A DNA stretch of 64,000 bases, from the NCBI GenBank assembly GCA_038880755.1, contig JAVZRC010000004.1, forward strand, positions 6,390-70,389. Direction: 5' to 3'. Positions 1 through 64,000 of this stretch are shown here, one piece after another. The stretch's first letter is position 1; the number at the start of each line of letters is the position of its first letter. The notes under the pieces were generated by a model. That model ran no database searches and was not told the DNA's origin. It saw only the letters and a list, made by a program, of their open reading frames with translations. This DNA is from Candidatus Micrarchaeia archaeon (GTDB lineage: Archaea > Micrarchaeota > Micrarchaeia > CABMEP01). The translations under genes were made by a program, and so were the position numbers.

Positions 1-199
1 AAAATAAGAATAACATTACATCTATATCTATACTTTCTATTGCTGAAGATAAAGAGATCTCATTTAAAGCTATAACCGAAATTGCGCCTAAAAGCATTAT
101 CTGCCATATCTCAATATTAAGGTTGAGTAGTTGCCTAAGAGTAATTAAAAATAAAACAATTATCAAGATAACTATAGGAATAGCGATTATAGAAACCAA
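1..199 (-). CDS. Partial CDS (N-terminal part, runs off the left edge): polytopic membrane protein, possibly an ArsB/NhaD-type permease
   Basis: Open minus-strand frame from a TTG at 199 to the window edge. It reads LVSIIAIPIVILIIVLFLITLRQLLNLNIEIWQIMLLGAISVIALNEISLSSAIESIDIDVMLFLF. The sequence is hydrophobic and resembles permease N-termini. The family assignment is a guess. Confidence 0.3.
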   Translation of the reverse strand, partial: MVSIIAIPIVILIIVLFLITLRQLLNLNIEIWQIMLLGAISVIALNEISLSSAIESIDIDVMLFLF

Positions 200-218
200 C
201 TTTTCACCTTACCAAAAA

Positions 219-3200
219 CTACATGAACTCTGCAAGATTGAACTGCTTGCTTGTTTCATCTTCGAATATAGATTGTATGTCTCTTTCAAGAAGCTGGATC
301 CTTTGCCTTAGATAATTTGGAAGATTATACTCATCTATCAAATTCTTAGTTATCTTAAGATACTTTTCTATTCCACCCCTATTCACAGTCAATAGAAGCT
401 TACCTCCGCATTTTGTACATTTTCCTGATAATGGAACTCTTCTATATTTCATATTGCAATCCACACATCTAACTTGCTGTGTGCTAAAGGAACGCAGATT
501 GCCATAGAGATCTGGAAGAAAGTGGCTCATTATAAGACGCTCGGCAGCATCTCTTGCATCTACTGCAGCAATTTTCTTTGCCAAACCTAATTGTGCACTT
601 ATTTTGTCTTTCATTGATTTAAGATACACGTATTGAGTTGTAAGTGCACCGTTATTCATATCTGGAGTATAATGAGTGAACCATAAATTATACGTTTCAT
701 TCTCCTTTCCTAATCTATCTGAAACGATCTCGATCTTGCATTCAGAAGGATGTGCAAATCTCCAGCTTGCTTCATAAAATGAAGATGGAAATCCTTGTAC
801 TACTTCCAATGCATGTACCTGGTCGTCAACCTCTGAAGGATCAATATGGGTCATCATAACAATTGGTGCATCCATCTGTCCTCCTCTTGTTACTGGAAGG
901 TAATGCTTTGAAAAGTTTAGCAATCCATCCATAAGAAGCATTATTGCATTCTCATCTCCATCACAATTGTGAGATAAAAGCATTCCCTTTCCACAGGCAA
1001 ATATCTTATCCTTATCTGATTCCAACTGAATGTCATAAACATATGGTTCAGGCAGGCATGACGAATCAAGATATTCCAATGATTTTATTTCCAAAACTCT
1101 GATGTCTTTTTCTGATTTGATGTATCTTCTAACTGTATTTAGTACCTTGTCTGTCTCTTTATCTTTTTTGATTAATTTCTCTATCACTTTCAATTTTCTG
1201 CCTTTTTCACCGATCAGATTAATTTTAGAGGCAATCTTTTTAGAATCGATTGAATATAAGCATACATAGTGCAGAGTAGTTTTTGGTGGCTCTCTTCCTA
1301 ATTTCTGATATCTATCTATTAAGAACTTGCTTGTGGTTGGTCTATCTTTTTCAATCTTTAATGTTGGTGACATTCCTAATCTAGTCAGTAGGAAATACAT
1401 TTTGGAGGCAAGCTTTTCTGACACAGTACAATACTTTACTTCACAATCATATACATTACCATCACCTTGATAGCATCCTCCCAAGAAAGCATAAATCTTT
1501 TCTTCCGGAAGATTAAATATCCAATCTGGAATGTCTTTAGTGTATGCATTATTTCCAAATTTGAGCTTTTCAGTAAAGAGTTTGTAGTATATTTTGCTTG
1601 TAATATAAACTCCTTTTTCATCTTCATATACAGGAACTTTTAGTGAGTGAATTATACAATTCTTAATATCCTGTCTAATTATTGGATCTGAAGCAGCTAT
1701 ACCTATATGATAGGATTCTTTGCCCTTTTTACTCGAACGCCATGCCCATCCTTCCGATATGTAATATCCAAATAATCTAAGCAATTTGTCTGTAATTTTT
1801 ATTTTTAAAGGAACTTTACCAAAGTTTCTCTTGAAACCTAACCAAAAATTATTTTCGCCTTCTTGTTTCAATTTCACATAAGAATACAATGGAATACTGT
1901 AAGGGGCCCTATAAAAGCTATTAATTATCTGTCTCTTCGACATATTAAGGTAGTCTCCTAGAGTTTTTAGATTTTTACCAAATCGCTTAATAACTTCTTT
2001 AGCAAATGATTTATTTGTTCTAACTGTCATTTTCACTGATTCTTTATCTTCCAAAAAAAACTCAAGTAGATCTAATTCATCTAATTGATTGACTTTATTT
2101 GGTTCATTGATTAGCGGGTTTTCTAAATTAACTTTATTCAATGAAGCAAGTAAATCATTTTCTGATAACTCTCTTACTCGTTTCTCTTTAAGTTGCTTGG
2201 TTTTGGGATCAAATACCCAAACTCTATGGTCTGGAGTAGCAATTATCTCCTGATTGTTCTGTGCAATAATCTTTACCAACTGCCCGGAATAAGGCTTTCT
2301 CATTATGAATTTTATTTTCTTTTCTTCCGCATTGCCATTTATGTCTGTACCTAATGCAAATACATTTTGATCTGTAAGATCAATCAACTCCCATTTTCCA
2401 TCAATTATCTTTGGTAAGTCTGGCCTCTTGGAATATCTAATAAACATTTCTGAGATGGTTGATGCATGCAGTTCTTCATCATTTTTATAGTACATCATTG
2501 TATTTCCTTGGAGGCAGTCACGACGACTTGCTGCAAATAAATATGGATGCGCATAACATACGTGTGCTTTTGTTGTTCCTATTATTCTGCTAGCAATGCC
2601 ACAAGAAGTATGCGGAGAAAGCTCTATAACCAAATGACCTATTATGTCTCTGTCTTCCTTCAAATTATAATACGGAGGAAGGCCGTAGATCTTGACCAGT
2701 TCATCATCTACAAATCTTGCAACCCTTGCCATGTATTTAAGGCATCTCTCTGATACTATCATATCATGCGGAAGAAGTTCCACGAGTTGATCCTCACTCT
2801 TTAGTTCATTTCCATATGCATCTTTGAGATAACCTAACTCTCTGAGCTTTGAAACTGGGGTTCCTATTTCGCGTGGATAAAAGTGAGTAACTGGAACATT
2901 TGTTGCATCAAATCTACATGTTCCATCTTTGAAAACAGAAACATCATGGACTGCTCTTAATATTCCTTTTTCTAAAGGCTCTGGAATCTTCAATTCGCTT
3001 ACCAATCCGTTCACGCATTTTACTTCTTCTGGAAGTACTTTTGTTTTAGCTGCTGCATCTTCCACAATCTCAACTATATTTATTGGTCTTGAATCATAGA
3101 AAACTGTCTTGGATTTTATCTCTTTTCCTGGCTTTGTCTGCACTGTAGAGCATATGTGAAATTCTGTTGCTGATGGTTTGCCGCATTTGCTGCATATTCT

Positions 3201-5252
3201 CTCTGGCTTTGTCTGCTTTCCGCATCTTTGGCATTTTCTTGAGAACGACAAACCGCCACAGAATGGACAGCGCATTCTTGCTATTTCTACTGTGACATCA
3301 TATTTTAGCTTCCTTGCTTTTGCATCTTTATATGCCTTAATTATGTTGCGAGTCTTGCCGCCTGCATTTCCAATTGGAAATAGAGAATGAACAGCAGGTT
3401 TCATATGTCGCTCTCTTGATTTTTCAGGCCTTCCCATTCTGCTCCCTATCCACGTACCTGCCTTGTCCCTAATTTTTATTCCAGAAAGAATTGAAACTAG
3501 ATCAACAGACCTTCCTTTTTCTTCGTCTGATTGTAATTTCAAACAATAATCATCTACCTTTTTCATAAGAGAATTTACCAACGATTTATCTGGTTTTTGT
3601 CCTGGCTGCAAACCTAAAGAAATGAATATTGATTTTGCATTTTCTCCTTCTATTATTATCTGATCTCTTTCTACCCTATGAGGAACTAGAAGTTTTTCAA
3701 GGATACTTTTTGCAGGGTCATATACTACTCTAAGCTCTTTTGGATTCAGAGGATTTAATAAGTCTGATTTCCATTCACCTGAAGAAAGCCAGTGTATCAA
3801 TTCCTTAACTTCATCATTCGATATGTTAGACCAGAAGAACGTAAATTTTGGATGCAAAGGAATGCCTGTCTCCTTTGAGATCTTTAGTGCAGTATCAAAA
3901 TCAACCTTATATGGATCTATATTAGAATAAATATTCTTCAGTTCTTGTTTCAATTCGATTGCATCTCTCAATTCCTCAAGCCACCATTCCTCATTATATC
4001 CTGCCGGGAGCAGAGGTGAATTTGATTTAAGGAAATCGCCGTATGAAACAAGAATGTCTCCAATGAAAAGAACTGTATGTACATTGTCCTTTATCTTTTC
4101 TGCATGCTCTCTGGATTCCACCCTAACAACTGAACCATCCTTAAGTCTAACAACTGGTGGTTCGATCGTCTCGCAAGGAGTGAGAACACATCCTTTTCCA
4201 GGTCTTTCAAGCTTGAATTGAGTTCCTATCGCTGGAAATGAATCAAGTATTATCATTGTAGCAGGATGTATTCCCTTCGCCATAAACCCGCTAAGCCTTG
4301 TTCTTCCGTATCTTAACCTGAATCCTCCGAATCTAGATGGATATGCAATTACTGGCCTACCTGCTACAACCTCTTCTATGTATTTTGGATTTGGCTCAAT
4401 CTTTGTAACTTTTGCTTCCTTTGCTTTTGGTGCTTTTATAACTGATTCAAGCCAGCTCCAATCAATTCCAAGCTTCTTTGCCTGGCCAAGAACCTTTGCT
4501 GCCTTCTGTGCAATTCCTTCACAAAGGACAAGGGCCATTCCTCCCCTTATCCTATTCGTCTCTATCCCCGGCACATTTCTATATGCACCCACTTCAAACT
4601 CTTCTGTTGGATCTCCTGTTACACATACAGGACAATTTCTCACTATGTGCCTAAACTCATCATCTGAAGGCTTGTATTGCAATCTTGCTGCCCTTGCATC
4701 ATAAAGTTCCATCTCCTCAAGATATCGTTCAACAGCGGTGTCTGTAGGTCTCCATTCTGCAAGGCCAATCTTTCTTCTAAGAAAATCTGCCAAGAGAACG
4801 CTAAGCGCTGCTGCGGTTCCCCCTGCAGATCTTATTGGACCTGAATAATAAACAGCAAGATACTCTGTGCCATCCTGATTCTGATGAATTTTAACACTTG
4901 AAATACCTTCAGTAGGAGCAACCAGAACTCCTTCTGTAAGAACTGCTGTCCCTGTTCTTAATGCCTGCTCTATAAGCTTCTCTTTCCCACCGAAATCTCC
5001 GAACTTTCCTTCTATGACTGCCTCAGCTGCCATAAATGCAATCTGTGTTCTTGATTTGTCATGCGGCAATGAACGTATGTATTCTGCGATTCCTTTTGGC
5101 CCTACAATTCCCTCCACTCTGGCTGCAAGATCTGGAGCAGGCACTATTTCAACTGAATCTGAAGGATCTATGCCTTTCTTCCTTGCCTCTGTTGCAATCT
5201 CATATATCTTTGAAATTTGCGACTTCATGTATTCGTCTGCAGAGTTAATCAT
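219..5252 (-). CDS. polC: DNA polymerase II (PolD) large subunit DP2, interrupted by an intein
   Basis: N-terminus EYMKSQISKIYEIATEARKKGIDPSDSVEIVPAPDLAARVEGIVGPKG matches archaeal DP2. Zn-finger clusters CPFCGG..CQRCG and CSKCGK are present, as is the RRD/CDGDEN catalytic motif. The ORF track starts at 5309, but the ATG at 5252 lies 4 nt after the DP1 stop and matches DP2 N-termini. Confidence 0.95.
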   Translation of the reverse strand: MINSADEYMKSQISKIYEIATEARKKGIDPSDSVEIVPAPDLAARVEGIVGPKGIAEYIRSLPHDKSRTQIAFMAAEAVIEGKFGDFGGKEKLIEQALRTGTAVLTEGVLVAPTEGISSVKIHQNQDGTEYLAVYYSGPIRSAGGTAAALSVLLADFLRRKIGLAEWRPTDTAVERYLEEMELYDARAARLQYKPSDDEFRHIVRNCPVCVTGDPTEEFEVGAYRNVPGIETNRIRGGMALVLCEGIAQKAAKVLGQAKKLGIDWSWLESVIKAPKAKEAKVTKIEPNPKYIEEVVAGRPVIAYPSRFGGFRLRYGRTRLSGFMAKGIHPATMIILDSFPAIGTQFKLERPGKGCVLTPCETIEPPVVRLKDGSVVRVESREHAEKIKDNVHTVLFIGDILVSYGDFLKSNSPLLPAGYNEEWWLEELRDAIELKQELKNIYSNIDPYKVDFDTALKISKETGIPLHPKFTFFWSNISNDEVKELIHWLSSGEWKSDLLNPLNPKELRVVYDPAKSILEKLLVPHRVERDQIIIEGENAKSIFISLGLQPGQKPDKSLVNSLMKKVDDYCLKLQSDEEKGRSVDLVSILSGIKIRDKAGTWIGSRMGRPEKSRERHMKPAVHSLFPIGNAGGKTRNIIKAYKDAKARKLKYDVTVEIARMRCPFCGGLSFSRKCQRCGKQTKPERICSKCGKPSATEFHICSTVQTKPGKEIKSKTVFYDSRPINIVEIVEDAAAKTKVLPEEVKCVNGLVSELKIPEPLEKGILRAVHDVSVFKDGTCRFDATNVPVTHFYPREIGTPVSKLRELGYLKDAYGNELKSEDQLVELLPHDMIVSERCLKYMARVARFVDDELVKIYGLPPYYNLKEDRDIIGHLVIELSPHTSCGIASRIIGTTKAHVCYAHPYLFAASRRDCLQGNTMMYYKNDEELHASTISEMFIRYSKRPDLPKIIDGKWELIDLTDQNVFALGTDINGNAEEKKIKFIMRKPYSGQLVKIIAQNNQEIIATPDHRVWVFDPKTKQLKEKRVRELSENDLLASLNKVNLENPLINEPNKVNQLDELDLLEFFLEDKESVKMTVRTNKSFAKEVIKRFGKNLKTLGDYLNMSKRQIINSFYRAPYSIPLYSYVKLKQEGENNFWLGFKRNFGKVPLKIKITDKLLRLFGYYISEGWAWRSSKKGKESYHIGIAASDPIIRQDIKNCIIHSLKVPVYEDEKGVYITSKIYYKLFTEKLKFGNNAYTKDIPDWIFNLPEEKIYAFLGGCYQGDGNVYDCEVKYCTVSEKLASKMYFLLTRLGMSPTLKIEKDRPTTSKFLIDRYQKLGREPPKTTLHYVCLYSIDSKKIASKINLIGEKGRKLKVIEKLIKKDKETDKVLNTVRRYIKSEKDIRVLEIKSLEYLDSSCLPEPYVYDIQLESDKDKIFACGKGMLLSHNCDGDENAIMLLMDGLLNFSKHYLPVTRGGQMDAPIVMMTHIDPSEVDDQVHALEVVQGFPSSFYEASWRFAHPSECKIEIVSDRLGKENETYNLWFTHYTPDMNNGALTTQYVYLKSMKDKISAQLGLAKKIAAVDARDAAERLIMSHFLPDLYGNLRSFSTQQVRCVDCNMKYRRVPLSGKCTKCGGKLLLTVNRGGIEKYLKITKNLIDEYNLPNYLRQRIQLLERDIQSIFEDETSKQFNLAEFM
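966..2516 (-). mobile_element. Intein (517 aa) with LAGLIDADG homing endonuclease in PolD DP2
   Basis: The extein motif AASRRD|CLQGNT...LLSHN|CDGDEN is split by the insert. The insert starts with Cys, has block B ATPDHRVWV, LAGLIDADG blocks LFGYYISEGWA and FLGGCYQGDGNV, and ends HN with a +1 Cys. It is in frame: aa 932-1448 of the ORF. Confidence 0.9.
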
Positions 5253-5256
5253 ATTA

Positions 5257-6744
5257 TCACTCAAATGCAACTTCACTTGTTGAGAAATCAACATGCGAAA
5301 CTCTTGCATTATGCATGTCGTAAATTCCCATTATTGCAGGGGTTGGGCTGAAACCTCTTCTTAACTGCCATGCGGTTGTCTTGTCAATCCATGTTCCTCC
5401 ATTCATTATCACACAACCCCTGTATTCTCCATATCCTATCTTATGAATGTGGCCAGTAAGAAACATGTCTATCTCTTCTATGAACATATAATCCTGATGT
5501 TCAGGGACAATCATACTCTTATCGAATATTGGAGACATGCTTCTTGTCTTTAAAAGCTCTATTGCAATCTCTTCAGGTCTTGCAAGTGACAATCCTTGAA
5601 CATCCTGAACTAAGGATTCCATTGTATAACCATGATACATCTGTACCTTCAATCCTTCAATATTCATGAATGCAGGATTTCCAACTGAATATGTTCTTCC
5701 GTCTTTTGCAAGCATGTCTTCTCCCAAAGAGGGCTGAGGCTCTGCATGCCTTACTGCATCATGATTTCCTGGGATTGCAATTATCTTTATATGGTCTGGA
5801 ACAAGCTCTAGGAACTGATTGAGAACTTTATATTGCTCGTAAACATCTTTTATAATGAGTTCTTTGTCCTGATTCGGATAGATGCCTATCCCATCTACTA
5901 AATCACCTCCTAAAAGCAAGTATCCCACTTTTTCTGCCAATTCTTTATGTGGGCCTGAACCATTAAGCCATTTGATCATATTCTCAAAATTCTTTGCCAT
6001 GAAATGAGAGCTCCCTACATGTATATCAGATATGAATGCAATAGCCATCTCCTTTTCTATCTTTTTCTTTTCTTTGAATGGAAGATCAGGCCAGGTAACA
6101 TCTGCAAGAATATTAAGGTTGGTTCCTTTCTTAATGTCGAATGCCAGAATCTCGTCATTAACTATCCTGTTGCTTTTTTCAAAAACCTGCTTGTTATCCT
6201 GGTTGTTAAGGACAAGAACCGCTAATGGGCCGGTTGGATCTTCTATCTGAAGCATTATGTGCTTGTTCTTTGTAATTGTTTTTGAAGAAACTATCCCTAT
6301 AACCCTCACTGTGTCTCCAACCTTCACATCTCCAAACTTCTCTATATCAATCAATGGAAATTTCACATTTGTTCTAGATACAAATAGATCCCTTATTTTC
6401 CTGTACCTGTCATTGAAATATTTTACAAAATCATCAAGCTCTCCCTTGCACTTTGATTTTCCCGTGATATCATGATCTTCGTAAATTCTGAATTCATGGC
6501 CATATTCCTTTGCAGTAGGATGAAAATCTGAAGAGCGCTTTACTTCAACAAAATCTGGCTTTTTGATCTGGTTGGTCAGTTCTCTTATGTCTGTTTCTGA
6601 AATAAAAGGAGAAGGAAGTGCTGCTATTTTCTCTATTATCTCTATTATTTGTTCGTCTTTAAGCTCTTTTAATGCCTCTGCCGCACCAGGCTTCAGAAGC
6701 TTGTTCTTCTGCCTGACTAGGCGATTGATTTCTTGAATATCCAT
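5257..6744 (-). CDS. polB: DNA polymerase II (PolD) small subunit DP1 (Mre11-like phosphoesterase)
   Basis: Calcineurin-like motifs are present: AFISDIHVGS, LLGGDLVDGIG, IPGNHD, GHIH. It sits immediately upstream of DP2. SD-like AGTGAT lies before the ATG. Confidence 0.9.
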   Translation of the reverse strand: MDIQEINRLVRQKNKLLKPGAAEALKELKDEQIIEIIEKIAALPSPFISETDIRELTNQIKKPDFVEVKRSSDFHPTAKEYGHEFRIYEDHDITGKSKCKGELDDFVKYFNDRYRKIRDLFVSRTNVKFPLIDIEKFGDVKVGDTVRVIGIVSSKTITKNKHIMLQIEDPTGPLAVLVLNNQDNKQVFEKSNRIVNDEILAFDIKKGTNLNILADVTWPDLPFKEKKKIEKEMAIAFISDIHVGSSHFMAKNFENMIKWLNGSGPHKELAEKVGYLLLGGDLVDGIGIYPNQDKELIIKDVYEQYKVLNQFLELVPDHIKIIAIPGNHDAVRHAEPQPSLGEDMLAKDGRTYSVGNPAFMNIEGLKVQMYHGYTMESLVQDVQGLSLARPEEIAIELLKTRSMSPIFDKSMIVPEHQDYMFIEEIDMFLTGHIHKIGYGEYRGCVIMNGGTWIDKTTAWQLRRGFSPTPAIMGIYDMHNARVSHVDFSTSEVAFE

Positions 6745-6934
6745 AAAATCACTGATGCTTACGCATCAAAACACGCGCATAAGACGCAGTGTCACAAAAG
6801 AATATTATGTTATTGCAGCTATGTATTTTTATATCTTGTCTAAGTTCGCTTCTAGTGATTATGTTTTAGAAAAATAGCTAGCGGTTAGGTTCAGAAAAAA
6901 GAAAGATTAAATACTCTTAACAATAAAGAATATT

Positions 6935-8275
6935 ATGGCTCAGCTGGCAATAGAACCAATAAAACAAGATATTTATTTAGAACAAGCAAAGAAAGTATTT
7001 GAATCAGCAAACATAAAAGCAAATGAAAATGAAATTAGAAAGATACAGGAATTTCTGAAAAAAAGTGAAAGATGGGTTTCATTGCAAATAAACCTAACAA
7101 AAATTTTATTGAATACTAAGGATAAAGAACTGCTTTTGAAGATTATTGACACTATTGACAAATTAGAGACCGATTCAAAAATTAAAGCACAGCTATTGAG
7201 TGGAATCGCAAATCTTTCTGATGATAAAATTAAAAGTGAGATTAATGCAGCTGTTCATTACATCCAAACTGAAGAGATGGAAAAAATAATTCCTAATTAT
7301 GAAAGCATATGCGGATTGGATGAAATTGTTTTTAGAATAGGAAGGCTTGGGATAAGAAAGAATAGGAGGGAAATGAAAGAGATAATGAAGATTTTTAATG
7401 AGAAAGAAACTGTGGATGCGGTAAAGAAACTAACTGAAAAATATAAAGATGCTGAACAGAAAGCAATTGCTGCAGGAGAAGTCATTCACTTGATATCCAA
7501 TTCAGAAATTAAGGATTTCATAGAATTAAGAAATAATATCATCGAAATAATACCTTTGGTAAAAGAAGAATACAATATAACACATTTCGGAAGGCATTCC
7601 TCAGGATTCATTTTGCAGCTATATAACTATGCAAAAAGCACTATGGGCAGTGAAACTGAAAAAGAGGGAAGTGAAAATAGTAAAAAGGAAAAGAAAAAGG
7701 AGAGAATTTTTATATTCGCTTATTCTTATTCTGACCACAACGGTGCATTCTACGGCGACTCAAAGCATAATGATGCATTAAGCAAATATGGAAAGACCAT
7801 CGCAGTAGAGGCAAGTAGTGATGTTGAACTCATGCTAATGATTGAAAAGATGTACAAGAAACATGGCTCTTTCAATGGGATTTTTATCGCAGGACATGGA
7901 GAGCCAACAAGAGTAAAATTAGGAAAGGAAGATAAGCCTTACTCTCTTTTTGATGTCAGCGACTATGACATTATGTCTAAGATAGGAAGCATGATTGATA
8001 AAGAAGATAAAAACAGCTTTATTGCGCTCATCTCCTGTTCAACTGGAAATGAGCAAAGCACAAGATCTCTGGCAAATATAATGGCATCTGCAGCAAGTGT
8101 ACCTTATGTTTATGCACCAGAAGACAGTTTTACAAAGTATAGCCTAAATATTGAAGAAGAAAATAAAGGAAAAAAGAAAAAAACAGGCAAAAAAATAACG
8201 GAAGAAAGAATAACAGTAGCTTATTATCGTGAAAAAGGAACAGTACAGACAATGGAATTTGGAATCAAAAAATAG
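6935..8275 (+). CDS. Hypothetical protein with a C-terminal caspase/CHAT-like His-Cys dyad domain
   Basis: The N-terminal half is helical. The C-terminal part has GIFIAGHGEP, then about 47 aa, then SFIALISCSTGN. This is the strand-HG / strand-C pattern of clan CD peptidases. Confidence 0.45.
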   Translation: MAQLAIEPIKQDIYLEQAKKVFESANIKANENEIRKIQEFLKKSERWVSLQINLTKILLNTKDKELLLKIIDTIDKLETDSKIKAQLLSGIANLSDDKIKSEINAAVHYIQTEEMEKIIPNYESICGLDEIVFRIGRLGIRKNRREMKEIMKIFNEKETVDAVKKLTEKYKDAEQKAIAAGEVIHLISNSEIKDFIELRNNIIEIIPLVKEEYNITHFGRHSSGFILQLYNYAKSTMGSETEKEGSENSKKEKKKERIFIFAYSYSDHNGAFYGDSKHNDALSKYGKTIAVEASSDVELMLMIEKMYKKHGSFNGIFIAGHGEPTRVKLGKEDKPYSLFDVSDYDIMSKIGSMIDKEDKNSFIALISCSTGNEQSTRSLANIMASAASVPYVYAPEDSFTKYSLNIEEENKGKKKKTGKKITEERITVAYYREKGTVQTMEFGIKK

Positions 8276-8350
8276 AATAAAGGATGGAGAGAATAAGGTC
8301 AAGATTAAAAAAATTATAAATTATAGGAATAATCTAGTTAGAAAATAAAA

Positions 8351-8614
8351 CTAATTAGAAATAGATTCTAATGCAGAAAGAATCTGCCATACTTGGGTTC
8401 TTGCATGCTGAGGAAGGTTTATATCTTCGCTTATTTCTTGAATGTAATAAATAGCTGCTCCTGCTCTGATTGTCGGGTCTCCTTTCTCCGTCAATCTCTT
8501 TTTTGCATCCTCAATTGCTTTCTTTACATTTCTTGGGACGCTCATGTCTTCGAGCATAAGATCAATAAGTGATATTATCTGGGAAATTTTCTGTTCTTTA
8601 TCGTTCTTAGGCAT
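8351..8614 (-). CDS. UPF0147 family small archaeal protein
   Basis: 87 aa. DMSVPRNVKKAIEDAKKRL...IRAGAAIYYIQEISEDINLPQHARTQVWQILSALE matches the conserved UPF0147 pattern. GAGGTGG SD is present. Confidence 0.75.
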   Translation of the reverse strand: MPKNDKEQKISQIISLIDLMLEDMSVPRNVKKAIEDAKKRLTEKGDPTIRAGAAIYYIQEISEDINLPQHARTQVWQILSALESISN

Positions 8615-8648
8615 AAAACCACCTCGGATGCCATTCAGATTGACTAAG

Positions 8649-8797
8649 CGGGCCCAGAGGGATTCGAACCCTCGACCTTCAGCTTGCTTCGAAACTTTTC
8701 CTTTGAGAAAGTTTCATCAAAAACCCTCTGATGAAACTCTTTTCTTAAAAGAGTTTCTTAGAAGGCTGCCGCTCTATCCAGGCTGAGCTATGGGCCC
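8649..8797 (-). tRNA. tRNA-Arg(UCU) with a 74-nt intron at the canonical 37/38 position
   Basis: Minus-strand parts: GGGCCCA/UGGGCCC acceptor, GCUC..GAGC D arm, GCAGC-CUUCUAA-GCUGA anticodon arm after intron removal, and GAGGG-UUCGAAU-CCCUC T arm. A BHB can be drawn: 4-bp CUUC/GAAG helix flanked by 3-nt bulges UAA and CAA. No encoded CCA. Confidence 0.85.
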
Positions 8798-8891
8798 ATG
8801 AGATATATATTGTATAACTGCATTAAAAATACTAACAATTATTGACTGTTTAAATTTAAAAAGATTAGTATTTGACCTCTCGATTATTATA

Positions 8892-9416
8892 TTATTTTTT
8901 CCTTGACTTGTATGCTGCTACAACTATTTCGGCGATCTGCTCTGGTGTGAATTTCTCTGTATTTATCTCAAGATCGAAATTTGAATGTACGAAAATATCT
9001 ATTCCATACAATGCAAGATATCTTCCTCTATTGTGATTGTCTCTCTCTTGAACGTGCTTCATTGCCTGTCTTAGTCCCATTCCATCCCTTATAGAAATCC
9101 TTTCAGCTCTTACCTTTTGAGAAGCAGACAACCAGACTCTTAATTTTGCCTCTGGCAGAAGCCATGGGCCTAACCAAGTAGAGATTACTGAGTCTGTTTT
9201 CCTTGCCTCCTTTGAAACCATCTTGTCAAATTCTCTGTCGATAGTAAGGTCTTTCTCAACATAAGCATGGTACTCCATAAGAGATATGCCCATCTGCTTT
9301 GCTGCATCCTTGAATGAAAGCTTTACTCTATTGAAACCTAGTTTTTTCGCAACAAGATCTGCCACCGTATCCTTTCCTGATCCAACCAATCCGCTAATGC
9401 ATATTATTTCAACCAT
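8892..9416 (-). CDS. cmk: Cytidylate kinase, archaeal type
   Basis: P-loop ISGLVGSGKDTVA. 174 aa. Overall similarity to archaeal CMP kinase, and the usual position next to the DUF106 gene. Confidence 0.75.
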   Translation of the reverse strand: MVEIICISGLVGSGKDTVADLVAKKLGFNRVKLSFKDAAKQMGISLMEYHAYVEKDLTIDREFDKMVSKEARKTDSVISTWLGPWLLPEAKLRVWLSASQKVRAERISIRDGMGLRQAMKHVQERDNHNRGRYLALYGIDIFVHSNFDLEINTEKFTPEQIAEIVVAAYKSRKK

Positions 9417-9466
9417 AAAATCTCCTCTCTTTGGAAAACATTTAGAAAATTGGATTTAAAATGATC

Positions 9467-9952
9467 TCAATTCTTCTTTTCTTTACCTTTAATTTTACCT
9501 ACTAAAAGCTGGGCGAAACCTCCTAGGAAAATAAATGAAAGCCAGAACCAACCGTATGCACCGAATGTATCTCTAAATGTAACACTAAATAAGGTGGGCC
9601 TAAATGGAACTGGGATCTGAAATGGAAGTATTATTGTGAAATTAGAGAACGAAGATTGGATAAAGGGGGGAACTAGCATTGCAAATGGAAGAAGAATTGC
9701 TAAAGACATGAATTGAAGCTTGAGAAGCTCAAAGGAATTTTTCTGGGACTCCTTCAGCTTAGGCTCAAGTTCATCGAGCTTTTTCATATCTTTCTTTGCC
9801 AATGCCTTGAAATATTCCTTATTCAATTCGTTGTTAAATTTTTGTATTTCCTGCATCCTTGTCGAAATGTTCAATTTCTTAAGAACATATGTTATTGCAA
9901 ACGATGATATTACAGCAGTAACTGAAATTATTATCATAACTGACGTATCCAT
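9467..9952 (-). CDS. DUF106 / EMC3-TMCO1-like membrane protein (archaeal Oxa1-superfamily insertase candidate)
   Basis: One N-terminal TM segment, then an amphipathic coiled region (MQEIQKFNNELNKEYFKALAKKDMKKLDEL), then C-terminal TM segments. This is the conserved neighbour of adk and cmk in archaea. Confidence 0.6.
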   Translation of the reverse strand: MDTSVMIIISVTAVISSFAITYVLKKLNISTRMQEIQKFNNELNKEYFKALAKKDMKKLDELEPKLKESQKNSFELLKLQFMSLAILLPFAMLVPPFIQSSFSNFTIILPFQIPVPFRPTLFSVTFRDTFGAYGWFWLSFIFLGGFAQLLVGKIKGKEKKN

Positions 9953-10071
9953 ATAAATCCACCTTTTACCTCAGATTTTTAAGATTTATCATAATTAAAC
10001 CATCGAACAACTTGAATGTAGATGTACTTGAATATAAATGTATAAGCATGACATAATATAAATGCAAACAG

Positions 10072-10092
10072 AATATAAAAATCTTTTGAAAT
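10072..10092. repeat. Left copy of a 21-bp direct repeat AATATAAAAATCTTTTGAAAT (candidate target-site duplication)
   Basis: Identical 21-mer at 14912-14932. Both copies lie just outside the inverted repeats. Confidence 0.7.
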
Positions 10093-10095
10093 ATA

Positions 10096-10297
10096 GGCTT
10101 TGTAGAAATCCTATGATGAGAAAATATGATTTCTTCATCATTAGAATACATAGATTGTAGACAAGTGCTTTCAGCTTAATTTCCTTCTTCTTTACCTCGA
10201 TGAGTCTGCTCTGCAGATCTCCACCAAATTTTCTCTTGATTGCAGAAAAGACAGTTTCAGCCATATTCCTTCTTCCATAAACTGTTTTATCAGGATC
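10096..10297 (-). pseudogene. DDE transposase C-terminal fragment (IS4/IS5-like)
   Basis: Minus-strand frame LDPDKTVYGRRNMAETVFSAIKRKFGGDLQSRLIEVKKKEIKLKALVYNL matches the conserved C-terminal Y..R..vE..Fs.iKr.fG...r block of DDE transposases. There is no upstream catalytic region. The frame reads into the terminal repeat. Confidence 0.6.
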
Positions 10298-10352
10298 TAA
10301 TTAAAAAGATTTTAAAAGAGTAGACGTGTATATAATTTTAGGAGGGGGTTTT

Positions 10353-10628
10353 ATGGTAGATGTCAATACCAAAAGTATTGAGGAAGCTATTACATCAAAT
10401 GTCAGGGACGCGCTGAACGGCGACAAAGAGGCATGTAAGAGATTGAATCTTCTGATTCAACTTCCTTTTTCTTCTATAAGAAAGCTATTTCATACTACTG
10501 AAGAATCAAAACATGCACTTGACCTGATCGCAGGAGTCAAGGCGACACAGAAAAATCCTGATAGAGATGCTGTGAGATATTGTGAAACTAACTTACCTGA
10601 GGTGTTGGGTAGGAAGATAAAGGTGTAA
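10353..10628 (+). CDS. Hypothetical small protein (91 aa), first gene of the cargo
   Basis: Strong SD AGGAGGGGG lies 5 nt upstream of the ATG at 10353. The stop is 2 nt before the next start. No family recognised. Confidence 0.55.
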   Translation: MVDVNTKSIEEAITSNVRDALNGDKEACKRLNLLIQLPFSSIRKLFHTTEESKHALDLIAGVKATQKNPDRDAVRYCETNLPEVLGRKIKV

Positions 10629-10630
10629 TT

Positions 10631-13600
10631 ATGCCAGAAGAAAAGAAGCCAAAAAGGTCAATAAAAGAGATTGTTAATGAGGCTAAGAAACAACACAAGC
10701 TACCAGAGTTGGTTGAATCTCTGAGAACAGATATTGAAAAGGCGAAGATGAGCAAGGAGGAGATCAAAGAAATTTACAGAGAGATTCCAAAGGACAGGCT
10801 GGAGAAGTACAAAGCGACAGCGAAGGAGATCGGCATCGAGCCGACAGCAGAGAATATCGTCGCACTTTACATTCAGGAGAAGTCGACGGAACAGATCAGT
10901 GCGATGCAGGCTATCCTCGCAAATGCAGAGACGTTAAGATCATTTCAGGAAGCACTCTCCACTGCAAAATCAATAATAGGTAGCGATGACCGCGCAATCG
11001 CCCTCAGCGAAATAGCCAAGGCACAGGCATCCTCAGGCATGACAAAGGAAGCAACTGCAACATTCCAAGAAGCAATCTCCACTGCAAAATCAATAGAAGA
11101 CAGCAATGACCGCGCAAAAGCCCTCATAGAGATAGCCAAGGCACAGGCATCCTCAGGCATGACAAAGGAAGCAACTGCAACATTCCAAGAAGCAATCTCC
11201 ACTGCAAAGTCAATAGAAGACAGCGATGAGCGCGCAAAAGCCCTCATAGAGATAGCCAAGGCACAGGCATCCTCAGGCATGACAAAGGAAGCAACTGCAA
11301 CATTCCAAGAAGCAATCTCCACTGCAAAATCAATAGAAGACAGCAATGACCGCGCAAAAGCCCTCAGAGAAATAGCCAAGGCACAGGCATCCTCAGGCAT
11401 GACAAAGGAAGCCCTCTCCACTGCAAAATCAATAGAAAATGATTATGACCGCGCAGCAGCCCTAAGAGAAATAGCTAAAGCACAAGCACAAGCAGGTATG
11501 ATAAAAGAAGCATCATCCACATTCCAAGAAGCAATCTCAACTGCAAAATCAATAGAAGATGATTATAACCGCGCATCCGTCCTCACAGGAATAGCCAAGG
11601 CACAAGCACAATCCGGTATGACAAAGGACGCATCATCCACATTCCAAGAAGCACTCTCCACTGCAAAATCAATAGAAGATGATTATTACCGCGCATCCGT
11701 CCTCACAGGAATAGCCAAGGCACAAGCACAATTCGGCATGTTCCAAGAAGCCATCTCCACTGCAAAATCAATAGAATATAGCGATTTCCGCGCAGAAGCC
11801 CTCGGAGAGATAGCCAAGGCACAAGCACAATTCGGCATGTTCCAAGAAGCACTCTCCACTGCAAAATCAATAGAAAATGGTTATTTCCGCGCATACGCCC
11901 TCAGTGCAATAGCTAAAGCCCAAGTACAAGCTGGCATGTTACAAGAAGCACTCTCCACTGCAAAATCAATAGAAAATGGTTATTTCCGCGCATACGCCCT
12001 CAGTGCAATAGCCATAGCACAAGCATCCTCAGGTATGATAAAGGAAGCATCATCCACATTCCAAGAAGCAATCTCTGCTGCAAAATCAATAATAGGTAGC
12101 GATGACCGCGCAATCGCCCTCAGCGAAATAGCCAAGGCACAGGCATCCTCAGGCATGATAAATGAAGCCCTCTCCACCGCAAAGTCAATAGAAAACAGCG
12201 ATGACCGCGCAGTAGCTCTAAGAGAGATAGCCAAGGCACAGGCATCCTCAGGCATGACAAAGGAAGCAACTGCAACATTCCAAGAAGCAATCTCAACTGC
12301 AAAATCAATAGAAGATGATTATAACCGCGCATACGCCCTCAGAGAGATAGCCAAGGCACAAACATCCTCAGCAAAATTAATCCAACCAGTCCAATACGAT
12401 ACGTTCATCTCCATGTTGCCATCGGCAGATACAACCCTGATCGGGGCGATAGGGATGCAACTCCCGCTGTCGGAAATGGACAAGGTTTTATCCTCGCTCA
12501 AGGATCCTGTCAAGAGAAAAAGGGCAGAGATGCTCATGACAGAGGCGAGGACAAGCCTTTACCATATCTACAATATATCTGAAGAGGAGAAGGAGCTGCT
12601 CTTCAACAAATACAGGGAAGAGTTTAGAAGCTACCTCTCAAAAGCCGAGGAGCACAAGCACTATGAGCTGAAACTGATCTCAAGGATACTCTTCAATCTT
12701 GATGTCTCCACCGGCGAGCACACCTCATTCGCACTGCTCTTCGATGCGGCAAAGAAGCTTCCGGCCGGATCAGACGCTATCAACAGAATACTCTACACCC
12801 TTGCAGAGATGGACAGCTATAAAGGCAAGGATCTTGTGATGCAGATGATATCGAAAGGCAGTCTGGATCCAAGAGTAGAGTGGCTGCTCCTCCACAAGCT
12901 ATCGGAGACAAAATACCTGGATCCGACGCTGCCACAGTTCTACGAGAAAGAGATCAAAGGCACTTCGGGCAAAGAGAATACAAGCAAGAAAGCGGAAATT
13001 TTGGAGACGATAAGAAAGCTCAAATCCGAAGTCGGAATCAATCCAGACTCCAGCATACTAGACTTCCTGCTCAACAAAAAGATAAAAGACAGGGAAGGGA
13101 AGGAAGCTGTGACAGTGGACGAGAAGATCGCCCTCGCCAAGGAATATAAGTCAGAATTCGATAGAATAAAAGACAAGGATGCGCTTGTCTCCTCCCTCTC
13201 CAAGGACAGGACAAAGGCGATATTCTACTTCATACTCTACGGAGGAAGGACAAGGTTCTCCCTGGTCAACAATTACGACAGCTCCAAGTTCATGAAGGCA
13301 CTGGAGGTTGCGTCTAATCTGGAAATCCATAACGGTCCATTGGATGAGTTCGTATCCATGATGAAGGACAAGAATGTGAGGGAGAGGCTTCTTGCCGGCA
13401 CCTTCCCTGTCACCGGAGAGAAATACTCCAAGGAGATCAGGGTGGACGTTTCCAATTCAGAAGAGCTGTCATCTATAGAAAAATTCGCATCAGAGATATT
13501 CGGAAAGAACCAGATGGGCGCCATACTTAAGGTGAAACACTACATGAACCGGCTGAGGGAGATGGGAGACAATGACCTCGCAGATAGGATAAGCAAGGCA

Positions 13601-14620
13601 GGCGGACTGGCAGACCTTCCACAGCTCCTCTCAGAAGCAGAGTCCAGGCATCCAGAGCTGGTTGTGGAAGTAGAGAAGAAGCATTCCGTCCTGTGGAGCA
13701 AGATGGCAGAGAAGAAGATTTTCTCAATGTCCCTCTATGCTGCATTGACAAACGATGCGAATAAGATCAGTATCAAAGAGCTGATCAAGAATATTGAAAT
13801 CCAGAGGAAGGCGCTGGAGTTCGCTGTCAGGCAGCAGTACAAGGCGGGAGCCATAGAAAAGATGGTCCGCGACGAGAGACTTGAGGCGCTGCAGGAGAAG
13901 AGCAAGGCGAAGTTGCTCGCCTACCTGCTGAGCGAAACGATAAGATCAGACACAGAGATAGAGAACAGGCTTCTTTCGGAATGGCAGGCTCATCTAGACC
14001 AGGTATTCCAATCATACGACAGGCTGGGTGCGGCCGAAACTGAAAGAGTAAAGGAAAGGACAGTGGTCCTGAGATACCTGGACAAGAGAGAAGACCTGAT
14101 AGAGTGCCTGAGGTTCGCGGACTCAGCACAGTGCTGCTTCAACAGCAAGAACTACAGGATAGAAGGTCACAATGTAGGGGCGCTGGAGTGGATAGCAAGG
14201 ATATGGAAGGATCCGCTTTCGTTCGTATTCCAGATTGAGGCGCCAGAAGCAGAAGGAACAAGAAATGCGATAGGCTTTGTTTTCGGCAGCTTCGGCATCT
14301 TTGAAGGCAAGCCTGCTGTCCTGCTGAACGGAGTTTACATGGAAGGGAGGACAAAGACGGCTGCGCATAGCATCCTTGCTACAATAGAGAATGATTTTAG
14401 CCGTCCTCTGGGCGCAGTAGCACAGTTCGTTGCCTCGAGGCATGGCGGTTCGGTGGATATGCCGAAGGAGTATTCGAACAAACAGGTGACGGTCAGGAGG
14501 CTGCGTGCGATAAAGGGTAGCGATGGAAGGCCGGAGACTGAAGTGTACGATGATATGAATGTAGGGGCGAACAATGAGTCCACAACAGATGGCAACTTCT
14601 GGCACAAAGAAATATCCTAA
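10631..14620 (+). CDS. Giant hypothetical protein (1329 aa): 13 TPR-like alpha-helical repeats plus an uncharacterised C-terminal region
   Basis: Long ORF with an AAGGTG SD. Repeats follow the form FQEAISTAKSIEDSNDRAKALIEIAKAQASSGMTKEATAT. The C-terminal region carries CLRFADSAQCCFNS and NGVYMEG motifs of unknown family. Confidence 0.8.
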   Translation: MPEEKKPKRSIKEIVNEAKKQHKLPELVESLRTDIEKAKMSKEEIKEIYREIPKDRLEKYKATAKEIGIEPTAENIVALYIQEKSTEQISAMQAILANAETLRSFQEALSTAKSIIGSDDRAIALSEIAKAQASSGMTKEATATFQEAISTAKSIEDSNDRAKALIEIAKAQASSGMTKEATATFQEAISTAKSIEDSDERAKALIEIAKAQASSGMTKEATATFQEAISTAKSIEDSNDRAKALREIAKAQASSGMTKEALSTAKSIENDYDRAAALREIAKAQAQAGMIKEASSTFQEAISTAKSIEDDYNRASVLTGIAKAQAQSGMTKDASSTFQEALSTAKSIEDDYYRASVLTGIAKAQAQFGMFQEAISTAKSIEYSDFRAEALGEIAKAQAQFGMFQEALSTAKSIENGYFRAYALSAIAKAQVQAGMLQEALSTAKSIENGYFRAYALSAIAIAQASSGMIKEASSTFQEAISAAKSIIGSDDRAIALSEIAKAQASSGMINEALSTAKSIENSDDRAVALREIAKAQASSGMTKEATATFQEAISTAKSIEDDYNRAYALREIAKAQTSSAKLIQPVQYDTFISMLPSADTTLIGAIGMQLPLSEMDKVLSSLKDPVKRKRAEMLMTEARTSLYHIYNISEEEKELLFNKYREEFRSYLSKAEEHKHYELKLISRILFNLDVSTGEHTSFALLFDAAKKLPAGSDAINRILYTLAEMDSYKGKDLVMQMISKGSLDPRVEWLLLHKLSETKYLDPTLPQFYEKEIKGTSGKENTSKKAEILETIRKLKSEVGINPDSSILDFLLNKKIKDREGKEAVTVDEKIALAKEYKSEFDRIKDKDALVSSLSKDRTKAIFYFILYGGRTRFSLVNNYDSSKFMKALEVASNLEIHNGPLDEFVSMMKDKNVRERLLAGTFPVTGEKYSKEIRVDVSNSEELSSIEKFASEIFGKNQMGAILKVKHYMNRLREMGDNDLADRISKAGGLADLPQLLSEAESRHPELVVEVEKKHSVLWSKMAEKKIFSMSLYAALTNDANKISIKELIKNIEIQRKALEFAVRQQYKAGAIEKMVRDERLEALQEKSKAKLLAYLLSETIRSDTEIENRLLSEWQAHLDQVFQSYDRLGAAETERVKERTVVLRYLDKREDLIECLRFADSAQCCFNSKNYRIEGHNVGALEWIARIWKDPLSFVFQIEAPEAEGTRNAIGFVFGSFGIFEGKPAVLLNGVYMEGRTKTAAHSILATIENDFSRPLGAVAQFVASRHGGSVDMPKEYSNKQVTVRRLRAIKGSDGRPETEVYDDMNVGANNESTTDGNFWHKEIS
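10944..12370 (+). repeat. In-frame tandem repeat array (13 units of 99-120 bp) inside the giant gene
   Basis: 120-bp periodicity with near identity: lines 11041, 11161 and 11281 are identical apart from a single A/G difference in the 11161 copy. 99-bp units occur around 11860-12000. A ~75-bp exact copy of 10960-11040 recurs at 12083-12160. Confidence 0.9.
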
Positions 14621-14655
14621 TTTATGATGTATGATGTGATATAATTTCTATTTTT

Positions 14656-14841
14656 TTAGCTTTTATATCCCAGTTTATCTTCGAGTAAAATTATTTTCAG
14701 AACTACATCACTAGGAATTGATGTTGAGTAAATGTTTCTTAGAGAATTTAGAGGAGTTTTAGAATTTGAGATTCCTTTCTGTTTTACTAACTGGAAGCCT
14801 AATATGATAAGCTTTTTAAGTTTATTCTGCCTCTTAGACAT
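14656..14841 (-). pseudogene. Possible N-terminal remnant of the IS transposase
   Basis: 61-aa ORF (MSKRQNKLKKLIILGFQLVKQKG...) starting ~50 nt inside the right terminal repeat, on the same strand as the C-terminal fragment. The assignment rests on position only. Confidence 0.3.
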
Positions 14842-14911
14842 CGTATACCTCTTGGCATGGTCGCCAAGAGTTTATACTCATAATAATTTAAGAGGATTTC
14901 TACAGAGCCGA

Positions 14912-14932
14912 AATATAAAAATCTTTTGAAAT
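14912..14932. repeat. Right copy of the 21-bp direct repeat AATATAAAAATCTTTTGAAAT
   Basis: Identical to 10072-10092. Confidence 0.7.
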
Positions 14933-14971
14933 GAGTAAAAATAAAGATACATATGTCTTTTATAGATATCT

Positions 14972-15562
14972 CTATATTTTCCATGAATAAATTTTAGATA
15001 TAATTCTATCCAATTCCATCACGCTTTCCTTTAGCTTTCCTTTTCTATTTATAATAATGTAATAAGGTTTTCCGGTTGCTGCAGAATAAACGTTTATCAT
15101 CGAAAGAGAAACCTCACGAAGAGCATTGATGTCATTGGCAGTGAAAGTTGGGCGTTTTCTGCTAACATCTAATTCCCTTCTTTCAAGAATCTCATTGGTT
15201 GGAGCGTCTATAAAAATAAACGCATCGATAGGCACTGAAGAAAGAAGTTCGTATGACAATCCAGGCATATAGCCCGAGGGCTTTTTTAGAGCAGCATGGG
15301 TGTCAAGAAAAAGTATACGTCCAATTTTTGATTCTTTTTTTTCTATAGAATTTATTTCAGATATTGCTAAATTCTGAATTTTTTTATGCTGTGATTCTGG
15401 CAGATTGTTGATTTCGTCTCTATTTGTTACATTAAATTCATTTTTTGCAAACCTTAAAACAATGTCTCCATAATTTAGTACTGAAATTTTTTTATTTTTC
15501 TTTATTAGCTCCCTGAGAATTGTAGACTTCCCGACTCCAGGAAGTCCCATTATAACAATCAT
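14972..15562 (-). CDS. adkA: Adenylate kinase, archaeal type
   Basis: MIVIMGLPGVGKST P-loop at the N-terminus. 196 aa. Located downstream of secY as in most archaea. Confidence 0.85.
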   Translation of the reverse strand: MIVIMGLPGVGKSTILRELIKKNKKISVLNYGDIVLRFAKNEFNVTNRDEINNLPESQHKKIQNLAISEINSIEKKESKIGRILFLDTHAALKKPSGYMPGLSYELLSSVPIDAFIFIDAPTNEILERRELDVSRKRPTFTANDINALREVSLSMINVYSAATGKPYYIIINRKGKLKESVMELDRIISKIYSWKI

Positions 15563-15608
15563 TTATTGCACCGCCTATAAAGAGAAGATTTTCAATATAT
15601 TAAAGCGA

Positions 15609-17051
15609 TTAACCTTTCAAGAATTTTGTAATTCCTGGATACATTTCAAGAAGGTTTTGTTGCTTGAAATCTTCATAGAACTTGGATATTATTCCAACTG
15701 TAAGAAGAATTCCTGTTCCAGTTCCTATTGCACCAGTAAGGTCTGCAAGCACTGCAAGGAAACCTACGAACATGCTTCCAAGTATTGCAATAGTTGTTAT
15801 ATACTTGTCAAGAAGCTGCTCGATAATTCTTGGATCAGACCTGAAGCCAGGGATGGAAAGACCTGTCTGTGTTATCTGCTCTGCTACAGCAGATGCAGAC
15901 ATGTTTGATGCCTCCATCCAGAACCTTCCAAAAATAACACACAATGTAACATAAACAATAAGATAGATCAGGATGTGCACGATCTCTGGTATTCCAAACA
16001 AAGGAGTTGAACCTGAAATTGTAGCTATATAACCTTCATAAGAACCAACATACAATGGGTTTGTTATAGGTGAAATCATGTAAAGAATTCCATCTCTCAA
16101 CTGTCCATTTGCGTCTACCAATCCGATGTAAGGTATTATGTCTGTCTCACCTATCATAAAGCTGTGGTTGTAAAGCAAAGCTCTTGACAAAAGCTGGATA
16201 TTCATTAGCAATGCTGATGTAAGAATAACTGGAAGAACTGAAACGTAAAGAAGCTTCACTGGGAAGCGTGTTCCAAATCCTCTGAATGTCAAAGGAATTT
16301 CAACTTTAACTCCCTCTGCATATACTGAAAGACCTATTATGACAAACATAAATACAATCGGCAACAAGGCTATGAGCGCAGATGGGATTGCACCAGAACC
16401 TCCTACAGCCAATCTTCCAAGAACTGTCTGTGCAGGATCTATTCCATGGCCTCCGAATATTAATGAGATGCTACCTTGCACAACTGCCAATGAAACTCCT
16501 GCTGCGATGAATAATGAAATTCCAGAGCCAATTCCATATCTTGAAACTACTTCATCTAGGAATATCAAAAGTATGGATGTAAATGCGATCTGCGCTACTA
16601 TCAATCCCATTGCAAGGGATGCGGATGGAAAGTTTGGATCTGGGCCGACGTAAACTCCAGGGATTACAAACAATGCTGCCTCCACTATTGAAAGCGCTAT
16701 CGCAAGAACCTTCTGTGTTGCGCTGAATCTTCTCTTGTCAGCAGGATCATGCGGATCAAACTCAATAAGCTTTGCTCCTGCGAAAAGCTGCAAAAAGATT
16801 GATGCAAGAATTATTGGACCAATACCGATTGTCAATAACGTTCCTGTTTTGCTTGCAAGAACAGTTTGAATGAATTCAAGAAAAGTTCCTCCTTTAAGCT
16901 CACCTGCAAAAGGAACAATGTGATACATAGTGAAATACAAAATAAGTACGAGAAGCGTCCAGAATATCTTTTCATTTAATCCTAAAGGTCTATCAGGACT
17001 TTTAACTTCTGGAAGAAATGGAATTATTGGTTCAATAAAATTTAATTTCAA
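15609..17051 (-). CDS. secY: Preprotein translocase subunit SecY
   Basis: 480 aa and 10-TM-like. N-terminus IPFLPEVKSPDRPLGLNEKIFWT. Follows rpl15. Apparent TTG start 7 nt after a GAGGTG SD. Confidence 0.95.
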   Translation of the reverse strand: MKLNFIEPIIPFLPEVKSPDRPLGLNEKIFWTLLVLILYFTMYHIVPFAGELKGGTFLEFIQTVLASKTGTLLTIGIGPIILASIFLQLFAGAKLIEFDPHDPADKRRFSATQKVLAIALSIVEAALFVIPGVYVGPDPNFPSASLAMGLIVAQIAFTSILLIFLDEVVSRYGIGSGISLFIAAGVSLAVVQGSISLIFGGHGIDPAQTVLGRLAVGGSGAIPSALIALLPIVFMFVIIGLSVYAEGVKVEIPLTFRGFGTRFPVKLLYVSVLPVILTSALLMNIQLLSRALLYNHSFMIGETDIIPYIGLVDANGQLRDGILYMISPITNPLYVGSYEGYIATISGSTPLFGIPEIVHILIYLIVYVTLCVIFGRFWMEASNMSASAVAEQITQTGLSIPGFRSDPRIIEQLLDKYITTIAILGSMFVGFLAVLADLTGAIGTGTGILLTVGIISKFYEDFKQQNLLEMYPGITKFLKG

Positions 17052-17179
17052 CTAATACACCTCTCCATTGTTTCTTTTTTGATTATTTTGATTGTATTAT
17101 AATTATATGATTCACCAATAATCAACTGATAATTAATTATATCAATGAAATTATAGATTTACATCGTTTACAGAGGAAA

Positions 17180-17617
17180 TTATTGGTTTTCTTCTGCACC
17201 CACTATCTTTGCTTCCAATTTACCTCCTGCTGCTTCTATTTTTTTCTTTGCTGATTCTGTTGCTGCCACTGCTTTAACATGAACTGGAACAGATATTGAA
17301 CCTGAACCGAGTATCTTTCCAGGGAAATTGAAAACAAACATTGAACCTGATTTCTCAAGCTTTCCTGCAGTTGCCTTGTCGTTTATTTCTCTTACATTAA
17401 TGCATTCTAATTTTGGAGATGCATTTTTATTAACGAAACCGTACTTTCCAAAGTGATCTGGTTCATACTTTAGTATCCATGCCCATCTGTGCTTGTGCGC
17501 ACCTGCATATCCTTTTCCTCCTCTGCTTCCTTTTCCTCTTCTATTCTTTGTATTTCCTGCTCCAAAAGTTCTGCTTGCGAGATACTTCTTGTATTTGCTC
17601 TTAACTCTTCTTACCAT
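17180..17617 (-). CDS. rpl15: 50S ribosomal protein uL15
   Basis: GAGNTKNRRGKGSRGGKGYAGAHKHRW. Start refined to the ATG after a GGTGAT SD. Confidence 0.9.
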   Translation of the reverse strand: MVRRVKSKYKKYLASRTFGAGNTKNRRGKGSRGGKGYAGAHKHRWAWILKYEPDHFGKYGFVNKNASPKLECINVREINDKATAGKLEKSGSMFVFNFPGKILGSGSISVPVHVKAVAATESAKKKIEAAGGKLEAKIVGAEENQ

Positions 17618-17649
17618 AAGTATCACCAATTTAATTTCATAATGAATTA

Positions 17650-18072
17650 TTAAACCATTCTTAATATCAATTCGTCCATTTCTTTTCCTCTCGGGCCGAG
17701 AGCACCTTCAGGGTATCTAAGTTTTATGTTTTCCCATCCTTTTCTTGGAGAGTGAAGCCTAAAAACAGGCTTTATCTTTACTTCCTCTCCTTTTTCAATT
17801 GATTTAACTATCGAATCAACGTCTTTTTCATCCACTCTCTTATCACCGGGAAGTCTTCCTCTTTTTGAAACTAATTCTCTAAGTGTTTCTTGACTTATTT
17901 CTCCCCATGTAATGTAATCCTTAGCTACCTTTAGCATTCCTTCTAACTGCTTTGTCATTTTCGGATAAACAACACAGTGATGCTTCTTATGTAATCTAAG
18001 AAGTTCCATTGTCTTTCTGATGTCAGGCTTTATGCCTGCAACACCACGAACACGGACTATTGCTATAACCAT
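17650..18072 (-). CDS. rpl30: 50S ribosomal protein uL30
   Basis: AIVRVRGVAGIKPDIRKTMELLRLHKKHHCVV. Operon position supports the call. Confidence 0.9.
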   Translation of the reverse strand: MVIAIVRVRGVAGIKPDIRKTMELLRLHKKHHCVVYPKMTKQLEGMLKVAKDYITWGEISQETLRELVSKRGRLPGDKRVDEKDVDSIVKSIEKGEEVKIKPVFRLHSPRKGWENIKLRYPEGALGPRGKEMDELILRMV

Positions 18073-18146
18073 ATCAACCACTTCATATGTTTAAACATAA
18101 TTCTTCATTTTTTTTCAGATCTCAAATATTTCAGATATGCATAAAT

Positions 18147-18809
18147 CTAACTGAATTCTTTCTTAACCCTTATTCTGTTTAGCTGATCAAGAGCATCTAC
18201 TACAGCCATAGAGGTGTTGAACCTATTCTTTGTTCTTCCCTCTGCCTTTGTCCAGATGTCCTTGACTCCTGCAAGCTGAAGAACCTTCTTGACTATTTTG
18301 TTTGCTACTATTCCAGTTCCTCTTGGCGCAGGTCTTAATGTAATCTTAACTCCACCATGCTTTCCTGTGATCTGAATTGGAAGTGAATGCTTTGAACCGC
18401 AGTCACATTGTGATGAACCGCAACCAAGATTTACATGAATTATATTGTACTTTGCATCTCTTACTGCTGCCTCTATTGCAGGCCTTACTTCGTCAGCCTT
18501 TCCTTGACCAATACCTATATATTCCTGTCCATCTCCTACTACTACAACTGCCCTGTATTTTGCCTTTCTACCAGAGTCAGTCATACGCTGGGTGGAGGAC
18601 AATTCAATTGTTTCCTGCATAAGATTTGGCAATAAAACATCAACTATCTCTGATTCTAATATCGGCTTTCCTGATTTAAGAACATCATAAAGGCTAACTA
18701 TTTCCTTAGCCTTTACCTTTCTTCCAAGTTCTGTCTTAGGATTCCATGAATCTAATAAAGACTGTTCAACTGCCGAAGCTCTTTTTTGTTTTCCTTTCCT
18801 AAGTTTCAT
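18147..18809 (-). CDS. rps5: 30S ribosomal protein uS5
   Basis: RAVVVVGDGQEYIGIGQGKADEVRPAIEAAVRDAK and GTGIVA motifs. Confidence 0.9.
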   Translation of the reverse strand: MKLRKGKQKRASAVEQSLLDSWNPKTELGRKVKAKEIVSLYDVLKSGKPILESEIVDVLLPNLMQETIELSSTQRMTDSGRKAKYRAVVVVGDGQEYIGIGQGKADEVRPAIEAAVRDAKYNIIHVNLGCGSSQCDCGSKHSLPIQITGKHGGVKITLRPAPRGTGIVANKIVKKVLQLAGVKDIWTKAEGRTKNRFNTSMAVVDALDQLNRIRVKKEFS

Positions 18810-18876
18810 CAAATCAACCTCATACAATATAATATCAAACTTAAATTAACACCATAATATATCAAGAATTCATATC

Positions 18877-19494
18877 TTATACCTTCTTGCTTTTCTTTCC
18901 AGTGGTTTCTCCAAAGCTCTCTTTTGAGATTTGTTCCTTTACTTTTTCAAATAATAAATTAATCTCTTCTGGTTTTATTCCTTTTTTCAGATATTGTGAG
19001 AAGAGTTTGTTATACTTTTCAGTTCCTGCAATTTGCTTTGCGTAATCAGATATGTGCTTTCCACTTATTCTCTCCTCATCGAATTCTATATCTCCAACTG
19101 GAACATCTAATCCTGCATCAATTGCTCCTTTCACACATGCGAAAAGGAATGAACCTTTTGAAGGTGCGTGAAGACCGGAATCAAGAACAACTGATTTAGT
19201 TCCTGCAGCCAATGCCCTCTTTGCACACATAAAGCCAACCAAGTATGCTGAAGGAAGATTTGCTGATTGCTTCCATCCGTACTTTGCAAGTTCACTTCCA
19301 TCTGCTCTTGCAATTACTTCATCATGAGTTGGAGTAAAACCTATACATTGTGCGATTACATTTCTATTCGACTTCCTTACAACAAATCTTGGAAGTCCAG
19401 ACTTAAGTAATGCCAATCTCTTTCTGTAGTTTGTGAGGTTAAGCCTCCTTCTCTTGAACGCCAATTTGTATGTCGGTCCTGTTGCCTTTGCCAT
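18877..19494 (-). CDS. rpl18: 50S ribosomal protein uL18
   Basis: MAKATGPTYKLAFKRRRLNLTNYRKRLALLKSGLPRFVVRKSNRNV. Confidence 0.9.
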   Translation of the reverse strand: MAKATGPTYKLAFKRRRLNLTNYRKRLALLKSGLPRFVVRKSNRNVIAQCIGFTPTHDEVIARADGSELAKYGWKQSANLPSAYLVGFMCAKRALAAGTKSVVLDSGLHAPSKGSFLFACVKGAIDAGLDVPVGDIEFDEERISGKHISDYAKQIAGTEKYNKLFSQYLKKGIKPEEINLLFEKVKEQISKESFGETTGKKSKKV

Positions 19495-19562
19495 AATTAT
19501 CACTTCTATTTTCAATATAATCTAATATTCGTATACTCATGATAATACTAAATTTGCATCAG

Positions 19563-20036
19563 TTATTTCTTCTCCTTTGTCGGATTTGATTTCAGGTATC
19601 CTTTCTCTGTAAGATAAAGGAGAACTCTGGATCTATCTGGGAAAGCTCCACCTTTAATCTTCAGATAAGTTTCTCTATATGCTGCATTGCTCACGAACAA
19701 ACCTCTCTTCTTGAATGACTTGATCAGCTCTCTTTGTGCTCTTATTCTATTAACCCAAACTTTCTTTCCTCCTGCTCTTGCAGAGTGTGTTCCTCTTCTT
19801 CTTGCAGTTTTATGCGCTCTCCCTAGCCTTCTTTCTTCGTCATGAATTCTTCCAACTGCTCTAGAAACACCTTTCTTCTTTTCAATCAGTATTGCTTTCT
19901 GTTTTATAAGAGCACGAACATCGTCTTTTGTAACTGCTTTCTCTATCTCAGATAATCTTGATGGATCAAACTTTATTCTGCTTATTCCTGCTCCCGTTAT
20001 TTGGGATGCCATTCTTTTTATTGATGACATTGACAT
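19563..20036 (-). CDS. rpl19e: 50S ribosomal protein eL19
   Basis: Pattern KRMASQITGAGISRIKFDP...GVSRAVGRIHDEERRLGRAHKTARRRG, plus operon position. Confidence 0.9.
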   Translation of the reverse strand: MSMSSIKRMASQITGAGISRIKFDPSRLSEIEKAVTKDDVRALIKQKAILIEKKKGVSRAVGRIHDEERRLGRAHKTARRRGTHSARAGGKKVWVNRIRAQRELIKSFKKRGLFVSNAAYRETYLKIKGGAFPDRSRVLLYLTEKGYLKSNPTKEKK

Positions 20037-20057
20037 AAATTTCACCTACGAATATGA

Positions 20058-20414
20058 TTACTGCTTTTGGTGCTTTACACTTGTTGGATTAAGAACATGG
20101 ATGTTCATCTCTTTTGCTTTCTTAATGATTAATTCTCTATTTTTAGCACCAACTGCAGCTGCAATTCTTATTGCAACTCCCTTCTCAGTAATTCCATCCA
20201 TGTCTTTTAATGAACGTACAAGAATCTCTTTAAAACCTGAAGGATGAAAATCTCTATCATCTCTTGCACTTCTCCACCCAATATTAGGAGATGCACCCAT
20301 TATCTTCTTACCTATTCTTTTCTTGTTATCTATTCCTCTTGGTTTTCTCCACCTAAGCTTGACTCTTTTCTTTCTTCCATAGTTTGGTGGAAGAAATTTT
20401 GGATGTTTTCTCAT
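20058..20414 (-). CDS. rpl32e: 50S ribosomal protein eL32
   Basis: KFLPPNYGRKKRVKLRWRKPRGIDNKKR...GFKEILVRSLKDM. Confidence 0.9.
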   Translation of the reverse strand: MRKHPKFLPPNYGRKKRVKLRWRKPRGIDNKKRIGKKIMGASPNIGWRSARDDRDFHPSGFKEILVRSLKDMDGITEKGVAIRIAAAVGAKNRELIIKKAKEMNIHVLNPTSVKHQKQ

Positions 20415-20477
20415 AACATAACACCTTAATTATAATTTATACATTAACATCTAACTACAAACAACACAAGCGAATTG

Positions 20478-20972
20478 TTATAATGGATCATAAATTCCAT
20501 CTTGGAATACTCTTGGATCCTTTTCTTTTATGTATGTTGCATTTTTAAGATTTGCTGCTGTTTGTCCCACTGCGTATTTATCTGGACCCGTTAATATTAT
20601 GAATTCTTTTTCAACTTTCAATTTTGTATCTCCTACTATATTGGCTTTTCTTGGACTTTTTTCACCAAGGAAGTTCTTTATAAGAATCTCTGAGCCTTTT
20701 TGCTCAATAGTAAATGGAAAGTGTGCATAAACCATTTGAAGTTTTATTGTATAACCTTCTGTAACTCCTTTAAATGCTGATTTCATAAGTGCTTGAGTTG
20801 TATTTACAAGTGCCTTTGATTCACCAGAAATCTTTATCTTTCCGGAATCTTTTGAAATAGAAACATCTCTATATTTATATGATACTTTTCCCTTTGGACC
20901 AGATACAGTAAATGAATCATTTCCGATTTCGACATCCAATCCAGAGGGAATTTCTATAATTGTTTCAACCAT
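20478..20972 (-). CDS. rpl6: 50S ribosomal protein uL6
   Basis: IPSGLDVEIGNDSFTVSGPKGKVSYKY and YAHFPFTIE motifs. Confidence 0.9.
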   Translation of the reverse strand: MVETIIEIPSGLDVEIGNDSFTVSGPKGKVSYKYRDVSISKDSGKIKISGESKALVNTTQALMKSAFKGVTEGYTIKLQMVYAHFPFTIEQKGSEILIKNFLGEKSPRKANIVGDTKLKVEKEFIILTGPDKYAVGQTAANLKNATYIKEKDPRVFQDGIYDPL

Positions 20973-21019
20973 ATTAACACCTTAAGTCATAAATTGAAAT
21001 TAATTATAATTAATATAAT

Positions 21020-21400
21020 TTAGTAGACATAAGCTACCAGTCTTCCACCAGTTTTTAATGACCTTATTTCTTTATTTGTAACAACTCCTTTTGGTGTTGT
21101 TATTATAATTATTCCAAAATCTTTGCTTGGAAGGTATTGATCTTCAACCTTTCCTATTTCAGAGTATTTTACAGGAAATCTTGGCTTTATGACACCACAA
21201 TAATTTATCGGTCCTATTCCTTTAATTATAAAATATCTTGTTGGACCTTCTTTTACTTCTGTAAATTCTTCAATATACCCTTCTCTCTGGAGAATTTTAA
21301 GAACTTCCCCAGTGAAATTAGATGCAATTACCTTACATTCATTTTTTCCTGCATTTTTATGAACACGAATTACATTCAAAGCATTTGCAAGTATATCCAT
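21020..21400 (-). CDS. rps8: 30S ribosomal protein uS8
   Basis: MDILANALNVIRVHKNAGKNECKV...GGRLVAYVY. Confidence 0.9.
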   Translation of the reverse strand: MDILANALNVIRVHKNAGKNECKVIASNFTGEVLKILQREGYIEEFTEVKEGPTRYFIIKGIGPINYCGVIKPRFPVKYSEIGKVEDQYLPSKDFGIIIITTPKGVVTNKEIRSLKTGGRLVAYVY

Positions 21401-21448
21401 ATCATCACACTCTTTTATCAATTAATTATATGTTAACATGAGAGATTA

Positions 21449-21619
21449 TTAACCAAATTTCTTGAAACCGATAGACTCTCCAATCTCTCTAAAACATCTT
21501 CTACAAATGTTAAGATTATATTTTCTAATTATACCTCGTGCAGTGCCACAAATTTTACATTTTCTTATACCTTTTCCTTTGTATCTTACTTCTACCGGTC
21601 TTGTACTTTTTTTATTCAT
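21449..21619 (-). CDS. rps14: 30S ribosomal protein uS14 (zinc-binding type Z), 56 aa; not in the ORF track
   Basis: Hand translation: MNKKSTRPVEVRYKGKGIRKCKICGTARGIIRKYNLNICRRCFREIGESIGFKKFG, with CxxC...CxxC. The ATG overlaps the rpl5 stop (ATGAATAA). Confidence 0.9.
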   Translation of the reverse strand: MNKKSTRPVEVRYKGKGIRKCKICGTARGIIRKYNLNICRRCFREIGESIGFKKFG

Positions 21620-22118
21620 AGATATTCACCTTAAACTTTTCTTTCAAAAACTTCTCAGTCTCTTCAGGAGTAACATTATGAGTATGTTTGATCTTTGATT
21701 TAGCCCTTCTTCTGAGTTCTACTCTTTTTCCAGGCCTAGTCATGGTTCCACACACATCAAATCCTATTATACCGATTGTTGGATCGTATTTTGCACCTGG
21801 AAAATCTATGTACTCTTTCACTCCAAATGCAAAATTGCCGTATTTATCAATTGATTTTTTATTGAGTTTGAAGTCTACAGCATCAAATGCATTTCTAAGG
21901 AAATTTTCTGCTTCCTTTCCTCTTAGTGTTACTTTTACACCTATTGTTTCTCCTTTTCTTATTCCAAATGCCTGAACTCTTTTCCTTGCCTTTGTATAAG
22001 CTGCTTTTCTTCCAGTGATTCTTTCAATGATTGTTTTAGCCTTTTTTAGTTTTTCTCCTGATTCTCCAGCACCTATATTAACTGTCACTTTTTCGAGTTT
22101 TACTTCACGCATATCCAT
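21612..22118 (-). CDS. rpl5: 50S ribosomal protein uL5
   Basis: KVTVNIGAGESGEKLKKA...YGNFAFGVKEYIDFPG. Confidence 0.9.
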   Translation of the reverse strand: MDMREVKLEKVTVNIGAGESGEKLKKAKTIIERITGRKAAYTKARKRVQAFGIRKGETIGVKVTLRGKEAENFLRNAFDAVDFKLNKKSIDKYGNFAFGVKEYIDFPGAKYDPTIGIIGFDVCGTMTRPGKRVELRRRAKSKIKHTHNVTPEETEKFLKEKFKVNIYE

Positions 22119-22157
22119 ATTATCACTTCTTATTCATGAGAAAGACCATAATAATAT

Positions 22158-22844
22158 TTAAATGAAGTTCTCCTTTACTGGAAATGCATATTTAGTAAGT
22201 GTGATTGCTGAAGAACCGTCCAGAAGTTCTCCATGTATTTCACTGTTTCTTGTTGCAGATCCAGGTGAAATTTCTTTAATCTTAATCAAATTTCCAATTT
22301 TCTTTCCTCCAGTTATAAAACATAATGATGATTTCTTTAACTCGATCTTTCCTATTGGCTTACCCTCTGGAATTGAGATCTCAATCGTATCTCCTACCTT
22401 TGCATCAAAATCTAATATGTTTCTTCCGTCATGAAGAGTTAATTGGATTTTTCCTCCTTTTATTTTTGTCTTATTTCTAACCTGACAGAGTTTTACTGAT
22501 GGATTAGATGTTTTCTCAAATTTGATTTTCCCTTTTGTATCAACTAAAACTCTCCAATTGTTTTCTCCAATAGTTATAATATCCATTAATCCAACTAAAT
22601 GCTTTGGTTCTGTTCTTACAATACCATCAATTTTTACTTGCCTGGTATTAAGCACTGCTTTTGCTTCCTTTGCTGTTTTTGCAAATCCTAATGCTATAAT
22701 CGCATGTAACAATGGAAGAGATAATTCTTTCTTATGTCTTCCCGGTAATGGATTTATAGACCATGTAAATTCTTTTCTAGGCAAACCAAAAGATTTTGGC
22801 ATTGCAATTCTCTTCAAATGTTTTGTACCACTTTTTTTCGCCAT
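22158..22844 (-). CDS. rps4e: 30S ribosomal protein eS4
   Basis: MAKKSGTKHLKRIAMPKSF...LPLLHAIIALGFAKTAKEAKAVLNTRQVKIDG. ATG preceded by an AAGGTG SD. Confidence 0.9.
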   Translation of the reverse strand: MAKKSGTKHLKRIAMPKSFGLPRKEFTWSINPLPGRHKKELSLPLLHAIIALGFAKTAKEAKAVLNTRQVKIDGIVRTEPKHLVGLMDIITIGENNWRVLVDTKGKIKFEKTSNPSVKLCQVRNKTKIKGGKIQLTLHDGRNILDFDAKVGDTIEISIPEGKPIGKIELKKSSLCFITGGKKIGNLIKIKEISPGSATRNSEIHGELLDGSSAITLTKYAFPVKENFI

Positions 22845-22869
22845 AAAAATCACACCTTATTGATAAATA

Positions 22870-23046
22870 TTAATCAAATCTTCCCTTATTTTTAATAGAT
22901 GATTTTGAGTTGTTGGAAACCATTATATTTTCAACTCTAGCTTTAAGACCTAAATTCCTTATCAATCTTGATTCGATAAGGAAATTGCATGACTTAATTT
23001 GCTTGTTCTTATTATCTAGAATATTTGTTTTTAATTGAACCAGCAT
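22870..23046 (-). CDS. Unannotated 58-aa basic ORF between rpl24 and rps4e
   Basis: Hand translation: MLVQLKTNILDNKNKQIKSCNFLIESRLIRNLGLKARVENIMVSNNSKSSIKNKGRFD. SD-like AGTGATAGT lies directly upstream. It fills an otherwise unusual ~200-nt gap in a tightly packed operon. Confidence 0.35.
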   Translation of the reverse strand: MLVQLKTNILDNKNKQIKSCNFLIESRLIRNLGLKARVENIMVSNNSKSSIKNKGRFD

Positions 23047-23057
23047 ACTATCACTAT

Positions 23058-23384
23058 TTATTTTCTTTCAGTCATTTCAATTATCATCGCATTTGAAGGA
23101 TCGATAGGATAAAATGTTTCCTTTCCGTTTGCTTTTTTAATCGTAATGCCTTCAACAAATATCTTTGCATCGGAAAGAATTACCTTTGCTACTTTTCCTT
23201 CTTTACCTTTGAATTTACCTCTTAGTATTTTTACCTTATCTCCCTTCTTTACCTGAACTGCTCTTTTCTTCAGTTTTGTTCTCAGATCCTTGCTTAGATG
23301 AACGTGAACAAAGTTCTTTCTTAAATGAAGTGGAGCAGTATATCTGAATTTCCTTTGTGTTCTCGGTTTTCTTGAGCTTATCAT
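23058..23384 (-). CDS. rpl24: 50S ribosomal protein uL24
   Basis: KKGDKVKILRGKFKGKEGKVAKV KOW motif. Confidence 0.9.
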   Translation of the reverse strand: MISSRKPRTQRKFRYTAPLHLRKNFVHVHLSKDLRTKLKKRAVQVKKGDKVKILRGKFKGKEGKVAKVILSDAKIFVEGITIKKANGKETFYPIDPSNAMIIEMTERK

Positions 23385-23401
23385 ATCTACACCCTACAAA
23401 A

Positions 23402-23800
23402 TTATATTATTGACCATGCAATTCCAGCGACTTTTGGATATCGATCGACTATCTCTCTTGCTACAACACCCTTGATCTCTGTTCCTTTTGGCAATCCTGC
23501 ATCATCTATCAAAGCACATGCATTGTCTTCAAACATTATTCTTACACCATTCGCTCTCCTGAAAGGCTTTCTTTGCCTTATTATCAATGCCTTTTCCACT
23601 TTTTTGATCATCTGCGGGGAACCTTTCTTAACTGCTACTATGGCTACATCTCCTATTCCAACGCTTGGCTTTCTTCTTCTTTTTGTTGGAGCTTTCAACA
23701 TACCTATTATCTGAACTACTTTTGCTCCGCTATTATCATCGCAATTTATGATCGCTCCTATTGGCAAAGATTTCGGAATTTTTGATTGCAGTGCTTTCAT
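23402..23800 (-). CDS. rpl14: 50S ribosomal protein uL14
   Basis: INCDDNSGAKVVQIIG...VRIMFEDNACALID. Confidence 0.9.
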   Translation of the reverse strand: MKALQSKIPKSLPIGAIINCDDNSGAKVVQIIGMLKAPTKRRRKPSVGIGDVAIVAVKKGSPQMIKKVEKALIIRQRKPFRRANGVRIMFEDNACALIDDAGLPKGTEIKGVVAREIVDRYPKVAGIAWSII

Positions 23801-23835
23801 AATTTTCACCTTATAAATATTAAATTTTCATTAGA

Positions 23836-24150
23836 TTACAAATTTTTATCCTTACCCATTATCTCTATTATTGTCCATGTTTTTGTTCTGCTGAGTTTTC
23901 TACATTCTCCTATCTTAACCTTATCACCTACTTTTGCATTTATGCAAGGTGGATTGTGCGCAGCATATCTTGAACGAGTTCTTGCATATCTCTTGTACTT
24001 GGGTATGTAAACCATTCGCTGTCTCTCTACTATCGCGGTCTTCTTTGCCTTTGTACTAACGACTGTACCAATTAGTACTTGGCCTCTGACTTTTACATCA
24101 CCATGAATAAAACATTTTGCATCTCCACAATTTTCTTCTTTTCCTACCAT
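23836..24150 (-). CDS. rps17: 30S ribosomal protein uS17
   Basis: GTVVSTKAKKTAIVERQRMVYIPKYKRY...VGDKVKIGECRKLSRTKTW. Start chosen after a GGTTGA SD; the alternative ATG is at 24162. Confidence 0.9.
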   Translation of the reverse strand: MVGKEENCGDAKCFIHGDVKVRGQVLIGTVVSTKAKKTAIVERQRMVYIPKYKRYARTRSRYAAHNPPCINAKVGDKVKIGECRKLSRTKTWTIIEIMGKDKNL

Positions 24151-24195
24151 AAGATCAACCATTTATTAAATTATTAATATGAATCTTTAATCACA

Positions 24196-24513
24196 TCATT
24201 CGAATTTTATTTTTTTAAGTCTCTCTTCAGGAGGATACAATATTTTTGATCCCTCAATCGTAAAGGTCTCTCCTCCTTTTTTAAAGAGGAAGGTAGAACC
24301 TTTCTTAGGTATCAAAACCTCCTTTCCATCTTTTTTTTCAATTTTGAATGTGTGTTTTGTTTCATCAACAACCAACCCCTTTATTCCTATTTGCTCTGGG
24401 GAAGAGCTGTTGATTACTTCTACAGTCAAACCAATGTATTCGATTAAGTATTTCAGATTTTTTAATTTTGAATTTATTGAAATACTTTTAATTGATTTTT
24501 TTTTGTCTGACAT
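24196..24513 (-). CDS. rnp1: RNase P protein component 1 (Rpp29/Pop4)
   Basis: LIEYIGLTVEVINSSSPEQIGIKGLVVDETKHTFKIE...ILYPPEERLKK. Canonical position upstream of rps17. Confidence 0.8.
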   Translation of the reverse strand: MSDKKKSIKSISINSKLKNLKYLIEYIGLTVEVINSSSPEQIGIKGLVVDETKHTFKIEKKDGKEVLIPKKGSTFLFKKGGETFTIEGSKILYPPEERLKKIKFE

Positions 24514-24544
24514 TGAATCATCATTAAATGATTACTTTCGGATA

Positions 24545-24907
24545 TTACTTTCGGATTATTGAAATGTTTTCTTCAGGATATCCTACCTTCATTAGCAATT
24601 GTTTTATTTTCGCTCCGTGATCTCCTTGAAGTATTATTTCATCGTTCTTAACTGTTCCACCGCATGCCAGTGATTGTTTGAGTTGCTTTGCAACTCGCTC
24701 AATCGAATTCTTTTCCACACCAGATACGATGGTAACAAGTTTCCTGAATTTTGCTTTTGTTATTGTTACTTTTATCTTTTGCGCTGTTTCCTTCTCAATT
24801 GCAGCGCATGAACATATGTCCTTAGGAAGTCCACAACCGGAACATATGTCACCTATCAATTTGTGTACCCCACAAGTAGGGCATATATTTTCAGCCGTTT
24901 TCTTCAC
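24545..24907 (-). CDS. sui1: Translation initiation factor aSUI1 (eIF1)
   Basis: ICPTCG..CSGCGLPKDICSC N-terminus and LACGGTVKNDEIILQGDH core. Apparent GTG start. Confidence 0.85.
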   Translation of the reverse strand: MKKTAENICPTCGVHKLIGDICSGCGLPKDICSCAAIEKETAQKIKVTITKAKFRKLVTIVSGVEKNSIERVAKQLKQSLACGGTVKNDEIILQGDHGAKIKQLLMKVGYPEENISIIRK

Positions 24908-24956
24908 CTCATATAATAATTAATTTATCAGTAAATGAATATTAATTGCAAAATTA

Positions 24957-25199
24957 CTACTTCTTATTTTGAATTTTTTCTTTATTCGCTTCTTTACCGA
25001 GAATACCTAATTCTCTTGCTCTAATAAAAGTCTTCATTCTTGCAATTGTTCGTTTAATTGTTCTTATCTTACCGTAGTTTCTAGATTTTCCTGCTGCTGA
25101 AGACCTTGTTCCATATTCTATGCTTAATTCTTTTTCGAGATCAGCAATTTTAGATTTCATTTCATCATTACTCATATTTTTTATATCTTTTACTTTCAT
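24957..25199 (-). CDS. rpl29: 50S ribosomal protein uL29
   Basis: 80 aa. Pattern MSNDEMKSKIADLEKEL...IRTIKRTIARMKT. Confidence 0.85.
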   Translation of the reverse strand: MKVKDIKNMSNDEMKSKIADLEKELSIEYGTRSSAAGKSRNYGKIRTIKRTIARMKTFIRARELGILGKEANKEKIQNKK

Positions 25200-25233
25200 A
25201 TGATCACATCACATAACCGCCTAAATGCGGAGA

Positions 25234-25965
25234 TTATTTTCTTCTTTTTTGAGCGGAATGTTTCTTTTGTTGGAGCTGCTCCATCTTTATTTCTTTTTTC
25301 TGTTCTTTCTTTGACTCCAAATGTTGCTCTTTACTCTCATTTTCTTCAGAATATTTAATTATATTGGGCACTTCAACTTTTGAAACTTTATCCGGAAATA
25401 CTGCAGTAGGTGGAGCAATTGAAACTCTTACATTAATAGCACCATATTTGGGTCTCGCTGTTACTTGGGCCTTCTTTATTTGTTTAACAACTTCACCTGC
25501 TTTTGGCAAGTATCCCCAAGCAACTCGCATGCTTTTTGCCTTTGCTCCCTTTGCTGCAATTTTTCCACCTACAACAATCTCAGCACCGAGTGCACCTGCA
25601 TCGATTATTTTCTTTAAAGATGAATGTATCAATGCTCTTAATGGTTTACCTGCTTCTATATTTTTTGCAATTGAATATGCAACAAGTCTTGGTTCTAATT
25701 CAACTTTTTCAACTGGAACCACTGCAATCTGCGGATCGCTAACTCCGAATTCTCTTTGTATTGTATCTGCTAATGTCTTTATCGATTTCCCTTTTTTCCC
25801 GATCAATCTACCTGGATTTGCAACTTCAACAGTTATTCGTGTAACCATTGGAGTTCTTTGTATTGTAACGTTACTAAATCCAACTCTCTCTAACTTTTCT
25901 CTGAGGAAATTCGCTATTTGATATCTCGTAACTGCATCATCTATGAATTTTCTTTCAATTGCCAT
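25234..25965 (-). CDS. rps3: 30S ribosomal protein uS3 with a Lys/Glu-rich C-terminal tail
   Basis: KH domain GRLIGKKGKSIKTL and an archaeal uS3 core. The tail is ESKEQHLESKKEQKKEIKMEQLQQKKHSAQKRRK. Confidence 0.9.
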   Translation of the reverse strand: MAIERKFIDDAVTRYQIANFLREKLERVGFSNVTIQRTPMVTRITVEVANPGRLIGKKGKSIKTLADTIQREFGVSDPQIAVVPVEKVELEPRLVAYSIAKNIEAGKPLRALIHSSLKKIIDAGALGAEIVVGGKIAAKGAKAKSMRVAWGYLPKAGEVVKQIKKAQVTARPKYGAINVRVSIAPPTAVFPDKVSKVEVPNIIKYSEENESKEQHLESKKEQKKEIKMEQLQQKKHSAQKRRK

Positions 25966-25993
25966 TGAATCACTCCTTAATTAAGCATAAACA

Positions 25994-26698
25994 TTATCCC
26001 TTATCTTCAGACTTCTCAGTCTTTGCTTTTTTTGTTTCCTTCGATTTCTTATCTGGTTTTTCAACTGTTTTTTGTTGTTTTTGTTCTACATTTTGATTTT
26101 TTTGTTTTTCTTTTACTTCAGAAACAACCTCCTCTGTTTTTTCTTCTACTGTTTTCTCTATTTTCTTTTCCATCTCAGCAGCTTCAGCCTTTGCTTTTGC
26201 TCTTTGTTCTATCTTCTGCTTCTGTTGCTTGAGAAGCTCTTCATTTTCTTTTCCTGCAAGAATTATTTCTACTCTTGCAGTTTCATAGTTTGATCTCATC
26301 TGTCTTCCTTTAGATTGAAGACGAGGATATATAGCCTGTTTATTTGCTGAAGCATGAATTATCATTAATTGATCAAGACCTTTTGAAGTTGCATTTGCGA
26401 TTGCATTGTTTAAAACACCTAAAACTATTTTAGCTGCTTTAATTGGATATCTTCCTTTTCTTCCTCCCAGTTCTTTTCTGTGACCTAGCTTCTTATTCCA
26501 TCTTCTATAAAGTACTGGAAAACCTTCGAGAACTGCATTTAGATATTTAGTTCCATCTTCTGCAGACATTCCTCTTATATTGTCACAAACAGCACAAAGA
26601 TCTTTGTAGGATGCATCTATATTGTACTGTTGTGCCTTTGCAATCTGCTTTTCACTGTATTGTGATTTCTTATTGAAACCATATTCGTAATGAACCAT
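25994..26698 (-). CDS. rpl22: 50S ribosomal protein uL22 with a ~85-aa Lys/Glu-rich C-terminal extension
   Basis: The core ASYKDLCAVCDNIRGM...IHASANKQAIYPRLQSKGR is uL22. ATG at 26698 follows a GGTG SD. Confidence 0.9.
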   Translation of the reverse strand: MVHYEYGFNKKSQYSEKQIAKAQQYNIDASYKDLCAVCDNIRGMSAEDGTKYLNAVLEGFPVLYRRWNKKLGHRKELGGRKGRYPIKAAKIVLGVLNNAIANATSKGLDQLMIIHASANKQAIYPRLQSKGRQMRSNYETARVEIILAGKENEELLKQQKQKIEQRAKAKAEAAEMEKKIEKTVEEKTEEVVSEVKEKQKNQNVEQKQQKTVEKPDKKSKETKKAKTEKSEDKG

Positions 26699-26744
26699 AT
26701 AAACACCGTTTAAAACATTCAACTACATAGCTTAATTTTAATGA

Positions 26745-27128
26745 TTATTTCAAAGCTACTGCTTTTGAACCTCTTGTAGCACCGATACCTGGACCACTAT
26801 GAATAACTCTTCCAGTTGTATGGACAAAATCCCCTAATCTAAATCCAACCATCTCTGGTTGAATGTTCACTTGTTTAAATTCCTTACCGCTGTGAACCAT
26901 AAATTTCATACCAACCCATTTAGGAATTATAACCGCTTCTCTGAGATGTGTTTTAATTGGCTTAGAGGCGCCAATTTTATCTGCCTTTATTAGAAGTTTT
27001 TTGTACTCTATTGGCATCTTCTTAATATATCTTCTTGCTCTTGATTCAATTAAATTTGCAAATTCATCAAGAGACATTGCCTGAAGCTCTTCAAGAGTTT
27101 TTCCACGAAATATAAATTTTCTTGCCAT
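26745..27128 (-). CDS. rps19: 30S ribosomal protein uS19
   Basis: MVHSGKEFKQVNIQPEMVGFRLGDFVHTTGRVIHSGPG. Confidence 0.9.
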   Translation of the reverse strand: MARKFIFRGKTLEELQAMSLDEFANLIESRARRYIKKMPIEYKKLLIKADKIGASKPIKTHLREAVIIPKWVGMKFMVHSGKEFKQVNIQPEMVGFRLGDFVHTTGRVIHSGPGIGATRGSKAVALK

Positions 27129-27159
27129 TTAATCACTCCTTTATGAACATCTTGAAATG

Positions 27160-27897
27160 TTAAACTTTCTTTCTCTTCTTTCCTCTTCCTACAGAAGCGG
27201 CTGCCAAAAGACCAACCTTTCTTCCTGGTGGTGCATTCCTTGCAACAATTGTTGAACGACCTGAGTGGTGCTGCTTTCCACCGAATGGATGGTCATATGC
27301 AGACATTGCAACTCCTCTGACCTTCGGCCAGTATCTTGCTGTTGAAGCCACCATGTGGTATTTCTTTCCTGCCTTGAAAACAGGTCTTACTAGTCTTCCA
27401 CCCATTGAAATTAATCCAATCTGTGCTCTGCAATTAGCATTGAATATTTTAACCTTCTTTGACGGTAATGCAACATAAACCTCTTTATCAGTATGAGATA
27501 TTACTGTTCCTGATGTTCCAGCTGCCCTTATTAACTTTCCACCATCTCCTGGAACCAACTCTATATTGTAAACATACATACCATCTGGAATCTTTGCAAG
27601 TGGAAGAACGTTTCCTAATTTAATTCCTGCATTAGCCCCAAATTCTATCTCATCTCCTACCGCAATTCCTTCTGGGGCAAGAAGTGAAACTATCTGACCG
27701 TCTTCAGTTTTTACATTCATTATTAAACCACTGTGGGCAGGATTATGGATGAATTCGATAACTTTTCCTTTAACTACAGAGTTCTTTTCTTTTTCATCAT
27801 AAGATCTAAATGAAACTTTTGCATTAAATTTATGCGATGGAGCAGAGAATGCTGGACTTCCCTTTCCTCTTCTTTGTTGATTTAACATTTTACCCAT
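27160..27897 (-). CDS. rpl2: 50S ribosomal protein uL2
   Basis: GVAMSAYDHPFGGKQHHSGRSTIVARNAPPGRKVG. Confidence 0.95.
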   Translation of the reverse strand: MGKMLNQQRRGKGSPAFSAPSHKFNAKVSFRSYDEKEKNSVVKGKVIEFIHNPAHSGLIMNVKTEDGQIVSLLAPEGIAVGDEIEFGANAGIKLGNVLPLAKIPDGMYVYNIELVPGDGGKLIRAAGTSGTVISHTDKEVYVALPSKKVKIFNANCRAQIGLISMGGRLVRPVFKAGKKYHMVASTARYWPKVRGVAMSAYDHPFGGKQHHSGRSTIVARNAPPGRKVGLLAAASVGRGKKRKKV

Positions 27898-27933
27898 AAA
27901 CACACCTATTTAATCACTAAACCATCAATATCA

Positions 27934-28179
27934 TTACAATATCTTAAGTTTTGATGCAAGATCCATTGCTGAAGATTCCTTTTTCAGCTTAACGTATGCT
28001 ACCTTTTTATTTGAGAAATTATTTAGTATGTTTACTGAAGCGACCTTAACACCATATTCTTTTTCGATATATTCTTTTATTGATTTCTTCGTTTGTTTAG
28101 GATCGACATTAAATACTAAGGTATTGTTTTTTGAAATTTGATTTATTGCCTTTTCAGTTGTTACAGGATATATAATCAT
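27934..28179 (-). CDS. rpl23: 50S ribosomal protein uL23
   Basis: IIYPVTTEKAINQISKNNTLVFNVDPKQTKKSIKEYIEKEYGVKV. Confidence 0.9.
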   Translation of the reverse strand: MIIYPVTTEKAINQISKNNTLVFNVDPKQTKKSIKEYIEKEYGVKVASVNILNNFSNKKVAYVKLKKESSAMDLASKLKIL

Positions 28180-28215
28180 AATTTCACCCACCTATCATAC
28201 ATTTCAAAATATATA

Positions 28216-28995
28216 TTAAACCTTACTTAAATTTTCAATTGCTGATTTTGTCCACACAGTTAATCTACCTGGCACACCTCCAGGTGCAAGATCTGAAACT
28301 TTAAGATTATCGATCGTTGTAGCTGTAACACCTGGAAGATTCTTCACTGCTTTAAGAAGCTTAGAATCCTTACCGGAAATTAAAAGTATTGACTTAGGTG
28401 TTTTTACTCCTCCTTTCCTTCCATTGTTTCTTTTAGTTTTTTGTTCAGCTCTTTCGATATCTTTTATAAGATCAAGTTGTTCGAATAAAGAAACGACTTC
28501 TTTTGTTTTTGATAAAGATTCACATGAATCATCAAGAACTATAGGTATCTCTATCTTTGGCAATGCATGTTTCTTACCCACTATTTCTTTATTAGCAGTA
28601 GCTGCAATTGCAGAATAAAGTGCTTTTCTTTTTTCTCTTTTATTTATTCTCTCAATAAGAACTTTTTCTACTTTTGGAGGATGAGCTCTTCTACCTTTTA
28701 CTGACCAAGGAACTACTCTTACTCTTCCAATCCTTCCTTTTGGATATAGTTCTCTCGGAAGTTTTGCACCTCCTCGATTCTTGAGAGAGTGATAAGCTTC
28801 TTTCCTACCTATATATCTTGCAGTTGTCTGTAAACCTGCTCTTGCAAAAGTTCCTTTTGGCTGAAGCTTTTCTGATTCCTCAGATAAAACTGCTCTTCTA
28901 ATAAGATCTTCTCTAATCTCAGTTTTAAATATCTCTGGAAGCTCTATTTTTCCAGTTGGTGAACCATTTTGAGAATATAATGAAATACTTGCCAT
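28216..28995 (-). CDS. rpl4: 50S ribosomal protein uL4
   Basis: Operon position plus the GGAKLPRELYPKGRIGRVRVVPWSVKGRRAHPPK pattern. Confidence 0.9.
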   Translation of the reverse strand: MASISLYSQNGSPTGKIELPEIFKTEIREDLIRRAVLSEESEKLQPKGTFARAGLQTTARYIGRKEAYHSLKNRGGAKLPRELYPKGRIGRVRVVPWSVKGRRAHPPKVEKVLIERINKREKRKALYSAIAATANKEIVGKKHALPKIEIPIVLDDSCESLSKTKEVVSLFEQLDLIKDIERAEQKTKRNNGRKGGVKTPKSILLISGKDSKLLKAVKNLPGVTATTIDNLKVSDLAPGGVPGRLTVWTKSAIENLSKV

Positions 28996-29021
28996 ATGAT
29001 CAACCTATTATCTTTTGAATT

Positions 29022-30002
29022 TCAGAACCATAAAATCTGTGGCTTCTGCACAGAATTATTCCTTATGGATTTTCTAAGGAATACGAATCTCTTTTGAGTT
29101 CCTGGAACCGAACCCTTAACGCATATAAATGAAGATTTTACATCTCCATAGTGTGGATAACCTCCAGGAATATTAACTTTAGATGGATCATCTCCAATCA
29201 AAAGGATTCTATTATTATATTGAGTTCTTCTATGGAATCCATGTTGACCTGCCTGTGGAGTAGTATACATAACATATGCTGGATGCCATGGACCTAATGT
29301 ACCTCTATGCCTTACTCTCCCTGTATTCTTAGGTCTTTGTTTGTGAACACCAAATCTTCTAATAACTCCCTGCCAACCATGTCCTCTGGTTACTGCTACT
29401 GCATCGACATATTCTCCTTCTTCAAATACTTGATTTGGAGTTATGTCTTTTCCGATTATCGATTTAACATACTCCAATTGAGAATTAACATCATTTCCAC
29501 CTATTGCTATTTCAACTGTGTCCCCTGTCTTCTTTGGAATTCCTGCTTCTTGTGGATTTGTTATTGCAAGAACTGAAATATAAAGATCTTTTTTATCTTC
29601 GTCTTTAAATGAAGATATTTTTTCTTCTAACCATTTTATATCGTTTCTTTTCTTATCTTTCTTTGATACGCCCAACATTGATGCTACTTTTGCATTGATT
29701 GAAAGAGCATCACCTAAACACTTAGTCCCGGTAAGGGTTTTCTGATAAAGTCTTGCACCGTAGATAGTTATTTTTGGTGCTTCTAAAACAGTAACTGGCA
29801 CTGTTAATTCCATTCCTTTTGTTGCGGATCTGGAATCGTCTATCATTCCTGCTTGCTTCATTCCTACTTTATAGACTGGATATCCCAGTAACTGCACTTT
29901 ATCAGTAATTCTCCAAGTTCGCATTCTTGGAGTAATATCTTTCGAACGTTTTCTTGGTTTAAATGCAAGAGAACCTGCTCTTGGCTTAATAACTTTTCCC
30001 AT
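29022..30002 (-). CDS. rpl3: 50S ribosomal protein uL3
   Basis: VTRGHGWQGVIRRFGVHKQRPKNTGRVRHRGTLGPWHP. Confidence 0.95.
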   Translation of the reverse strand: MGKVIKPRAGSLAFKPRKRSKDITPRMRTWRITDKVQLLGYPVYKVGMKQAGMIDDSRSATKGMELTVPVTVLEAPKITIYGARLYQKTLTGTKCLGDALSINAKVASMLGVSKKDKKRNDIKWLEEKISSFKDEDKKDLYISVLAITNPQEAGIPKKTGDTVEIAIGGNDVNSQLEYVKSIIGKDITPNQVFEEGEYVDAVAVTRGHGWQGVIRRFGVHKQRPKNTGRVRHRGTLGPWHPAYVMYTTPQAGQHGFHRRTQYNNRILLIGDDPSKVNIPGGYPHYGDVKSSFICVKGSVPGTQKRFVFLRKSIRNNSVQKPQILWF

Positions 30003-30068
30003 TTACCATCACTTTGTGAATTATGAATATGAATACTAAACTATATATGAAATGCTTTCAGTTCTATA

Positions 30069-30182
30069 GCGCGGTAGTGCATCAAAGATGCAGTATACCT
30101 GTCACGTATCAAATGATACGTGAGTCTCTCGCGTTAATCGATCGCAGAGACCGCTTTGCCGGGAAACGATCTAAAAATCGTT
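30069..30182. ncRNA. Structured GC-rich element between rpl3 and the rubrerythrin gene (operon leader or small RNA candidate; strand unresolved)
   Basis: Perfect hairpins at 30078-30092 (TGCATC/GATGCA), 30102-30123 (TCACGTATC/GATACGTGA) and 30165-30182 (AACGAT/ATCGTT), plus an imperfect hairpin at 30125-30150. A GCGG/CCGC closing stem joins 30071-74 with 30051+100, that is 30151-54. G+C is locally elevated within an AT-rich spacer. Confidence 0.35.
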
Positions 30183-30326
30183 AATATATAATATTATATT
30201 AGATTTATAAATATTACTATACCTAGCTTAACTTATCTTTTGCATTAAAAAACGTAAATAAACACGATATATTTATGAACATTTACAATCAAATATATAT
30301 TTGTGTCTAATTTTGGAGGTGTTGAA

Positions 30327-30929
30327 ATGGAGAAGACAATTGAAAATTTAGCAAAAGCATTTATAGGTGAAAGTCAAGCAAGAAATAGATATACTTTCTA
30401 TGCGAAAGTGGCAAGAAATGAAGGATATGAGCAAATTGCAGAAATATTCCTTATAACTGCAGATAATGAGAGAGAACATGCAAGTTGGCTGTTTAAACTG
30501 ATAAATGAACTGAAGAAAAAAGCTGCTGAGAGAGGAGAAAAGATAGAGAAGTACAATGAAATAAAAGTTGAAGCATCTGCTCCAACTGTATTCGGAAATA
30601 CTATCGAAAATCTTAAAGCTGCAATCGCAGGAGAAAACTATGAATATACAAAAATGTATCCTGAATTCGCTGACATAGCTGAAAAGGAAGGATTAAAAGA
30701 AATAGCACAGAGATTAAGGGCCATCGCTAAAGCTGAAGAGCACCATGAAGAACGATATAAAAAGATACTTGAACAGCTTGAAAAAGGTACATTCTTTAAT
30801 AAGAACAATAAAGTTTGGTGGGTATGTAGAGAGTGTGGTTATGTACACTTTGGAAAATTCCCTCCTGAAAAATGTCCTTCTTGTGATCATCTAAAAGCTT
30901 TCTATCAATTGAAGTGTGAAGAATATTGA
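30327..30929 (+). CDS. rbr: Rubrerythrin
   Basis: Ferritin-like diiron motifs ([28 protein letters not shown]) plus a C-terminal rubredoxin CRECGY...CPSCDH. GGAGGTG SD before the ATG at 30327. Confidence 0.9.
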
Positions 30930-30955
30930 AAATAAATATTTAAAATGGTGATAAT

Positions 30956-31336
30956 ATGACAGAACTTAATCAGATATATAAATGCAGTGTATGTGGAAAT
31001 ATAGTTGAAATAGCTCATGCAGGAGTTGGAACTTTGGTCTGTTGCAATAAGAATATGGAAAAACTAGAAGAAAAAACAGAAGACCAAGGCTATGAAAAAC
31101 ATGTACCTGTAATCGAAAAGATTAGGGGTGGTTTTAAAGTTAAAATAGGTTCAATTCCACATCCAATGGAACCTGAACATTATATTGAATTTATAGAAGT
31201 ACTTGCAGATGATAAAATATATAGAAATTACCTAAAACCAGGTCAAACTCCTGAGGCTGAATTCAAAATAAATGCAAAGAAAATAACTGCAAGAGAATAC
31301 TGTAACATCCATGGATTATGGAAGAAAGAACAATGA
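30956..31336 (+). CDS. dfx: Desulfoferrodoxin (2Fe superoxide reductase)
   Basis: Desulforedoxin N-domain [11 protein letters not shown]...LVCC, and SOR centre [10 protein letters not shown]...HPMEPEHYI...CNIHGLW. Confidence 0.9.
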
Positions 31337-31393
31337 TTTTCTATTTTTTATTATTTTTATTTTTTCTTCTAATTATATTTTAATTTATTAGCT

Positions 31394-32632
31394 TTAGAAT
31401 GAATTTATATTTTCCCAACTTTTATCCTGGATAACTACATTTAAAACCGAACGAACGTGCTCTCTTGCCCATATATCTGCTTGAAGAATGTCTTGAAGGT
31501 TTGGATTCTGAACAACTGTATGCTTATGAACATCCATCGTATGTCTTACTACTCTTATTATGTCACCGAATTTAATCTTTCCTTGTAAGAAATATTCTAC
31601 AACTGCTACTTCATTTGCTGCATTCATAACTGTAGGCATCGTTCCGCCGATCTTTCCTGCTTCGTATGCATATAATAAAGCTGGAAATCTAACTGTATCT
31701 GGTTCAAAAAATGTCAGATGACCAACTTTAATCAAATCTAAAAATGCATAATCACCGCTTGGTAATCTATCTGGATAGGATAATGCATATTGGATCGGTA
31801 TACGCATATCGTGAACACCGATCTGTGCCATTATAGAACCATCAACATATTCAACCATTGAATGAATTATAGATTGAGGGTGTATTACAACTGAAATTTG
31901 TTCATAAGGAATATCATAAAGCCAATGGGCTTCTATAACCTCTAAACCTTTATTCATGAGTGTTGCACTATCGACAGTAATCTTTCCACCCATATTCCAA
32001 GTTGGGTGTTTAAGTGCTTGTTCTCTAGTTGCTTCATTTATTTTTTCTGCTGGCCATACTTTTTCATCTCTAAATGGACCTCCCGAACATGTTAATATTA
32101 TTCTCTTTACTTGCTTCTTTTTATTGCCTTGTAAAGACTGGAAAATTGCCGAATGTTCACTATCTATTGGCATAATTGCTACTCCGTATTTTTTTGCACT
32201 TTCCATAACTATGCTTCCAGCACAGACTAATGTCTCTTTGTTTGCAAGAGCAATATTTTTCTTTTTCTTTATTGCCTCTAATGTAGGGATTAAACCAACA
32301 CTCCCAACAACTGCAGTTACAACTGTATCAACCATAGGAAAGGTAGAAACTGAAACAAGACCTTCATTGCCAGATAGGATCACTATCTTTTGACCGTGAC
32401 CTAAATTATCGTGCATCAATCTTTCCTTAAGCTTAATGGCTGCATCGGTTCTGTACATTGATACGATTTTAGGTTTAAATTCATGTATTTGCTCAACCAT
32501 AAGATCTATATCTTTATCAGTACCGTATGCGGCTAAACCTACTACTCTAAATTTATTCTGGTGATTTCTTATAACATCTAATGTCTGAGTACCTATGCTT
32601 CCTGTAGAACCTAAAATAGATACGTTCTTCAT
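31394..32632 (-). CDS. dxr: 1-deoxy-D-xylulose 5-phosphate reductoisomerase (MEP pathway)
   Basis: ILGSTGSIGTQTLDVI, ALANKETLVCAG, IDSEHSAIFQ, LTCSGGPFRD, HPTWNMGGKITVDSATLMNKGLEVIEAH. Confidence 0.9.
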   Translation of the reverse strand: MKNVSILGSTGSIGTQTLDVIRNHQNKFRVVGLAAYGTDKDIDLMVEQIHEFKPKIVSMYRTDAAIKLKERLMHDNLGHGQKIVILSGNEGLVSVSTFPMVDTVVTAVVGSVGLIPTLEAIKKKKNIALANKETLVCAGSIVMESAKKYGVAIMPIDSEHSAIFQSLQGNKKKQVKRIILTCSGGPFRDEKVWPAEKINEATREQALKHPTWNMGGKITVDSATLMNKGLEVIEAHWLYDIPYEQISVVIHPQSIIHSMVEYVDGSIMAQIGVHDMRIPIQYALSYPDRLPSGDYAFLDLIKVGHLTFFEPDTVRFPALLYAYEAGKIGGTMPTVMNAANEVAVVEYFLQGKIKFGDIIRVVRHTMDVHKHTVVQNPNLQDILQADIWAREHVRSVLNVVIQDKSWENINSF

Positions 32633-32915
32633 AAAAATCACAAAATTAAGGAACGTTTTAAATATATATACTTTTCCATTAAACAGCTAAAATATTTAAC
32701 GATGTATAAAATGAGTGAAGTATTAACTATGCCGTATGTATTTTTATCTGCTGTCTTTAGGAAAAAATATAGATTTTGTTATTTAGAATATTACATATTT
32801 AAATCAAAGATATGGATCTATCATGCCGAGTAAAGAAGAAATAGAAGCGAATGTTAATGCATGTTTAAGATAATTTGGGTAGACATTTTTACATTTAAAT
32901 TTTAAAAGTGATTTT

Positions 32916-33203
32916 ATGGAAAAAGGTGAACCGACTTTAGATGAAGTTCTAAGAAATGGAAAGGGCGAATACAGAGTGCACAGAAAAGGAATGTTTCAAA
33001 GGATAATATTTACAGTAAAAATAATAAAAGAACCTTATGGTGAATATCCAGTTCTATTTACTGATAGGATAATAGATATGAAAGAAGCAGTTAGGCTCGC
33101 AGAAGAACTTCAGATAGCTGTATTTACACCTAATGGAAATGTATTCCCAAAAGGAAAAAGTGGGAAAGATTTAACAGAATTGATGAGTAAAATAAAAAGA
33201 TAA
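32916..33203 (+). CDS. Hypothetical protein (95 aa)
   Basis: ORF with an AGTGAT SD. No family recognised. Confidence 0.5.
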   Translation: MEKGEPTLDEVLRNGKGEYRVHRKGMFQRIIFTVKIIKEPYGEYPVLFTDRIIDMKEAVRLAEELQIAVFTPNGNVFPKGKSGKDLTELMSKIKR

Positions 33204-33236
33204 CAAATTTAATTATCGGATAAATTGAATTGATAA

Positions 33237-33962
33237 TTAGAGATTCAAATTTTGATTGAACATATCTTGAATCTCTTCTGAATAAATGAAACTTATCTCC
33301 TTCTCTATCTCATCCTCGGTAAGAACCCCGATTTTAATTGCAAGTTCAAGAAGACCAATTTCTCTTTCTGAAATTTCAATTTCGTTTTCTTTTAAATGAT
33401 TTAAAACAAGTTCAGCAACATCAGCTATCCAAACTCTTGCAAGTTCAAGTCGAAATGCATCTAAGAATGTATTACCATACATAAAATAAAGTAAAGAATA
33501 AAATTCTCCTCTATTAATTGTCTTATCTTGATTAAATGGAATTATATGTTCTGGACAATCGACAGATATCATTCCTTCCATAAATTTAAATCCTAAATGA
33601 AAGAGAGGAAAAGCACGACAAACAAGTGGCCTATTCTCATATATATTGCATTTAGAGACGCCGTATTCAAAAGAAAGAAAAGGACATGATTCTTCTGAAC
33701 TTATTTCCATTATTTTATCATTCTTAGATACTTTCTGAATAGGTTTTGTAGCTTTTGATTTAGATAGTGATTGTGGTTTAGTTTGTAAACCCCAATAAAG
33801 AATTATTTCTGTATTTTTGTACTTTATCTTATTTCCAGGAATTATCTTTATGGAAGGATCTAAAGAAAGAAGTAAATCTTTTTCCCATTCGAACAGTGCA
33901 AGATTTTGCATGTTTTTACAACAATATCCGCAATTAATACATTTAAATTTATTATTTTTCAT
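33237..33962 (-). CDS. YkgJ-family CxxCxxCC cysteine-cluster (zinc/iron-chelating) protein
   Basis: N-terminal FKCINCGYCCKN motif and further Cys (CPFLS, CNIYENRPLVCRAFP), typical of UPF0153/YkgJ. Confidence 0.65.
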   Translation of the reverse strand: MKNNKFKCINCGYCCKNMQNLALFEWEKDLLLSLDPSIKIIPGNKIKYKNTEIILYWGLQTKPQSLSKSKATKPIQKVSKNDKIMEISSEESCPFLSFEYGVSKCNIYENRPLVCRAFPLFHLGFKFMEGMISVDCPEHIIPFNQDKTINRGEFYSLLYFMYGNTFLDAFRLELARVWIADVAELVLNHLKENEIEISEREIGLLELAIKIGVLTEDEIEKEISFIYSEEIQDMFNQNLNL

Positions 33963-33992
33963 CAAAAAACCTTCAAAAACCAAAAACAAAAA

Positions 33993-34862
33993 TTATCTAA
34001 TATATGAAAGCTCATCAGGTTTCTTTGGAATTTCAATTGGCATCTGTCCTCTACTCAATTCCTCCTCCAATTTCTTAATTATACCTTCACTTTCTTTTGC
34101 TTTTTCTGTAAGCTTAGAAACGTCAACCTTAATTCCAGTTATTTCTGATAGAACTTCAATCACTCTCTGAGCAGATTTATGGTCAATATATGTTCCGTGT
34201 GTCTCTCCCATTAAACATATACCATCCATTCCTTTTAATTTTCCAAGTCCAAGCAAGACACCTGCAGCTCCTATTATAGAACCTTCAACCTCTCCAAAAG
34301 TAACACCAAATTTCTTATAGAATTCAACGTCCTCTTTATTTATAACTGCACCAAAAACTCTAGGTTTCTCTACAAGTTTGCCTATCCCATACCCACCAAG
34401 AGTTATTATTCTTTTGCCACCTAACAGAGAGAAGTATTCTAATATAATATTCATTACTTCGAACTGAGCTCTTGAACTAACTGGTTGAACGTCGCCGATT
34501 AAAATAATTAGATCATTTTTCTTTTTTGGATCTTTGTAAAGATAAAACTCATTAACAAGCATCTTTATTGTCCCATCTTTGTTAATTAAAACTTGATGTG
34601 GAAAATGATACGAATATAATGTTGCTATTTTCTTAGCCTTTAGTTCTGAAACTAAATGTTCTGCCGCGAGTTTACCTACAAAGCCGATTCCCGGTAATCC
34701 TTCAACAAGTATTGGGTTTACTAGTCCAGAAACTTTTTCATGTATTTCTATGTTAGTTTTTATTCCATGTTTAGTTGAAAGAAATGCTTTTTCTAATATA
34801 TGGTTTGATTTTTGTTCTTTTTTTCGTGGAATTTGTTTCTTAGATTCTGATCTTTTGACCAT
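33993..34862 (-). CDS. PAC2-family proteasome assembly chaperone-like protein
   Basis: VEGLPGIGFVGKLAAEHLVSEL signature. Conserved location next to nop10 and aIF2alpha. Confidence 0.7.
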   Translation of the reverse strand: MVKRSESKKQIPRKKEQKSNHILEKAFLSTKHGIKTNIEIHEKVSGLVNPILVEGLPGIGFVGKLAAEHLVSELKAKKIATLYSYHFPHQVLINKDGTIKMLVNEFYLYKDPKKKNDLIILIGDVQPVSSRAQFEVMNIILEYFSLLGGKRIITLGGYGIGKLVEKPRVFGAVINKEDVEFYKKFGVTFGEVEGSIIGAAGVLLGLGKLKGMDGICLMGETHGTYIDHKSAQRVIEVLSEITGIKVDVSKLTEKAKESEGIIKKLEEELSRGQMPIEIPKKPDELSYIR

Positions 34863-34913
34863 AAAATCACCAATGATCTTATTAATAAATGCAAATTAGG
34901 AATTAAAGAAGAT

Positions 34914-35111
34914 TCAGTAGGGTATCTTTTCCCTTTCTATTACTTTATGCATTTCTTTTTCTTCCAAATTCTTAATTCTTGATTTTATCCTTTCTCTAAT
35001 ATTTTTCTCAACTCCACTCGCAATTGGATGCGGAGAAATCGTATCTTTGTTACAGTGTGTGTTTGAAAGAGTGTATTTATTACATAATTGACATTTCCTT
35101 ATTTTTTTCAT
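34914..35111 (-). CDS. nop10: H/ACA RNP protein Nop10 (divergent)
   Basis: MKKIRKCQLCNKYTLSNTHCNKDTISPHP zinc-ribbon-like N-terminus. Conserved position downstream of aIF2alpha. Confidence 0.6.
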   Translation of the reverse strand: MKKIRKCQLCNKYTLSNTHCNKDTISPHPIASGVEKNIRERIKSRIKNLEEKEMHKVIEREKIPY

Positions 35112-35174
35112 TTTTATCGCCAATTTAGAGATATTTTTCTTTAAATAATGCAGAAAGAACAAAAAACAAAAAAA

Positions 35175-35957
35175 TCATTCTTCCTCTCTTTCAAATTTGA
35201 CTTCACATTCATTTTTTGAAGCTAATTTAGTAATATTATCAACAAATTGTTTTAATTTCTTCTCACATTTTTTGAAATCATCGTCTTGAACAACTATCTG
35301 ATAGTATGGTGCTCCCAAATAGTGAACATAAATACCGGAATTCGGATCTACTGAAAGCAAATCTTTTATTACGTTTATTCCACCTTCCTTTGTACATCTT
35401 AATGATATTTTCCCCTTTATTAACCTAACTTGTTTCTTTATATTCTCATTTGCAGTTTCGAAAATTGCTTCAATCCATTCCTGTGGAAGTTTTGTCTTTT
35501 TTAGAACAGATTCTCCTTCTCTAACAACTTCTTCAAATGCAGAAAATGAATCATCAAAATGCGATTCGAGAATGGATTTCACTTCTTCGATTGAAAGCTT
35601 TGTAGTTTTGTTTGCATTTTTTATCTTTTCTTTTGCAACTTCAAGAAGCTTTAATACTCTCTTGTCTCTTTTAATTTGTTCAAGTTTTCTTTGTTGTTCT
35701 GCTTCTGTAACTCTTTTTAAAGATACATCCACCATGTTTTTTTCAGGAACCACTCTATGTACTCTAACTACAAGTCTTTGACCTTCTTTAAGGAAGTTTC
35801 TTATATTCTTTACCCATCCGGATGAGACTTCGGAAACATGGAGAAATGCATCCATGTTATAGTCTTCCATTTTGCAAAATGCCCCATAAGGAAAAACTTT
35901 TGTAACAGTTACAACAACTAGCTCATCTAATTCTGGGACACTTTTCTTTTTTTCCAT
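35175..35957 (-). CDS. eif2a: Translation initiation factor aIF2 alpha subunit
   Basis: S1 domain ELVVVTVTKVFPYGAFCKMEDYNMDAFLHVSEVSSGWVKNIRNFLKEGQ. 260 aa. Confidence 0.9.
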   Translation of the reverse strand: MEKKKSVPELDELVVVTVTKVFPYGAFCKMEDYNMDAFLHVSEVSSGWVKNIRNFLKEGQRLVVRVHRVVPEKNMVDVSLKRVTEAEQQRKLEQIKRDKRVLKLLEVAKEKIKNANKTTKLSIEEVKSILESHFDDSFSAFEEVVREGESVLKKTKLPQEWIEAIFETANENIKKQVRLIKGKISLRCTKEGGINVIKDLLSVDPNSGIYVHYLGAPYYQIVVQDDDFKKCEKKLKQFVDNITKLASKNECEVKFEREEE

Positions 35958-35981
35958 CTAATTACCTTTAATAATATTAAA

Positions 35982-36155
35982 TTAAACCACTTTTGTTATT
36001 TTACCAAGTATCTTTGCATAGCCCCCAGTGGGTTTTGCAAGCGGTTTCTTGCATAAGCTACATAAAACTGTTCTTTTTGCAGTATTAAAAACGTATTGTT
36101 CATTTCCACATTCATGTTTAACTAATAAGAATTTTGAATTTGATGATGTCTTCAT
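35982..36155 (-). CDS. rps27e: 30S ribosomal protein eS27 (57 aa); not in the ORF track
   Basis: Hand translation: MKTSSNSKFLLVKHECGNEQYVFNTAKRTVLCSLCKKPLAKPTGGYAKILGKITKVV. GAGGTGAT SD. Confidence 0.85.
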   Translation of the reverse strand: MKTSSNSKFLLVKHECGNEQYVFNTAKRTVLCSLCKKPLAKPTGGYAKILGKITKVV

Positions 36156-36185
36156 TATATCACCTCAGAAAGGGGTAATAACAGA

Positions 36186-36473
36186 TTATTCCTTCTTGGT
36201 TATCTCAAGGACTTTCCTTGTTCTTGTCCCAATTATTCTTTCTTGTTTCTTCTTGCATTCAGTGCATTCAAGAATTACTTTTTGATGTTTACCCATTTTC
36301 TTAACTGATTTCTTACCCTTGACCTTACCTACGTAACCTGTAAGTTTTCTGTCGTATCTTGCCTGACCTACTGAAAAAGGTGATTGCTTTCCTTTTTTAT
36401 AAAGCTTAACCTTTTGTGTGGTATGTTTATTACAACTTGGACAATATGTTCTAATCGTATCAACCATCTTCAT
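36186..36473 (-). CDS. rpl44e: 50S ribosomal protein eL42 (L44e)
   Basis: RTYCPSCNKHTTQKVKLYKKGKQSPFSVGQARYDRKLTGYVGKVKG...LECTECKKK. Confidence 0.9.
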   Translation of the reverse strand: MKMVDTIRTYCPSCNKHTTQKVKLYKKGKQSPFSVGQARYDRKLTGYVGKVKGKKSVKKMGKHQKVILECTECKKKQERIIGTRTRKVLEITKKE

Positions 36474-36623
36474 AATATCAGCTCCTTTAAGTAGCAAAAA
36501 TACACAATTCCATAGTGAAATATTCACAATTAGGAGATTGTTATATTAATATTTACATATAAATATAAAAATATTAGTATATCAGTAGATTTACTAGACT
36601 TAGCTGTTTCTAATAGTAAAATA

Positions 36624-37172
36624 TTATTCTACCTGTTTAGCTACTCCTATTTGGATTAACATTTCTGCATCTTCATATGTTAATTCTACTTCGGTTTGTT
36701 GCTTAAAAGGACCTATTACTGAACCATTTGCACCCACAAACTCATCTACATCTTTAAGAAGCATTATCTTTAACTTATTGCTTTTTGCCTTTAAAACTGA
36801 TATTTGTTCTTTGTTATCGCACTCTTTTTTCTGACAAACTAGTTCAAGATCTGTTTCACTGTTGAATTTTTTGATAATTGGAACTATTTGATTGTATATC
36901 TCTCGTTCTCTATCGAGCATTTCTGGTGGAAGTTCGATTTCCTTATCATAACTAAGAATATAATTAAATACTTTCTCTAATCTTCTCTGATAGATGTACT
37001 TTATCATTTTCAATGCATTGTTATATTCCCTCATCCCACTTGGATCTGATTTATCATAAGATGCAAGCAGTCTTCCTGCAAGTTGATAGAAATTTGAAGG
37101 TATAGCTGAAAGTCTTGAACCTTTTTCTCTTGCATGTATTCTCATAAGTTCATCATAAGTAAGTTCTTCCAT
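36624..37172 (-). CDS. GINS subunit (Gins51/Gins15-like)
   Basis: N-terminal LTYDELMRIHAREKGSRLSAIPSNFYQLAGRLL. C-terminal B-domain-like LKDVDEFVGANGSVIGPFKQQTEVELTYEDAEMLIQIGVA. Located next to the primase genes. Confidence 0.65.
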   Translation of the reverse strand: MEELTYDELMRIHAREKGSRLSAIPSNFYQLAGRLLASYDKSDPSGMREYNNALKMIKYIYQRRLEKVFNYILSYDKEIELPPEMLDREREIYNQIVPIIKKFNSETDLELVCQKKECDNKEQISVLKAKSNKLKIMLLKDVDEFVGANGSVIGPFKQQTEVELTYEDAEMLIQIGVAKQVE

Positions 37173-37299
37173 ACAATCATCTTAAACATAAGAAAATCTT
37201 ATAGGAAAGTAATATTAAATTTGATAGAAATATATATTAATCATTACTTTATGTTGTTCAACTATTCGTAATAATAACTGTTAATTAGAAACTATCATT

Positions 37300-37929
37300 T
37301 CACCTTTTGTCTATAAGATCTTCCAAAACATTCAATGCTTTCTCTCTAACACTCAATACAGGATCTAAAATTGAAATTGATTCTAATTGAGTTTTTGCTT
37401 CTATTATTTTTAGCTTTAAAACTGCCTTAATAGACGCAATTCGAATAACATGACGCTTATCTGAAAGGAAATGAGTTATAAAAAGTTCAATTTCTTCTCT
37501 TATTTGATTTCCTTTTTCAAATTTTAAACCTATCTCAGATAGAGAATTGATCATCTCTTCCTTCACAATCCAATCTTTTTCTCTCTTTAATGAACTAATT
37601 AGTAAAAGGCTTGCTTTTTCATAATCGGAGTAAAATCTCAGTGCATATGATATAATTCTTCTAACTCCAAGATTTGAATCTTTGATTAAATAAGAGATGG
37701 TCTGCCACTTCAACCTTTTTGCTAGTTCAGGATCTTTTTTCTTTAATAAATTTCTTACTAATAGAACTTGATCTTCACTAATTAGACCTTTCTTCACGTA
37801 TTGTGCAAGTGAATCGTTATACTGCTTATAATTAGATATTATTTCTTCATTACTGCATGAAAAATTATTTTCAAATTTTTTATCATTTCCAGAGAATCCA
37901 TTAGAACTATTTCTTTGATCAAAAATCAT
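37300..37929 (-). CDS. Hypothetical HEAT/ARM-like helical repeat protein
   Basis: Repeated helix pairs with VRRIISYALRF / VIRIASIKAVLKL / VREKALNVLEDL. Weak assignment. Confidence 0.4.
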   Translation of the reverse strand: MIFDQRNSSNGFSGNDKKFENNFSCSNEEIISNYKQYNDSLAQYVKKGLISEDQVLLVRNLLKKKDPELAKRLKWQTISYLIKDSNLGVRRIISYALRFYSDYEKASLLLISSLKREKDWIVKEEMINSLSEIGLKFEKGNQIREEIELFITHFLSDKRHVIRIASIKAVLKLKIIEAKTQLESISILDPVLSVREKALNVLEDLIDKR

Positions 37930-37995
37930 GTTATCACAAAAATAAGAAACTTTTGAAATAAATAAAGCTTACGGTTTATTTAGAATTTAAATTAG

Positions 37996-39141
37996 CTACT
38001 TAATTAGTCTGTCTTTATTTTCTGGAAGCACAGCGACTTTTTTACATATTAAATAAATAGCTGCATATTCTGGAAGTTCTATAATCTGGTCCTTATAAGG
38101 ACCAAATGTTTGATTTTTGAGAACGAATTCTTTACATGAATGTACATAAATCTTCATAGGATCTTCTGAAAATATGATCGGCGTTGATGTCCAATCGTAC
38201 TTATCAAAATTATTTATAGCAAATCTCTGTGCGAGTAAGCCTGTTTCTCCATGAATACTATCTGGCATTCTTATAAGCTTACTTGTGTCAAATGTTACCC
38301 CTTCGTCTACAAATGCAGCCTGGTCTTTCTTTATCGCCTCAACGATCTGAGAAAAGAACTTCTTCTTATCAGATACGTAAACTGCCTCCCAGTTTCCATT
38401 TGATATTTGTTCTGCTGCATCAACTCTTGAATAAAATCTTTCAGCAGTTTTTTTATGAATTCCTATTTGTTCAAGAGATCTTTCTTTGATATGTTTAACT
38501 ACAAAATTTGCAATTCTTCCTTTCCAACCACCATCTGTTATTTTGGGGCCTATGATTCGTTTATGAATTGGATCTTGATAAAAGAAACGCTCATACTCCA
38601 AACCGTTGGCATTAACATAATCTGCGATTTCTTTTCTTCCATATGTCTTTAACGATTGAAACCTCGTTGATATATGAATATGATAACCTCTGTTTCCACT
38701 GAAATTAACTTCTATCTCTTCTTTAGGTATGTTGAAATCTTTAACAAGGAAATCGTCGATCAATCTTAATGCACATTCCTTAGCTCTACCCATACATTTT
38801 TCACAAACCCATTCTTTACCATGCTTCTCAGTACACGGCATTCCTAACTCATTTGCATCTATATCAAAAACCAAATCACCTTGAATCCACTCTTTCTTTT
38901 CGATAGGTCTAGCTGCTGGATACTTATAATATGCCTCCGAATATGAAATAAAAAGTGGTGCGTTTCTTCCCAAATAAGCATTGAGTTCCTTTTCGCTTGA
39001 AAATGAATAATGTCTTGATTCAATCTTTTTAGACCAACCTCCAAAACCAAACTCTCTATTATGGATTTTCTTTGGTGCTTTTGTCCAATGATTAGAATAA
39101 TAATGTCTAAACTTTTCTGTTATAAATGTCTCTTCATCCAT
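37996..39141 (-). CDS. priS: DNA primase small (catalytic) subunit PriS
   Basis: LVFDIDANE (DxD), NFSGNRGYHIHI, DEGVTFDTSKLIRMPDSIHGETGL. Confidence 0.9.
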   Translation of the reverse strand: MDEETFITEKFRHYYSNHWTKAPKKIHNREFGFGGWSKKIESRHYSFSSEKELNAYLGRNAPLFISYSEAYYKYPAARPIEKKEWIQGDLVFDIDANELGMPCTEKHGKEWVCEKCMGRAKECALRLIDDFLVKDFNIPKEEIEVNFSGNRGYHIHISTRFQSLKTYGRKEIADYVNANGLEYERFFYQDPIHKRIIGPKITDGGWKGRIANFVVKHIKERSLEQIGIHKKTAERFYSRVDAAEQISNGNWEAVYVSDKKKFFSQIVEAIKKDQAAFVDEGVTFDTSKLIRMPDSIHGETGLLAQRFAINNFDKYDWTSTPIIFSEDPMKIYVHSCKEFVLKNQTFGPYKDQIIELPEYAAIYLICKKVAVLPENKDRLIK

Positions 39142-39149
39142 AAAAACAC

Positions 39150-40184
39150 CTAAGACTTCTTACTAATTCTTAATCTACTTCTTTTAATTAATCTTGTACC
39201 ATATTGAAGTGGATTCCTATGTCCTTTTTCACCAAGGCAACCACATTCTGGAAGCCTCAAACCATACGATTCCATCATCTGACATGAAGGCGGATTGTAA
39301 CCCTTCTTTGCTATAAACTCAACCTGGTATCTAGCTATCTTCTCATCAAAGTTTGGAGTATTGGTAAACACTTCAACTACTTCATCTATAGATTTTCCTC
39401 TCTTAAGAAGATAAGATGCGATTGCAACCCTTGCAAAATGTGGAAGGTTTTCTCCGTTTCTTGCTCTTTCTAAAATCTTAGCCATACACGGAGCAATCTC
39501 TCCTGTAGACTTCGCAAACATAACTGCCACTTTTTCCTTTGCCTCTCTTCTTCTGTTAACCTCTGCCTCTATTTCCTTTGCTACCTGTTCTATATCGCTC
39601 AATATCTCCTTAGGAAAATTATCTTTTGGGATTGGGATACCTGATTCAATGTTTTGCCGTATAACCTCTGAAATAAAGGACATGAATGTAGCTTCATTCA
39701 GTAATACCATTCCATCCTTGAGATTTTGAAAAACTAATCTTCCTTCTTCTGTTTTTGGAACATAGAGAAGATACTTCTCTACAGATATCTTTAAGCCATC
39801 TAATTCTATATCCATATCTCTTGCAACTCTTTTAGCTTCTTCAATATAGTCATTATTATCTGCAGTTATATTTGCTAATGCTCGCTTGACTTCATTGTTT
39901 ATGAACTTATTTCTTACTTGTGAATCAAAAAGTGAAATTATCATCCTTGATAGTGGATATGAAACTAGATATTTCTCATAAAGTGATTCATCTCCGATTA
40001 CCAAAACTGAAATTTTATCCTCAAAAAGAGCTTCCATTACACGCTTCTTTGCAAACTGAATTTTTTCATAATCAATCTTAAAACTGCCCTGTGACAGAAT
40101 CTGTTTTGCTGTTTTTGAAAATGGATATCTAGCAGCAAATCTAAGTTGTTCTAACTTTTTTAAATCGATCATTTTCCCACACAT
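39150..40184 (-). CDS. priL: DNA primase large subunit PriL
   Basis: Fe-S cysteines (APCMAKIL; PPSCQMMESYGLRLPECGC), the HFARVAIASYL motif, and a position directly upstream of priS. Confidence 0.8.
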   Translation of the reverse strand: MCGKMIDLKKLEQLRFAARYPFSKTAKQILSQGSFKIDYEKIQFAKKRVMEALFEDKISVLVIGDESLYEKYLVSYPLSRMIISLFDSQVRNKFINNEVKRALANITADNNDYIEEAKRVARDMDIELDGLKISVEKYLLYVPKTEEGRLVFQNLKDGMVLLNEATFMSFISEVIRQNIESGIPIPKDNFPKEILSDIEQVAKEIEAEVNRRREAKEKVAVMFAKSTGEIAPCMAKILERARNGENLPHFARVAIASYLLKRGKSIDEVVEVFTNTPNFDEKIARYQVEFIAKKGYNPPSCQMMESYGLRLPECGCLGEKGHRNPLQYGTRLIKRSRLRISKKS

Positions 40185-40202
40185 AGTATATTAACGAGGA
40201 AC

Positions 40203-40282
40203 TTAAGGGATCAGCTTATCCTCTTATCTTCACGGCTTGCAAAATTGCAGCTCAGCAATACCTCGTATCATCATTAGATTAA
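40203..40282 (-). ncRNA. C/D box sRNA candidate
   Basis: The minus strand reads AUGAUGA(C)-12 nt-CUGA(D')-18 nt-GUGAAGA(C')-12 nt-CUGA(D). Both guides are exactly 12 nt (UACGAGGUAUUG, UAAGAGGAUAAG). UUAA/UUAA could form a terminal stem. A TATA-like AAATATAAAA lies ~25 nt upstream. Confidence 0.6.
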
Positions 40283-40393
40283 TTCTTACAGGAAACATTT
40301 TATATTTCTTTTCTAACTTCATTTCTAGTGAATACAAGCTTCGTGAAAGATTGTTGAGCTATAGATGTATTAAGCTATAAATGAAGTGATGAA

Positions 40394-40984
40394 ATGCTTT
40401 TTGAAAAATCTGAAAATAAAACACTTAAAAACATTCGAAAATGGATAGGGAAGAATTTTTCACAGTTTAACATATCTCCAAACATTTGGACTATTGCATC
40501 TCTAGCGGTTGCAATAGCAGCATTCCTGTCTATAATCAATAGATACTTTTTATTTGGTGCAATACTAATAATTATCTCTGGCTTGATGGACTTGATTGAT
40601 GGTGCAGTTGCAAGAAAAACTAAAAAAGTTACAAAATTTGGTGCATTTTTAGATACCGTAATTGACAGGTATAATGAATTTCTTTTTATATTTCCACTTG
40701 TATTTATTCAGTGGCAGCCAATTGTATTTGATTTTCAAGTATGGGTCTTTTTGTTTTTATTTGGATCTATGATAACTACATATGTAAAATCAGCTGCAGC
40801 AGAAAAGAAGTTGAAAAAAGAACTTAGAGGCGGAATACTTGAAAGAGCTGAGAGAGTTGGACTTTACACTGTAAGTTTGATTATAGCAGAGTTTAATGTC
40901 ACTATTTTTCAGTATTTAATTATAATCCTCGCTATTTTATCTAACATAAGTGCGATACAAAGAATTGTAAAGGCAATTAGATAA
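40394..40984 (+). CDS. CDP-alcohol phosphatidyltransferase family protein (archaeal lipid head-group synthase)
   Basis: DLIDGAVARKTKKVTKFGAFLDTVIDRYNE matches D-G-x2-A-R-x8-G-x3-D-x3-D. Multi-TM. Confidence 0.85.
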   Translation: MLFEKSENKTLKNIRKWIGKNFSQFNISPNIWTIASLAVAIAAFLSIINRYFLFGAILIIISGLMDLIDGAVARKTKKVTKFGAFLDTVIDRYNEFLFIFPLVFIQWQPIVFDFQVWVFLFLFGSMITTYVKSAAAEKKLKKELRGGILERAERVGLYTVSLIIAEFNVTIFQYLIIILAILSNISAIQRIVKAIR

Positions 40985-40995
40985 AGGATGAAAAA

Positions 40996-42081
40996 ATGCG
41001 AATAATAGCGCATATAGATATGGATAGTTTCTTTACAGCATGTGAGGTATTGAAAAGGCCAGAGCTAAAAGGAAAACCTATAATTGTAGGTGCGGATCCA
41101 AAAGAAGGAAAAGGAAGAGGTGTCGTAAGTACAGCCTCTTATGAAGCTAGAAAATTTGGAATTAAATCAGGAATGCCCATCTCTATCGCTTACCGTAAAT
41201 GTCCTCAATGTATATTTCTTCCAGTCGATTTTGAATACTACTTAGAGGTTTCTGATAGAATAATGAGATTATTGCAAAAATTCAGCAATAAGATTGAAAT
41301 AGCAAGTATAGATGAAGCATATATTGATATAAGCCACATAGGAGATTATAAAGATGCTAAGAAAATTGCAGAAAATATAAAAAACGAAATAAGAAAAATA
41401 GGTTTAACCTGCTCAATAGGCATAGGACCCAATAAATTAATTGCAAAAATTGCATCTGATTACAATAAGCCTGATGGTTTAACTGTGGTAAAACCAAATG
41501 AAGTTGATAAATTCTTAAATCCATTAAATGTAAGAGTTATTCCTGGAATAGGGCCTAAAACAAGCGAATTTCTTAAAGAGAGAAATATAGAAACAATCTC
41601 TGACTTAAAGAAAATTAGTAAATTAACATTAAAGAGCTGGCTAGGTAAATTTGGAGAAGATATATATTATTATGCAAGAGGAATTGATGATTCTGAATTG
41701 ATAACTGAATACTTTCCAAAATCATTCAGCAGAGAACATACTTTTGAAAAAGATACTGACAATATGGATGAAATAGTTGAGGTGATTGATGTCATATGTA
41801 GTGAATTACAAGACGAATGTATAAAAGAGAATGTAGAATTCAAAACTGTTACTTTGAAAGTGAGATTTAAAGGGTTTGAAACATATACAAGAAGTGTAAC
41901 TTTAGATCAGTATTCAAAAAGAAAAGAAGATATAAAGAAAATAGGATTAAATCTATTATCTGAATTTTATCCATTTGAAAAAAAGATTAGACTTATCGGG
42001 TTAAAAATCTCTAATTTAAAAAGTAAAAATAAGAAAAAAGATGATTCTGAAGTAAAAATAAGCGACTATATTGAAATCTAA
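40996..42081 (+). CDS. dbh: Y-family DNA polymerase IV (Dpo4/Dbh)
   Basis: IIAHIDMDSFFTACE, SIDEAYIDIS, GIGPNKLIAKIAS, IPGIGPKT. Confidence 0.9.
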   Translation: MRIIAHIDMDSFFTACEVLKRPELKGKPIIVGADPKEGKGRGVVSTASYEARKFGIKSGMPISIAYRKCPQCIFLPVDFEYYLEVSDRIMRLLQKFSNKIEIASIDEAYIDISHIGDYKDAKKIAENIKNEIRKIGLTCSIGIGPNKLIAKIASDYNKPDGLTVVKPNEVDKFLNPLNVRVIPGIGPKTSEFLKERNIETISDLKKISKLTLKSWLGKFGEDIYYYARGIDDSELITEYFPKSFSREHTFEKDTDNMDEIVEVIDVICSELQDECIKENVEFKTVTLKVRFKGFETYTRSVTLDQYSKRKEDIKKIGLNLLSEFYPFEKKIRLIGLKISNLKSKNKKKDDSEVKISDYIEI

Positions 42082-42112
42082 TCATGGCATAAAAGTTATT
42101 ATATAGTTTTTG

Positions 42113-43303
42113 TTATTCTTCTTTTAATAACACTGACATCTGCCTTTGAATATCCGACATTTGAGATTTGTATTCTTCATAAAGAAATTCAAGATCTTGT
42201 TCAGTCTTTTGAATTTCTAACTTTACTTTATTATTTCTCTCTTCTTTTAGTACTGATATCTTTTGTTCGATAGAATTAAGTTCCTCTATATATTCCCTTT
42301 CTTTCTTTGCCAATTCATTTATTTCTCTTTTAATAGCTCTTCTCTTTAGATAATCGATTACAAATTTATCATACATGCCAACTGTAACTAAAAAGATTAA
42401 TGCGGCAGCAAGACCTTGTACTATGGTAAAGTTAGCTGATATAAAGTCGCCAACTAATGAAAATTTTGCTAGTTTGTCTTTGATAAATAATTTAAATTGT
42501 TCTGTCTTGACCAATTCAGTTGCACCGAAAAATGCAACTATATATGATGCAACTATATGTGCTGCCTGCCATAATTTCTTTAAAGAAAGAATATTTTTAA
42601 CGGCATCTTTTATTTTTGTGAGTGATTTAACATTTGAATCTAAAAGCTGGTTATATTCTTTGATCTTTTCCAACTGCATTACCCGATTTCCATTCAATTT
42701 CTGTTTTACATCATTAAGTTTGTATTTTGATTCTGAAATTTCTTTTTCAATAGGTATTATTTCTACTCTTATTTTCTGTATATTTGAACTTAATATCTTT
42801 AAATATTCTTCATAATAGTTATTCATGATCTCTCTTTTTGCTCTTAATAATTGATAGAATTGATTTCTTACTTTCTTTCCCTTACCCTTCAATTCAATTA
42901 GATCTTCCTTTGCTTTTCTTTCCATAAGTTCTATCTGAATTTTCTTATTAGTCTCAATGTTTTCATGATAATAAGGCCAAGAATCTTCTGCTCTCTTCAT
43001 ATTTTTTGGAATTAAAAATATATTTGAAAGGATCATAGAACCTATCCTATGATCAAGAGTTGAAGATGTGATTATCATTTTAGAAATATCTATCGGTATA
43101 TTTAAGTTGACAGCATCTATCTGTTCTGGAGTTGGAATATTATTTGAAAAATAAGGATATCTCTCTTCTTTTGGTACGCCGAAATTATAGTAATTAGTAT
43201 TGAAATTAGTTGAATCTGAAATCCTATTCTGGAATGGATCTCTATCTTTCTTGTCTAATCTTTCTTGTTCCTTTCTCTTCTTAAAGAACTCCCACATTCC
43301 CAT
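42113..43303 (-). CDS. Hypothetical coiled-coil membrane protein
   Basis: Long heptad-rich stretches flank two hydrophobic segments (AAHIVASYIVAFFGA, FTIVQGLAAALIFLVTVGM). Start uncertain: TTG at 43354 or ATG at 43303. Confidence 0.5.
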   Translation of the reverse strand: MGMWEFFKKRKEQERLDKKDRDPFQNRISDSTNFNTNYYNFGVPKEERYPYFSNNIPTPEQIDAVNLNIPIDISKMIITSSTLDHRIGSMILSNIFLIPKNMKRAEDSWPYYHENIETNKKIQIELMERKAKEDLIELKGKGKKVRNQFYQLLRAKREIMNNYYEEYLKILSSNIQKIRVEIIPIEKEISESKYKLNDVKQKLNGNRVMQLEKIKEYNQLLDSNVKSLTKIKDAVKNILSLKKLWQAAHIVASYIVAFFGATELVKTEQFKLFIKDKLAKFSLVGDFISANFTIVQGLAAALIFLVTVGMYDKFVIDYLKRRAIKREINELAKKEREYIEELNSIEQKISVLKEERNNKVKLEIQKTEQDLEFLYEEYKSQMSDIQRQMSVLLKEE

Positions 43304-43378
43304 GATTAAAACAATCAGATGAAATATATAAATATTTCTATCTCTATTCGGCAACTAACGAAAAAATGAAAATATGAA

Positions 43379-44794
43379 TTAAGCGAGTTTCCAAACTGTT
43401 CCTTCTTTAGTATCATCAAGCAGAATTCCCTTCTCTTTAAGTTTATTTCTTATTTCATCTGCCTTAGCAAAATCTTTTCTCTTCCTTGCCTCATTTCTTT
43501 CTTGTATTAATCTTTCAATCTCTTCCTTTGGAATAGGGAGTTGTTCTTCTTTTTTCTTCATATAGTCAAGAATACCTAGAACCTCATCGAAATAAAACAT
43601 TGCCTTCTTTACTTCTCTTGCGTTATCAATTCCTAATAATTTTTCATTCATAAGAATATTTATTTCTTTGATAAAATCAAATACTATTGCGATTGCTTGG
43701 GGAGTATTGAAATCATTCTCCAATGCCATATCAAATTTATTCTTTGTTTCTTCTATAATTTGCTTTACATCTGGATTATTATATTCATTCTTTACCAAAT
43801 CAAGGTTACGCATGAATTCAAAAATTCTATTTACTGAATTCTGTGCAGCTTCAAGCGCTTCCATTGAAAGATTTAATTGCTCTCTATAGTGGGATGAAAT
43901 AAATAAGTATCTAACTGCTTCTGGTTTTACTCCTTTTTCAAGAACGTCTTTAAGAGTCCAGAAATTACCTAATGACTTTGACATCTTTTGGCCGTTTATT
44001 AGAATATGTGCATTATGTAGCCAATATTTTACAAACGGCTTTCCTGTTGCTCCCTCTGCCTGTGCAATCTCGTTTTCATGATGAGGAAATATGAGGTCTA
44101 TACCTCCACAATGGATATCAAAAGATTCTCCTAGGTACTTCATTGACATTGCTGAACATTCTATGTGCCAGCCAGGCCTTCCTCTTCCGATTTCAGTATC
44201 CCAATAAACCTCTCCATCTTCAGGAGTCCAAGCCTTCCATAATGCAAAATCAAAAACTTGGTCTTTTGCATACTCGTCTGCATTTACTCTTCCACTAGCT
44301 CCTGCCTTAAGCTGTGAAATGTCCATGTGAGAAAGCTTGCCGTACTCTTTGAATGCAGAAACTCTATAATATATTGAACCGTCTGCGCCTTTGTATGCAA
44401 TTCCAAGGTTCATCAGCCGTTTTATTAGATCTACCATCTCCTTTATATGTTCTGTAGCCTTTGGATGGATATCTGCTTTCTTTATATTCAGTGTCTCAAG
44501 ATCCTTAAAGAAAATTTGGGTGTATCTCTCTGTAAATTCTTTTAGAGAGATTCCCTCCTGCTGCGAACCTTTTATTGTTTTATCGTCAACATCTGTAAGA
44601 TTCATTACGAAAGTGAGTTTGTATCCTTTATGAATTAAAGTTCTTCTCACTATATCATAAAATGTAAAGGCACGAAGATTTCCTAGGTGGGCATAATTAT
44701 AGACAGTCGGGCCACAGCAATACATTCTTACATGATTATCTTCCAACGGTTTGAAATGCTCAAGCTTTCTTGATAAGGTGTTATAAACTAGCAT
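43379..44794 (-). CDS. cysS: Cysteinyl-tRNA synthetase
   Basis: [18 protein letters not shown] (HIGH-type), [14 protein letters not shown]. Confidence 0.95.
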
Positions 44795-44845
44795 AAGATC
44801 ACAAATAAAAAATGAGCAAAAAGATATAAAAAGATAATAGAAAAA

Positions 44846-45682
44846 TTAGATTTCTTTTCCTAATTTTGCACCTGCATTTTGCAAAACTTCTGCCTCTTCT
44901 AAAAATCTTTTTTCTATGGCGTAATCAAGTGGTGTCTTGCCCTCATTTGATTTTATATTTGGATCTGCACCATGTTCAAGAAGTAATCTGATTGCCTCTA
45001 TTCTTTTGTTTTCATCTCTTAAATGATCAGATTTGAAGATATGGTGCAAAGCAGTGAATCCATTTTTATCTTGTTTGTTTATTAAAGCGCCGTGCTCTAA
45101 TAGCATCTTGATCGCATCTCTATCATTATGGATAGCTGCCATGAAAATGGGGGTAGTGCCATCTTCTGCTTCTTCATTCACATCGAGATTTGTTTTTTCA
45201 AGAAATACCTTTAGAGAACTTGCAGAGCTAGATGCATAATATAACATTGAGCAGCCCAAATTCTTAACCTTCCAATCTGCACCTAAATCAATCAATTTTT
45301 CAATTATTTCAGGTCTGTCCAAAGCTATTAATTCTTCAAAAGCTGTATAAAAGACCTTTCCATCAGAGTCGTATTCTACAACTTGTGCTCCATGATTGTA
45401 AAGAATTTCAAGCGCCTCTAAGGATATATAAGGAAGGGATTCGAAGAATACTGTATTTTCTGATGGAAATGGGAGCTCTTCATTTGGACTAAAACCTTCC
45501 TTTAAAAATTCCTTTATTGCTTTTATATCATTATCTACAATTGCATAATAAAAGTCCCACAGCTTTTGATCTCTTTTTTCATCATAATCCTCTATTTTAG
45601 AGATCTCATCTTTTTTCATGCCTTTAAATGATTCAATTTCTTTTTCAAATCTCTCTTTATTTACCCTCTTGAAGTTTTCCAT
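44846..45682 (-). CDS. Ankyrin repeat protein
   Basis: Repeats such as GTTPIFMAAIHNDRDAIKMLLEHGALINKQDKNGFTALHH and LLLEHGADPNIKSNEGKTPLDYA. Confidence 0.85.
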   Translation of the reverse strand: MENFKRVNKERFEKEIESFKGMKKDEISKIEDYDEKRDQKLWDFYYAIVDNDIKAIKEFLKEGFSPNEELPFPSENTVFFESLPYISLEALEILYNHGAQVVEYDSDGKVFYTAFEELIALDRPEIIEKLIDLGADWKVKNLGCSMLYYASSSASSLKVFLEKTNLDVNEEAEDGTTPIFMAAIHNDRDAIKMLLEHGALINKQDKNGFTALHHIFKSDHLRDENKRIEAIRLLLEHGADPNIKSNEGKTPLDYAIEKRFLEEAEVLQNAGAKLGKEI

Positions 45683-45763
45683 CTTACCACCATTAAAACC
45701 TAAATAACACTAATAAAAAACAATACCTGTATAAAAACTTTTTGGTTGCATGCATAGCTAAAA

Positions 45764-46087
45764 TTAGTATTCGATATAGAATAGATCTTCTTTTAACTTA
45801 TAATCGATATAATTTTTATCTGAAGGAAAGAAGACCTTAACTTCTTCGACTACTATTAAAAATTCATTCAAAGAAATCTGTCTTATAAATTCATCAAGCT
45901 GCTCCTTTGAATCCGCTTCACAAAAAATCTCAACATCGTTATTATCTAGATTTCTTACAAAACCTCTTATACCTAATTTCCGAGCTTGCCTTGCTGTCCT
46001 AAATCTATATCCTACGCCCTGAACAGAACCAGAAACTATTATTCTAGCTTTTATTTTGTTTGAAACAGAATTCATTTCTTTTTTCAT
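45764..46087 (-). CDS. acyP: Acylphosphatase
   Basis: ARIIVSGSVQGVGYRFRTARQARKLGIRGFVRNLDNNDVEI. The start was moved to the ATG at 46087 because the ORF-track extension overlaps tRNA-Cys. Confidence 0.8.
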   Translation of the reverse strand: MKKEMNSVSNKIKARIIVSGSVQGVGYRFRTARQARKLGIRGFVRNLDNNDVEIFCEADSKEQLDEFIRQISLNEFLIVVEEVKVFFPSDKNYIDYKLKEDLFYIEY

Positions 46088-46130
46088 AACTAAACCTATA
46101 GAATAAATTGAGTAACTGACAAAAATAAAA

Positions 46131-46201
46131 AGCCAGGTGAGGGAGTTGAACCCCCCTTTCCCGCTCTGCAGGCGGGTGCATCGCCGCTCTGCCAACCTGG
46201 C
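46131..46201 (-). tRNA. tRNA-Cys(GCA)
   Basis: GCCAGGU/ACCUGGC acceptor, CCCGC-CUGCAGA-GCGGG anticodon arm, GGGGG-UUCAACU-CCCUC T arm, U73 discriminator. Confidence 0.9.
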
Positions 46202-46280
46202 GATAAAAAGAAATTGATATTATATAAATAAGAGTAAAAGTTTTTTAACCTTCATAAATAATTTATACACAAGTGATTAT

Positions 46281-46601
46281 ATGCAAATAGATCCGAGACA
46301 ACTTCAAAGAATGATGAGACAGATGGGAATTGATACGGAAGAGATATCTGCAAATCGAGTTATAATTGAACAGGATGACAAAAAGATAATTCTTAATGAT
46401 CCAAAAATAATAAAGATAAATGCGAAAGGAGAGGTCTCTTTCCAGATAAGTGCTGAAGAAATAAAAGAAGAAATGATGGTGTCAAAAGAAGATATAGAAT
46501 TAGTATCTAAACAAGCGGGAGTAGATGAAGAAACCGCAAGGAAGGCGTTAGAAGAGAGCAATGGTGATGTTGCAGAGGCAATAATGAAGCTTAAAAAATA
46601 A
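46281..46601 (+). CDS. nac: Nascent polypeptide-associated complex protein (archaeal NAC)
   Basis: NAC domain (RMMRQMGIDTEEI...) plus C-terminal UBA (EDIELVSKQAGVDEETARKALEESNGDVAEAIMKL). Confidence 0.9.
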   Translation: MQIDPRQLQRMMRQMGIDTEEISANRVIIEQDDKKIILNDPKIIKINAKGEVSFQISAEEIKEEMMVSKEDIELVSKQAGVDEETARKALEESNGDVAEAIMKLKK

Positions 46602-46613
46602 AGAAATAAATAA

Positions 46614-47426
46614 CTAAACTATTTTTGTTTCTTTTATCTCTTTTATTATTTCATCTGCATCTGCCTTAACACCAAATTCTGAGAAATATCTTATTAAATT
46701 TTTAATGTCTCTTTCAAAAAATTCATTCGCCATTGGATGATCTATTAGGACTGTTTGCCCGACATCTATTATATGTAACTTACTTTTTTTTCCTTCGGAA
46801 TCTGTAGTTACAAGAATGTTGTATTCGCTTAAATCACTGTGCACAAGTCCAATTGAATAAAGCTTCTTTATTTCCTTTATTATTTGGTTGAAATTTTTCT
46901 TTGGCTCTGGTGGTCCAATTTTTTTAAGCAAAGGAGCTGGAGTGCCGTTTTCATCTCCTATAAACTCCATTAAAAGAACATTATTCCTAAAGTAATATGG
47001 CTCTGGAACACTTATTCCCTCTTCATAGCAAAGTCTTAGATTCCTAAATTCCTTTTTAGTCCATTCATAGACTATCTCTTTCTTGGAATGCGGTACCTTT
47101 CTAAATCTTGGATCTCCTCTTATGTAATTCTGCATGTGTTTAAAATCAGATGTTTCTATCATATATATCTTTAAAGCAGCAAACTTAGACTTTTTCTTCT
47201 TTAAATCTTGATTCAGGAGTTTGCTTCCTTTAGTTGCCCTGAAAACATATGCTTCCTTTCCTTTTGAAATTGGAAAATCTATGCTTTCTATATACTTGTT
47301 ATTCAAAAGATGAATTAAGATGTCTAAAACCTTGGGATCAAAAACTTCGCTCTCGATCTTTTTCCTTTCTTTCCTTGCTTTTATTGCCTTGTCTAAAAAT
47401 TCGAACTCATCAAGAGGCATAACCAT
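46614..47426 (-). CDS. rio1: RIO-type serine/threonine protein kinase (Rio1-like)
   Basis: ISKGKEAYVFRA, LVHSDLSEYNILV, IIDVGQTV. Confidence 0.9.
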   Translation of the reverse strand: MVMPLDEFEFLDKAIKARKERKKIESEVFDPKVLDILIHLLNNKYIESIDFPISKGKEAYVFRATKGSKLLNQDLKKKKSKFAALKIYMIETSDFKHMQNYIRGDPRFRKVPHSKKEIVYEWTKKEFRNLRLCYEEGISVPEPYYFRNNVLLMEFIGDENGTPAPLLKKIGPPEPKKNFNQIIKEIKKLYSIGLVHSDLSEYNILVTTDSEGKKSKLHIIDVGQTVLIDHPMANEFFERDIKNLIRYFSEFGVKADADEIIKEIKETKIV

Positions 47427-47454
47427 CCCGAATCAAATAAACGAAGATATGAAA

Positions 47455-47760
47455 TTATTCAAGATCCTTCAAAAATCCATGCCTTCTAAGCCAATCTGCT
47501 TGAATCTTTGTATATCTCCAGATTATGTCTCCTTTCTTATCGCTTTCAATTGCCCATGGCTCTACTATAACATAATCCCCTTCCTTAACCCAGATGTCAT
47601 GCTTTATCTTTCCTGGAACCCTGCAAAGTCTTTCCTTCTTATCTGAGCATAAAACCATGAATCTGCTACCACCTGCTCTGCCAATGATAAGACCTAAAAC
47701 CTCTTTATCTTTAGGCGTTCTAACTCTAAATACCTGTTCTCCTTGATTTTGTTCTGTCAA
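47455..47760 (-). CDS. eif1a: Translation initiation factor aIF1A
   Basis: RVRTPKDKEVLGLIIGRAGGSRFMVLCSDKKERLCRVPGKIKHDIWVKEGDYVIVEPW. Apparent TTG start after a GGTGG SD. Confidence 0.9.
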   Translation of the reverse strand: MTEQNQGEQVFRVRTPKDKEVLGLIIGRAGGSRFMVLCSDKKERLCRVPGKIKHDIWVKEGDYVIVEPWAIESDKKGDIIWRYTKIQADWLRRHGFLKDLE

Positions 47761-47810
47761 TAAACCACCGTATTGATTATCAAATGAAATAAACTAATAA
47801 ATATATTTGA

Positions 47811-48233
47811 TCAGACTTTTGGAACGGATGAACGAGCACCGCATGCTTCGCAAACCATTACCATGAGACCTCTTTCAACCTCTTCTAACCTCGTATCTGG
47901 AAGCTTGCATTGCTTGCAGTAGAGGAATATCTCCATATATTGCTTTAGCTTTTCATTTAAGAGCTTATCATTTACTTTTGTATTTAAGACAAGCTTCCCC
48001 CCTTCTATAGTAAAACTTGTTGCCAATTCTTTTGCAAGGAACTTTCCGACATGCCTTGGATCTCTTCTCATCTTGTTTGTTATTGATTCAAAATTCTTTA
48101 CTAGAGTCTTATTTCCTTGAACAAGCGTCTCTGGAACTGGAATTTCTAAACGTTCTTTTGTAACTCTTTTTTCTGGAAGTTCTGAATATGCTTTGTCAAG
48201 CAATTTTTCATAATCATTTATATCGATGCTCAT
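47811..48233 (-). CDS. eif2b: Translation initiation factor aIF2 beta subunit
   Basis: YEKLLDKAYSELPE..., RDPRHVGKFLAKELAT, C-terminal zinc ribbon CKQCKLPDT...CEACGA. Confidence 0.9.
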   Translation of the reverse strand: MSIDINDYEKLLDKAYSELPEKRVTKERLEIPVPETLVQGNKTLVKNFESITNKMRRDPRHVGKFLAKELATSFTIEGGKLVLNTKVNDKLLNEKLKQYMEIFLYCKQCKLPDTRLEEVERGLMVMVCEACGARSSVPKV

Positions 48234-48334
48234 AAAATCACAAACTAATATGTAAAATACAGTATTATAATATTGTTATTAAGGTTTATAAAGAATAAGC
48301 TTCTATGCTGTTGTATTTATTTAAAGAAAGTAAA

Positions 48335-49216
48335 TTAAAAAGATATATTTAATATACTCAGCAATCCTAAAACTATTAATATTGCAATAAGTGATGCACC
48401 CACTATATATGGGAGAGCCGGCATTATCTCTTTCCTTCTAGCTGCATTAACAAAAACTAGATAAAGCCCAAATGTTGCAGCAAGCATTGAAATAGTTGGA
48501 AAGATTAAGCCTCCAAGTTTATAAGATACCACTGTTATCATAGATGCAACAGCAGCATCACCAGTTCCGAGTTCTATATGCCAAGGCTGTTCCTTAGTTA
48601 TTATCTTTCCTTGCTCTCTGACCTTTATCTGTCTTGTTCCCTCAAATCCAATTGAGAAAGATGTCTTCTCTTTCATGAAGTATTGAGCAAACTTTACCAT
48701 GTGCTTTGTCCATCTTACAGCAAGTATATCATAGATTGCAAGTAAAATAACGAATATAAATAAAGGAATAGGGTCTATTGAGAATGCGATTACTGCGCCT
48801 ATGCCCGCTGCTGCAATTATTGCAAGAAGGTTTCTGAAAGAAACGAAGACCATCCTTAATACAAACAATAATAAAGAAAGTATAAGCGCTATAAAATCTG
48901 CATAACCTACATTAAATGCAGATAGGAAAATGAAAAAAACGACAAATGAAGCGAATATAGCTGAGATAAATTCAACTATGAGTATTAAGTATTTTTTGAA
49001 AGGCATTAATAATAGAATCACTATCAAAGCAGCGCCTATAAGAATTGATACTAAAAGATAGAATGAATTTGATATTGAATTAGATTCATCTGGGGCAATG
49101 TTCAATGCAGAAAGGGCTGGATTTGTTTTAGCCCCTTCAATAAGAAGAACGCCCACTCCTAACGAAATTAACTGTGTCAACAGAAACAAAATCAAAACAA
49201 TATCTAATGCCTTCAT
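48335..49216 (-). CDS. Presenilin/signal-peptide-peptidase-like intramembrane aspartyl protease (A22 family)
   Basis: Polytopic membrane protein with LAIYDILAV (YD), LGTGDAAV (GxGD) and MPALPYIV (PAL) motifs in the expected order. Confidence 0.7.
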   Translation of the reverse strand: MKALDIVLILFLLTQLISLGVGVLLIEGAKTNPALSALNIAPDESNSISNSFYLLVSILIGAALIVILLLMPFKKYLILIVEFISAIFASFVVFFIFLSAFNVGYADFIALILSLLLFVLRMVFVSFRNLLAIIAAAGIGAVIAFSIDPIPLFIFVILLAIYDILAVRWTKHMVKFAQYFMKEKTSFSIGFEGTRQIKVREQGKIITKEQPWHIELGTGDAAVASMITVVSYKLGGLIFPTISMLAATFGLYLVFVNAARRKEIMPALPYIVGASLIAILIVLGLLSILNISF

Positions 49217-49332
49217 TCTAACCACTTAAATAACGAACTGAAAATTGACCCTTGTTAAATCATATTCTTTATTTGAAATGATAAATTTAAAATAATATTC
49301 AAAATCAGAAACAAGATTAATTATTAGATTAG

Positions 49333-52300
49333 TTATTCATATGTGTGCACTATCTTAAAGTGACCTGGCTTAGGTTCAAATATCTCTCCTTTTTTAAGCA
49401 TTTCATCCAAAATCATTCTTATTGTCCTTTCTTCAAGCTTCAGGTTGTTAATTCCTTCTTCATATATTTTTTCTTTCGGTATTGGATCGAATTGCTTGCT
49501 TAATTCTCTCAGGGCACCGTATAAATCATAGTACTGTTGCTGCTTTGATTTAGGCTGGCCTGTTGCAATCATATCTATGTTAATTGCACCTGTGCTTCTA
49601 TCTAAAGCAATCTCTTTTAATACGTATTCCATCAAGCTAATTGCAAGTTCCGCATCTCTAAGCTCAACAACTTCAGACAACCTTGACTTTGCGCTTGCTT
49701 CGCTTAAACGAATTATACCTTCGATTTGACGTGGAGTAATTGGAACAGCACCCTGTCTTTTACCCATCTCTCTCAATTGAACATAAAATGACTCAATTCT
49801 ATTCTGAGCTTCTGGTGATAGTTTAGGCTTGATGTTTTTCCTTGCATAAGCAATATATTTCCTTAAGAAATCAGTATCTACTTTTTCTTCTTTAGACTCT
49901 GGGATTATGTTTTCTGCTGCATTCTTGTGTGTTTCCAAAAGGTATCTTGCTAATTTTCTGTCTGAACTCTCATCTATTACGTCTCTAATTGGAAATATCA
50001 GATCAAACCTGCTTTGAAGAGTTGGTGGAATATCGAATTGAATTGCAATAAGCTGGTTAGGATCAAACCTTCCGAATTTGGGATTTGCAGCTGCAAGAAT
50101 TGATGTTTTTGCCTTGAACTTAGCAACTATTCCTGCCTTGGCTACCGAAACAGTCCCCGACTCCATTACTTCATGGAGGGCTGCTCTTTCTGTATCGTCT
50201 ATTTTATCAAATTCATCAACAGCTGCAAGACCTCCCGATGCAAGAACTAATGCTCCTGCCTTGAGCGTCCAACCCTCACCAAGATCGTCTTTCTCTGCAG
50301 AAGCAGTATTGTGAACATATATTCCATTAGCAAGAAATGCATGGGCATTCTTTACAGTTAAATCATAAACCCACTCAGAATCAGAGGGTACAAATTTATG
50401 TTCCGCGATTTTGTCCCAATATATATCAGAGTTAGAAAGATCAATAAGTGCTTTCTTTTCAGGTATTTCTGGTAATCGAGATGCAATCTCAAAAAGTTTC
50501 CTTCTACTTGGCTGTTTTTTGTAGGTCAATCTCATTCCTTTCAGACAATATTTCTTCTTTATATCTTTAATAAATAAGGAGACTGGAACAACGTCGAGAT
50601 TTGGATTTGCTTTTTGTGAAGATTTATTTATTACAGAATTTAATTTCTCCTTTTTATCATTTCTAAAGAAACCTATTTCGTCTCTAAATTGCTTTAGATT
50701 CTCAATACCGCGGATTTCTAATTGATATTGCAATTTCTTAGTTTCCACAGTTCTATTGTTTATTCTGGTCTTCTGCCCTATTTTATTTCTTATTCTTACT
50801 TTTGCAACAATTCCCCACCATTCGAGAACTAAAATCATTTTTTGTGCCAATTCCTTACTTGTTGTTGTGAATCCTATGGATGGAGAGCCTACTTTTGAAT
50901 CGCTTACATAACCATCTGTATCGAATAATCCCCTAATAAATGATTTAACACATTCCTCTCCACTTGAGACTAATAATGGCGGTATATCGATCTTGTGTGA
51001 CTTTTCACCGCTGGGAACCCCCAATTTTTCTAATAATTCGGCAATCACTACTGAAGATACGCAGATTGATGGGATCCTATCACTTGATTCAGACAAGTGA
51101 GTATTTAACCCAAAGTTTTCTTTAATTATTCTAGATGCCTCCATCAACAATTTATGATCGGTGCTGTGGAAACGTACCTGGGCAGAATTTTTATCGTTTT
51201 TTTCGAAATAGATATTCCCATCTCCTGCAATTAAGCCTGCAAGATAAGCAATATCTGGATTAATAAATTTCGGGAGCTTAAGATTCTGGCCGTATCTAAC
51301 AAAGACTTCATCGATCTCATTACAAATCTCTACATCGCTCATCCCGGCGTCATGTGCCATTTTTTTCAGCAAATTTAATGGAATCCCTTGATAATGATTC
51401 TCAGACCTCCACATATATAACCTATCTCTTGAGATTCCATATCTCTGTGCAATTTCTGTAAGATCTTTATTTTTCTCTGCTAGCTTATCAGTTATTTTCT
51501 TTACAATTTTTGATATATTCGTGGGAATTCGAATATTTTCATTTGATAAAAGAGATATGCACGGAATTAATTTGCCTTTAAGTGGCTGCGTCCTCCTTGA
51601 AGTAGCTATGTATTCTTTTCCATTAAGATCCCCTGCCTTTTTCCACTTTAAGTATCCTTCATCGATAACAAGTATGGGGGTGTTTGGAGTAAGCTTTAGT
51701 TCCTTTCCGCGATGTGTACGAAAATAAATAAGTCTCTTTGGAGCTTGAATCTTCCAGAACTTTTCAACCACACCAAAATCTGCTTTAAAATTACTATTTA
51801 ATGTAAGAACTCTGGTATTTGCAGGAGAGGAAACCACACCTTCTGCTTCTTGCATTTCTTCATGCCAATTATTTTCTATATAATTGCCGATCTTATGCAT
51901 CCCAGCATCATTCAATGTAATAAGCGAATCTTTATCAACACAGAGACCAACCCCAGATACCGACTTACCACTTACATAAATACTCTTTGGTGCCAATGAA
52001 GTCACATATTGAAGCATCCTTGTCTTTGCAGCACCAGGATCACCTATTAGCAATATATGGATATCACTCCTTATTCTTCCACCTTCTGGAAGAATTTTAT
52101 CTGGATTTCCTCCAAATAATTGAAGTGCAACTGCCTGCTTCATCTCTCTATGACCATAAATTGAAGGAGCTATCGAATTAGTTATTATATCAAATACATT
52201 AGGCTGTCTTGCAAATTCTTGTATCTTTTTTATATCTTCTTTTGTCAATTCAACCTCTTCAAATTCTCTTTGAGTATTTCTTATTGAAACTACATCAATA

Positions 52301-53010
52301 TACTTTGAATAAATGGGATCCTTTGACTTACCTACTTGTCTTAATCTTACAATTCCTACAACTTCTATTGTATCTCCAGGTATAATTGTATTGCATAAAT
52401 CATCATCTAAAAAAAGCTCGATATGACTTGCTGGAGAACCGCTCCTTACCCTTTCAAGAAGCTCTTGTATTTCAGCACGCTGTATATTCATGAATTTTGA
52501 AGCCTTTTCGTCAAGCTCAAGAGTTCTTTTTCTACAATTACTGCACACATCTGGAATATACACTCCTTTCTCCATTACAACTTTTTCAGTATTTCCACAA
52601 TTTGTACAGTTATAAATTGCAACATTCACTTTTGGTCTTATTTCTGCACGTTTTGTTACTACACCTGTAACACTTACCAATTTATGAATGTGTTCCGAAC
52701 CGATATCCTGGATTAGCACCGTTTTTTCAGCTGTCTCTACTTCTTCTACTCTAACATGAGGTTCAAAGTTTTTCTTTTCTTCCCCTGCCATTGAAATAAG
52801 AGCCAATTCTGCTGCTTTCAAATATGCATCTGGATTGTCAATTAATTTCTCTGCAAATTCATGGTCATATTTGTGCAATTCTTTATATGAAAAATAAAAG
52901 CTTCTTTTTTCCGGATAAAGATTCTTCAAGATCTGAAACTCTTTACTATATTTGTCTGTAAAAAATTCTTCGAATTTTTGAGTTATTGGAGAAAGATCTG
53001 GTTGAATCAT
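49333..53010 (-). CDS. mcm: MCM replicative helicase, interrupted by an intein
   Basis: Zinc finger CTNCGN...CSNCRK, Walker A LLIGDPGAAKT, Walker B AAVDEFDKI, SRFDLIF arginine finger. Extein length is 680 aa. Confidence 0.95.
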   Translation of the reverse strand: MIQPDLSPITQKFEEFFTDKYSKEFQILKNLYPEKRSFYFSYKELHKYDHEFAEKLIDNPDAYLKAAELALISMAGEEKKNFEPHVRVEEVETAEKTVLIQDIGSEHIHKLVSVTGVVTKRAEIRPKVNVAIYNCTNCGNTEKVVMEKGVYIPDVCSNCRKRTLELDEKASKFMNIQRAEIQELLERVRSGSPASHIELFLDDDLCNTIIPGDTIEVVGIVRLRQVGKSKDPIYSKYIDVVSIRNTQREFEEVELTKEDIKKIQEFARQPNVFDIITNSIAPSIYGHREMKQAVALQLFGGNPDKILPEGGRIRSDIHILLIGDPGAAKTRMLQYVTSLAPKSIYVSGKSVSGVGLCVDKDSLITLNDAGMHKIGNYIENNWHEEMQEAEGVVSSPANTRVLTLNSNFKADFGVVEKFWKIQAPKRLIYFRTHRGKELKLTPNTPILVIDEGYLKWKKAGDLNGKEYIATSRRTQPLKGKLIPCISLLSNENIRIPTNISKIVKKITDKLAEKNKDLTEIAQRYGISRDRLYMWRSENHYQGIPLNLLKKMAHDAGMSDVEICNEIDEVFVRYGQNLKLPKFINPDIAYLAGLIAGDGNIYFEKNDKNSAQVRFHSTDHKLLMEASRIIKENFGLNTHLSESSDRIPSICVSSVVIAELLEKLGVPSGEKSHKIDIPPLLVSSGEECVKSFIRGLFDTDGYVSDSKVGSPSIGFTTTSKELAQKMILVLEWWGIVAKVRIRNKIGQKTRINNRTVETKKLQYQLEIRGIENLKQFRDEIGFFRNDKKEKLNSVINKSSQKANPNLDVVPVSLFIKDIKKKYCLKGMRLTYKKQPSRRKLFEIASRLPEIPEKKALIDLSNSDIYWDKIAEHKFVPSDSEWVYDLTVKNAHAFLANGIYVHNTASAEKDDLGEGWTLKAGALVLASGGLAAVDEFDKIDDTERAALHEVMESGTVSVAKAGIVAKFKAKTSILAAANPKFGRFDPNQLIAIQFDIPPTLQSRFDLIFPIRDVIDESSDRKLARYLLETHKNAAENIIPESKEEKVDTDFLRKYIAYARKNIKPKLSPEAQNRIESFYVQLREMGKRQGAVPITPRQIEGIIRLSEASAKSRLSEVVELRDAELAISLMEYVLKEIALDRSTGAINIDMIATGQPKSKQQQYYDLYGALRELSKQFDPIPKEKIYEEGINNLKLEERTIRMILDEMLKKGEIFEPKPGHFKIVHTYE
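50308..51942 (-). mobile_element. Intein (545 aa) with LAGLIDADG homing endonuclease in MCM
   Basis: The insert splits SGVGL|CVDKDSLITL...NGIYVHN|TASAEKDD. LAGLIDADG blocks are YLAGLIAGDGNIY and FIRGLFDTDGYVS. It is in frame: aa 357-901. Confidence 0.9.
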
Positions 53011-53256
53011 TTTATCACATTAAACATCAAAGATTAGAAAATAATGACTTTAAACATTTTAATATTTCAACAGCGATATCTTAATAAATTTAATTCGACC
53101 CCTCACTACCAATAATCTTTATTCGAATAAATTAATAACTTATTTGAACAAATAAATTAAAAAGTTAAATTATAAAATATATCAACTAATAGATATATTG
53201 TGCAATTTATATATTTTTTACAACCACATTTCTGGTGATTGTTAACAGGGGATAGA

Positions 53257-54726
53257 ATGAAATTCTATGTTACAACTCCAATATATTATATTAATGACCT
53301 ACCACACATAGGAAGCGCATATACTACGATAATCGCAGACATTCTTGCAATATGGCACAGAATGAAAGGAGACGATACTTTCTTCTTAACTGGGTTGGAT
53401 GAAAATTCAGTAAAGACGGTTCAAGCTGCAGAGGCAAAGGGATACAGCGATATACAAAAATACACAGATGAAATGGCTGAAAAATGGAAAAACGCATGGC
53501 AGAAGCTAAATCTTACTTATGATGATTTCATAAGAACTACGGAAGAAAGGCATAAGAAAAATGTTATCAAGTTCTTTACCAAAATCTATGAGAATGGAGA
53601 TATATATAAAGGAGTGTATGAAGGACTATACTGTGATGGGTGTGAGGAGTTTAAACTCGAAAAGGATGCACCAGATGGAATATGTCCAATTCACAAAAAG
53701 CAATTGAAGAGGATAAAAGAGGAGAATTACTATTTTAAATTATCTAAATACAGAGACAGGATATTAGAATATATAGAAAAAAATCCTGATTTCATAAAGC
53801 CAGAAAAAAGAAGAAATGAAATAATCAGCTTCCTTAAACAGGGTTTAATCGATACATCTATCTCAAGACCAGGTTTAAAATGGGGGATAGATCTTCCGAT
53901 AGACAAAGATCACAAGTTTTGGGTATGGTTTGATGCATTGATTAATTATCTATTACCTGAAAAATACTGGCCACCAGAGGTCCAACTTCTTGGAAAGGAT
54001 ATCGCAAGATTCCATTGTATAACTTGGATAGGTATGCTAATGTCTGCAGGGTATCCTTTGCCAAAAACAATGTATGTGCATGGATTCTTTACAGTAAATG
54101 GTCAAAAGATGTCTAAATCGTTGGGTAATGCAATAGATCCAGTTACTCTCTCTGAAAAATATACAATTGATGGAATTAGATATTACATGTTAAGAGACAT
54201 TTCTCTTGGTGAAGATGGAGATTTCTCAGAAGTTGCACTTAAAGAGAGAATAAATAACGAGATAGTTGCAAATTATAGCAATCTTTTCTATAGAATAACT
54301 TCATTCATACAGAAAAACTATAATGGAAGGCTTCCTTCAGCAACCTATAGTGAAAAAGAAAATGAAATTCTTAATCAGATTTCATCTCTTGTAAGACGAT
54401 ATGAAAGCGAAATGCAAGAGTATGAGCTTACAAAAGCGCTTTCAACTGCGGTCGAAGTTTCAACGATTGCAAATAAATACATCCAAGAAAATGAACCATG
54501 GAAGATAATCAAGGAAAATAAAGAGAAGGCGGGATCCATTCTTAATTTTGGAGCTCAGCTACTTAGAACATCTGTACTTTTATATTATCCATTCATGCCA
54601 AATTCTGGAAAAGCCGCATGCGAAGCGTTGGGTATAAAACCAGAATGGAAAGATGTTGAAAAACCAGTTCTAAAGGAAGGACATGAACTAAAGGCAGTGA
54701 TGCTATTTAAGAAAATAGAAATATAA
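53257..54726 (+). CDS. metG: Methionyl-tRNA synthetase (short form, no C-terminal tRNA-binding domain)
   Basis: TTPIYYINDLPHIGSAYT, zinc knuckle CDGCEEF...[12 protein letters not shown]. Confidence 0.95.
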   Translation: MKFYVTTPIYYINDLPHIGSAYTTIIADILAIWHRMKGDDTFFLTGLDENSVKTVQAAEAKGYSDIQKYTDEMAEKWKNAWQKLNLTYDDFIRTTEERHKKNVIKFFTKIYENGDIYKGVYEGLYCDGCEEFKLEKDAPDGICPIHKKQLKRIKEENYYFKLSKYRDRILEYIEKNPDFIKPEKRRNEIISFLKQGLIDTSISRPGLKWGIDLPIDKDHKFWVWFDALINYLLPEKYWPPEVQLLGKDIARFHCITWIGMLMSAGYPLPKTMYVHGFFTVNGQKMSKSLGNAIDPVTLSEKYTIDGIRYYMLRDISLGEDGDFSEVALKERINNEIVANYSNLFYRITSFIQKNYNGRLPSATYSEKENEILNQISSLVRRYESEMQEYELTKALSTAVEVSTIANKYIQENEPWKIIKENKEKAGSILNFGAQLLRTSVLLYYPFMPNSGKAACEALGIKPEWKDVEKPVLKEGHELKAVMLFKKIEI

Positions 54727-54746
54727 CAGAGTGAAAACAGAGTGAA

Positions 54747-55181
54747 TTAATCTTCTAATTTTATTTTATCTTGAACTGAATCTATTTTAAAGGGATCATA
54801 ACTAGAAGCGTATGCATAAGTAATTAAAAGTGTATCTTCAAAATCTATAATTTCGGCATTGTAGCACAATTCATCTGTTTTAGATATCTTTCTTATAAAT
54901 TTAATTTCTATTTTCTTATCTTTTTTTGCAACGAAGAAAAAATTATCGTTTGTATGAAGGTGTTTAATTCGAATAACTGCAATATTCTCAATTCCCTTAG
55001 GTATAATGAAAGAAAAATCAATTGGCTCATCAGAATTTAAACAAAAATTAACTATCCCTAAATAAAGTATCTTACTAAAGTTTGCCTTTCTAAAATTATC
55101 GATATTCTCAGAAATTGGACTTTTGAATTTGATCTCCTTTTCCAAATCAACCGATTCTTTGGTTTTTTCTTTGAAAGCCAT
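54747..55181 (-). CDS. Hypothetical protein
   Basis: ORF only. No family recognised. ATG at 55181 preferred over the TTG at 55196. Confidence 0.45.
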   Translation of the reverse strand: MAFKEKTKESVDLEKEIKFKSPISENIDNFRKANFSKILYLGIVNFCLNSDEPIDFSFIIPKGIENIAVIRIKHLHTNDNFFFVAKKDKKIEIKFIRKISKTDELCYNAEIIDFEDTLLITYAYASSYDPFKIDSVQDKIKLED

Positions 55182-55297
55182 ATATAAAAATAACAAAAAA
55201 TGATATATAAAAATTTCTAAACAGTCGTTCAGTTAAAATAGAAACATTTAATAAAATAATCTGGCAATAATATTTACTAACTCTTTTATGTTTTTAT

Positions 55298-55372
55298 GGG
55301 CCCGTAGCTCAGCTTGGCCAGAGCGTCCGGCTTTTAACCGGCAGGTCAGGGGTTCAAATCCCCTCGGGCCCG
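55298..55372 (+). tRNA. tRNA-Lys(UUU)
   Basis: GGGCCCG/CGGGCCC acceptor, GCUC..GAGC D arm, anticodon loop CUUUUAA, AGGGG-UUCAAAU-CCCCU T arm. Confidence 0.9.
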
Positions 55373-55400
55373 CTAAAAACATTGCAAAGGGGGAGAAAAT

Positions 55401-55592
55401 ATGAAAATGGCACAAATTAGGGACCTTGGAAGAGGATTACTTATTCTGATAGGGGCGTTTTTGGCTTATAGTGGTAATGTAACCATAGGTATTGCACTCG
55501 CTGCTTTTGTAGCTTTGATGATGATACAGGGTGCATTTACTGGATTCTGTATCTTAGATATAATCTCCAAAGCACTCGGTACAAAAGATTAA
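55401..55592 (+). CDS. Small membrane protein, DUF2892/YgaP-like
   Basis: 63 aa with two TM segments. GRGLLILIGAFLAY...GAFTGFCILD pattern. GGGGGAG SD. Confidence 0.55.
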   Translation: MKMAQIRDLGRGLLILIGAFLAYSGNVTIGIALAAFVALMMIQGAFTGFCILDIISKALGTKD

Positions 55593-55681
55593 TAATTTCT
55601 TTTTAATTTGTTCTATTTATCTTTGCTTACAAATTTTAGATTAAAAGTTAGATTTATATACTCTGATTTAGTAAATACTTT

Positions 55682-55974
55682 GGAGTGGTGGACTGCAGCT
55701 AACGGAAATAACAGTTGTCGATCTCAAATAGCAGATATGCTAAGAGTTCGAAAAACTTTGTTATTTCTGAGGAAGTTCGATCCATCGAGTGAAAAATGCT
55801 TTAAGGGCATGATGTGGGACTAGAAACGAATCAACTGTAAAGGATGAGAATGACGAAAGGAGACGATACAGTTGAATGAAACGACTCACATCACACGATG
55901 AGATGCAAGGCCTTTGAGCCGCTTAGTCGAATGCTGCATGTACAAAAGATCGACTATAGTCCGCCGCTCCACCA
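55682..55974 (+). ncRNA. rnpB: RNase P RNA candidate
   Basis: A 13-bp P1 pairs the 5' end GGAGUGGUGGACU with the 3' end AGUCCGCCGCUCC. A 9-bp P3-like helix GAAAUAACA/UGUUAUUUC lies directly before GAGGAAGUUCGAUC (compare CR-I GAGGAAAGUCC). The 3' strand ACAAAAGAUCGACUAU pairs with UCGAUC, leaving a bulged U as in P4. An oligo-T tract follows. Confidence 0.7.
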
Positions 55975-55985
55975 TTTTTAGATTT

Positions 55986-57029
55986 TTATCTATTTCTTCT
56001 CTTTATAAGTTCTTCATAATCAGAGTCTAAGTAATTATCACTTGATCTGAACCTCTTCTTACCGTTATTTTTTCTGGCATATATAATAGAAAGAATTAAT
56101 ATAACTAGTAATAAGTCAACTAAAATCAAAATTAATTGATCTAATAATGAAAATATAGACGCTAAAAGAACCAATGTTGCAGCGATTATTATTCCGTATT
56201 TTGATCCCTTTCTTAGATTTAGAATCAGAGCAGATACAATTATTACGATTGATAAGAATATTGGGATATAAACTTCTGAATTTGGAGCTAAGAAACTAAA
56301 GAGAGACATCAAAAGTGAATTAATTTTAGCAGGTATCAAAGAAAATAAGCCGAGTAGATTGCCTGTCTTTAAATTAATATCTGTAATTCCAGTTCTTGCT
56401 TCTTCTATATGGAAAGTGTTGATGGCTTCCTCTATTTTGTTAATTTTATTTTCTAGACTTGGATCTGAAATGTTTGCATTCTTTTTAATTTCATCCAATT
56501 CTTTTTTAAGAGATAGAGATTCCTGATATATCGGAATAAAATCCTCAAATGGAGTTAAACTTGCAGTAAAAAGGATAGTTGAATTTATTTCATTTGATTT
56601 TGAACTGTTTAAATAAACATAGGTGTTTATTGACGTTGCCAAGCTTGAATTAAAACTACATAACGATCCACTTAATGATTTTTTATCTAAATAACAAACA
56701 AGTATAATATAGCTAGTATTAATTTTTTTATTGCCATCTTTAAAATAGACAAATTCATTTCCACTTTCAACTGTGGCTTTAATAAATATAGTAATATTTT
56801 CAGCATTTATATTTTTTAGAGAAGTAGCGGGAATATTCCAACTAACTGTTATTGGAATGATATATTCGTAATTAGGAATTACTCTACTTAAATTTGTAGC
56901 TGTATTTATATTAATAATTGTGTCTACTGTTTTGATATTTACAAAGAGTTGTTCATTTGCTATTTCCGAAGAAGAAATTAATGGAAGAAAAATTATACAA
57001 AATGCAAGCAATATAATAAACCTTTTCAT
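55986..57029 (-). CDS. Hypothetical secreted/membrane-anchored protein
   Basis: N-terminal signal-like segment MKRFIILLAFCIIFLPLISS, an Asn/Ser/Thr-rich ectodomain, and C-terminal TM segments. Confidence 0.5.
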   Translation of the reverse strand: MKRFIILLAFCIIFLPLISSSEIANEQLFVNIKTVDTIININTATNLSRVIPNYEYIIPITVSWNIPATSLKNINAENITIFIKATVESGNEFVYFKDGNKKINTSYIILVCYLDKKSLSGSLCSFNSSLATSINTYVYLNSSKSNEINSTILFTASLTPFEDFIPIYQESLSLKKELDEIKKNANISDPSLENKINKIEEAINTFHIEEARTGITDINLKTGNLLGLFSLIPAKINSLLMSLFSFLAPNSEVYIPIFLSIVIIVSALILNLRKGSKYGIIIAATLVLLASIFSLLDQLILILVDLLLVILILSIIYARKNNGKKRFRSSDNYLDSDYEELIKRRNR

Positions 57030-57068
57030 TAAATCACTCTGTCAATAACAATGATGACCATATATAAG

Positions 57069-57755
57069 TCAAATTGTTATTGTCTCTAATTTCTTTTTTA
57101 AGACTATTTTATCGTCAGTCACTTGAAGCAACCCATCACAAGGAATTTGAAATGCTGATTCTAATTCCTTAGGATATTCATCTTTATAAAAAACTGATAT
57201 AATGGCTGTGTCTGTTTCTTCTGCAATAGTTGATAAGAAACGCATAAATTTTAACACATTTTTTTCGCTATTGAATGCAAGAAGTCCATTTAAAGAATCA
57301 ATCACTGCAATTTCAATTGCTGGATCGGAAAATATATCTTGAAGCGCCATTGAGATCTCAACTAGATTATCTGGATTTTCTATAAAATTGACAGTAAAAT
57401 TTTTATTATTCTTTGAATCTGCTATTGACTTACTAACTGCATCAATAAAGATTATTCTTTCGCTATGATCTTGGATATCAAATCCATTATCTTTGAATTC
57501 CTTAATAACTTTGTTAACTGGCTTGTCGATTGAAAACCATACTGCCTTTTTATTTGGATTTGAAGTTAGAAAATCATAGACTATTTTATATGAAAGAACG
57601 ATGTCTGTAGTAAAGGGAGATATAGGAAAAAGAATCAATTGTTTCTTTATATTTGAAATTAGAGAACGTTTCATCTCTTTTGGATTAATGTCTAAAAAAG
57701 AAGCTGTTTCCTCTTGAATATCTAGTTTCTCATCTTTTTTGTTATTTGGCAACAT
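57069..57755 (-). CDS. Hypothetical protein, possibly an inactivated KaiC/RecA-like fold
   Basis: Strand/helix pattern with AVWFSID...IIFIDAVS...IAVIDSLNGLLAF resembles KaiC-like ATPases, but no Walker A GxxxxGK[ST] is visible. Confidence 0.35.
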   Translation of the reverse strand: MLPNNKKDEKLDIQEETASFLDINPKEMKRSLISNIKKQLILFPISPFTTDIVLSYKIVYDFLTSNPNKKAVWFSIDKPVNKVIKEFKDNGFDIQDHSERIIFIDAVSKSIADSKNNKNFTVNFIENPDNLVEISMALQDIFSDPAIEIAVIDSLNGLLAFNSEKNVLKFMRFLSTIAEETDTAIISVFYKDEYPKELESAFQIPCDGLLQVTDDKIVLKKKLETITI

Positions 57756-58002
57756 ACCACCTATATTCTATTAATTAATGTCAGATTAAATTTAAAAATT
57801 TAATAATTACAATCACGCTAAAAATAGAAGATACATAGATATATAAATATTATCTGATATTATATTATAAAGTATGTGGGATTAAAAATACTAATTCTCA
57901 CAAGAAAACAAACAGTACGTCTAATATGATTTGCTGATTTTGCTTTGCTTGATTGAGAAAAAGAATACGTCCCACTAAAGACAGAATCTGGAGTGTGAAA
58001 TA

Positions 58003-58248
58003 ATGGAAGAAGAAAGACGTGGCGGATTTAGACGTGGAAGATTCCGCGGCCGCGGAAATTTTGCACCTAAACCTGTAAAGGAAGGTGACGAAGTTGACCT
58101 TACAATAGAAGCTGTTGGTGAAAAGGGAGACGGAATAGGAAAAATCCAAGGATTTGTTATATTCGTCCCTGGAACATCTGCAGGAGAATCTTGTAAAGTA
58201 AAAATAACACAAGTTCGTGGAAAAAGCGCAGTAGGAGAAAAAATATAA
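58003..58248 (+). CDS. TRAM domain protein (small archaeal RNA-binding protein) with an RGG-rich N-terminus
   Basis: PVKEGDEVDLTIEAVGEKGDGIGKIQGFVIFVPGTSAGESCKVKITQVRGKSAVG. Confidence 0.85.
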   Translation: MEEERRGGFRRGRFRGRGNFAPKPVKEGDEVDLTIEAVGEKGDGIGKIQGFVIFVPGTSAGESCKVKITQVRGKSAVGEKI

Positions 58249-58266
58249 AACTCATAACGCGTTAAT

Positions 58267-58305
58267 AAACCCTTGTGGGTTTCTTTTTTTATTTTTATTT
58301 TTTTT
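58267..58305 (+). terminator. Hairpin plus oligo-T terminator after the TRAM gene
   Basis: AAACCC-TTGT-GGGTTT stem-loop followed by T-rich runs. Confidence 0.5.
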
Positions 58306-58371
58306 CTTGATCAATTACACAATTTTTCAACAAATTCATTTTAGCCTTAAAATAATATTTATATATACCAA

Positions 58372-59433
58372 ATGTTTCATTTTAATATGGAAAAATACAA
58401 ATTAAAAAATGAAATCTCCAATGAAAAAAATCAAAATGTATTTAAAAGAATAAAACTCACAATAGAACAAATAGGCGAATTTTTTAATCAAACCTCTAGA
58501 AAGAAAAAAATAGAAAATGTGTACTTGATAAACGATACTCCATCTTTGATTAGCTTCGCTCTTCAAACTGCATTTTATCTTCCAAGTCTAATTTGGAAAT
58601 TAAGAAAAATAAATGAAATAAAATCAAATAGGTTCTGGTACCTCAATAGAAATAAAGAAGCAATAGAAGGAATAATATATAGCCTAGATACAAAAGATCC
58701 TTTACCTCTAATTGCGTTTGATAGCGGATATAAAAGAGATCTTTTTAACTTTTCAATGGTCGGTAAAATTATCGCCTGCCTTGGTTACCGTGCATTTAGT
58801 GTAAGATCAAGAAATGAACTAAAAAGCGCAGAGGCAGAAGATTACATGGATGCATTTGATTTTCTTAAAACTAAATATCAAGAAAAAGAACTAATAGAGA
58901 ATAGAAGTGCAATCATCGGACTCAGTGGTGGAAACATTGTTGTATACAAAACCTGTTCTTCACAAGAATTTGTAGAAAGACATAACATTAAATGTGGAAT
59001 ATCTATCTCGCCTTTTGATGATTTAGCAGAGCAATTTGATTATATGAAAAACAAACTTAAAGAAAGAGATATACCTGAAAATACTCGCAGAGTTTTGTCG
59101 GATTATGATAATTATGTTGAAAGTCTAGGTATAACTGATACTTCTGATAGATACTTATTTACTAATGGATCACCGATTACTTACTGTAAGGATTTGAAAG
59201 TGCCTTTATTAATTGAACATGGAATCATGGATGATATAGTTCCAGTTGCTGGTTCATTGAAAATATATAAAACACTAAAACAAGAAAATAAAAAAGCAGA
59301 GCTTGTTTTAATACCTGGAAAAGGTATACATGGAGACCTTAAAAAATGGAAAGAAAATATTATTGAAACAATCGGACTAATAAGTTCAATAATTTATGCT
59401 TACAAATTTTTAAGGAAGCATATTGGATGTTAA
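58372..59433 (+). CDS. Alpha/beta hydrolase (S9 prolyl oligopeptidase / dienelactone hydrolase-like)
   Basis: Nucleophile elbow IIGLSGGN, acid/His region LLIEHGIMDDIVP and GKGIHG. Start uncertain. Confidence 0.55.
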   Translation: MFHFNMEKYKLKNEISNEKNQNVFKRIKLTIEQIGEFFNQTSRKKKIENVYLINDTPSLISFALQTAFYLPSLIWKLRKINEIKSNRFWYLNRNKEAIEGIIYSLDTKDPLPLIAFDSGYKRDLFNFSMVGKIIACLGYRAFSVRSRNELKSAEAEDYMDAFDFLKTKYQEKELIENRSAIIGLSGGNIVVYKTCSSQEFVERHNIKCGISISPFDDLAEQFDYMKNKLKERDIPENTRRVLSDYDNYVESLGITDTSDRYLFTNGSPITYCKDLKVPLLIEHGIMDDIVPVAGSLKIYKTLKQENKKAELVLIPGKGIHGDLKKWKENIIETIGLISSIIYAYKFLRKHIGC

Positions 59434-59452
59434 ATTTAAGGATATAGATATA

Positions 59453-60439
59453 TCATATTCGAATTGAAACCGTTAATTGTTCTTTAATTGAACTTTCTCT
59501 TAAAGGTTCATTACATCTTTTTCTATATTCCCATTCTTTATCTACAAAGGAATTATAACCCTTTGAGCGTAGGTATTTACTCATAAATACGGCATTTCCA
59601 TAATGACAAATGATTTCTTTTGCACCAGATTCCTCAACATACCTTAATATTTCAGAGAAACCCCCATGGTCACTTAAAGGAAAAGCATGATATCTATATC
59701 TATATTTTTTAGCCCAACCTGTAACAATTGCAAATGAAACTTTTTTGTATTGGGTAGTTAACCATTTTTCTGATTGTGGATTAACAAAATTGAATGGAAC
59801 TATATAAACAAACTTACCTTTCATTGTTTCAGCAGCTTCTTTACTACCAATAACAACTCTATCAAGTTTTATCCCATATTTTTCGTATATCTTACATTTT
59901 TCTTCTATATTTTGATCAACGACAGGAGTAATATTTGAATACTTATTTAATATATAGATAAGCTCTTGTGCCTTTCCTGTTGAATATGCTCCAAAAACTA
60001 CATTATTCCCTACCATTAATCTCGTTCTTGTCCATCTATCTATTCTATCAGCAATTATTTCTTTTGAATCAAATTCAAAATCAGGATGACCAAATGTACA
60101 ATCAATATGTAACTCATCACATCTTACTATCTCTGCTCTCCCACTAGTAAAACCTTCCCTAAGTTTCATATCTCCAGTATATACAACTGTATGGCCGTTT
60201 GTAAATTCTATTTGAGTAGAGCCAAGGATATGTCCTGCGGGGTGTAGATTAACATCTTTATCTATTTTGTGTAATATTGATGTTCTTCCATCTAAATTAA
60301 GAAGATCAAACGTTTGCGGCGATGAAAATATATTTCCCTTTCTAGAATGATCAGAATGAGCATGAGATATATACACCATATCTGCATCTTTGGATGTTTC
60401 TATACCTAATACCCTTCCATCAGAAAGTGTTATATGCAT
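59453..60439 (-). CDS. Metallo-beta-lactamase fold hydrolase (beta-CASP-like nuclease candidate)
   Basis: YISHAHSDHS (HxHxDH) near the N-terminus and a later LSDHGG motif. ~330 aa. Confidence 0.55.
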   Translation of the reverse strand: MHITLSDGRVLGIETSKDADMVYISHAHSDHSRKGNIFSSPQTFDLLNLDGRTSILHKIDKDVNLHPAGHILGSTQIEFTNGHTVVYTGDMKLREGFTSGRAEIVRCDELHIDCTFGHPDFEFDSKEIIADRIDRWTRTRLMVGNNVVFGAYSTGKAQELIYILNKYSNITPVVDQNIEEKCKIYEKYGIKLDRVVIGSKEAAETMKGKFVYIVPFNFVNPQSEKWLTTQYKKVSFAIVTGWAKKYRYRYHAFPLSDHGGFSEILRYVEESGAKEIICHYGNAVFMSKYLRSKGYNSFVDKEWEYRKRCNEPLRESSIKEQLTVSIRI

Positions 60440-60602
60440 TGTCTGCCTCTCAACAATTAAATTGGTGCCAAATAATAATTATTAAATAAATTTATAAAGG
60501 TTCAATGAATGGAAACGAATGTTAAAAAAGAAAGATATTTTAAGTTTCACTACAATATGTAATAAAATTGTTTAATTGGGCGCCATAAATTATTATTTTA
60601 AA

Positions 60603-60677
60603 GGGCCGGTAGCTTAGCCAGGTTGGAGCGCGTGACTGATAATCACGAGGTCGGGAGTTCAAATCTCCCCCGGCCCA
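60603..60677 (+). tRNA. tRNA-Ile(GAU)
   Basis: GGGCCGG/CCGGCCC acceptor, anticodon arm CGUGA-CUGAUAA-UCACG, GGGAG-UUCAAAU-CUCCC T arm, A73. Confidence 0.9.
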
Positions 60678-60796
60678 TTATCAACTTTTGTTTGGAATTA
60701 ATTGCCTTATTAATCTAAATATGATACTATTAGTTGTGTTTTTGATATAAAAACAAGAATGTTTAAAAATATATACTGCGTTTAAAATTTGAGACT

Positions 60797-61669
60797 ATGA
60801 AATTTAATTTTGATAATGAAAAATATAATAGACAACTTGACAAAAATGTTTTTTTCAAATTAAGCGCAAAAGAAAAGGAGATCTATCTGAAGTTAAAAAA
60901 ACAAGTTCCTGTGGAAGAAATGATTCTAAGTATAGGAGATACTTTTTCTAAAGTGAATTATAAAGAATTGGAAAAGGAAAAGCTTATGGAAATATTATCT
61001 AAAGCTAAATCGAATTCTGTTATATGGGAAAGAAAAATGAATGCAGCAGAAGATATATTAACTGCAATTAGACGTTCTGGTTCTAATCCAAAAATGATAT
61101 TCAATTTATTCTTTGGTAAAAAAAATAAGAAGATTGAGAAACCCTACTGGGAACTTACAAGAACGATGTATTCTATAATGGGAACTAAATTTTTAACTAT
61201 AACTAATGAAGAAATTGGATGGCTTAATGCTATTGGCCTCAAAAATAAATATGCGTCGGAAATAGAAATAATAGATCCATTATTTAATATACTTGATACA
61301 AAGGAAGGACATGAATTCATTAATCATTTGTACATTTGTAAAAATACGATATGTACTTGCATCGAATCTAGAAAATTGATAAATGAATTAATTGAAAAGA
61401 CAAAAGAATACAAAAAGGAAATGCAAAATGAATTTATTATATTTGATATTTTAATGAAGGAAGAACCCAATGCAGTAATAAGTTTTATTAACAAATGCAT
61501 GGATCTATATTGGATAACCCATCTATTTCATGTTTTAAAGACCGGTAAAGAACGATTGATTAATACGAAAAAAATAGAAATGGAAAAAAAGAAAAATAAA
61601 CAAAACGATAATGAATTCCAAGGTGATGAATCAAAAAAAGATGAAAAAACAAACGAAAAAGATAATTAA
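60797..61669 (+). CDS. Hypothetical protein
   Basis: 290-aa ORF, Lys/Glu-rich. No family recognised. Confidence 0.45.
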   Translation: MKFNFDNEKYNRQLDKNVFFKLSAKEKEIYLKLKKQVPVEEMILSIGDTFSKVNYKELEKEKLMEILSKAKSNSVIWERKMNAAEDILTAIRRSGSNPKMIFNLFFGKKNKKIEKPYWELTRTMYSIMGTKFLTITNEEIGWLNAIGLKNKYASEIEIIDPLFNILDTKEGHEFINHLYICKNTICTCIESRKLINELIEKTKEYKKEMQNEFIIFDILMKEEPNAVISFINKCMDLYWITHLFHVLKTGKERLINTKKIEMEKKKNKQNDNEFQGDESKKDEKTNEKDN

Positions 61670-61714
61670 AATCCTTCATTATTATCGCATAAACAATAGA
61701 ATAAAATTAGATTA

Positions 61715-61780
61715 GGGCGGGAATGTGTGGGAGTTCTGACCCGCCCGTAAGTATGAATTGGGGGTTTGGTCGTAACCCCC
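61715..61780. other. Two GC-rich perfect 7-bp hairpins between convergent genes
   Basis: GGGCGGG-18 nt-CCCGCCC (61715-61746) and GGGGGTT-7 nt-AACCCCC (61760-61780). G+C is strikingly high relative to the surroundings. Confidence 0.4.
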
Positions 61781-61801
61781 GCCTCTTTGTCGCCTCGCAC
61801 C

Positions 61802-62320
61802 CTACCTCAAATTCGCCTCGCTTTGATTATCTGGGTGAGCATAATAAATGACTTTTCCTGCCCTCTGCTTTACAAGATAACCAAATGTTGCAAGTTTATT
61901 TAACCTTGCAGATGCAGCATTTCTTCCCTTATATGCGAAAACCTTTTGTATGGTCTCTGCAGAAGAGGGCCCATTCGCTTTTATATAATCAATTATTTTT
62001 TGATCAACTGATGAAAGCAAGAGCGCTGGCGCTGAATTTGAGGGTACAGTGCCAACGCTGCTTAATTTCTGTTCCATCTGCTTTAGTTTTTCCTCGAGCT
62101 GGTCAAGCCTCGCGTATATATTCTTTAATAATCGGTTAGTATTCTCCTTTTCTTTAACTGAAAGATACATAAGAGCGGAATGGACGGTGGGATCTCTGAG
62201 CTTAGCGATCTCCCTCTCAAGCTCTGCAATTTCTTCGTTTGCCTCTTTCTTGAAATTCGCAACCTTGTATTCAAGCGTATTTTCGAAATTTTCTTCATTT
62301 TTGTTTTCTTGTGGTTTCAT
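61802..62320 (-). CDS. Coiled-coil plus C-terminal winged-helix DNA-binding protein (putative transcription regulator)
   Basis: The C-terminal segment IIDYIKANGPSSAETIQKVFAYKGRNAASARLNKLATFGYLVKQRAGKVIYY resembles MarR/TrmB-type wHTH. Confidence 0.5.
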   Translation of the reverse strand: MKPQENKNEENFENTLEYKVANFKKEANEEIAELEREIAKLRDPTVHSALMYLSVKEKENTNRLLKNIYARLDQLEEKLKQMEQKLSSVGTVPSNSAPALLLSSVDQKIIDYIKANGPSSAETIQKVFAYKGRNAASARLNKLATFGYLVKQRAGKVIYYAHPDNQSEANLR

Positions 62321-62444
62321 ATTCCCACTTATCTATATTGGCGATCTGCCGGCATTCATGCATTTTGCATTTCCGCCTTGTCGCCCATACCGCAAGCTTT
62401 TTAAGCCCATATGAACATATACTATTAAGACACACAAAACAAAC

Positions 62445-62470
62445 CATGATTGAAAAAAATATCAATCATG
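62445..62470. promoter_or_regulatory. Inverted repeat CATGATTGA-N8-TCAATCATG (candidate operator)
   Basis: Perfect 9-bp arms in the divergent intergenic region. Shares an ATCATG / TCATGA-type core with the next palindrome. Confidence 0.45.
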
Positions 62471-62484
62471 ACTCTAATTTATGT

Positions 62485-62503
62485 GTCATGATACTATCAT
62501 GAC
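62485..62503. promoter_or_regulatory. Palindrome GTCATGATA-C-TATCATGAC (candidate operator)
   Basis: Perfect 9-bp arms around one central base. Confidence 0.45.
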
Positions 62504-62636
62504 AGTTAAAATTTATAAAGCTTTGCTTTTTCTTTTACGTCGAAGCGATATTTTCGCTCTCAAAAATAAGAATCATTTCAATTACGATTTTATGCACAAA
62601 AAGAAGATTTAAAATTATAACCACTAAAAACAATTC

Positions 62637-63215
62637 ATGATAAAAGAGATAAATAAAGAACTAGAAATGATGGAATGTATAAATCAGATCAAGATCGCAT
62701 TTAAGGATTATGATATAAAAAAATTAAGGGAAATTAATAATAAATGTGAAAAAAACATTCTCCTTGATGAAAAATTATTCTTTACACTGGCTTTACTTTC
62801 TTATACTCTTTCTAAAATTCTCGTAAAAGCTAGATTTAGAAATGCTTCTCTGTATCAAAAGATAGATATTAATCTTACACAGGCGATTCAATTTGCAAAA
62901 TCTAAGGATGAAATTGCACTAATAAATTCAGTATGGAAAATTCTTGAAATAATCACAAATTTTGATGAAAAAGATAAGAGATACGTGATCGGTATAATAG
63001 AAAAAGGAAGAACGAAAATAGCTGCAAGTCTATATGCACAAGGTCTGTCACTAAGTAGAACAATTTCTATAACAGGTGCACAAAAACAAGAAGTACTTAA
63101 TTACTCAGGTAAGACTGTGATGTCTGATAGAGTAGGAAGAACGATAAGCGCTAAAGAGAGATTTAATATTGCAAAGAAAATTCTTAAAGAAAGAAATAAG
63201 AAAGAGGTATCTTAA
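62637..63215 (+). CDS. Hypothetical protein with a UPF0175-like (antitoxin-type) C-terminal HTH
   Basis: IAASLYAQGLSLSRTISITGAQKQEVLNYSGK resembles the UPF0175 signature a.kLY..g.lSlg.aA...g. Its stop overlaps the next start (TAATG). Confidence 0.45.
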   Translation: MIKEINKELEMMECINQIKIAFKDYDIKKLREINNKCEKNILLDEKLFFTLALLSYTLSKILVKARFRNASLYQKIDINLTQAIQFAKSKDEIALINSVWKILEIITNFDEKDKRYVIGIIEKGRTKIAASLYAQGLSLSRTISITGAQKQEVLNYSGKTVMSDRVGRTISAKERFNIAKKILKERNKKEVS

Positions 63216-63940
63216 TGGTACGAGAGGATATTGATAGAACAGAATATTTTAAAGAAGATAAAGAAAGAAGAATAAATCCAAATTCAGTAGTTTGTGATTC
63301 ATCTTCTCTTATTTCTCTTACAGATGCTGGTCTTTTAGGTGCACTCATGATGCTAAGAAAAGAGATGAAAGGAGATTTAATAATAACTGAAGGAGTGATT
63401 GATGAAAGCATAAATACCCCAATTAAAAAACCAGAGTATGCATTTTCAGCAATAAGAATAAAAAGAGCACTTAAATCTGGAGCGTTTAGAATTGGAAAGT
63501 ATGAAAAAAATACTTATGATGAGATACTCAGAGTCACAAATAACATGTTCTACACAGATCGACCATTTCACCTTGTTAATCATGGTGAAGCAGAGATGTT
63601 AGCTACAGCAATAGACAATAAAGTTGAATTTGTGCTCATGGATGAAAGAACTACAAGAATGCTCATAGAATCACCATTAGAATTGAAAAGGCACATAGAA
63701 AATGAATTCAGAATCAAAATGAATATTAACGAAGTACTTTTTAGAAGATTTAGAGAAATGATAGCTGGAATAAATGTGATAAGAAGTAGTGAGGTTCTTG
63801 CGCTTGCAAAATCTAAAGGGTATTTTAAGAAATTTGGGGAGCTTGAGAGAGAAGCTTACAAAGCTGCTTTATATGCTCTAAAATTCAATGGCTGTTCAAT
63901 AAGCTTCGAAGAAATAGAGGAATTGTCAAGAATAGTTTAA
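63215..63940 (+). CDS. PIN-like domain protein (DUF3368/COG2405-like)
   Basis: VVCDSSSLISLTDAGLLGALMMLRK...LIITEGVIDE, HGEAEMLATAI, FVLMDERTTRML, SSEVLALAKSKGY. Confidence 0.55.
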   Translation: MVREDIDRTEYFKEDKERRINPNSVVCDSSSLISLTDAGLLGALMMLRKEMKGDLIITEGVIDESINTPIKKPEYAFSAIRIKRALKSGAFRIGKYEKNTYDEILRVTNNMFYTDRPFHLVNHGEAEMLATAIDNKVEFVLMDERTTRMLIESPLELKRHIENEFRIKMNINEVLFRRFREMIAGINVIRSSEVLALAKSKGYFKKFGELEREAYKAALYALKFNGCSISFEEIEELSRIV

Positions 63941-64000
63941 TCCTAGATCAGTAGAAGTTAAGCATAGAAAAGATTAATAATATCAAATCTAAATTTTACC

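Follow-up and report, generated by a model that had tools for sequence, protein, structure and literature searches.

A probable cargo-carrying derivative of an IS5-family insertion sequence between adk and the DUF106 gene of a Micrarchaeia archaeon

Positions 10096-14909 of the window (the whole stretch of 64,000 nucleotides of Micrarchaeia DNA analysed here) very probably represent a 4814-bp non-autonomous, cargo-carrying derivative of an insertion sequence (IS) of the IS5 family, about 981 bp long, with an organisation like that of a mobile insertion cassette (MIC). As part of the same overall explanation, the parent IS is in all likelihood native to these hot-spring Micrarchaeia (DPANN). 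The kind of element is already known, with the MIC as its closest counterpart; what is new here is its occurrence in Micrarchaeia. An earlier note had read this DNA as a foreign cassette within an IS, and the evidence bears that reading out: the interior differs in composition from its surroundings, homologues of the cargo lie elsewhere, and related genomes lack the cargo genes at the site.

The skeleton and its parent insertion sequence

Both 17-bp terminal inverted repeats (TIRs) of the IS are kept, together with its first 204 bp (the frameshifted 5' end of the transposase gene) and its last 206 bp (the C-terminal 69 codons). IS nucleotides ~201-775 (~575 bp), which code for residues ~45-236 of the transposase and with them both catalytic Asp motifs, have been lost, and the middle is replaced by 4.4 kb (10302-14705) with two plus-strand genes. 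The features, including the 8-bp target site duplication (TSD), are as follows.

10075-10092: first copy of a host 18-bp tandem unit, ATAAAAATCTTTTGAAAT; two tandem 18-mers are present at the empty site of relative L005
10088-10095: left copy of the 8-bp TSD, GAAATATA; adjoins the TIR directly and is identical to 14910-14917
10096-10112, minus strand: TIR of the 3' (transposase-stop) IS end, GGCTTTGTAGAAATCCT; identical to the 3' TIR of L157
10096-10301, minus strand: 3' IS remnant, 206 bp, codons ~237-305 (LDPDKTVYGRRNMAETVFSAIKRKFGG...); 199/206 identical to L157 3872-4077
10302-10352, plus strand: AT-rich spacer 5' of the cargo, G+C 0.275 (sequence reading and composition)
10353-10628, plus strand: cargo ORF 1, 91 aa, G+C 0.395; annotated as a gene in the metagenome-assembled genome (MAG) records
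10631-14620, plus strand: cargo ORF 2, 1329 aa (Pfam, repeats, homologues, AF2 models, Foldseek, GC3)
14621-14705, plus strand: AT-rich spacer 3' of the cargo stop, G+C 0.224 (sequence reading and composition)
14706-14909, minus strand: 5' IS remnant, 204 bp, with TIR, hairpin, start and codons 1-~45; 91.7% identical to L157 3097-3296
14893-14909, minus strand: TIR of the 5' IS end, AGGATTTCTACAGAGCC on the plus strand = GGCTCTGTAGAAATCCT; identical to the 5' TIR of L157
14910-14917: right copy of the 8-bp TSD, GAAATATA (sequence reading)
14915-14932: second copy of the host 18-bp tandem unit (comparison with L005, and sequence)

The parent IS is present in complete form (981 bp) at 3097-4077 of L157, a sister Micrarchaeia genome with 93% identity. 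For its 305-aa transposase (3165-4079), NCBIfam transpos_IS5_2 (NF033579, cut-off 140 bits) gives 173 bits and Pfam DDE_Tnp_1 (PF01609, cut-off 23 bits) gives 72 bits. Window positions 14909 to 14706 align to IS nucleotides 1-200 (91.7%) and positions 10301 to 10096 to nucleotides 776-981 (199/206 = 96.6%), and the TIRs of the two elements are identical. The skeleton proposed in the earlier note, with TIRs and both ends of a DDE transposase, can thus be aligned end by end with its parent, and its count of 16 matches in 17 between GGCTTTGTAGAAATCCT and AGGATTTCTACAGAGCC as an inverted repeat holds.

The minus-strand peptide at the left end (...YGRRNMAETVFSAIKRKFGG...LVYNL), which had been taken for a DDE-transposase C-terminus, does correspond to the last 46 positions of transpos_IS5_2 (positions 242-287 of 289, E 1.5e-11) and to the end of DDE_Tnp_1; the 3' remnant contains the region of the catalytic E and neither D. 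At the right end, a hairpin, CTCTTGGCGACCATGCCAAGAG, precedes the start codon (ATG at 14841), and codons 1-~45 are interrupted by a +5/-1 indel cluster. The short ORF noticed here as a candidate transposase N-terminus (61 aa, 14841-14659, minus strand) proved to come from this transposase, as its frameshifted N-terminus, an identity established with a chimeric N+C query in a large protein search; tblastn of this ORF against 119 TIR-bearing loci gave no match. Comparison with L157 also confirms that the catalytic middle, residues ~45-236, is gone. With these codons absent and the 5' remnant frameshifted, there is no intact transposase inside the element. The derivative nonetheless has the marks of the IS5 family: a DDE match, a TIR at each end and a short TSD of constant length within the group.

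The IS903 and ISH1 groups of the IS5 family have a DDE_Tnp_1 transposase of ~300 aa, like the parent IS, and the inverted repeat of IS903 starts GGCTTTGT..., like its termini. A TSD of 8-9 bp is long for IS5-family elements; IS903 makes one of 9 bp and the parent IS one of 8 bp. The target preference of IS903 reaches into the flanks.

Searches of the 64-kb window with the skeleton ends (tblastn and blastn) detected no other IS copy or TIR. The same MAG (P0017/L155, GCA_038883295.1) has another IS 5' end, whose protein starts MSKRQNKLKKLIILGFQLVKQRGIS... and whose reading frame runs for at least 99 codons before the contig ends; the outer TIR of this copy looks damaged or degenerate. The element's own genome showed no transposase gene that was both complete and intact, and the one full copy seen is that of L157. 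Further IS copies lie in the sister MAGs L154 and L156 (the 5' end in L156 is 98.4% identical), and L158 is a ~320-bp MITE-like derivative of the IS with an internal deletion. The 17-mer TIR gave more than 119 genome matches. It is thus widespread, but not in the manner of the common dispersed intergenic repeat that the earlier note would have counted against its own reading: the 17-mer forms the ends of IS and MITE elements, and this favours the IS reading. Many archaeal MITEs (120-350 bp) and ISs (~1-1.2 kb) end in this TIR; its sequence was not found in a relevant context in the literature searched.

Could the cargo once have lain between two full IS copies in the same orientation, the inner parts of which were lost later? 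The remnants are oriented as such a composite origin predicts and have diverged unequally from L157 (91.7% identity at the 5' end, 96.6% at the 3' end). Moreover, L157 carries a remnant and a full IS copy 1 nt apart, so that adjacent landing is possible. However, this route requires two independent deletions, and no inner TIR or further IS sequence occurs within 10302-14705; where a composite transposon has two complete ISs flanking its cargo, there are here only two TIRs. We consider such an origin improbable, and it would in any case be a sub-route to the same product rather than another kind of element.

The target site and the insertion scar

The earlier note gave the element 21-bp direct repeats. 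The 21-mer, AATATAAAAATCTTTTGAAAT, does occur in identical copies at 10072-10092 and 14912-14932, and these are the only exact copies in the window, so that it is not a dispersed repeat; matches with at most 3 mismatches are expected by chance 0.13 times. The repeat is nevertheless neither one unit nor the scar of insertion. The left 21-mer is followed by ATA and then GGCTTTGTAGAAATCCT, while AGGATTTCTACAGAGCC is followed by GA before the right 21-mer. The true insertion scar is the 8-bp TSD GAAATATA, and the direct repeat appears to be 21 bp long because this TSD overlaps an older 18-bp tandem duplication.

Related genomes provide the evidence for this. Empty sites, with adk adjoining the DUF106 gene, are found in three relatives (L005, L007 and L008, 90-98% identity), in agreement with the earlier view that the element separates these two genes; the relatives lack the cargo genes at this position. 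In the closest relative, L005 (98% identical), the empty site still has the 18-bp unit in tandem, and to this duplication, preexisting in the intergenic region, the extra 13 nt of 21-mer identity can be traced. Insertion of the element into the L005 sequence with an 8-bp duplication gives both junctions of the window, save for one C/A difference. The parent IS in L157 has an 8-bp TSD of its own, CCTAAAGA, and exact 8-bp TSDs occur in 11 other TIR-bounded elements of the group, including GAAATATA itself in L054.

The alternative that the 21-bp (or 18-bp) repeat is itself the scar, either as a very long TSD or as a recombinase att site, with the tandem in L005 as an excision footprint, draws on the exactness of the 21-mer, its confinement to two places and the single 18-mer/21-mer copy at the L007 and L008 empty sites. 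On this alternative, however, the element would need to end in ATA-GGCT... and ...AGCC-GA, whereas in L157 and the 11 other elements an 8-bp TSD adjoins GGCT.../...AGCC, and GAAATATA is exactly duplicated at both TIRs. Insertion into an L005-type sequence with an 8-bp TSD suffices, while the footprint model needs an extra loss of 3 nt. Nor does the element have the features of an integrase-type island: Pfam and NCBIfam searches detected no integrase or recombinase gene or domain within it, the junction has no tRNA, the closest one (8649-8797) being 1.3 kb off, and the direct repeat resolves into TSD plus tandem duplication. We therefore reject this alternative as very unlikely.

The cargo and its foreign composition

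The cargo (10302-14705) has a G+C content of 0.466, as compared to a mean of 0.332 (sd 0.023, maximum 0.393) in 252 other 4.4-kb windows, and a tetranucleotide distance of 0.045, as compared to a maximum of 0.026 for other windows. The shift in composition suspected from two short counts (34/60 at 13561-13620 and 19/60 at 15361-15420, both reproduced on recounting) is thus confirmed for the interior taken as a whole. Two genes had been called G+C-rich, and this is true of the large one; GC3 in the C-terminal part of ORF 2 is 0.627, against 0.27-0.36 in host genes. Strong G+C richness is limited to that gene, the 91-aa ORF reaching only 0.395. Cargo homologues with a composition native to their genomes are found elsewhere, namely in L153 (69% amino acid identity) and in L131, L132, L134 and L135 (Micrarchaeota). 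The 69%-identical homologue is the best, and its genome, at 40% G+C, lies below the 47-49% of the cargo, the donor being unsampled. We infer as the source of the cargo an archaeon of higher G+C, probably one from another DPANN lineage.

Foreign composition within a MAG contig raises the question of an assembly or binning artefact, in which a higher-G+C fragment of another organism was joined to a Micrarchaeia contig at IS repeats. MAG contigs do often break at the parent IS (L154, L155 and L156), and a third contig with the cargo, L003, stops inside its C-terminal region. However, besides the window, two MAGs that were assembled independently (L001; L002/L004) carry the 9.1-kb stretch with both junctions at 100% identity, both junctions lie inside the IS remnants rather than at repeat ends, and the TSD is perfect. 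On these grounds the artefact is rejected as extremely unlikely.

The 5' spacer contains a BRE/TATA-like sequence, AAAAGATTTTAAAAG, and then a Shine-Dalgarno-like run, GGAGGGGG, ahead of the ATG, which from their sequence may serve as a promoter region; in the 3' spacer, a T7 run at ~14653-14659 resembles an archaeal terminator and might act as one. For ORF 1, no family or homologue was detected with Pfam, NCBIfam, PADLOC, PHROGs or protein searches. ORF 2 starts with a unique N-terminal region of ~100 aa, followed by a TPR array (10931-12385) whose DNA shows repeats of 99/120 nt. An all-alpha region comes next (~12386-14060), and the last ~180 aa, the C-terminal region (~14066-14617), are conserved. 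Pfam TPR_12 matches it in 7 stretches (E 2e-27, 95.6 bits, cut-off 30.1) and TPR_30 with 56.5 bits. The middle region gave generic alpha-solenoid fold matches only, none of them significant.

The C-terminal region may, tentatively, have a GNAT-like fold. The suggestion comes from an AF2 model (pLDDT 62.7, built on 6 sequences) for which the top 50 Foldseek matches in the PDB are all GNATs (best E 3e-4, TM to target ~0.5); GNAT sequence models of Pfam and NCBIfam do not match the region, and no canonical R/Q-x-x-G-x-G/A motif is evident in it by eye. Pfam has no model for the family of ORF 2, and the members found came mainly from DPANN archaea and CPR bacteria. Nine distant members gave nothing beyond TPR in Pfam, and a PDB sequence search with the family profile gave no match. 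An origin of the cargo in a phage or a defence system finds no support: viral contigs held no cargo relative, PADLOC returned generic TPR matches only, and PHROGs nothing meaningful.

Formation of the cassette, its targeting and its relatives

Given the observed anatomy, parent IS, 8-bp TSD rule, empty sites, foreign composition and native-composition homologues elsewhere, the following course can be proposed. A DDE transposase, presumably supplied in trans by an intact copy, would have cut the target with an 8-bp stagger at GAAATATA, at the junction of the preexisting 18-bp tandem duplication in the spacer between adk and the DUF106 gene. The insertion point lies 8 bp upstream of a sequence that resembles a BRE/TATA motif. 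The cassette would have moved as a loaded unit slightly more probably than it was loaded in place.

Loading in place means that an intact IS inserted first and that its interior was later exchanged for foreign DNA by illegitimate recombination; the cassette would then never have transposed in its loaded form and would be a dead IS with an insert. The end product would look no different, and the 98.4%-identical IS 5' end in L156 makes a recent intact insertion plausible. Only a single locus has been found: neither the protein collection nor metagenome scans with junction and skeleton patterns revealed a second (the junction 24-mer had 0 matches, the skeleton 20-mer one chance match, L159). Because of this single locus, the mobility of the loaded cassette is something that we infer. 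Against loading in place, three events (the exact deletion of the IS interior, the gain of 4.4 kb and the +5/-1 indel cluster in the 5' remnant) would all have to fall at this one place in the time since the lineage parted from L005, which corresponds to ~2% divergence. In addition, internal-deletion derivatives of the IS exist as separate units (L158 and many MITEs), and L076 holds another unit between TIRs, likewise with an 8-bp TSD, that encloses a non-IS5 gene (TnpB/Cas12f-like). We regard loading in place as the less probable course, though one with a substantial chance of being correct.

Several known elements can be compared with the one in the window. MICs have been defined by IS-type ends, no functional transposase and a cognate transposase acting in trans (PMC3129680); MIC231 of Bacillus cereus is cited as a mobile insertion cassette (Chen et al. 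1999, cited in PMC6199540), and Tn3-type MICs are known in Xanthomonas (PMC4337579). The window element resembles MICs in that IS-type TIRs and a TSD enclose passenger genes unrelated to transposition, with no functional transposase, and in that movement is presumed to need a cognate transposase in trans. It differs from MIC231 and the Xanthomonas MICs in its DPANN host and its IS5 skeleton, rather than IS4/IS231 or Tn3, and from known MICs in keeping readable 5' and 3' remnants of the transposase gene and in being known from a single copy, with trans-mobilisation presumed. A transporter IS (tIS), an IS copy with extra passenger genes (PMC3129680), likewise has such genes between IS ends but retains its own transposase, whereas the window element lacks residues ~45-236 with both catalytic Asp. 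MITEs with GGCTYTGTAGAAATCCT termini (methanogens, DPANN) share the TIRs, the 8-bp TSD and an internal transposase deletion; those of the same group are 120-350 bp long and carry nothing, while the window element is 4.8 kb long with two genes.

The position of the insertion raises a further point. On the minus strand, 10087 to 10072 read AAAAGATTTTTATATT, which resembles a BRE/TATA motif and lies upstream of the DUF106 gene. Perhaps the Micrarchaeia IS has a single orientation of insertion and a fixed distance, exactly 8 bp, upstream of a promoter motif of the BRE/TATA type (RAAAKRTTTWTATAT), and targeting could operate via a transposase that reads the sequence or via a bound TBP/TFB complex. 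Outside these Micrarchaeia, a loose form of insertion next to such a motif was noted in some other DPANN copies, few in number, and none was seen in methanogen MITEs/ISs with the same TIR or in bacterial relatives. The cargo, in turn, could be a mobile host-interaction gene and the cassette its vehicle between symbiont lineages, a suggestion made because the cargo family, so far undescribed and made up of large proteins with a TPR array, a helical solenoid and a tentatively GNAT-like C-terminus, was found almost exclusively in the two ultra-small episymbiotic radiations (DPANN, CPR). Taken jointly, promoter-adjacent targeting and a mobile host-interaction factor make a rather doubtful pair.

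The element offers a worked example of how a genome-reduced DPANN archaeon can gain a large foreign gene inside the shell of a resident IS, with an insertion that leaves every gene whole although it interrupts a gene string among the most conserved in archaea. The words 'transposase', 'insertion sequence' and 'mobile genetic' do not occur in the text of a recent large study of horizontal transfer in Micrarchaeota (PMC12892359). The locus also carries a caution, in that what looks like a long 'direct repeat' on either side of an IS may turn out to be a short TSD on top of an older local duplication. Two by-products may outweigh the cassette itself: a cargo family shared by DPANN and CPR that has no Pfam model, and the apparent promoter-adjacent target preference of the IS, which, if true, would amount to a 'safe-haven' strategy in a compact archaeal genome, loosely analogous to that of yeast Ty3 or Tf1.

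Skeleton and composition of the element

The element between adk and the DUF106 gene is a derivative of an IS5-family insertion sequence (IS), in which the two IS ends enclose a cargo of two open reading frames:

10096-10301, minus: 3' IS remnant
10302-14705: cargo
10353-10628, plus: cargo ORF 1, 91 aa
10631-14620, plus: cargo ORF 2, 1329 aa
14706-14909, minus: 5' IS remnant

This is a real feature, rightly recognized in the earlier note from the sequence alone, with one correction that concerns the direct repeat. As that note described, the window holds exactly two copies of the 21-mer AATATAAAAATCTTTTGAAAT, at 10072-10092 and 14912-14932 (0.13 chance matches expected in the window at up to three mismatches), the 17-mers at 10096-10112 and 14893-14909 form inverted repeats with 16 of 17 positions matching, and the spacers between 21-mer and terminal inverted repeat (TIR) are ATA and GA.

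The TIR 17-mer GGCTYTGTAGAAATCCT has more than 119 genome matches among those listed, mostly in methanogens and DPANN archaea, where it forms the ends of MITEs (120-350 bp) and of ISs (about 1.0-1.2 kb). A 20-mer from the skeleton located a complete copy of the parent IS in a sister Micrarchaeia genome (L157, 3097-4077; 981 bp), with the same TIRs as the window element and an 8-bp target-site duplication (TSD), CCTAAAGA. Its 305-aa product scores 173 bits against NCBIfam transpos_IS5_2 (cut-off 140) and 72 bits against Pfam DDE_Tnp_1. Window positions 14909 to 14706 correspond to nucleotides 1-200 of this IS (91.7%, with a +5/-1 indel cluster), and positions 10301 to 10096 to nucleotides 776-981 (199/206). 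The first of these alignments identifies the short right-end ORF (61 aa), previously proposed as the transposase N-terminus, as a frameshifted remnant of codons 1-45, while the left-end peptide, taken for a C-terminal fragment, indeed corresponds to residues 237-305. The catalytic middle is missing, as suspected: 4404 bp stand in place of residues ~45-236, and IAVDSSG and VIADKAYDS, in our reading the two catalytic Asp motifs, are among what was lost. The MAG that holds the element carries a second copy of the IS 5' end, beginning MSKRQNKLKKLIILGFQLVKQRGISRYSSKFSKKTFTQHQFLVM... (transposase protein P0017). In the closest relative, this IS has given rise to another deletion derivative (L158), MITE-like and about 320 bp long. 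The IS 5' leader also contains, just before the transposase start codon, a perfect hairpin with an 8-bp stem (CTCTTGGCATGGTCGCCAAGAG, 14849-14870), a conserved feature, shared with L155, L156 and L157, that may control expression of the transposase.

The cargo differs sharply in composition from its surroundings. Its G+C is 0.466, versus a mean of 0.332 (sd 0.023, maximum 0.393) in 252 other 4.4-kb segments, and its tetranucleotide distance from the remaining window is 0.045, the maximum for other segments being 0.026. GC3 reaches 0.627 in the C-terminal part of ORF 2, versus 0.27-0.36 in adk, secY, the DUF106 gene and cmk. The local G+C counts first noticed (34/60 at 13561-13620, 19/60 at 15361-15420) are borne out, but the high G+C ascribed to both cargo genes holds for the large one only, that of the 91-aa ORF being mildly raised (0.395). 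The cargo is foreign to the window genome.

Insertion site and target preference

The host belongs to Candidatus Micrarchaeia (DPANN) MAGs from Tengchong hot springs, as placed by its SecY relatives. Two independent MAG assemblies (GCA_038873695.1 and GCA_038883295.1) match the window at 100% over a 9.1-kb stretch that includes the element, and an assembly chimera or other artefact is therefore disfavoured; in a third MAG, GCA_038872155.1, the contig terminates within the cargo. The empty site anticipated between adk and the DUF106 gene exists in three relatives, L005 (flanks ~98% identical to the window), L007 and L008 (~90-93%), in which the DUF106/EMC3-like gene and cmk come directly after adk. 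There is no tRNA gene at the element junction. The nearest, at 8649-8797 (minus, between the UPF0147 gene and cmk), is a 149-nt, presumably intron-containing tRNA found by Rfam (51 bits) and missed by ARAGORN. Farther out are a 446-aa Lys/Glu-rich ORF (6935-8275, plus) on the opposite strand to its neighbors, with no match in Pfam or NCBIfam and a 3' end conserved in relatives (in a comparison that began at window position 8000), and the gene for DNA polymerase D large subunit DP2 (1677 aa; ~631-5252, minus, positioned from the gene calls of L004), with precomputed Pfam matches to an intein with a LAGLIDADG endonuclease.

How does a 21-bp direct repeat relate to an IS of this group? Other elements with the same TIR have an exact 8-bp TSD in 11 cases and one of 9 bp in a single case, and in L157 the 8-bp TSD directly adjoins GGCT.../...AGCC. 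In the window, GAAATATA, which is also the TSD of L054 (one of the 11 exact cases), adjoins both TIRs, at 10088-10095 and 14910-14917. The 8-bp TSDs here, in L157 and in the 11 others disfavour a reading of the 21-mer as a long TSD or att site. The empty site of L005 consists of AATATAAAAATCTTTTGAAAT followed directly by ATAAAAATATTTTGAAAT, that is, an 18-bp unit in tandem, and those of L007 and L008 have a single copy. A simulated insertion at GAAATATA, across the 18-mer junction and with 8-bp duplication, reproduces both window junctions with one C/A difference. The single-copy site lacks GAAATATA, and the tandem duplication therefore preceded the insertion. Thus, of the original description, the IS skeleton and the foreign cargo stand, and the "21-bp direct repeat" combines an 8-bp TSD with 13 nt of an older repeat. 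The adk/DUF106-gene spacer of L005, the closest relative (~12080-12200), is prone to repeats: the 18-bp duplication is accompanied by another tandem one (CATGACATAATATAAA twice) that does not occur in the window.

Past the transposase-stop end of the IS, an 8-bp TSD followed by RAAAKRTTTWTATAT is found in every case in these Micrarchaeia, at three independent loci: the window, the orthologous L157/L158 locus (counted as one) and L154. L022 fits more loosely, and the pattern is absent in methanogen and bacterial relatives. Occurrences of the motif are as follows; its strict form is present only three times in the 64-kb window, two of these being the copies that flank the element:

10087-10072, minus: copy flanking the element
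14927-14912, minus: copy flanking the element
43338-43324, minus: third occurrence in the window
L157 4086-4100, L154 ~136-150 and L158 flank: after the IS 3' end and TSD

RAAAKRTTTWTATAT looks like a BRE/TATA promoter, since at 43338 a gene's ATG follows about 25 nt downstream, and the TATA part is followed after ~25-35 nt by an ORF start in L157 and L154. In this small sample, insertion of the IS seems to occur in one orientation, immediately upstream of the motif, such that the promoter would stay attached to its gene. L157 also retains an older fragment of the 3' end of this IS (3050-3096), separated by 1 nt from the site where the complete copy inserted; the same promoter-proximal target was thus hit repeatedly.

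The cargo and its relatives

Neither ORF 1 nor the first ~100 aa of ORF 2 has detectable relatives. Next in ORF 2 come a TPR array (Pfam TPR_12, E 2e-27), whose coding DNA is made up of 99/120-nt repeats, and an all-alpha region (AF2 pLDDT 72) that matches generic solenoids only. The last ~180 aa, the most conserved part of the family, are tentatively GNAT-like: all top 50 PDB matches of the low-confidence model (pLDDT 62.7) are GNAT acetyltransferases (best E 3e-4).

The C-terminal region of ORF 2 (12386-14620; loci L135-L152) defines a family of large proteins that lacks a Pfam model and is small: of 1.84 billion representatives, 298 belong to it at E ≤ 1e-3. The four closest relatives (69% identity for L153, then 52%, 49% and 46%) have the composition of their own contigs, with G+C of 0.40-0.53. 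Archaeal marker genes are present on the L153 and L131 contigs, and L132 is judged archaeal from its context. Relatives in named genomes come from one other Micrarchaeota and ~12 CPR/Patescibacteria, along with a few small contigs labelled other or unclassified bacteria; none was found on viral contigs or in phage and defence libraries. The source of the cargo is most likely another archaeon with higher G+C, the donor being unsampled. Micrarchaeota and many CPR/Patescibacteria, which share the family, are both ultra-small episymbiotic radiations.

Origin of the cassette

Mobile insertion cassettes (MICs) have IS ends, a TSD and passenger genes, and no transposase (definitions in PMC3129680 and PMC6199540; examples in PMC4337579). 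The element resembles them in all four respects, and is a new archaeal (DPANN) representative of this already known type. It has transposase-type junctions, a parent IS, empty sites in relatives and a foreign composition. The unit would have moved already loaded with its cargo, using transposase supplied in trans. We hold the main alternative somewhat improbable, namely that a complete IS landed at this site and was gutted and loaded there. The cassette is known from one locus only, which favours loading in place, but three separate events would then be needed at one site within ~2% divergence. Moreover, deletion derivatives of this IS demonstrably occur as separate units, and L076 provides another TIR-bounded unit with an 8-bp TSD around an unrelated gene. 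That unit (2891-4133, Methanobacteriota MAG MV2.Eury.2014) has same-type TIRs, the right one degenerate, an exact TSD, TTTACGTA, and a TnpB/Cas12f-like ORF (Pfam PF07282 TNB domain) in place of the IS5 transposase; it may be another cargo swap in this IS group.

The cassette itself will be no surprise to IS specialists. What is worth pursuing is the promoter-adjacent targeting, and a cargo family restricted to DPANN/CPR.

Follow-up and report, generated by a model that had tools for sequence, protein, structure and literature searches.

A mobile island in a Micrarchaeota archaeon carries a two-gene module encoding a long repeat protein with a predicted C-terminal GNAT fold

Several described systems bear on the module reported here. 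The GNAT toxins of type II toxin-antitoxin (TA) pairs such as TacAT, AtaRT and KacAT are single-domain proteins of approximately 160-180 residues, and their antitoxins carry RHH or HTH domains binding the toxin domain. In the reference order of the GNAT fold, the secondary-structure elements run β1-α1-α2-β2-β3-β4-α3-β5-α4-β6-β7. Polymorphic toxins are recognized by a constant N-terminal region with interchangeable C-terminal domains and by an immunity gene directly downstream. Among repeat proteins, the canonical TPR has a period of 34 residues, and TON_1535 of Thermococcus onnurineus is presumably an α-solenoid whose function is unknown. Here we compare with these systems a module found in a tiny symbiotic archaeon of the Micrarchaeota (DPANN), whose chromosome carries it on an island of 4.8 kb.

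The larger gene of the module occupies 10631-14620 on the forward strand of the window (the whole 64,000-nucleotide stretch of DNA that was analysed) and, as originally predicted, encodes a multidomain protein of 1329 residues. That the ATG at 10631 is the true start is shown by homologues, in which the first 85 residues are conserved; one public annotation gives the large protein as 1238 residues only. From N- to C-terminus, the protein comprises an N-terminal module (residues 1-85), 13 TPR-like units, a helical middle region and a GNAT-fold domain. The approximately 750 residues beyond the repeats, formerly described as one stretch of unknown function, are indeed unannotated, but they divide into a helical region of about 550 residues and a GNAT-fold domain of about 190. 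No signal peptide or transmembrane segment is evident, as had been noted (Kyte-Doolittle 19-residue mean ≤1.4; highly charged N-terminus), and a cytoplasm is its probable site of action.

The array of TPR-like helical hairpins (10946-12379, forward strand) was defined with Pfam TPR_12, TRF and unit tables. Counted from 10946, it contains the 13 units originally proposed, seven of 120 bp (40 residues) and six of 99 bp (33 residues). Tandem helix-turn-helix units matched by TPR profiles are present: TPR_12 scores 95.6 bits (E 2e-27; cut-off 30.1), and TPR_30, TPR_2, TPR_7 and TPR_1 likewise exceed their own cut-offs. The canonical 34-residue period is absent, the units being of 33 or 40 residues, and the repeats match TON_1535 (PDB 3ZPJ) weakly (phmmer E 2.6e-7). 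TRF reports a period of 120 over 10941-11412 (3.9 copies, 94% matches, no indels); units 2-4 have 94-97 of 99 bases in common, and units 1 and 11 are alike at 94 of 99. An exact recurrence, earlier estimated at about 75 bp, proved to be real but 81 bp long, with 10962-11042 in unit 1 identical to 12078-12158 in unit 11 (both on the forward strand). Many codons are the same in 13 of 13 units. Nonsynonymous variation is concentrated at unit positions 12-15, 18, 21 and 22, and the repeats of homologues vary at broadly similar positions; in the hairpins, the variable sites are grouped in the loop between the helices and along helix two.

Alleles in the family also differ in repeat number. Two proteins, P0004 and P0162, are identical over their aligned residues and differ by a whole-repeat indel of 103 residues; P0023 and P0166 are likewise identical over aligned residues, with whole-repeat indels of 40 and 193 residues. 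The comparison of P0023 with P0168 (97% identical) reveals 7-residue switches between 33- and 40-residue units. Collapse during short-read assembly may be a source of such length differences. The near-identical units, the exact 81-bp copy and the repeat-number alleles together bear out the proposal that the array expanded recently and is likely to vary in copy number.

The middle region (residues ~584-1129; 12380-14017, forward strand) is predicted to be helical and ARM/HEAT-like. Its AF2 model, built from a four-sequence alignment, is poor: its residues 20-290 have a pLDDT of approximately 60-89, and the remainder falls below 50. The Foldseek matches are of ARM/HEAT type, all of them non-significant, and a PDB sequence search with this region returned no match. 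It contains the motifs YFILYGGRTRF, FGKNQMG..K..Y and EW.AH. Only part of the family shares the region, which is absent from a distant subfamily.

The C-terminal domain was modelled as residues 1130-1329 (14018-14617, forward strand), with a conserved core from L1147 at 14069. The AF2 model, built with 48 sequences, has a pLDDT of 90.4 and a pTM of 0.86. With this model, Foldseek returned GNAT-type acyltransferases in all 50 of the PDB matches listed and in the annotated top BFVD matches (prob 1.0, E 1e-4 to 1e-5, TM-scores 0.4-0.5). Among those listed, three protein acetyltransferases, NAA80, Gcn5/PCAF and NatD, give the best full-length fold matches; AtaT and KacT stand at ranks 13 and 40. 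The predicted order is β1-α1-α2-β2-β3-β4-α3-β5, then C-terminal strands, which follows the GNAT order except for α4, an element that is not predicted. We propose that the C-terminal ~190 residues adopt a GNAT fold, an assignment made from predicted structure only. Sequence comparisons gave no counterpart: the domain matched nothing in Pfam, NCBIfam or PDB sequences; Acetyltransf_1 and Acetyltransf_3 were each matched by only one of the 48 domains (E ~0.09), and the NCBIfam GNAT models by none; hhalign against E. coli RimI gave a probability of 0.15%. The result is a previously unannotated acetyltransferase-like (GNAT-fold) domain. It also upholds the expectation that the tail belongs to no well-known housekeeping family, the Foldseek run on it having led to a superfamily fold.

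At the β4-α3 position, where motif A, the pyrophosphate-binding loop of GNAT proteins, reads Q/R-x-x-G-x-G/A, the family consensus is NGVY-x3-[KR]-T-x-x-A. The sequence in our protein is NGVYMEGRTKTAA, in which basic and small residues are kept and the canonical glycines are absent. The cysteine-containing block singled out by the original prediction, CLRFADSAQCCFNS, was found at residues 1159-1172; within it, the codons from Asp1164 to Cys1168-Cys1169 (14120-14137, forward strand) belong to the motif R-x-A-D-x3-C-C-F-x-S. Eight residues are invariant in the 48-sequence set (D1164, C1169, P1195, G1215, F1216, N1233, D1307 and D1308), and four of them (D1164, C1169, G1215 and D1308) in all 135 family members; these sequences come from archaea as well as bacteria and show 35-60% identity to the window protein. 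Asp1164 and Cys1169, placed by the model in the α1-α2 loop, and the NGxY bulge on β4 are candidate catalytic or acceptor-site residues.

The smaller gene encodes a 91-residue partner (10353-10628, forward strand; ORF call), with AGGAGG at 10340-10345. Its TAA ends at 10628, so the gap to the large ORF is 2 nt, as had been stated. The partner has no match in Pfam, NCBIfam or the PDB and no recognizable DNA-binding or antitoxin domain; the N-terminal module (10631-10885, forward strand), with which it co-occurs, has no significant match in Pfam or the PDB. Identity in the N-terminal module is 42-70% across eight loci, and the partner homologues form seven clusters (66-81% identity). Every intact partner copy lies directly upstream of an ORF that begins with the N-terminal module, at a gap of -4 to +9 nt. 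Such loci are L004-L009, L023 and L025-L030; the copy in L023 is decayed and has the same placement. The predicted co-occurrence of the pair was thereby found in at least eight further contigs. The supposed tie of the partner to the repeats and tail fails, since homologues that share repeats and tail but begin with another N-terminus have no partner.

Rather, the partner accompanies the 85-residue module whatever domain comes after. The cargo consists of REC, repeats and GNAT in L004 (Response_reg 42 bits), of a PIN-like domain in L028 and L030 (weak PIN_4/PIN_12 matches plus four conserved acidic positions), of canonical TPRs in L025, and of HEAT-like repeats in L007 and L029. In the closest orthologue (61% identity), which has the same partner and N-terminal module, a receiver domain stands between that module and the repeats. 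An IS66 transposase adjoins the pair in L004 and L005. The partner and the first 85 residues make up a conserved, swappable "handle", which in related archaea is joined to other effector-type domains.

The suggestion that the pair sits on a mobile cassette is supported. The island is bounded by an exact 21-bp direct repeat, AATATAAAAATCTTTTGAAAT, at 10072-10092 on the left and at 14912-14932 on the right, 39 nt beyond the stop codon of the adenylate kinase gene. Only two exact copies of it occur in the 64 kb, and none of 100 shuffles had three matches to it at three or fewer mismatches. An IS5-family transposase remnant (10151-10264, reverse strand) preserves only the last ~38 codons (NCBIfam NF033579 at E 3.9e-7, covering positions 250-287 of the 289 in the profile). 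Further, GC3 is 53% as opposed to approximately 29%, and a close relative whose housekeeping proteins are 76-87% identical has its copy, in decayed form, at another location, the equivalent place in the window being empty. The island was recently acquired, and the module moves horizontally.

The family of the C-terminal domain comprises at least 224 protein clusters and has members among DPANN archaea, CPR bacteria, Bdellovibrionales and myxobacteria. In 130 of 135 matches, 30 residues or fewer follow the domain before the protein ends. A word index of 5.8 billion proteins yielded only four, three besides the window's own. The gene often adjoins ribosomal-protein operons. Across 21 loci, no ORF family recurs downstream, and neither a conserved neighbour nor an immunity gene was found; downstream of the window gene lies only a 61-residue antisense ORF that has no match. 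The search found no viral copies of the module, and the neighbourhoods examined contain no secretion genes. The earlier "defence-type" label gains no direct support from these data or from PADLOC-DB 2.0, which returned generic TPR/STAND_TPR matches on the repeats only; the partner and the neighbouring ORF had no match there, nor did any system-specific protein model. In sum, the original interpretation holds for repeat expansion, mobility and the co-occurrence of the pair, and gives way on the single tail, the link of the partner to tail or repeats and the defence label.

Our tentative reading, to which we would give slightly less than an even chance, is that the protein is an accessory, polymorphic effector whose repeats select a target and whose GNAT-fold domain acylates it. 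The 91-residue protein and the first 85 residues would form a complex through coupled translation, as their co-occurrence alone suggests, and this handle complex could regulate, stabilize or localize whatever is fused behind it. The 13 hairpins and the ARM/HEAT-like region might then serve as a long recognition scaffold that holds a target macromolecule, most probably a protein; the GNAT-fold domain would acylate this target with a donor of the acyl-CoA type. The setting is likely to lie outside housekeeping, in a conflict or interaction of the host-symbiont or anti-mobile-element kind. Against a conflict role stands the lack of a secretion signal, immunity gene, conserved neighbour, PADLOC system or viral copies, and the receiver domain of the closest orthologue accords at least as well with ordinary intracellular signalling.

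That signalling alternative would make the protein a scaffolded protein acyltransferase with no role in conflict, its repeats recruiting the cell's own substrates and the partner acting as co-regulator. The receiver domain, the missing secretion signal or transmembrane segment, the protein N-terminal and lysine acetyltransferases among the best fold matches and the frequent proximity to ribosomal-protein operons are all consistent with it. We nonetheless think it unlikely in view of the strong compositional foreignness (GC3), the IS remnants, the variable chromosomal position, the degeneration of both genes into pseudogenes in a close relative, the very patchy phyletic distribution seen in the word index, and the hypervariable repeat positions and swapped cargo. 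A TA or abortive-infection type of defence module would explain other features: the partner, as antitoxin or regulator, would keep the large protein inactive via the N-terminal module, the repeats would detect a protein of the invader, and the GNAT-fold domain would serve as a toxin that blocks translation, for example by acetylating aminoacyl-tRNA as do TacT and AtaT, with the PIN-like cargo as its equivalent in sister loci. The tight coupling or overlap of the small upstream gene, the two classic type II toxin folds (GNAT and PIN-like) behind one N-terminal module, the presence of AtaT and KacT among the fold matches, the swapping of effectors on a constant module, typical of defence systems, and the mobile island point this way. 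What renders it improbable is that the partner lacks a recognizable DNA-binding or antitoxin domain and tracks the N-terminal module, not the toxin fold; that most members, including all bacterial loci recovered, have neither a partner nor a conserved neighbour to go with their GNAT-fold domain; that the protein is about eight times the size of TA GNAT toxins; and that PADLOC found nothing beyond TPR.

If the tail had instead lost catalysis and become a ligand- or protein-binding module, the whole protein would serve as an adaptor or have a structural role, in keeping with the absent acetyl-CoA motif A, the unpredicted α4, the failure of its sequence to match an active GNAT family and the predominance of helical repeat in the protein. 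Polar or reactive residues (Asp, Cys, Asn, Tyr and Asp-Asp) are, however, invariant in archaeal and bacterial members of only 35-60% identity, a pattern typical of active sites. Its fixed terminal position is, further, the arrangement usual for effector domains. We consider the non-catalytic explanation highly improbable.

A broader joint reading, which we regard as rather doubtful, is that a hitherto undescribed, Micrarchaeota (DPANN)-specific handle delivers or controls polymorphic effectors and that the Cys/Asp GNAT-fold tail is a new class of effector enzyme. If it were true, these archaea would use effectors (GNAT-fold acyltransferase, PIN-like nuclease and repeat binders) on a host archaeon or against mobile elements, and the tail class would be common to episymbiotic and predatory microbes (CPR, Bdellovibrionales and myxobacteria).

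The known systems resemble the module in different parts. TON_1535 and TPR_12 repeats have similar helical hairpins with the pattern ..A..I.d...R..AL..IA, whereas the array described here has units of 33 or 40 residues rather than 34, an extremely uniform framework with hypervariable positions, and a fusion to an enzyme-like domain. The predicted element order and fold matches liken the tail to the GNAT superfamily (NAA80, 6NBE; Gcn5/PCAF, 5TRM/4NSQ; NatD, 4UA3; AAC(3), 1BO4). It differs in having no sequence-level match, [KR]-T-x-x-A in place of motif A, a loop containing GG in place of α4, an invariant Asp...Cys-Cys-Phe-x-Ser in the α1-α2 region with Tyr-Asp-Asp near the C-terminus, and a nearly always terminal location in helical proteins of 900-2700 residues. 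As in the type II GNAT TA pairs, translation of a GNAT-fold protein is coupled to that of a small gene upstream; here, in contrast to the small single-domain toxin and RHH/HTH antitoxin of those pairs, the protein has 1329 residues, and the partner contains no domain of known type and goes with the N-terminal module rather than the GNAT domain, occurring also with PIN-like, TPR and HEAT cargo. Other relatives in design are the polymorphic toxin and effector systems that have their own small adaptors (for example LXG toxins and their Lap proteins in T7SSb, or Rhs/PAAR effectors and their Eag chaperones in T6SS). Of their further marks, neither a downstream immunity gene nor a secretion apparatus, a secretion signal or a trafficking domain of known type was found here. 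By analogy, they may be compared with the module: a conserved N-terminal module with a small upstream partner, interchangeable C-terminal domains that include nuclease-like ones (here GNAT-tailed, PIN-like, TPR and HEAT-like), a putatively enzymatic extreme C-terminus and horizontal mobility are features of both.

The gene pair was recovered as the original prediction described it. The large protein is encoded by a 1329-aa ORF on the + strand (10631-14620), and the 91-aa partner ORF (10353-10628) ends with a stop codon 2 nt before the ATG of the large ORF; the sequence AGGAGG lies ahead of the partner at 10340-10345. No segment of the large protein reaches the hydrophobicity of a membrane helix, and its N-terminus is highly charged, in agreement with the predicted lack of a transmembrane segment or signal peptide. 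Public gene calls differ in the starts that they assign: the large protein is given as 1238 aa from Met92 (P0001) or 1329 aa (P0161), and the partner as 61 aa (P0010) or 91 aa. The longer starts of both proteins are supported by their conservation in homologues. Three antisense ORFs, all on the - strand (10945-11421, 11980-12255 and 14123-14605), were rejected as genes; they are by-products of the repeats and the composition, and sequences that look like their homologues elsewhere are antisense readings of the same large gene.

The ~750-aa tail of the large protein, which had been treated as a single block without assignable motifs, instead consists of a helical middle region (aa ~584-1129) and a separate domain (aa ~1147-1329) that contains the Cys block. 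An AF2 model of the whole tail, built with 4 sequences only, had a pLDDT of 51 overall, with ~60-89 over the first ~290 residues, <50 over most of the remainder and <50 in the C-terminal domain. The Foldseek check that had been proposed for the tail could be run on this model, but it returned only ARM/HEAT-type matches, all of them non-significant. A profile search of PDB sequences with the 750-aa tail likewise gave nothing significant, and patterns from the middle region found no matches in a scan of the genome collection.

The C-terminal domain by itself was modelled with far greater confidence. With a 48-sequence alignment, AF2 gave a pLDDT of 90.4 and a pTM of 0.86, and the predicted order of elements is beta1-alpha1-alpha2-beta2-beta3-beta4-alpha3-beta5, followed by C-terminal strands. 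GNAT (Gcn5-related N-acetyltransferase) acyltransferases make up all 50 of the PDB matches listed by Foldseek, and the annotated BFVD matches belong to the same class; over the full length, NAA80, Gcn5/PCAF and NatD match best, with E-values of 1e-4 to 1e-5 and TM scores of 0.4-0.5. The domain has no sequence match in Pfam, NCBIfam or the PDB, and hhalign found no similarity between its profile and E. coli RimI. We therefore place the domain, by its predicted fold only, in a new subfamily of the GNAT superfamily.

Invariant or nearly invariant positions within the domain are D1164, C1168-C1169, D1194-P1195, G1215-F1216, N1233-G-x-Y1236, E1253, G1272-G1273, R1292-A1293, Y1306-D-D1308 and N1314. 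The conservation of polar and reactive residues among these suggests that the domain is catalytic. In GNATs, the loop between alpha1 and alpha2 shapes the acceptor site; thus, D1164 and C1169 may act in binding the acceptor or in catalysis. N1233-G1234 are located at what we take to be the place where the beta4 bulge of a GNAT normally forms the oxyanion site.

A word-indexed search retrieved only 4 proteins, 3 apart from the window's own. When their alignment was used in a HMMER scan of 1.84 billion representatives, 247 clusters were found at E <= 1e-3 and 224 at E <= 1e-10. What these clusters have in common is the last ~180 residues, and the domain ends no more than 30 residues from the C-terminus in 130 of 135 full matches. 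A distant subfamily shares the C-terminal domain (hhalign E 6e-46, 176 columns) and nothing upstream of it, the middle region included. A Pfam scan of 35 full-length and 10 distant members returned TPR/PPR-type repeats or nothing. A scan with two peptide patterns from the domain, which is no census, identified 12 named genomes: two Micrarchaeota, CPR bacteria (Moraniibacteriota, Parcubacteria), Bdellovibrionales, Elusimicrobiota, two Polyangiaceae, Gammaproteobacteria and unclassified MAGs, a list that leans towards episymbionts and predators. Closely related family members of ~1620-1640 aa occur at 3700-10600 in a Parcubacteria MAG (L016) and a Pseudomonadales MAG (L017), together with the same three downstream ORF families despite the very different phyla assigned; one of the two bins is probably misassigned.

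The other end of the large protein follows a different rule. Its first 85 residues, here termed the N-module, are charged and helical. Neither the N-module nor the partner matched anything in Pfam, NCBIfam or PADLOC or anything significant in profile searches of PDB sequences, and hhalign indicates that the two are not paralogues of each other. Partner homologues fall into seven clusters at 66-81% identity, and every intact copy adjoins, on its upstream side, an ORF that starts with the N-module, with gaps of -4 to +9 nt. Among full-length proteins homologous to the repeats and tail, the three closest begin with another N-terminus of ~130 aa and have no partner. The expectation that the partner would pair with the large protein elsewhere thus held insofar as the pair recurs at other loci, but the partner tracks the N-module and not the tail. 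In an all-against-all comparison of ORFs from 21 loci, it was the only conserved neighbour.

When metagenomes were scanned with the partner as seed, the pair of partner and N-module, which we call the handle, was found fused to other cargo on a handful of short contigs. Two of the resulting proteins are complete (311 aa in L028 and 273 aa in L030) and carry a PIN-like domain, for which Pfam PIN_4 and PIN_12 score below threshold and four acidic positions are conserved. A 358-aa N-module protein (L025) has an additional, unassigned domain and canonical TPRs; HEAT-like repeats follow the N-module on two truncated contigs (L007, L029), and the same TPR-like repeats follow it in L026. In the closest orthologue (L004, 61% identity), the N-module is separated from the repeats by a receiver domain, which scores 42 bits with Response_reg and so exceeds the cut-off.

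The repeat array occupies aa 106-583 and is of the TPR type according to Pfam (TPR_12, 95.6 bits); scans of the large protein and its partner with Pfam, NCBIfam and PADLOC yielded TPR-type matches and nothing else. Among PDB sequences, the one significant match is to this region: TON_1535 (3ZPJ, E 2.6e-7), the nearest protein of known structure. The 13 units foreseen in the original prediction run in tandem from 10946; seven measure 120 bp (40 aa) and six measure 99 bp (33 aa). The longer unit equals the shorter one plus seven extra residues, K[ED]A[TS][AS]TF. TRF reproduced the near-identical units at a 120-bp period (10941-11412, 3.9 copies, 94% matches, no indels). Units 2-4 have 94-97 of 99 bases in common, and units 1 and 11 have 94 of 99; the exact recurrence between these latter two was also found, although it spans 81 bp (10962-11042 and 12078-12158) and not ~75 bp. 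Variation in repeat number, which had been anticipated, is seen in otherwise identical alleles of two family members that differ only by whole-repeat indels, but assembly collapse could mimic this pattern. Many codons are the same in all 13 units, and amino-acid variation is focused at unit positions 12-15, 18 and 21-22; three homologues vary at broadly similar positions. Variable positions on a fixed framework would fit a binding surface under diversification. The array is an ordinary kind of feature, yet a clear example of recent expansion.

The window is archaeal chromosome, publicly recorded as assembly GCA_038873695.1, with PolD, MCM, primase, aminoacyl-tRNA synthetases and a long ribosomal-protein operon that ends in L30-L15-SecY-adenylate kinase. 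An intein with a LAGLIDADG homing-endonuclease domain is present in each of two proteins, the large subunit of PolD (DP2; 219-5309, -) and MCM (49333-53010, -). The gene pair lies between the genes for adenylate kinase (14972-15562, -) and an EMC3/TMCO1-like membrane protein (9467-9952, -), and the proposal that it forms a mobile cassette was borne out on several counts. The large gene has 47.9% GC and a GC3 of 53%, compared with 30% for SecY and 28% for a neighbouring 446-aa ORF. Just upstream of the pair (10151-10264) is what is left of an IS5 transposase, its last 38 codons; the closest homologous locus has an intact IS66 transposase at the same relative place. The pair is bracketed by two exact copies of a 21-bp direct repeat, AATATAAAAATCTTTTGAAAT, at 10072-10092 and 14912-14932, with no further copy in 64 kb; if the intervening 4.8 kb were excised, a ~180-bp spacer would remain between the two flanking genes. 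L023, a contig labelled Candidatus Micrarchaeota (GCA_025059735.1), has a gene order in common with the window at 29-35 kb, where the proteins are mostly 76-87% identical (L3 87.5%, rubrerythrin 87%, DXR 76.5%); this places the organism of the window among the Micrarchaeota (DPANN). In L023, a decayed pair, with an in-frame stop in the partner and the large gene cut to 140 aa, sits between rubrerythrin and L3; the window lacks the pair at the equivalent site. Given the composition, the IS remnant, the flanking repeats and the variable position, we consider the pair a recent insertion. A search of viral contigs found no relatives of the partner, the N-module or the C-terminal domain, and a viral origin is thus unsupported.

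Several other features of these loci deserve mention. Family members recur at the edges of ribosomal-protein operons: after adk/SecY in the window, 700 bp upstream of S17 in L001 (3525-7436), directly upstream of L3 in L023 (4211-4633) and 4-6 kb from S2 in L004 (5917-9294), L005 and L010. In L002, L007, L009 and L026 they lie away from such operons. A preference for such insertion sites might account for this proximity, as might a functional link to translation. Upstream of the L3 gene (29025-30002), ~150 nt of non-coding sequence (30066-30217, -) are almost 100% identical to L023 4773-4925, which contrasts with the 76-87% identity of the flanking proteins; two hairpins keep their stems and differ in their loops. 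This segment, for which Rfam gives no match at E <= 1, may be a leader of the ribosomal operon or an ncRNA of Micrarchaeota. Outside the island, the 446-aa ORF (6935-8275, +) has host-like GC3 and only a weak DUF4347 match (E 0.015), and the GHG...SCSTG pattern in its C-terminal half recalls His/Cys peptidases. A tRNA at 8649-8797 (-), matched by Rfam over 149 nt (51.4 bits) and absent from the ARAGORN output, presumably contains an intron.

Architecture aside, what we propose for the module is what we infer from it, and the fold is a predicted one. The partner and N-module probably form a complex, aided by coupled translation, which would act as a shared unit to control or handle differing outputs. 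The output of this gene would be a helical scaffold that selects a target, together with the terminal GNAT-fold domain, which is predicted to acylate the target that the scaffold holds. The mobile island, the patchy distribution, the decayed copy in a relative, the hypervariable repeat positions and the swapped cargo lead us to favour, tentatively and at a little short of an even chance, a role in conflict or interaction.

A toxin-antitoxin or abortive-infection module would explain the coupled small gene, and GNAT and PIN (the latter sub-threshold here) are both classic toxin folds. However, the partner follows the N-module, the majority of family members have no partner, and PADLOC was silent: its scan of the large protein and partner gave TPR-type matches only, which also fails to sustain the defence-type module first suggested. 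We therefore think this explanation unlikely. The mobility, decay and rarity of the module likewise make an ordinary signalling acyltransferase improbable, even though the orthologue has a receiver domain and no export signal was found. That the protein is a non-catalytic scaffold, as the missing motif A might imply, is harder to reconcile with the invariance of the reactive residues, and we give this reading little credence. Two further candidates were rejected: a STAND/NTPase defence protein, because there is no NTPase domain, and an RRNPP-type HTH-TPR receptor with its peptide gene, because the partner lacks a signal peptide and is located upstream, and no HTH match to the N-module was significant.

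Very little is known, to our knowledge, of the proteins that DPANN archaea use toward hosts or viruses, and this locus bears on how they handle either, through its enzyme domain, its pairing rule and the evolution of its repeats. Literature searches on TPR proteins, acetyltransferases and polymorphic toxins of Micrarchaeota/DPANN and on TON1535 turned up no description of this family. What is new is a GNAT-fold subfamily absent from Pfam and NCBIfam and a handle with interchangeable cargo. The former is a compact, confidently modelled domain with obvious catalytic candidates, found in at least 224 protein clusters in symbiotic and predatory lineages; even if it proves to be an ordinary regulatory acetyltransferase, it would still be a new GNAT subfamily, of modest interest. 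The repeat array, with its fixed framework, hypervariable positions and copy-number variants, offers a system for studying the evolution of binding specificity. Where the GNAT superfamily has the pyrophosphate loop Q/R-x-x-G-x-G/A and helix alpha4, this domain has [KR]-T-x-x-A and a GG-containing loop. We know of no archaeal description of handle-cargo pairing in this form; its rule, a partner that stays with the handle while the cargo changes, matches the logic of polymorphic effectors.
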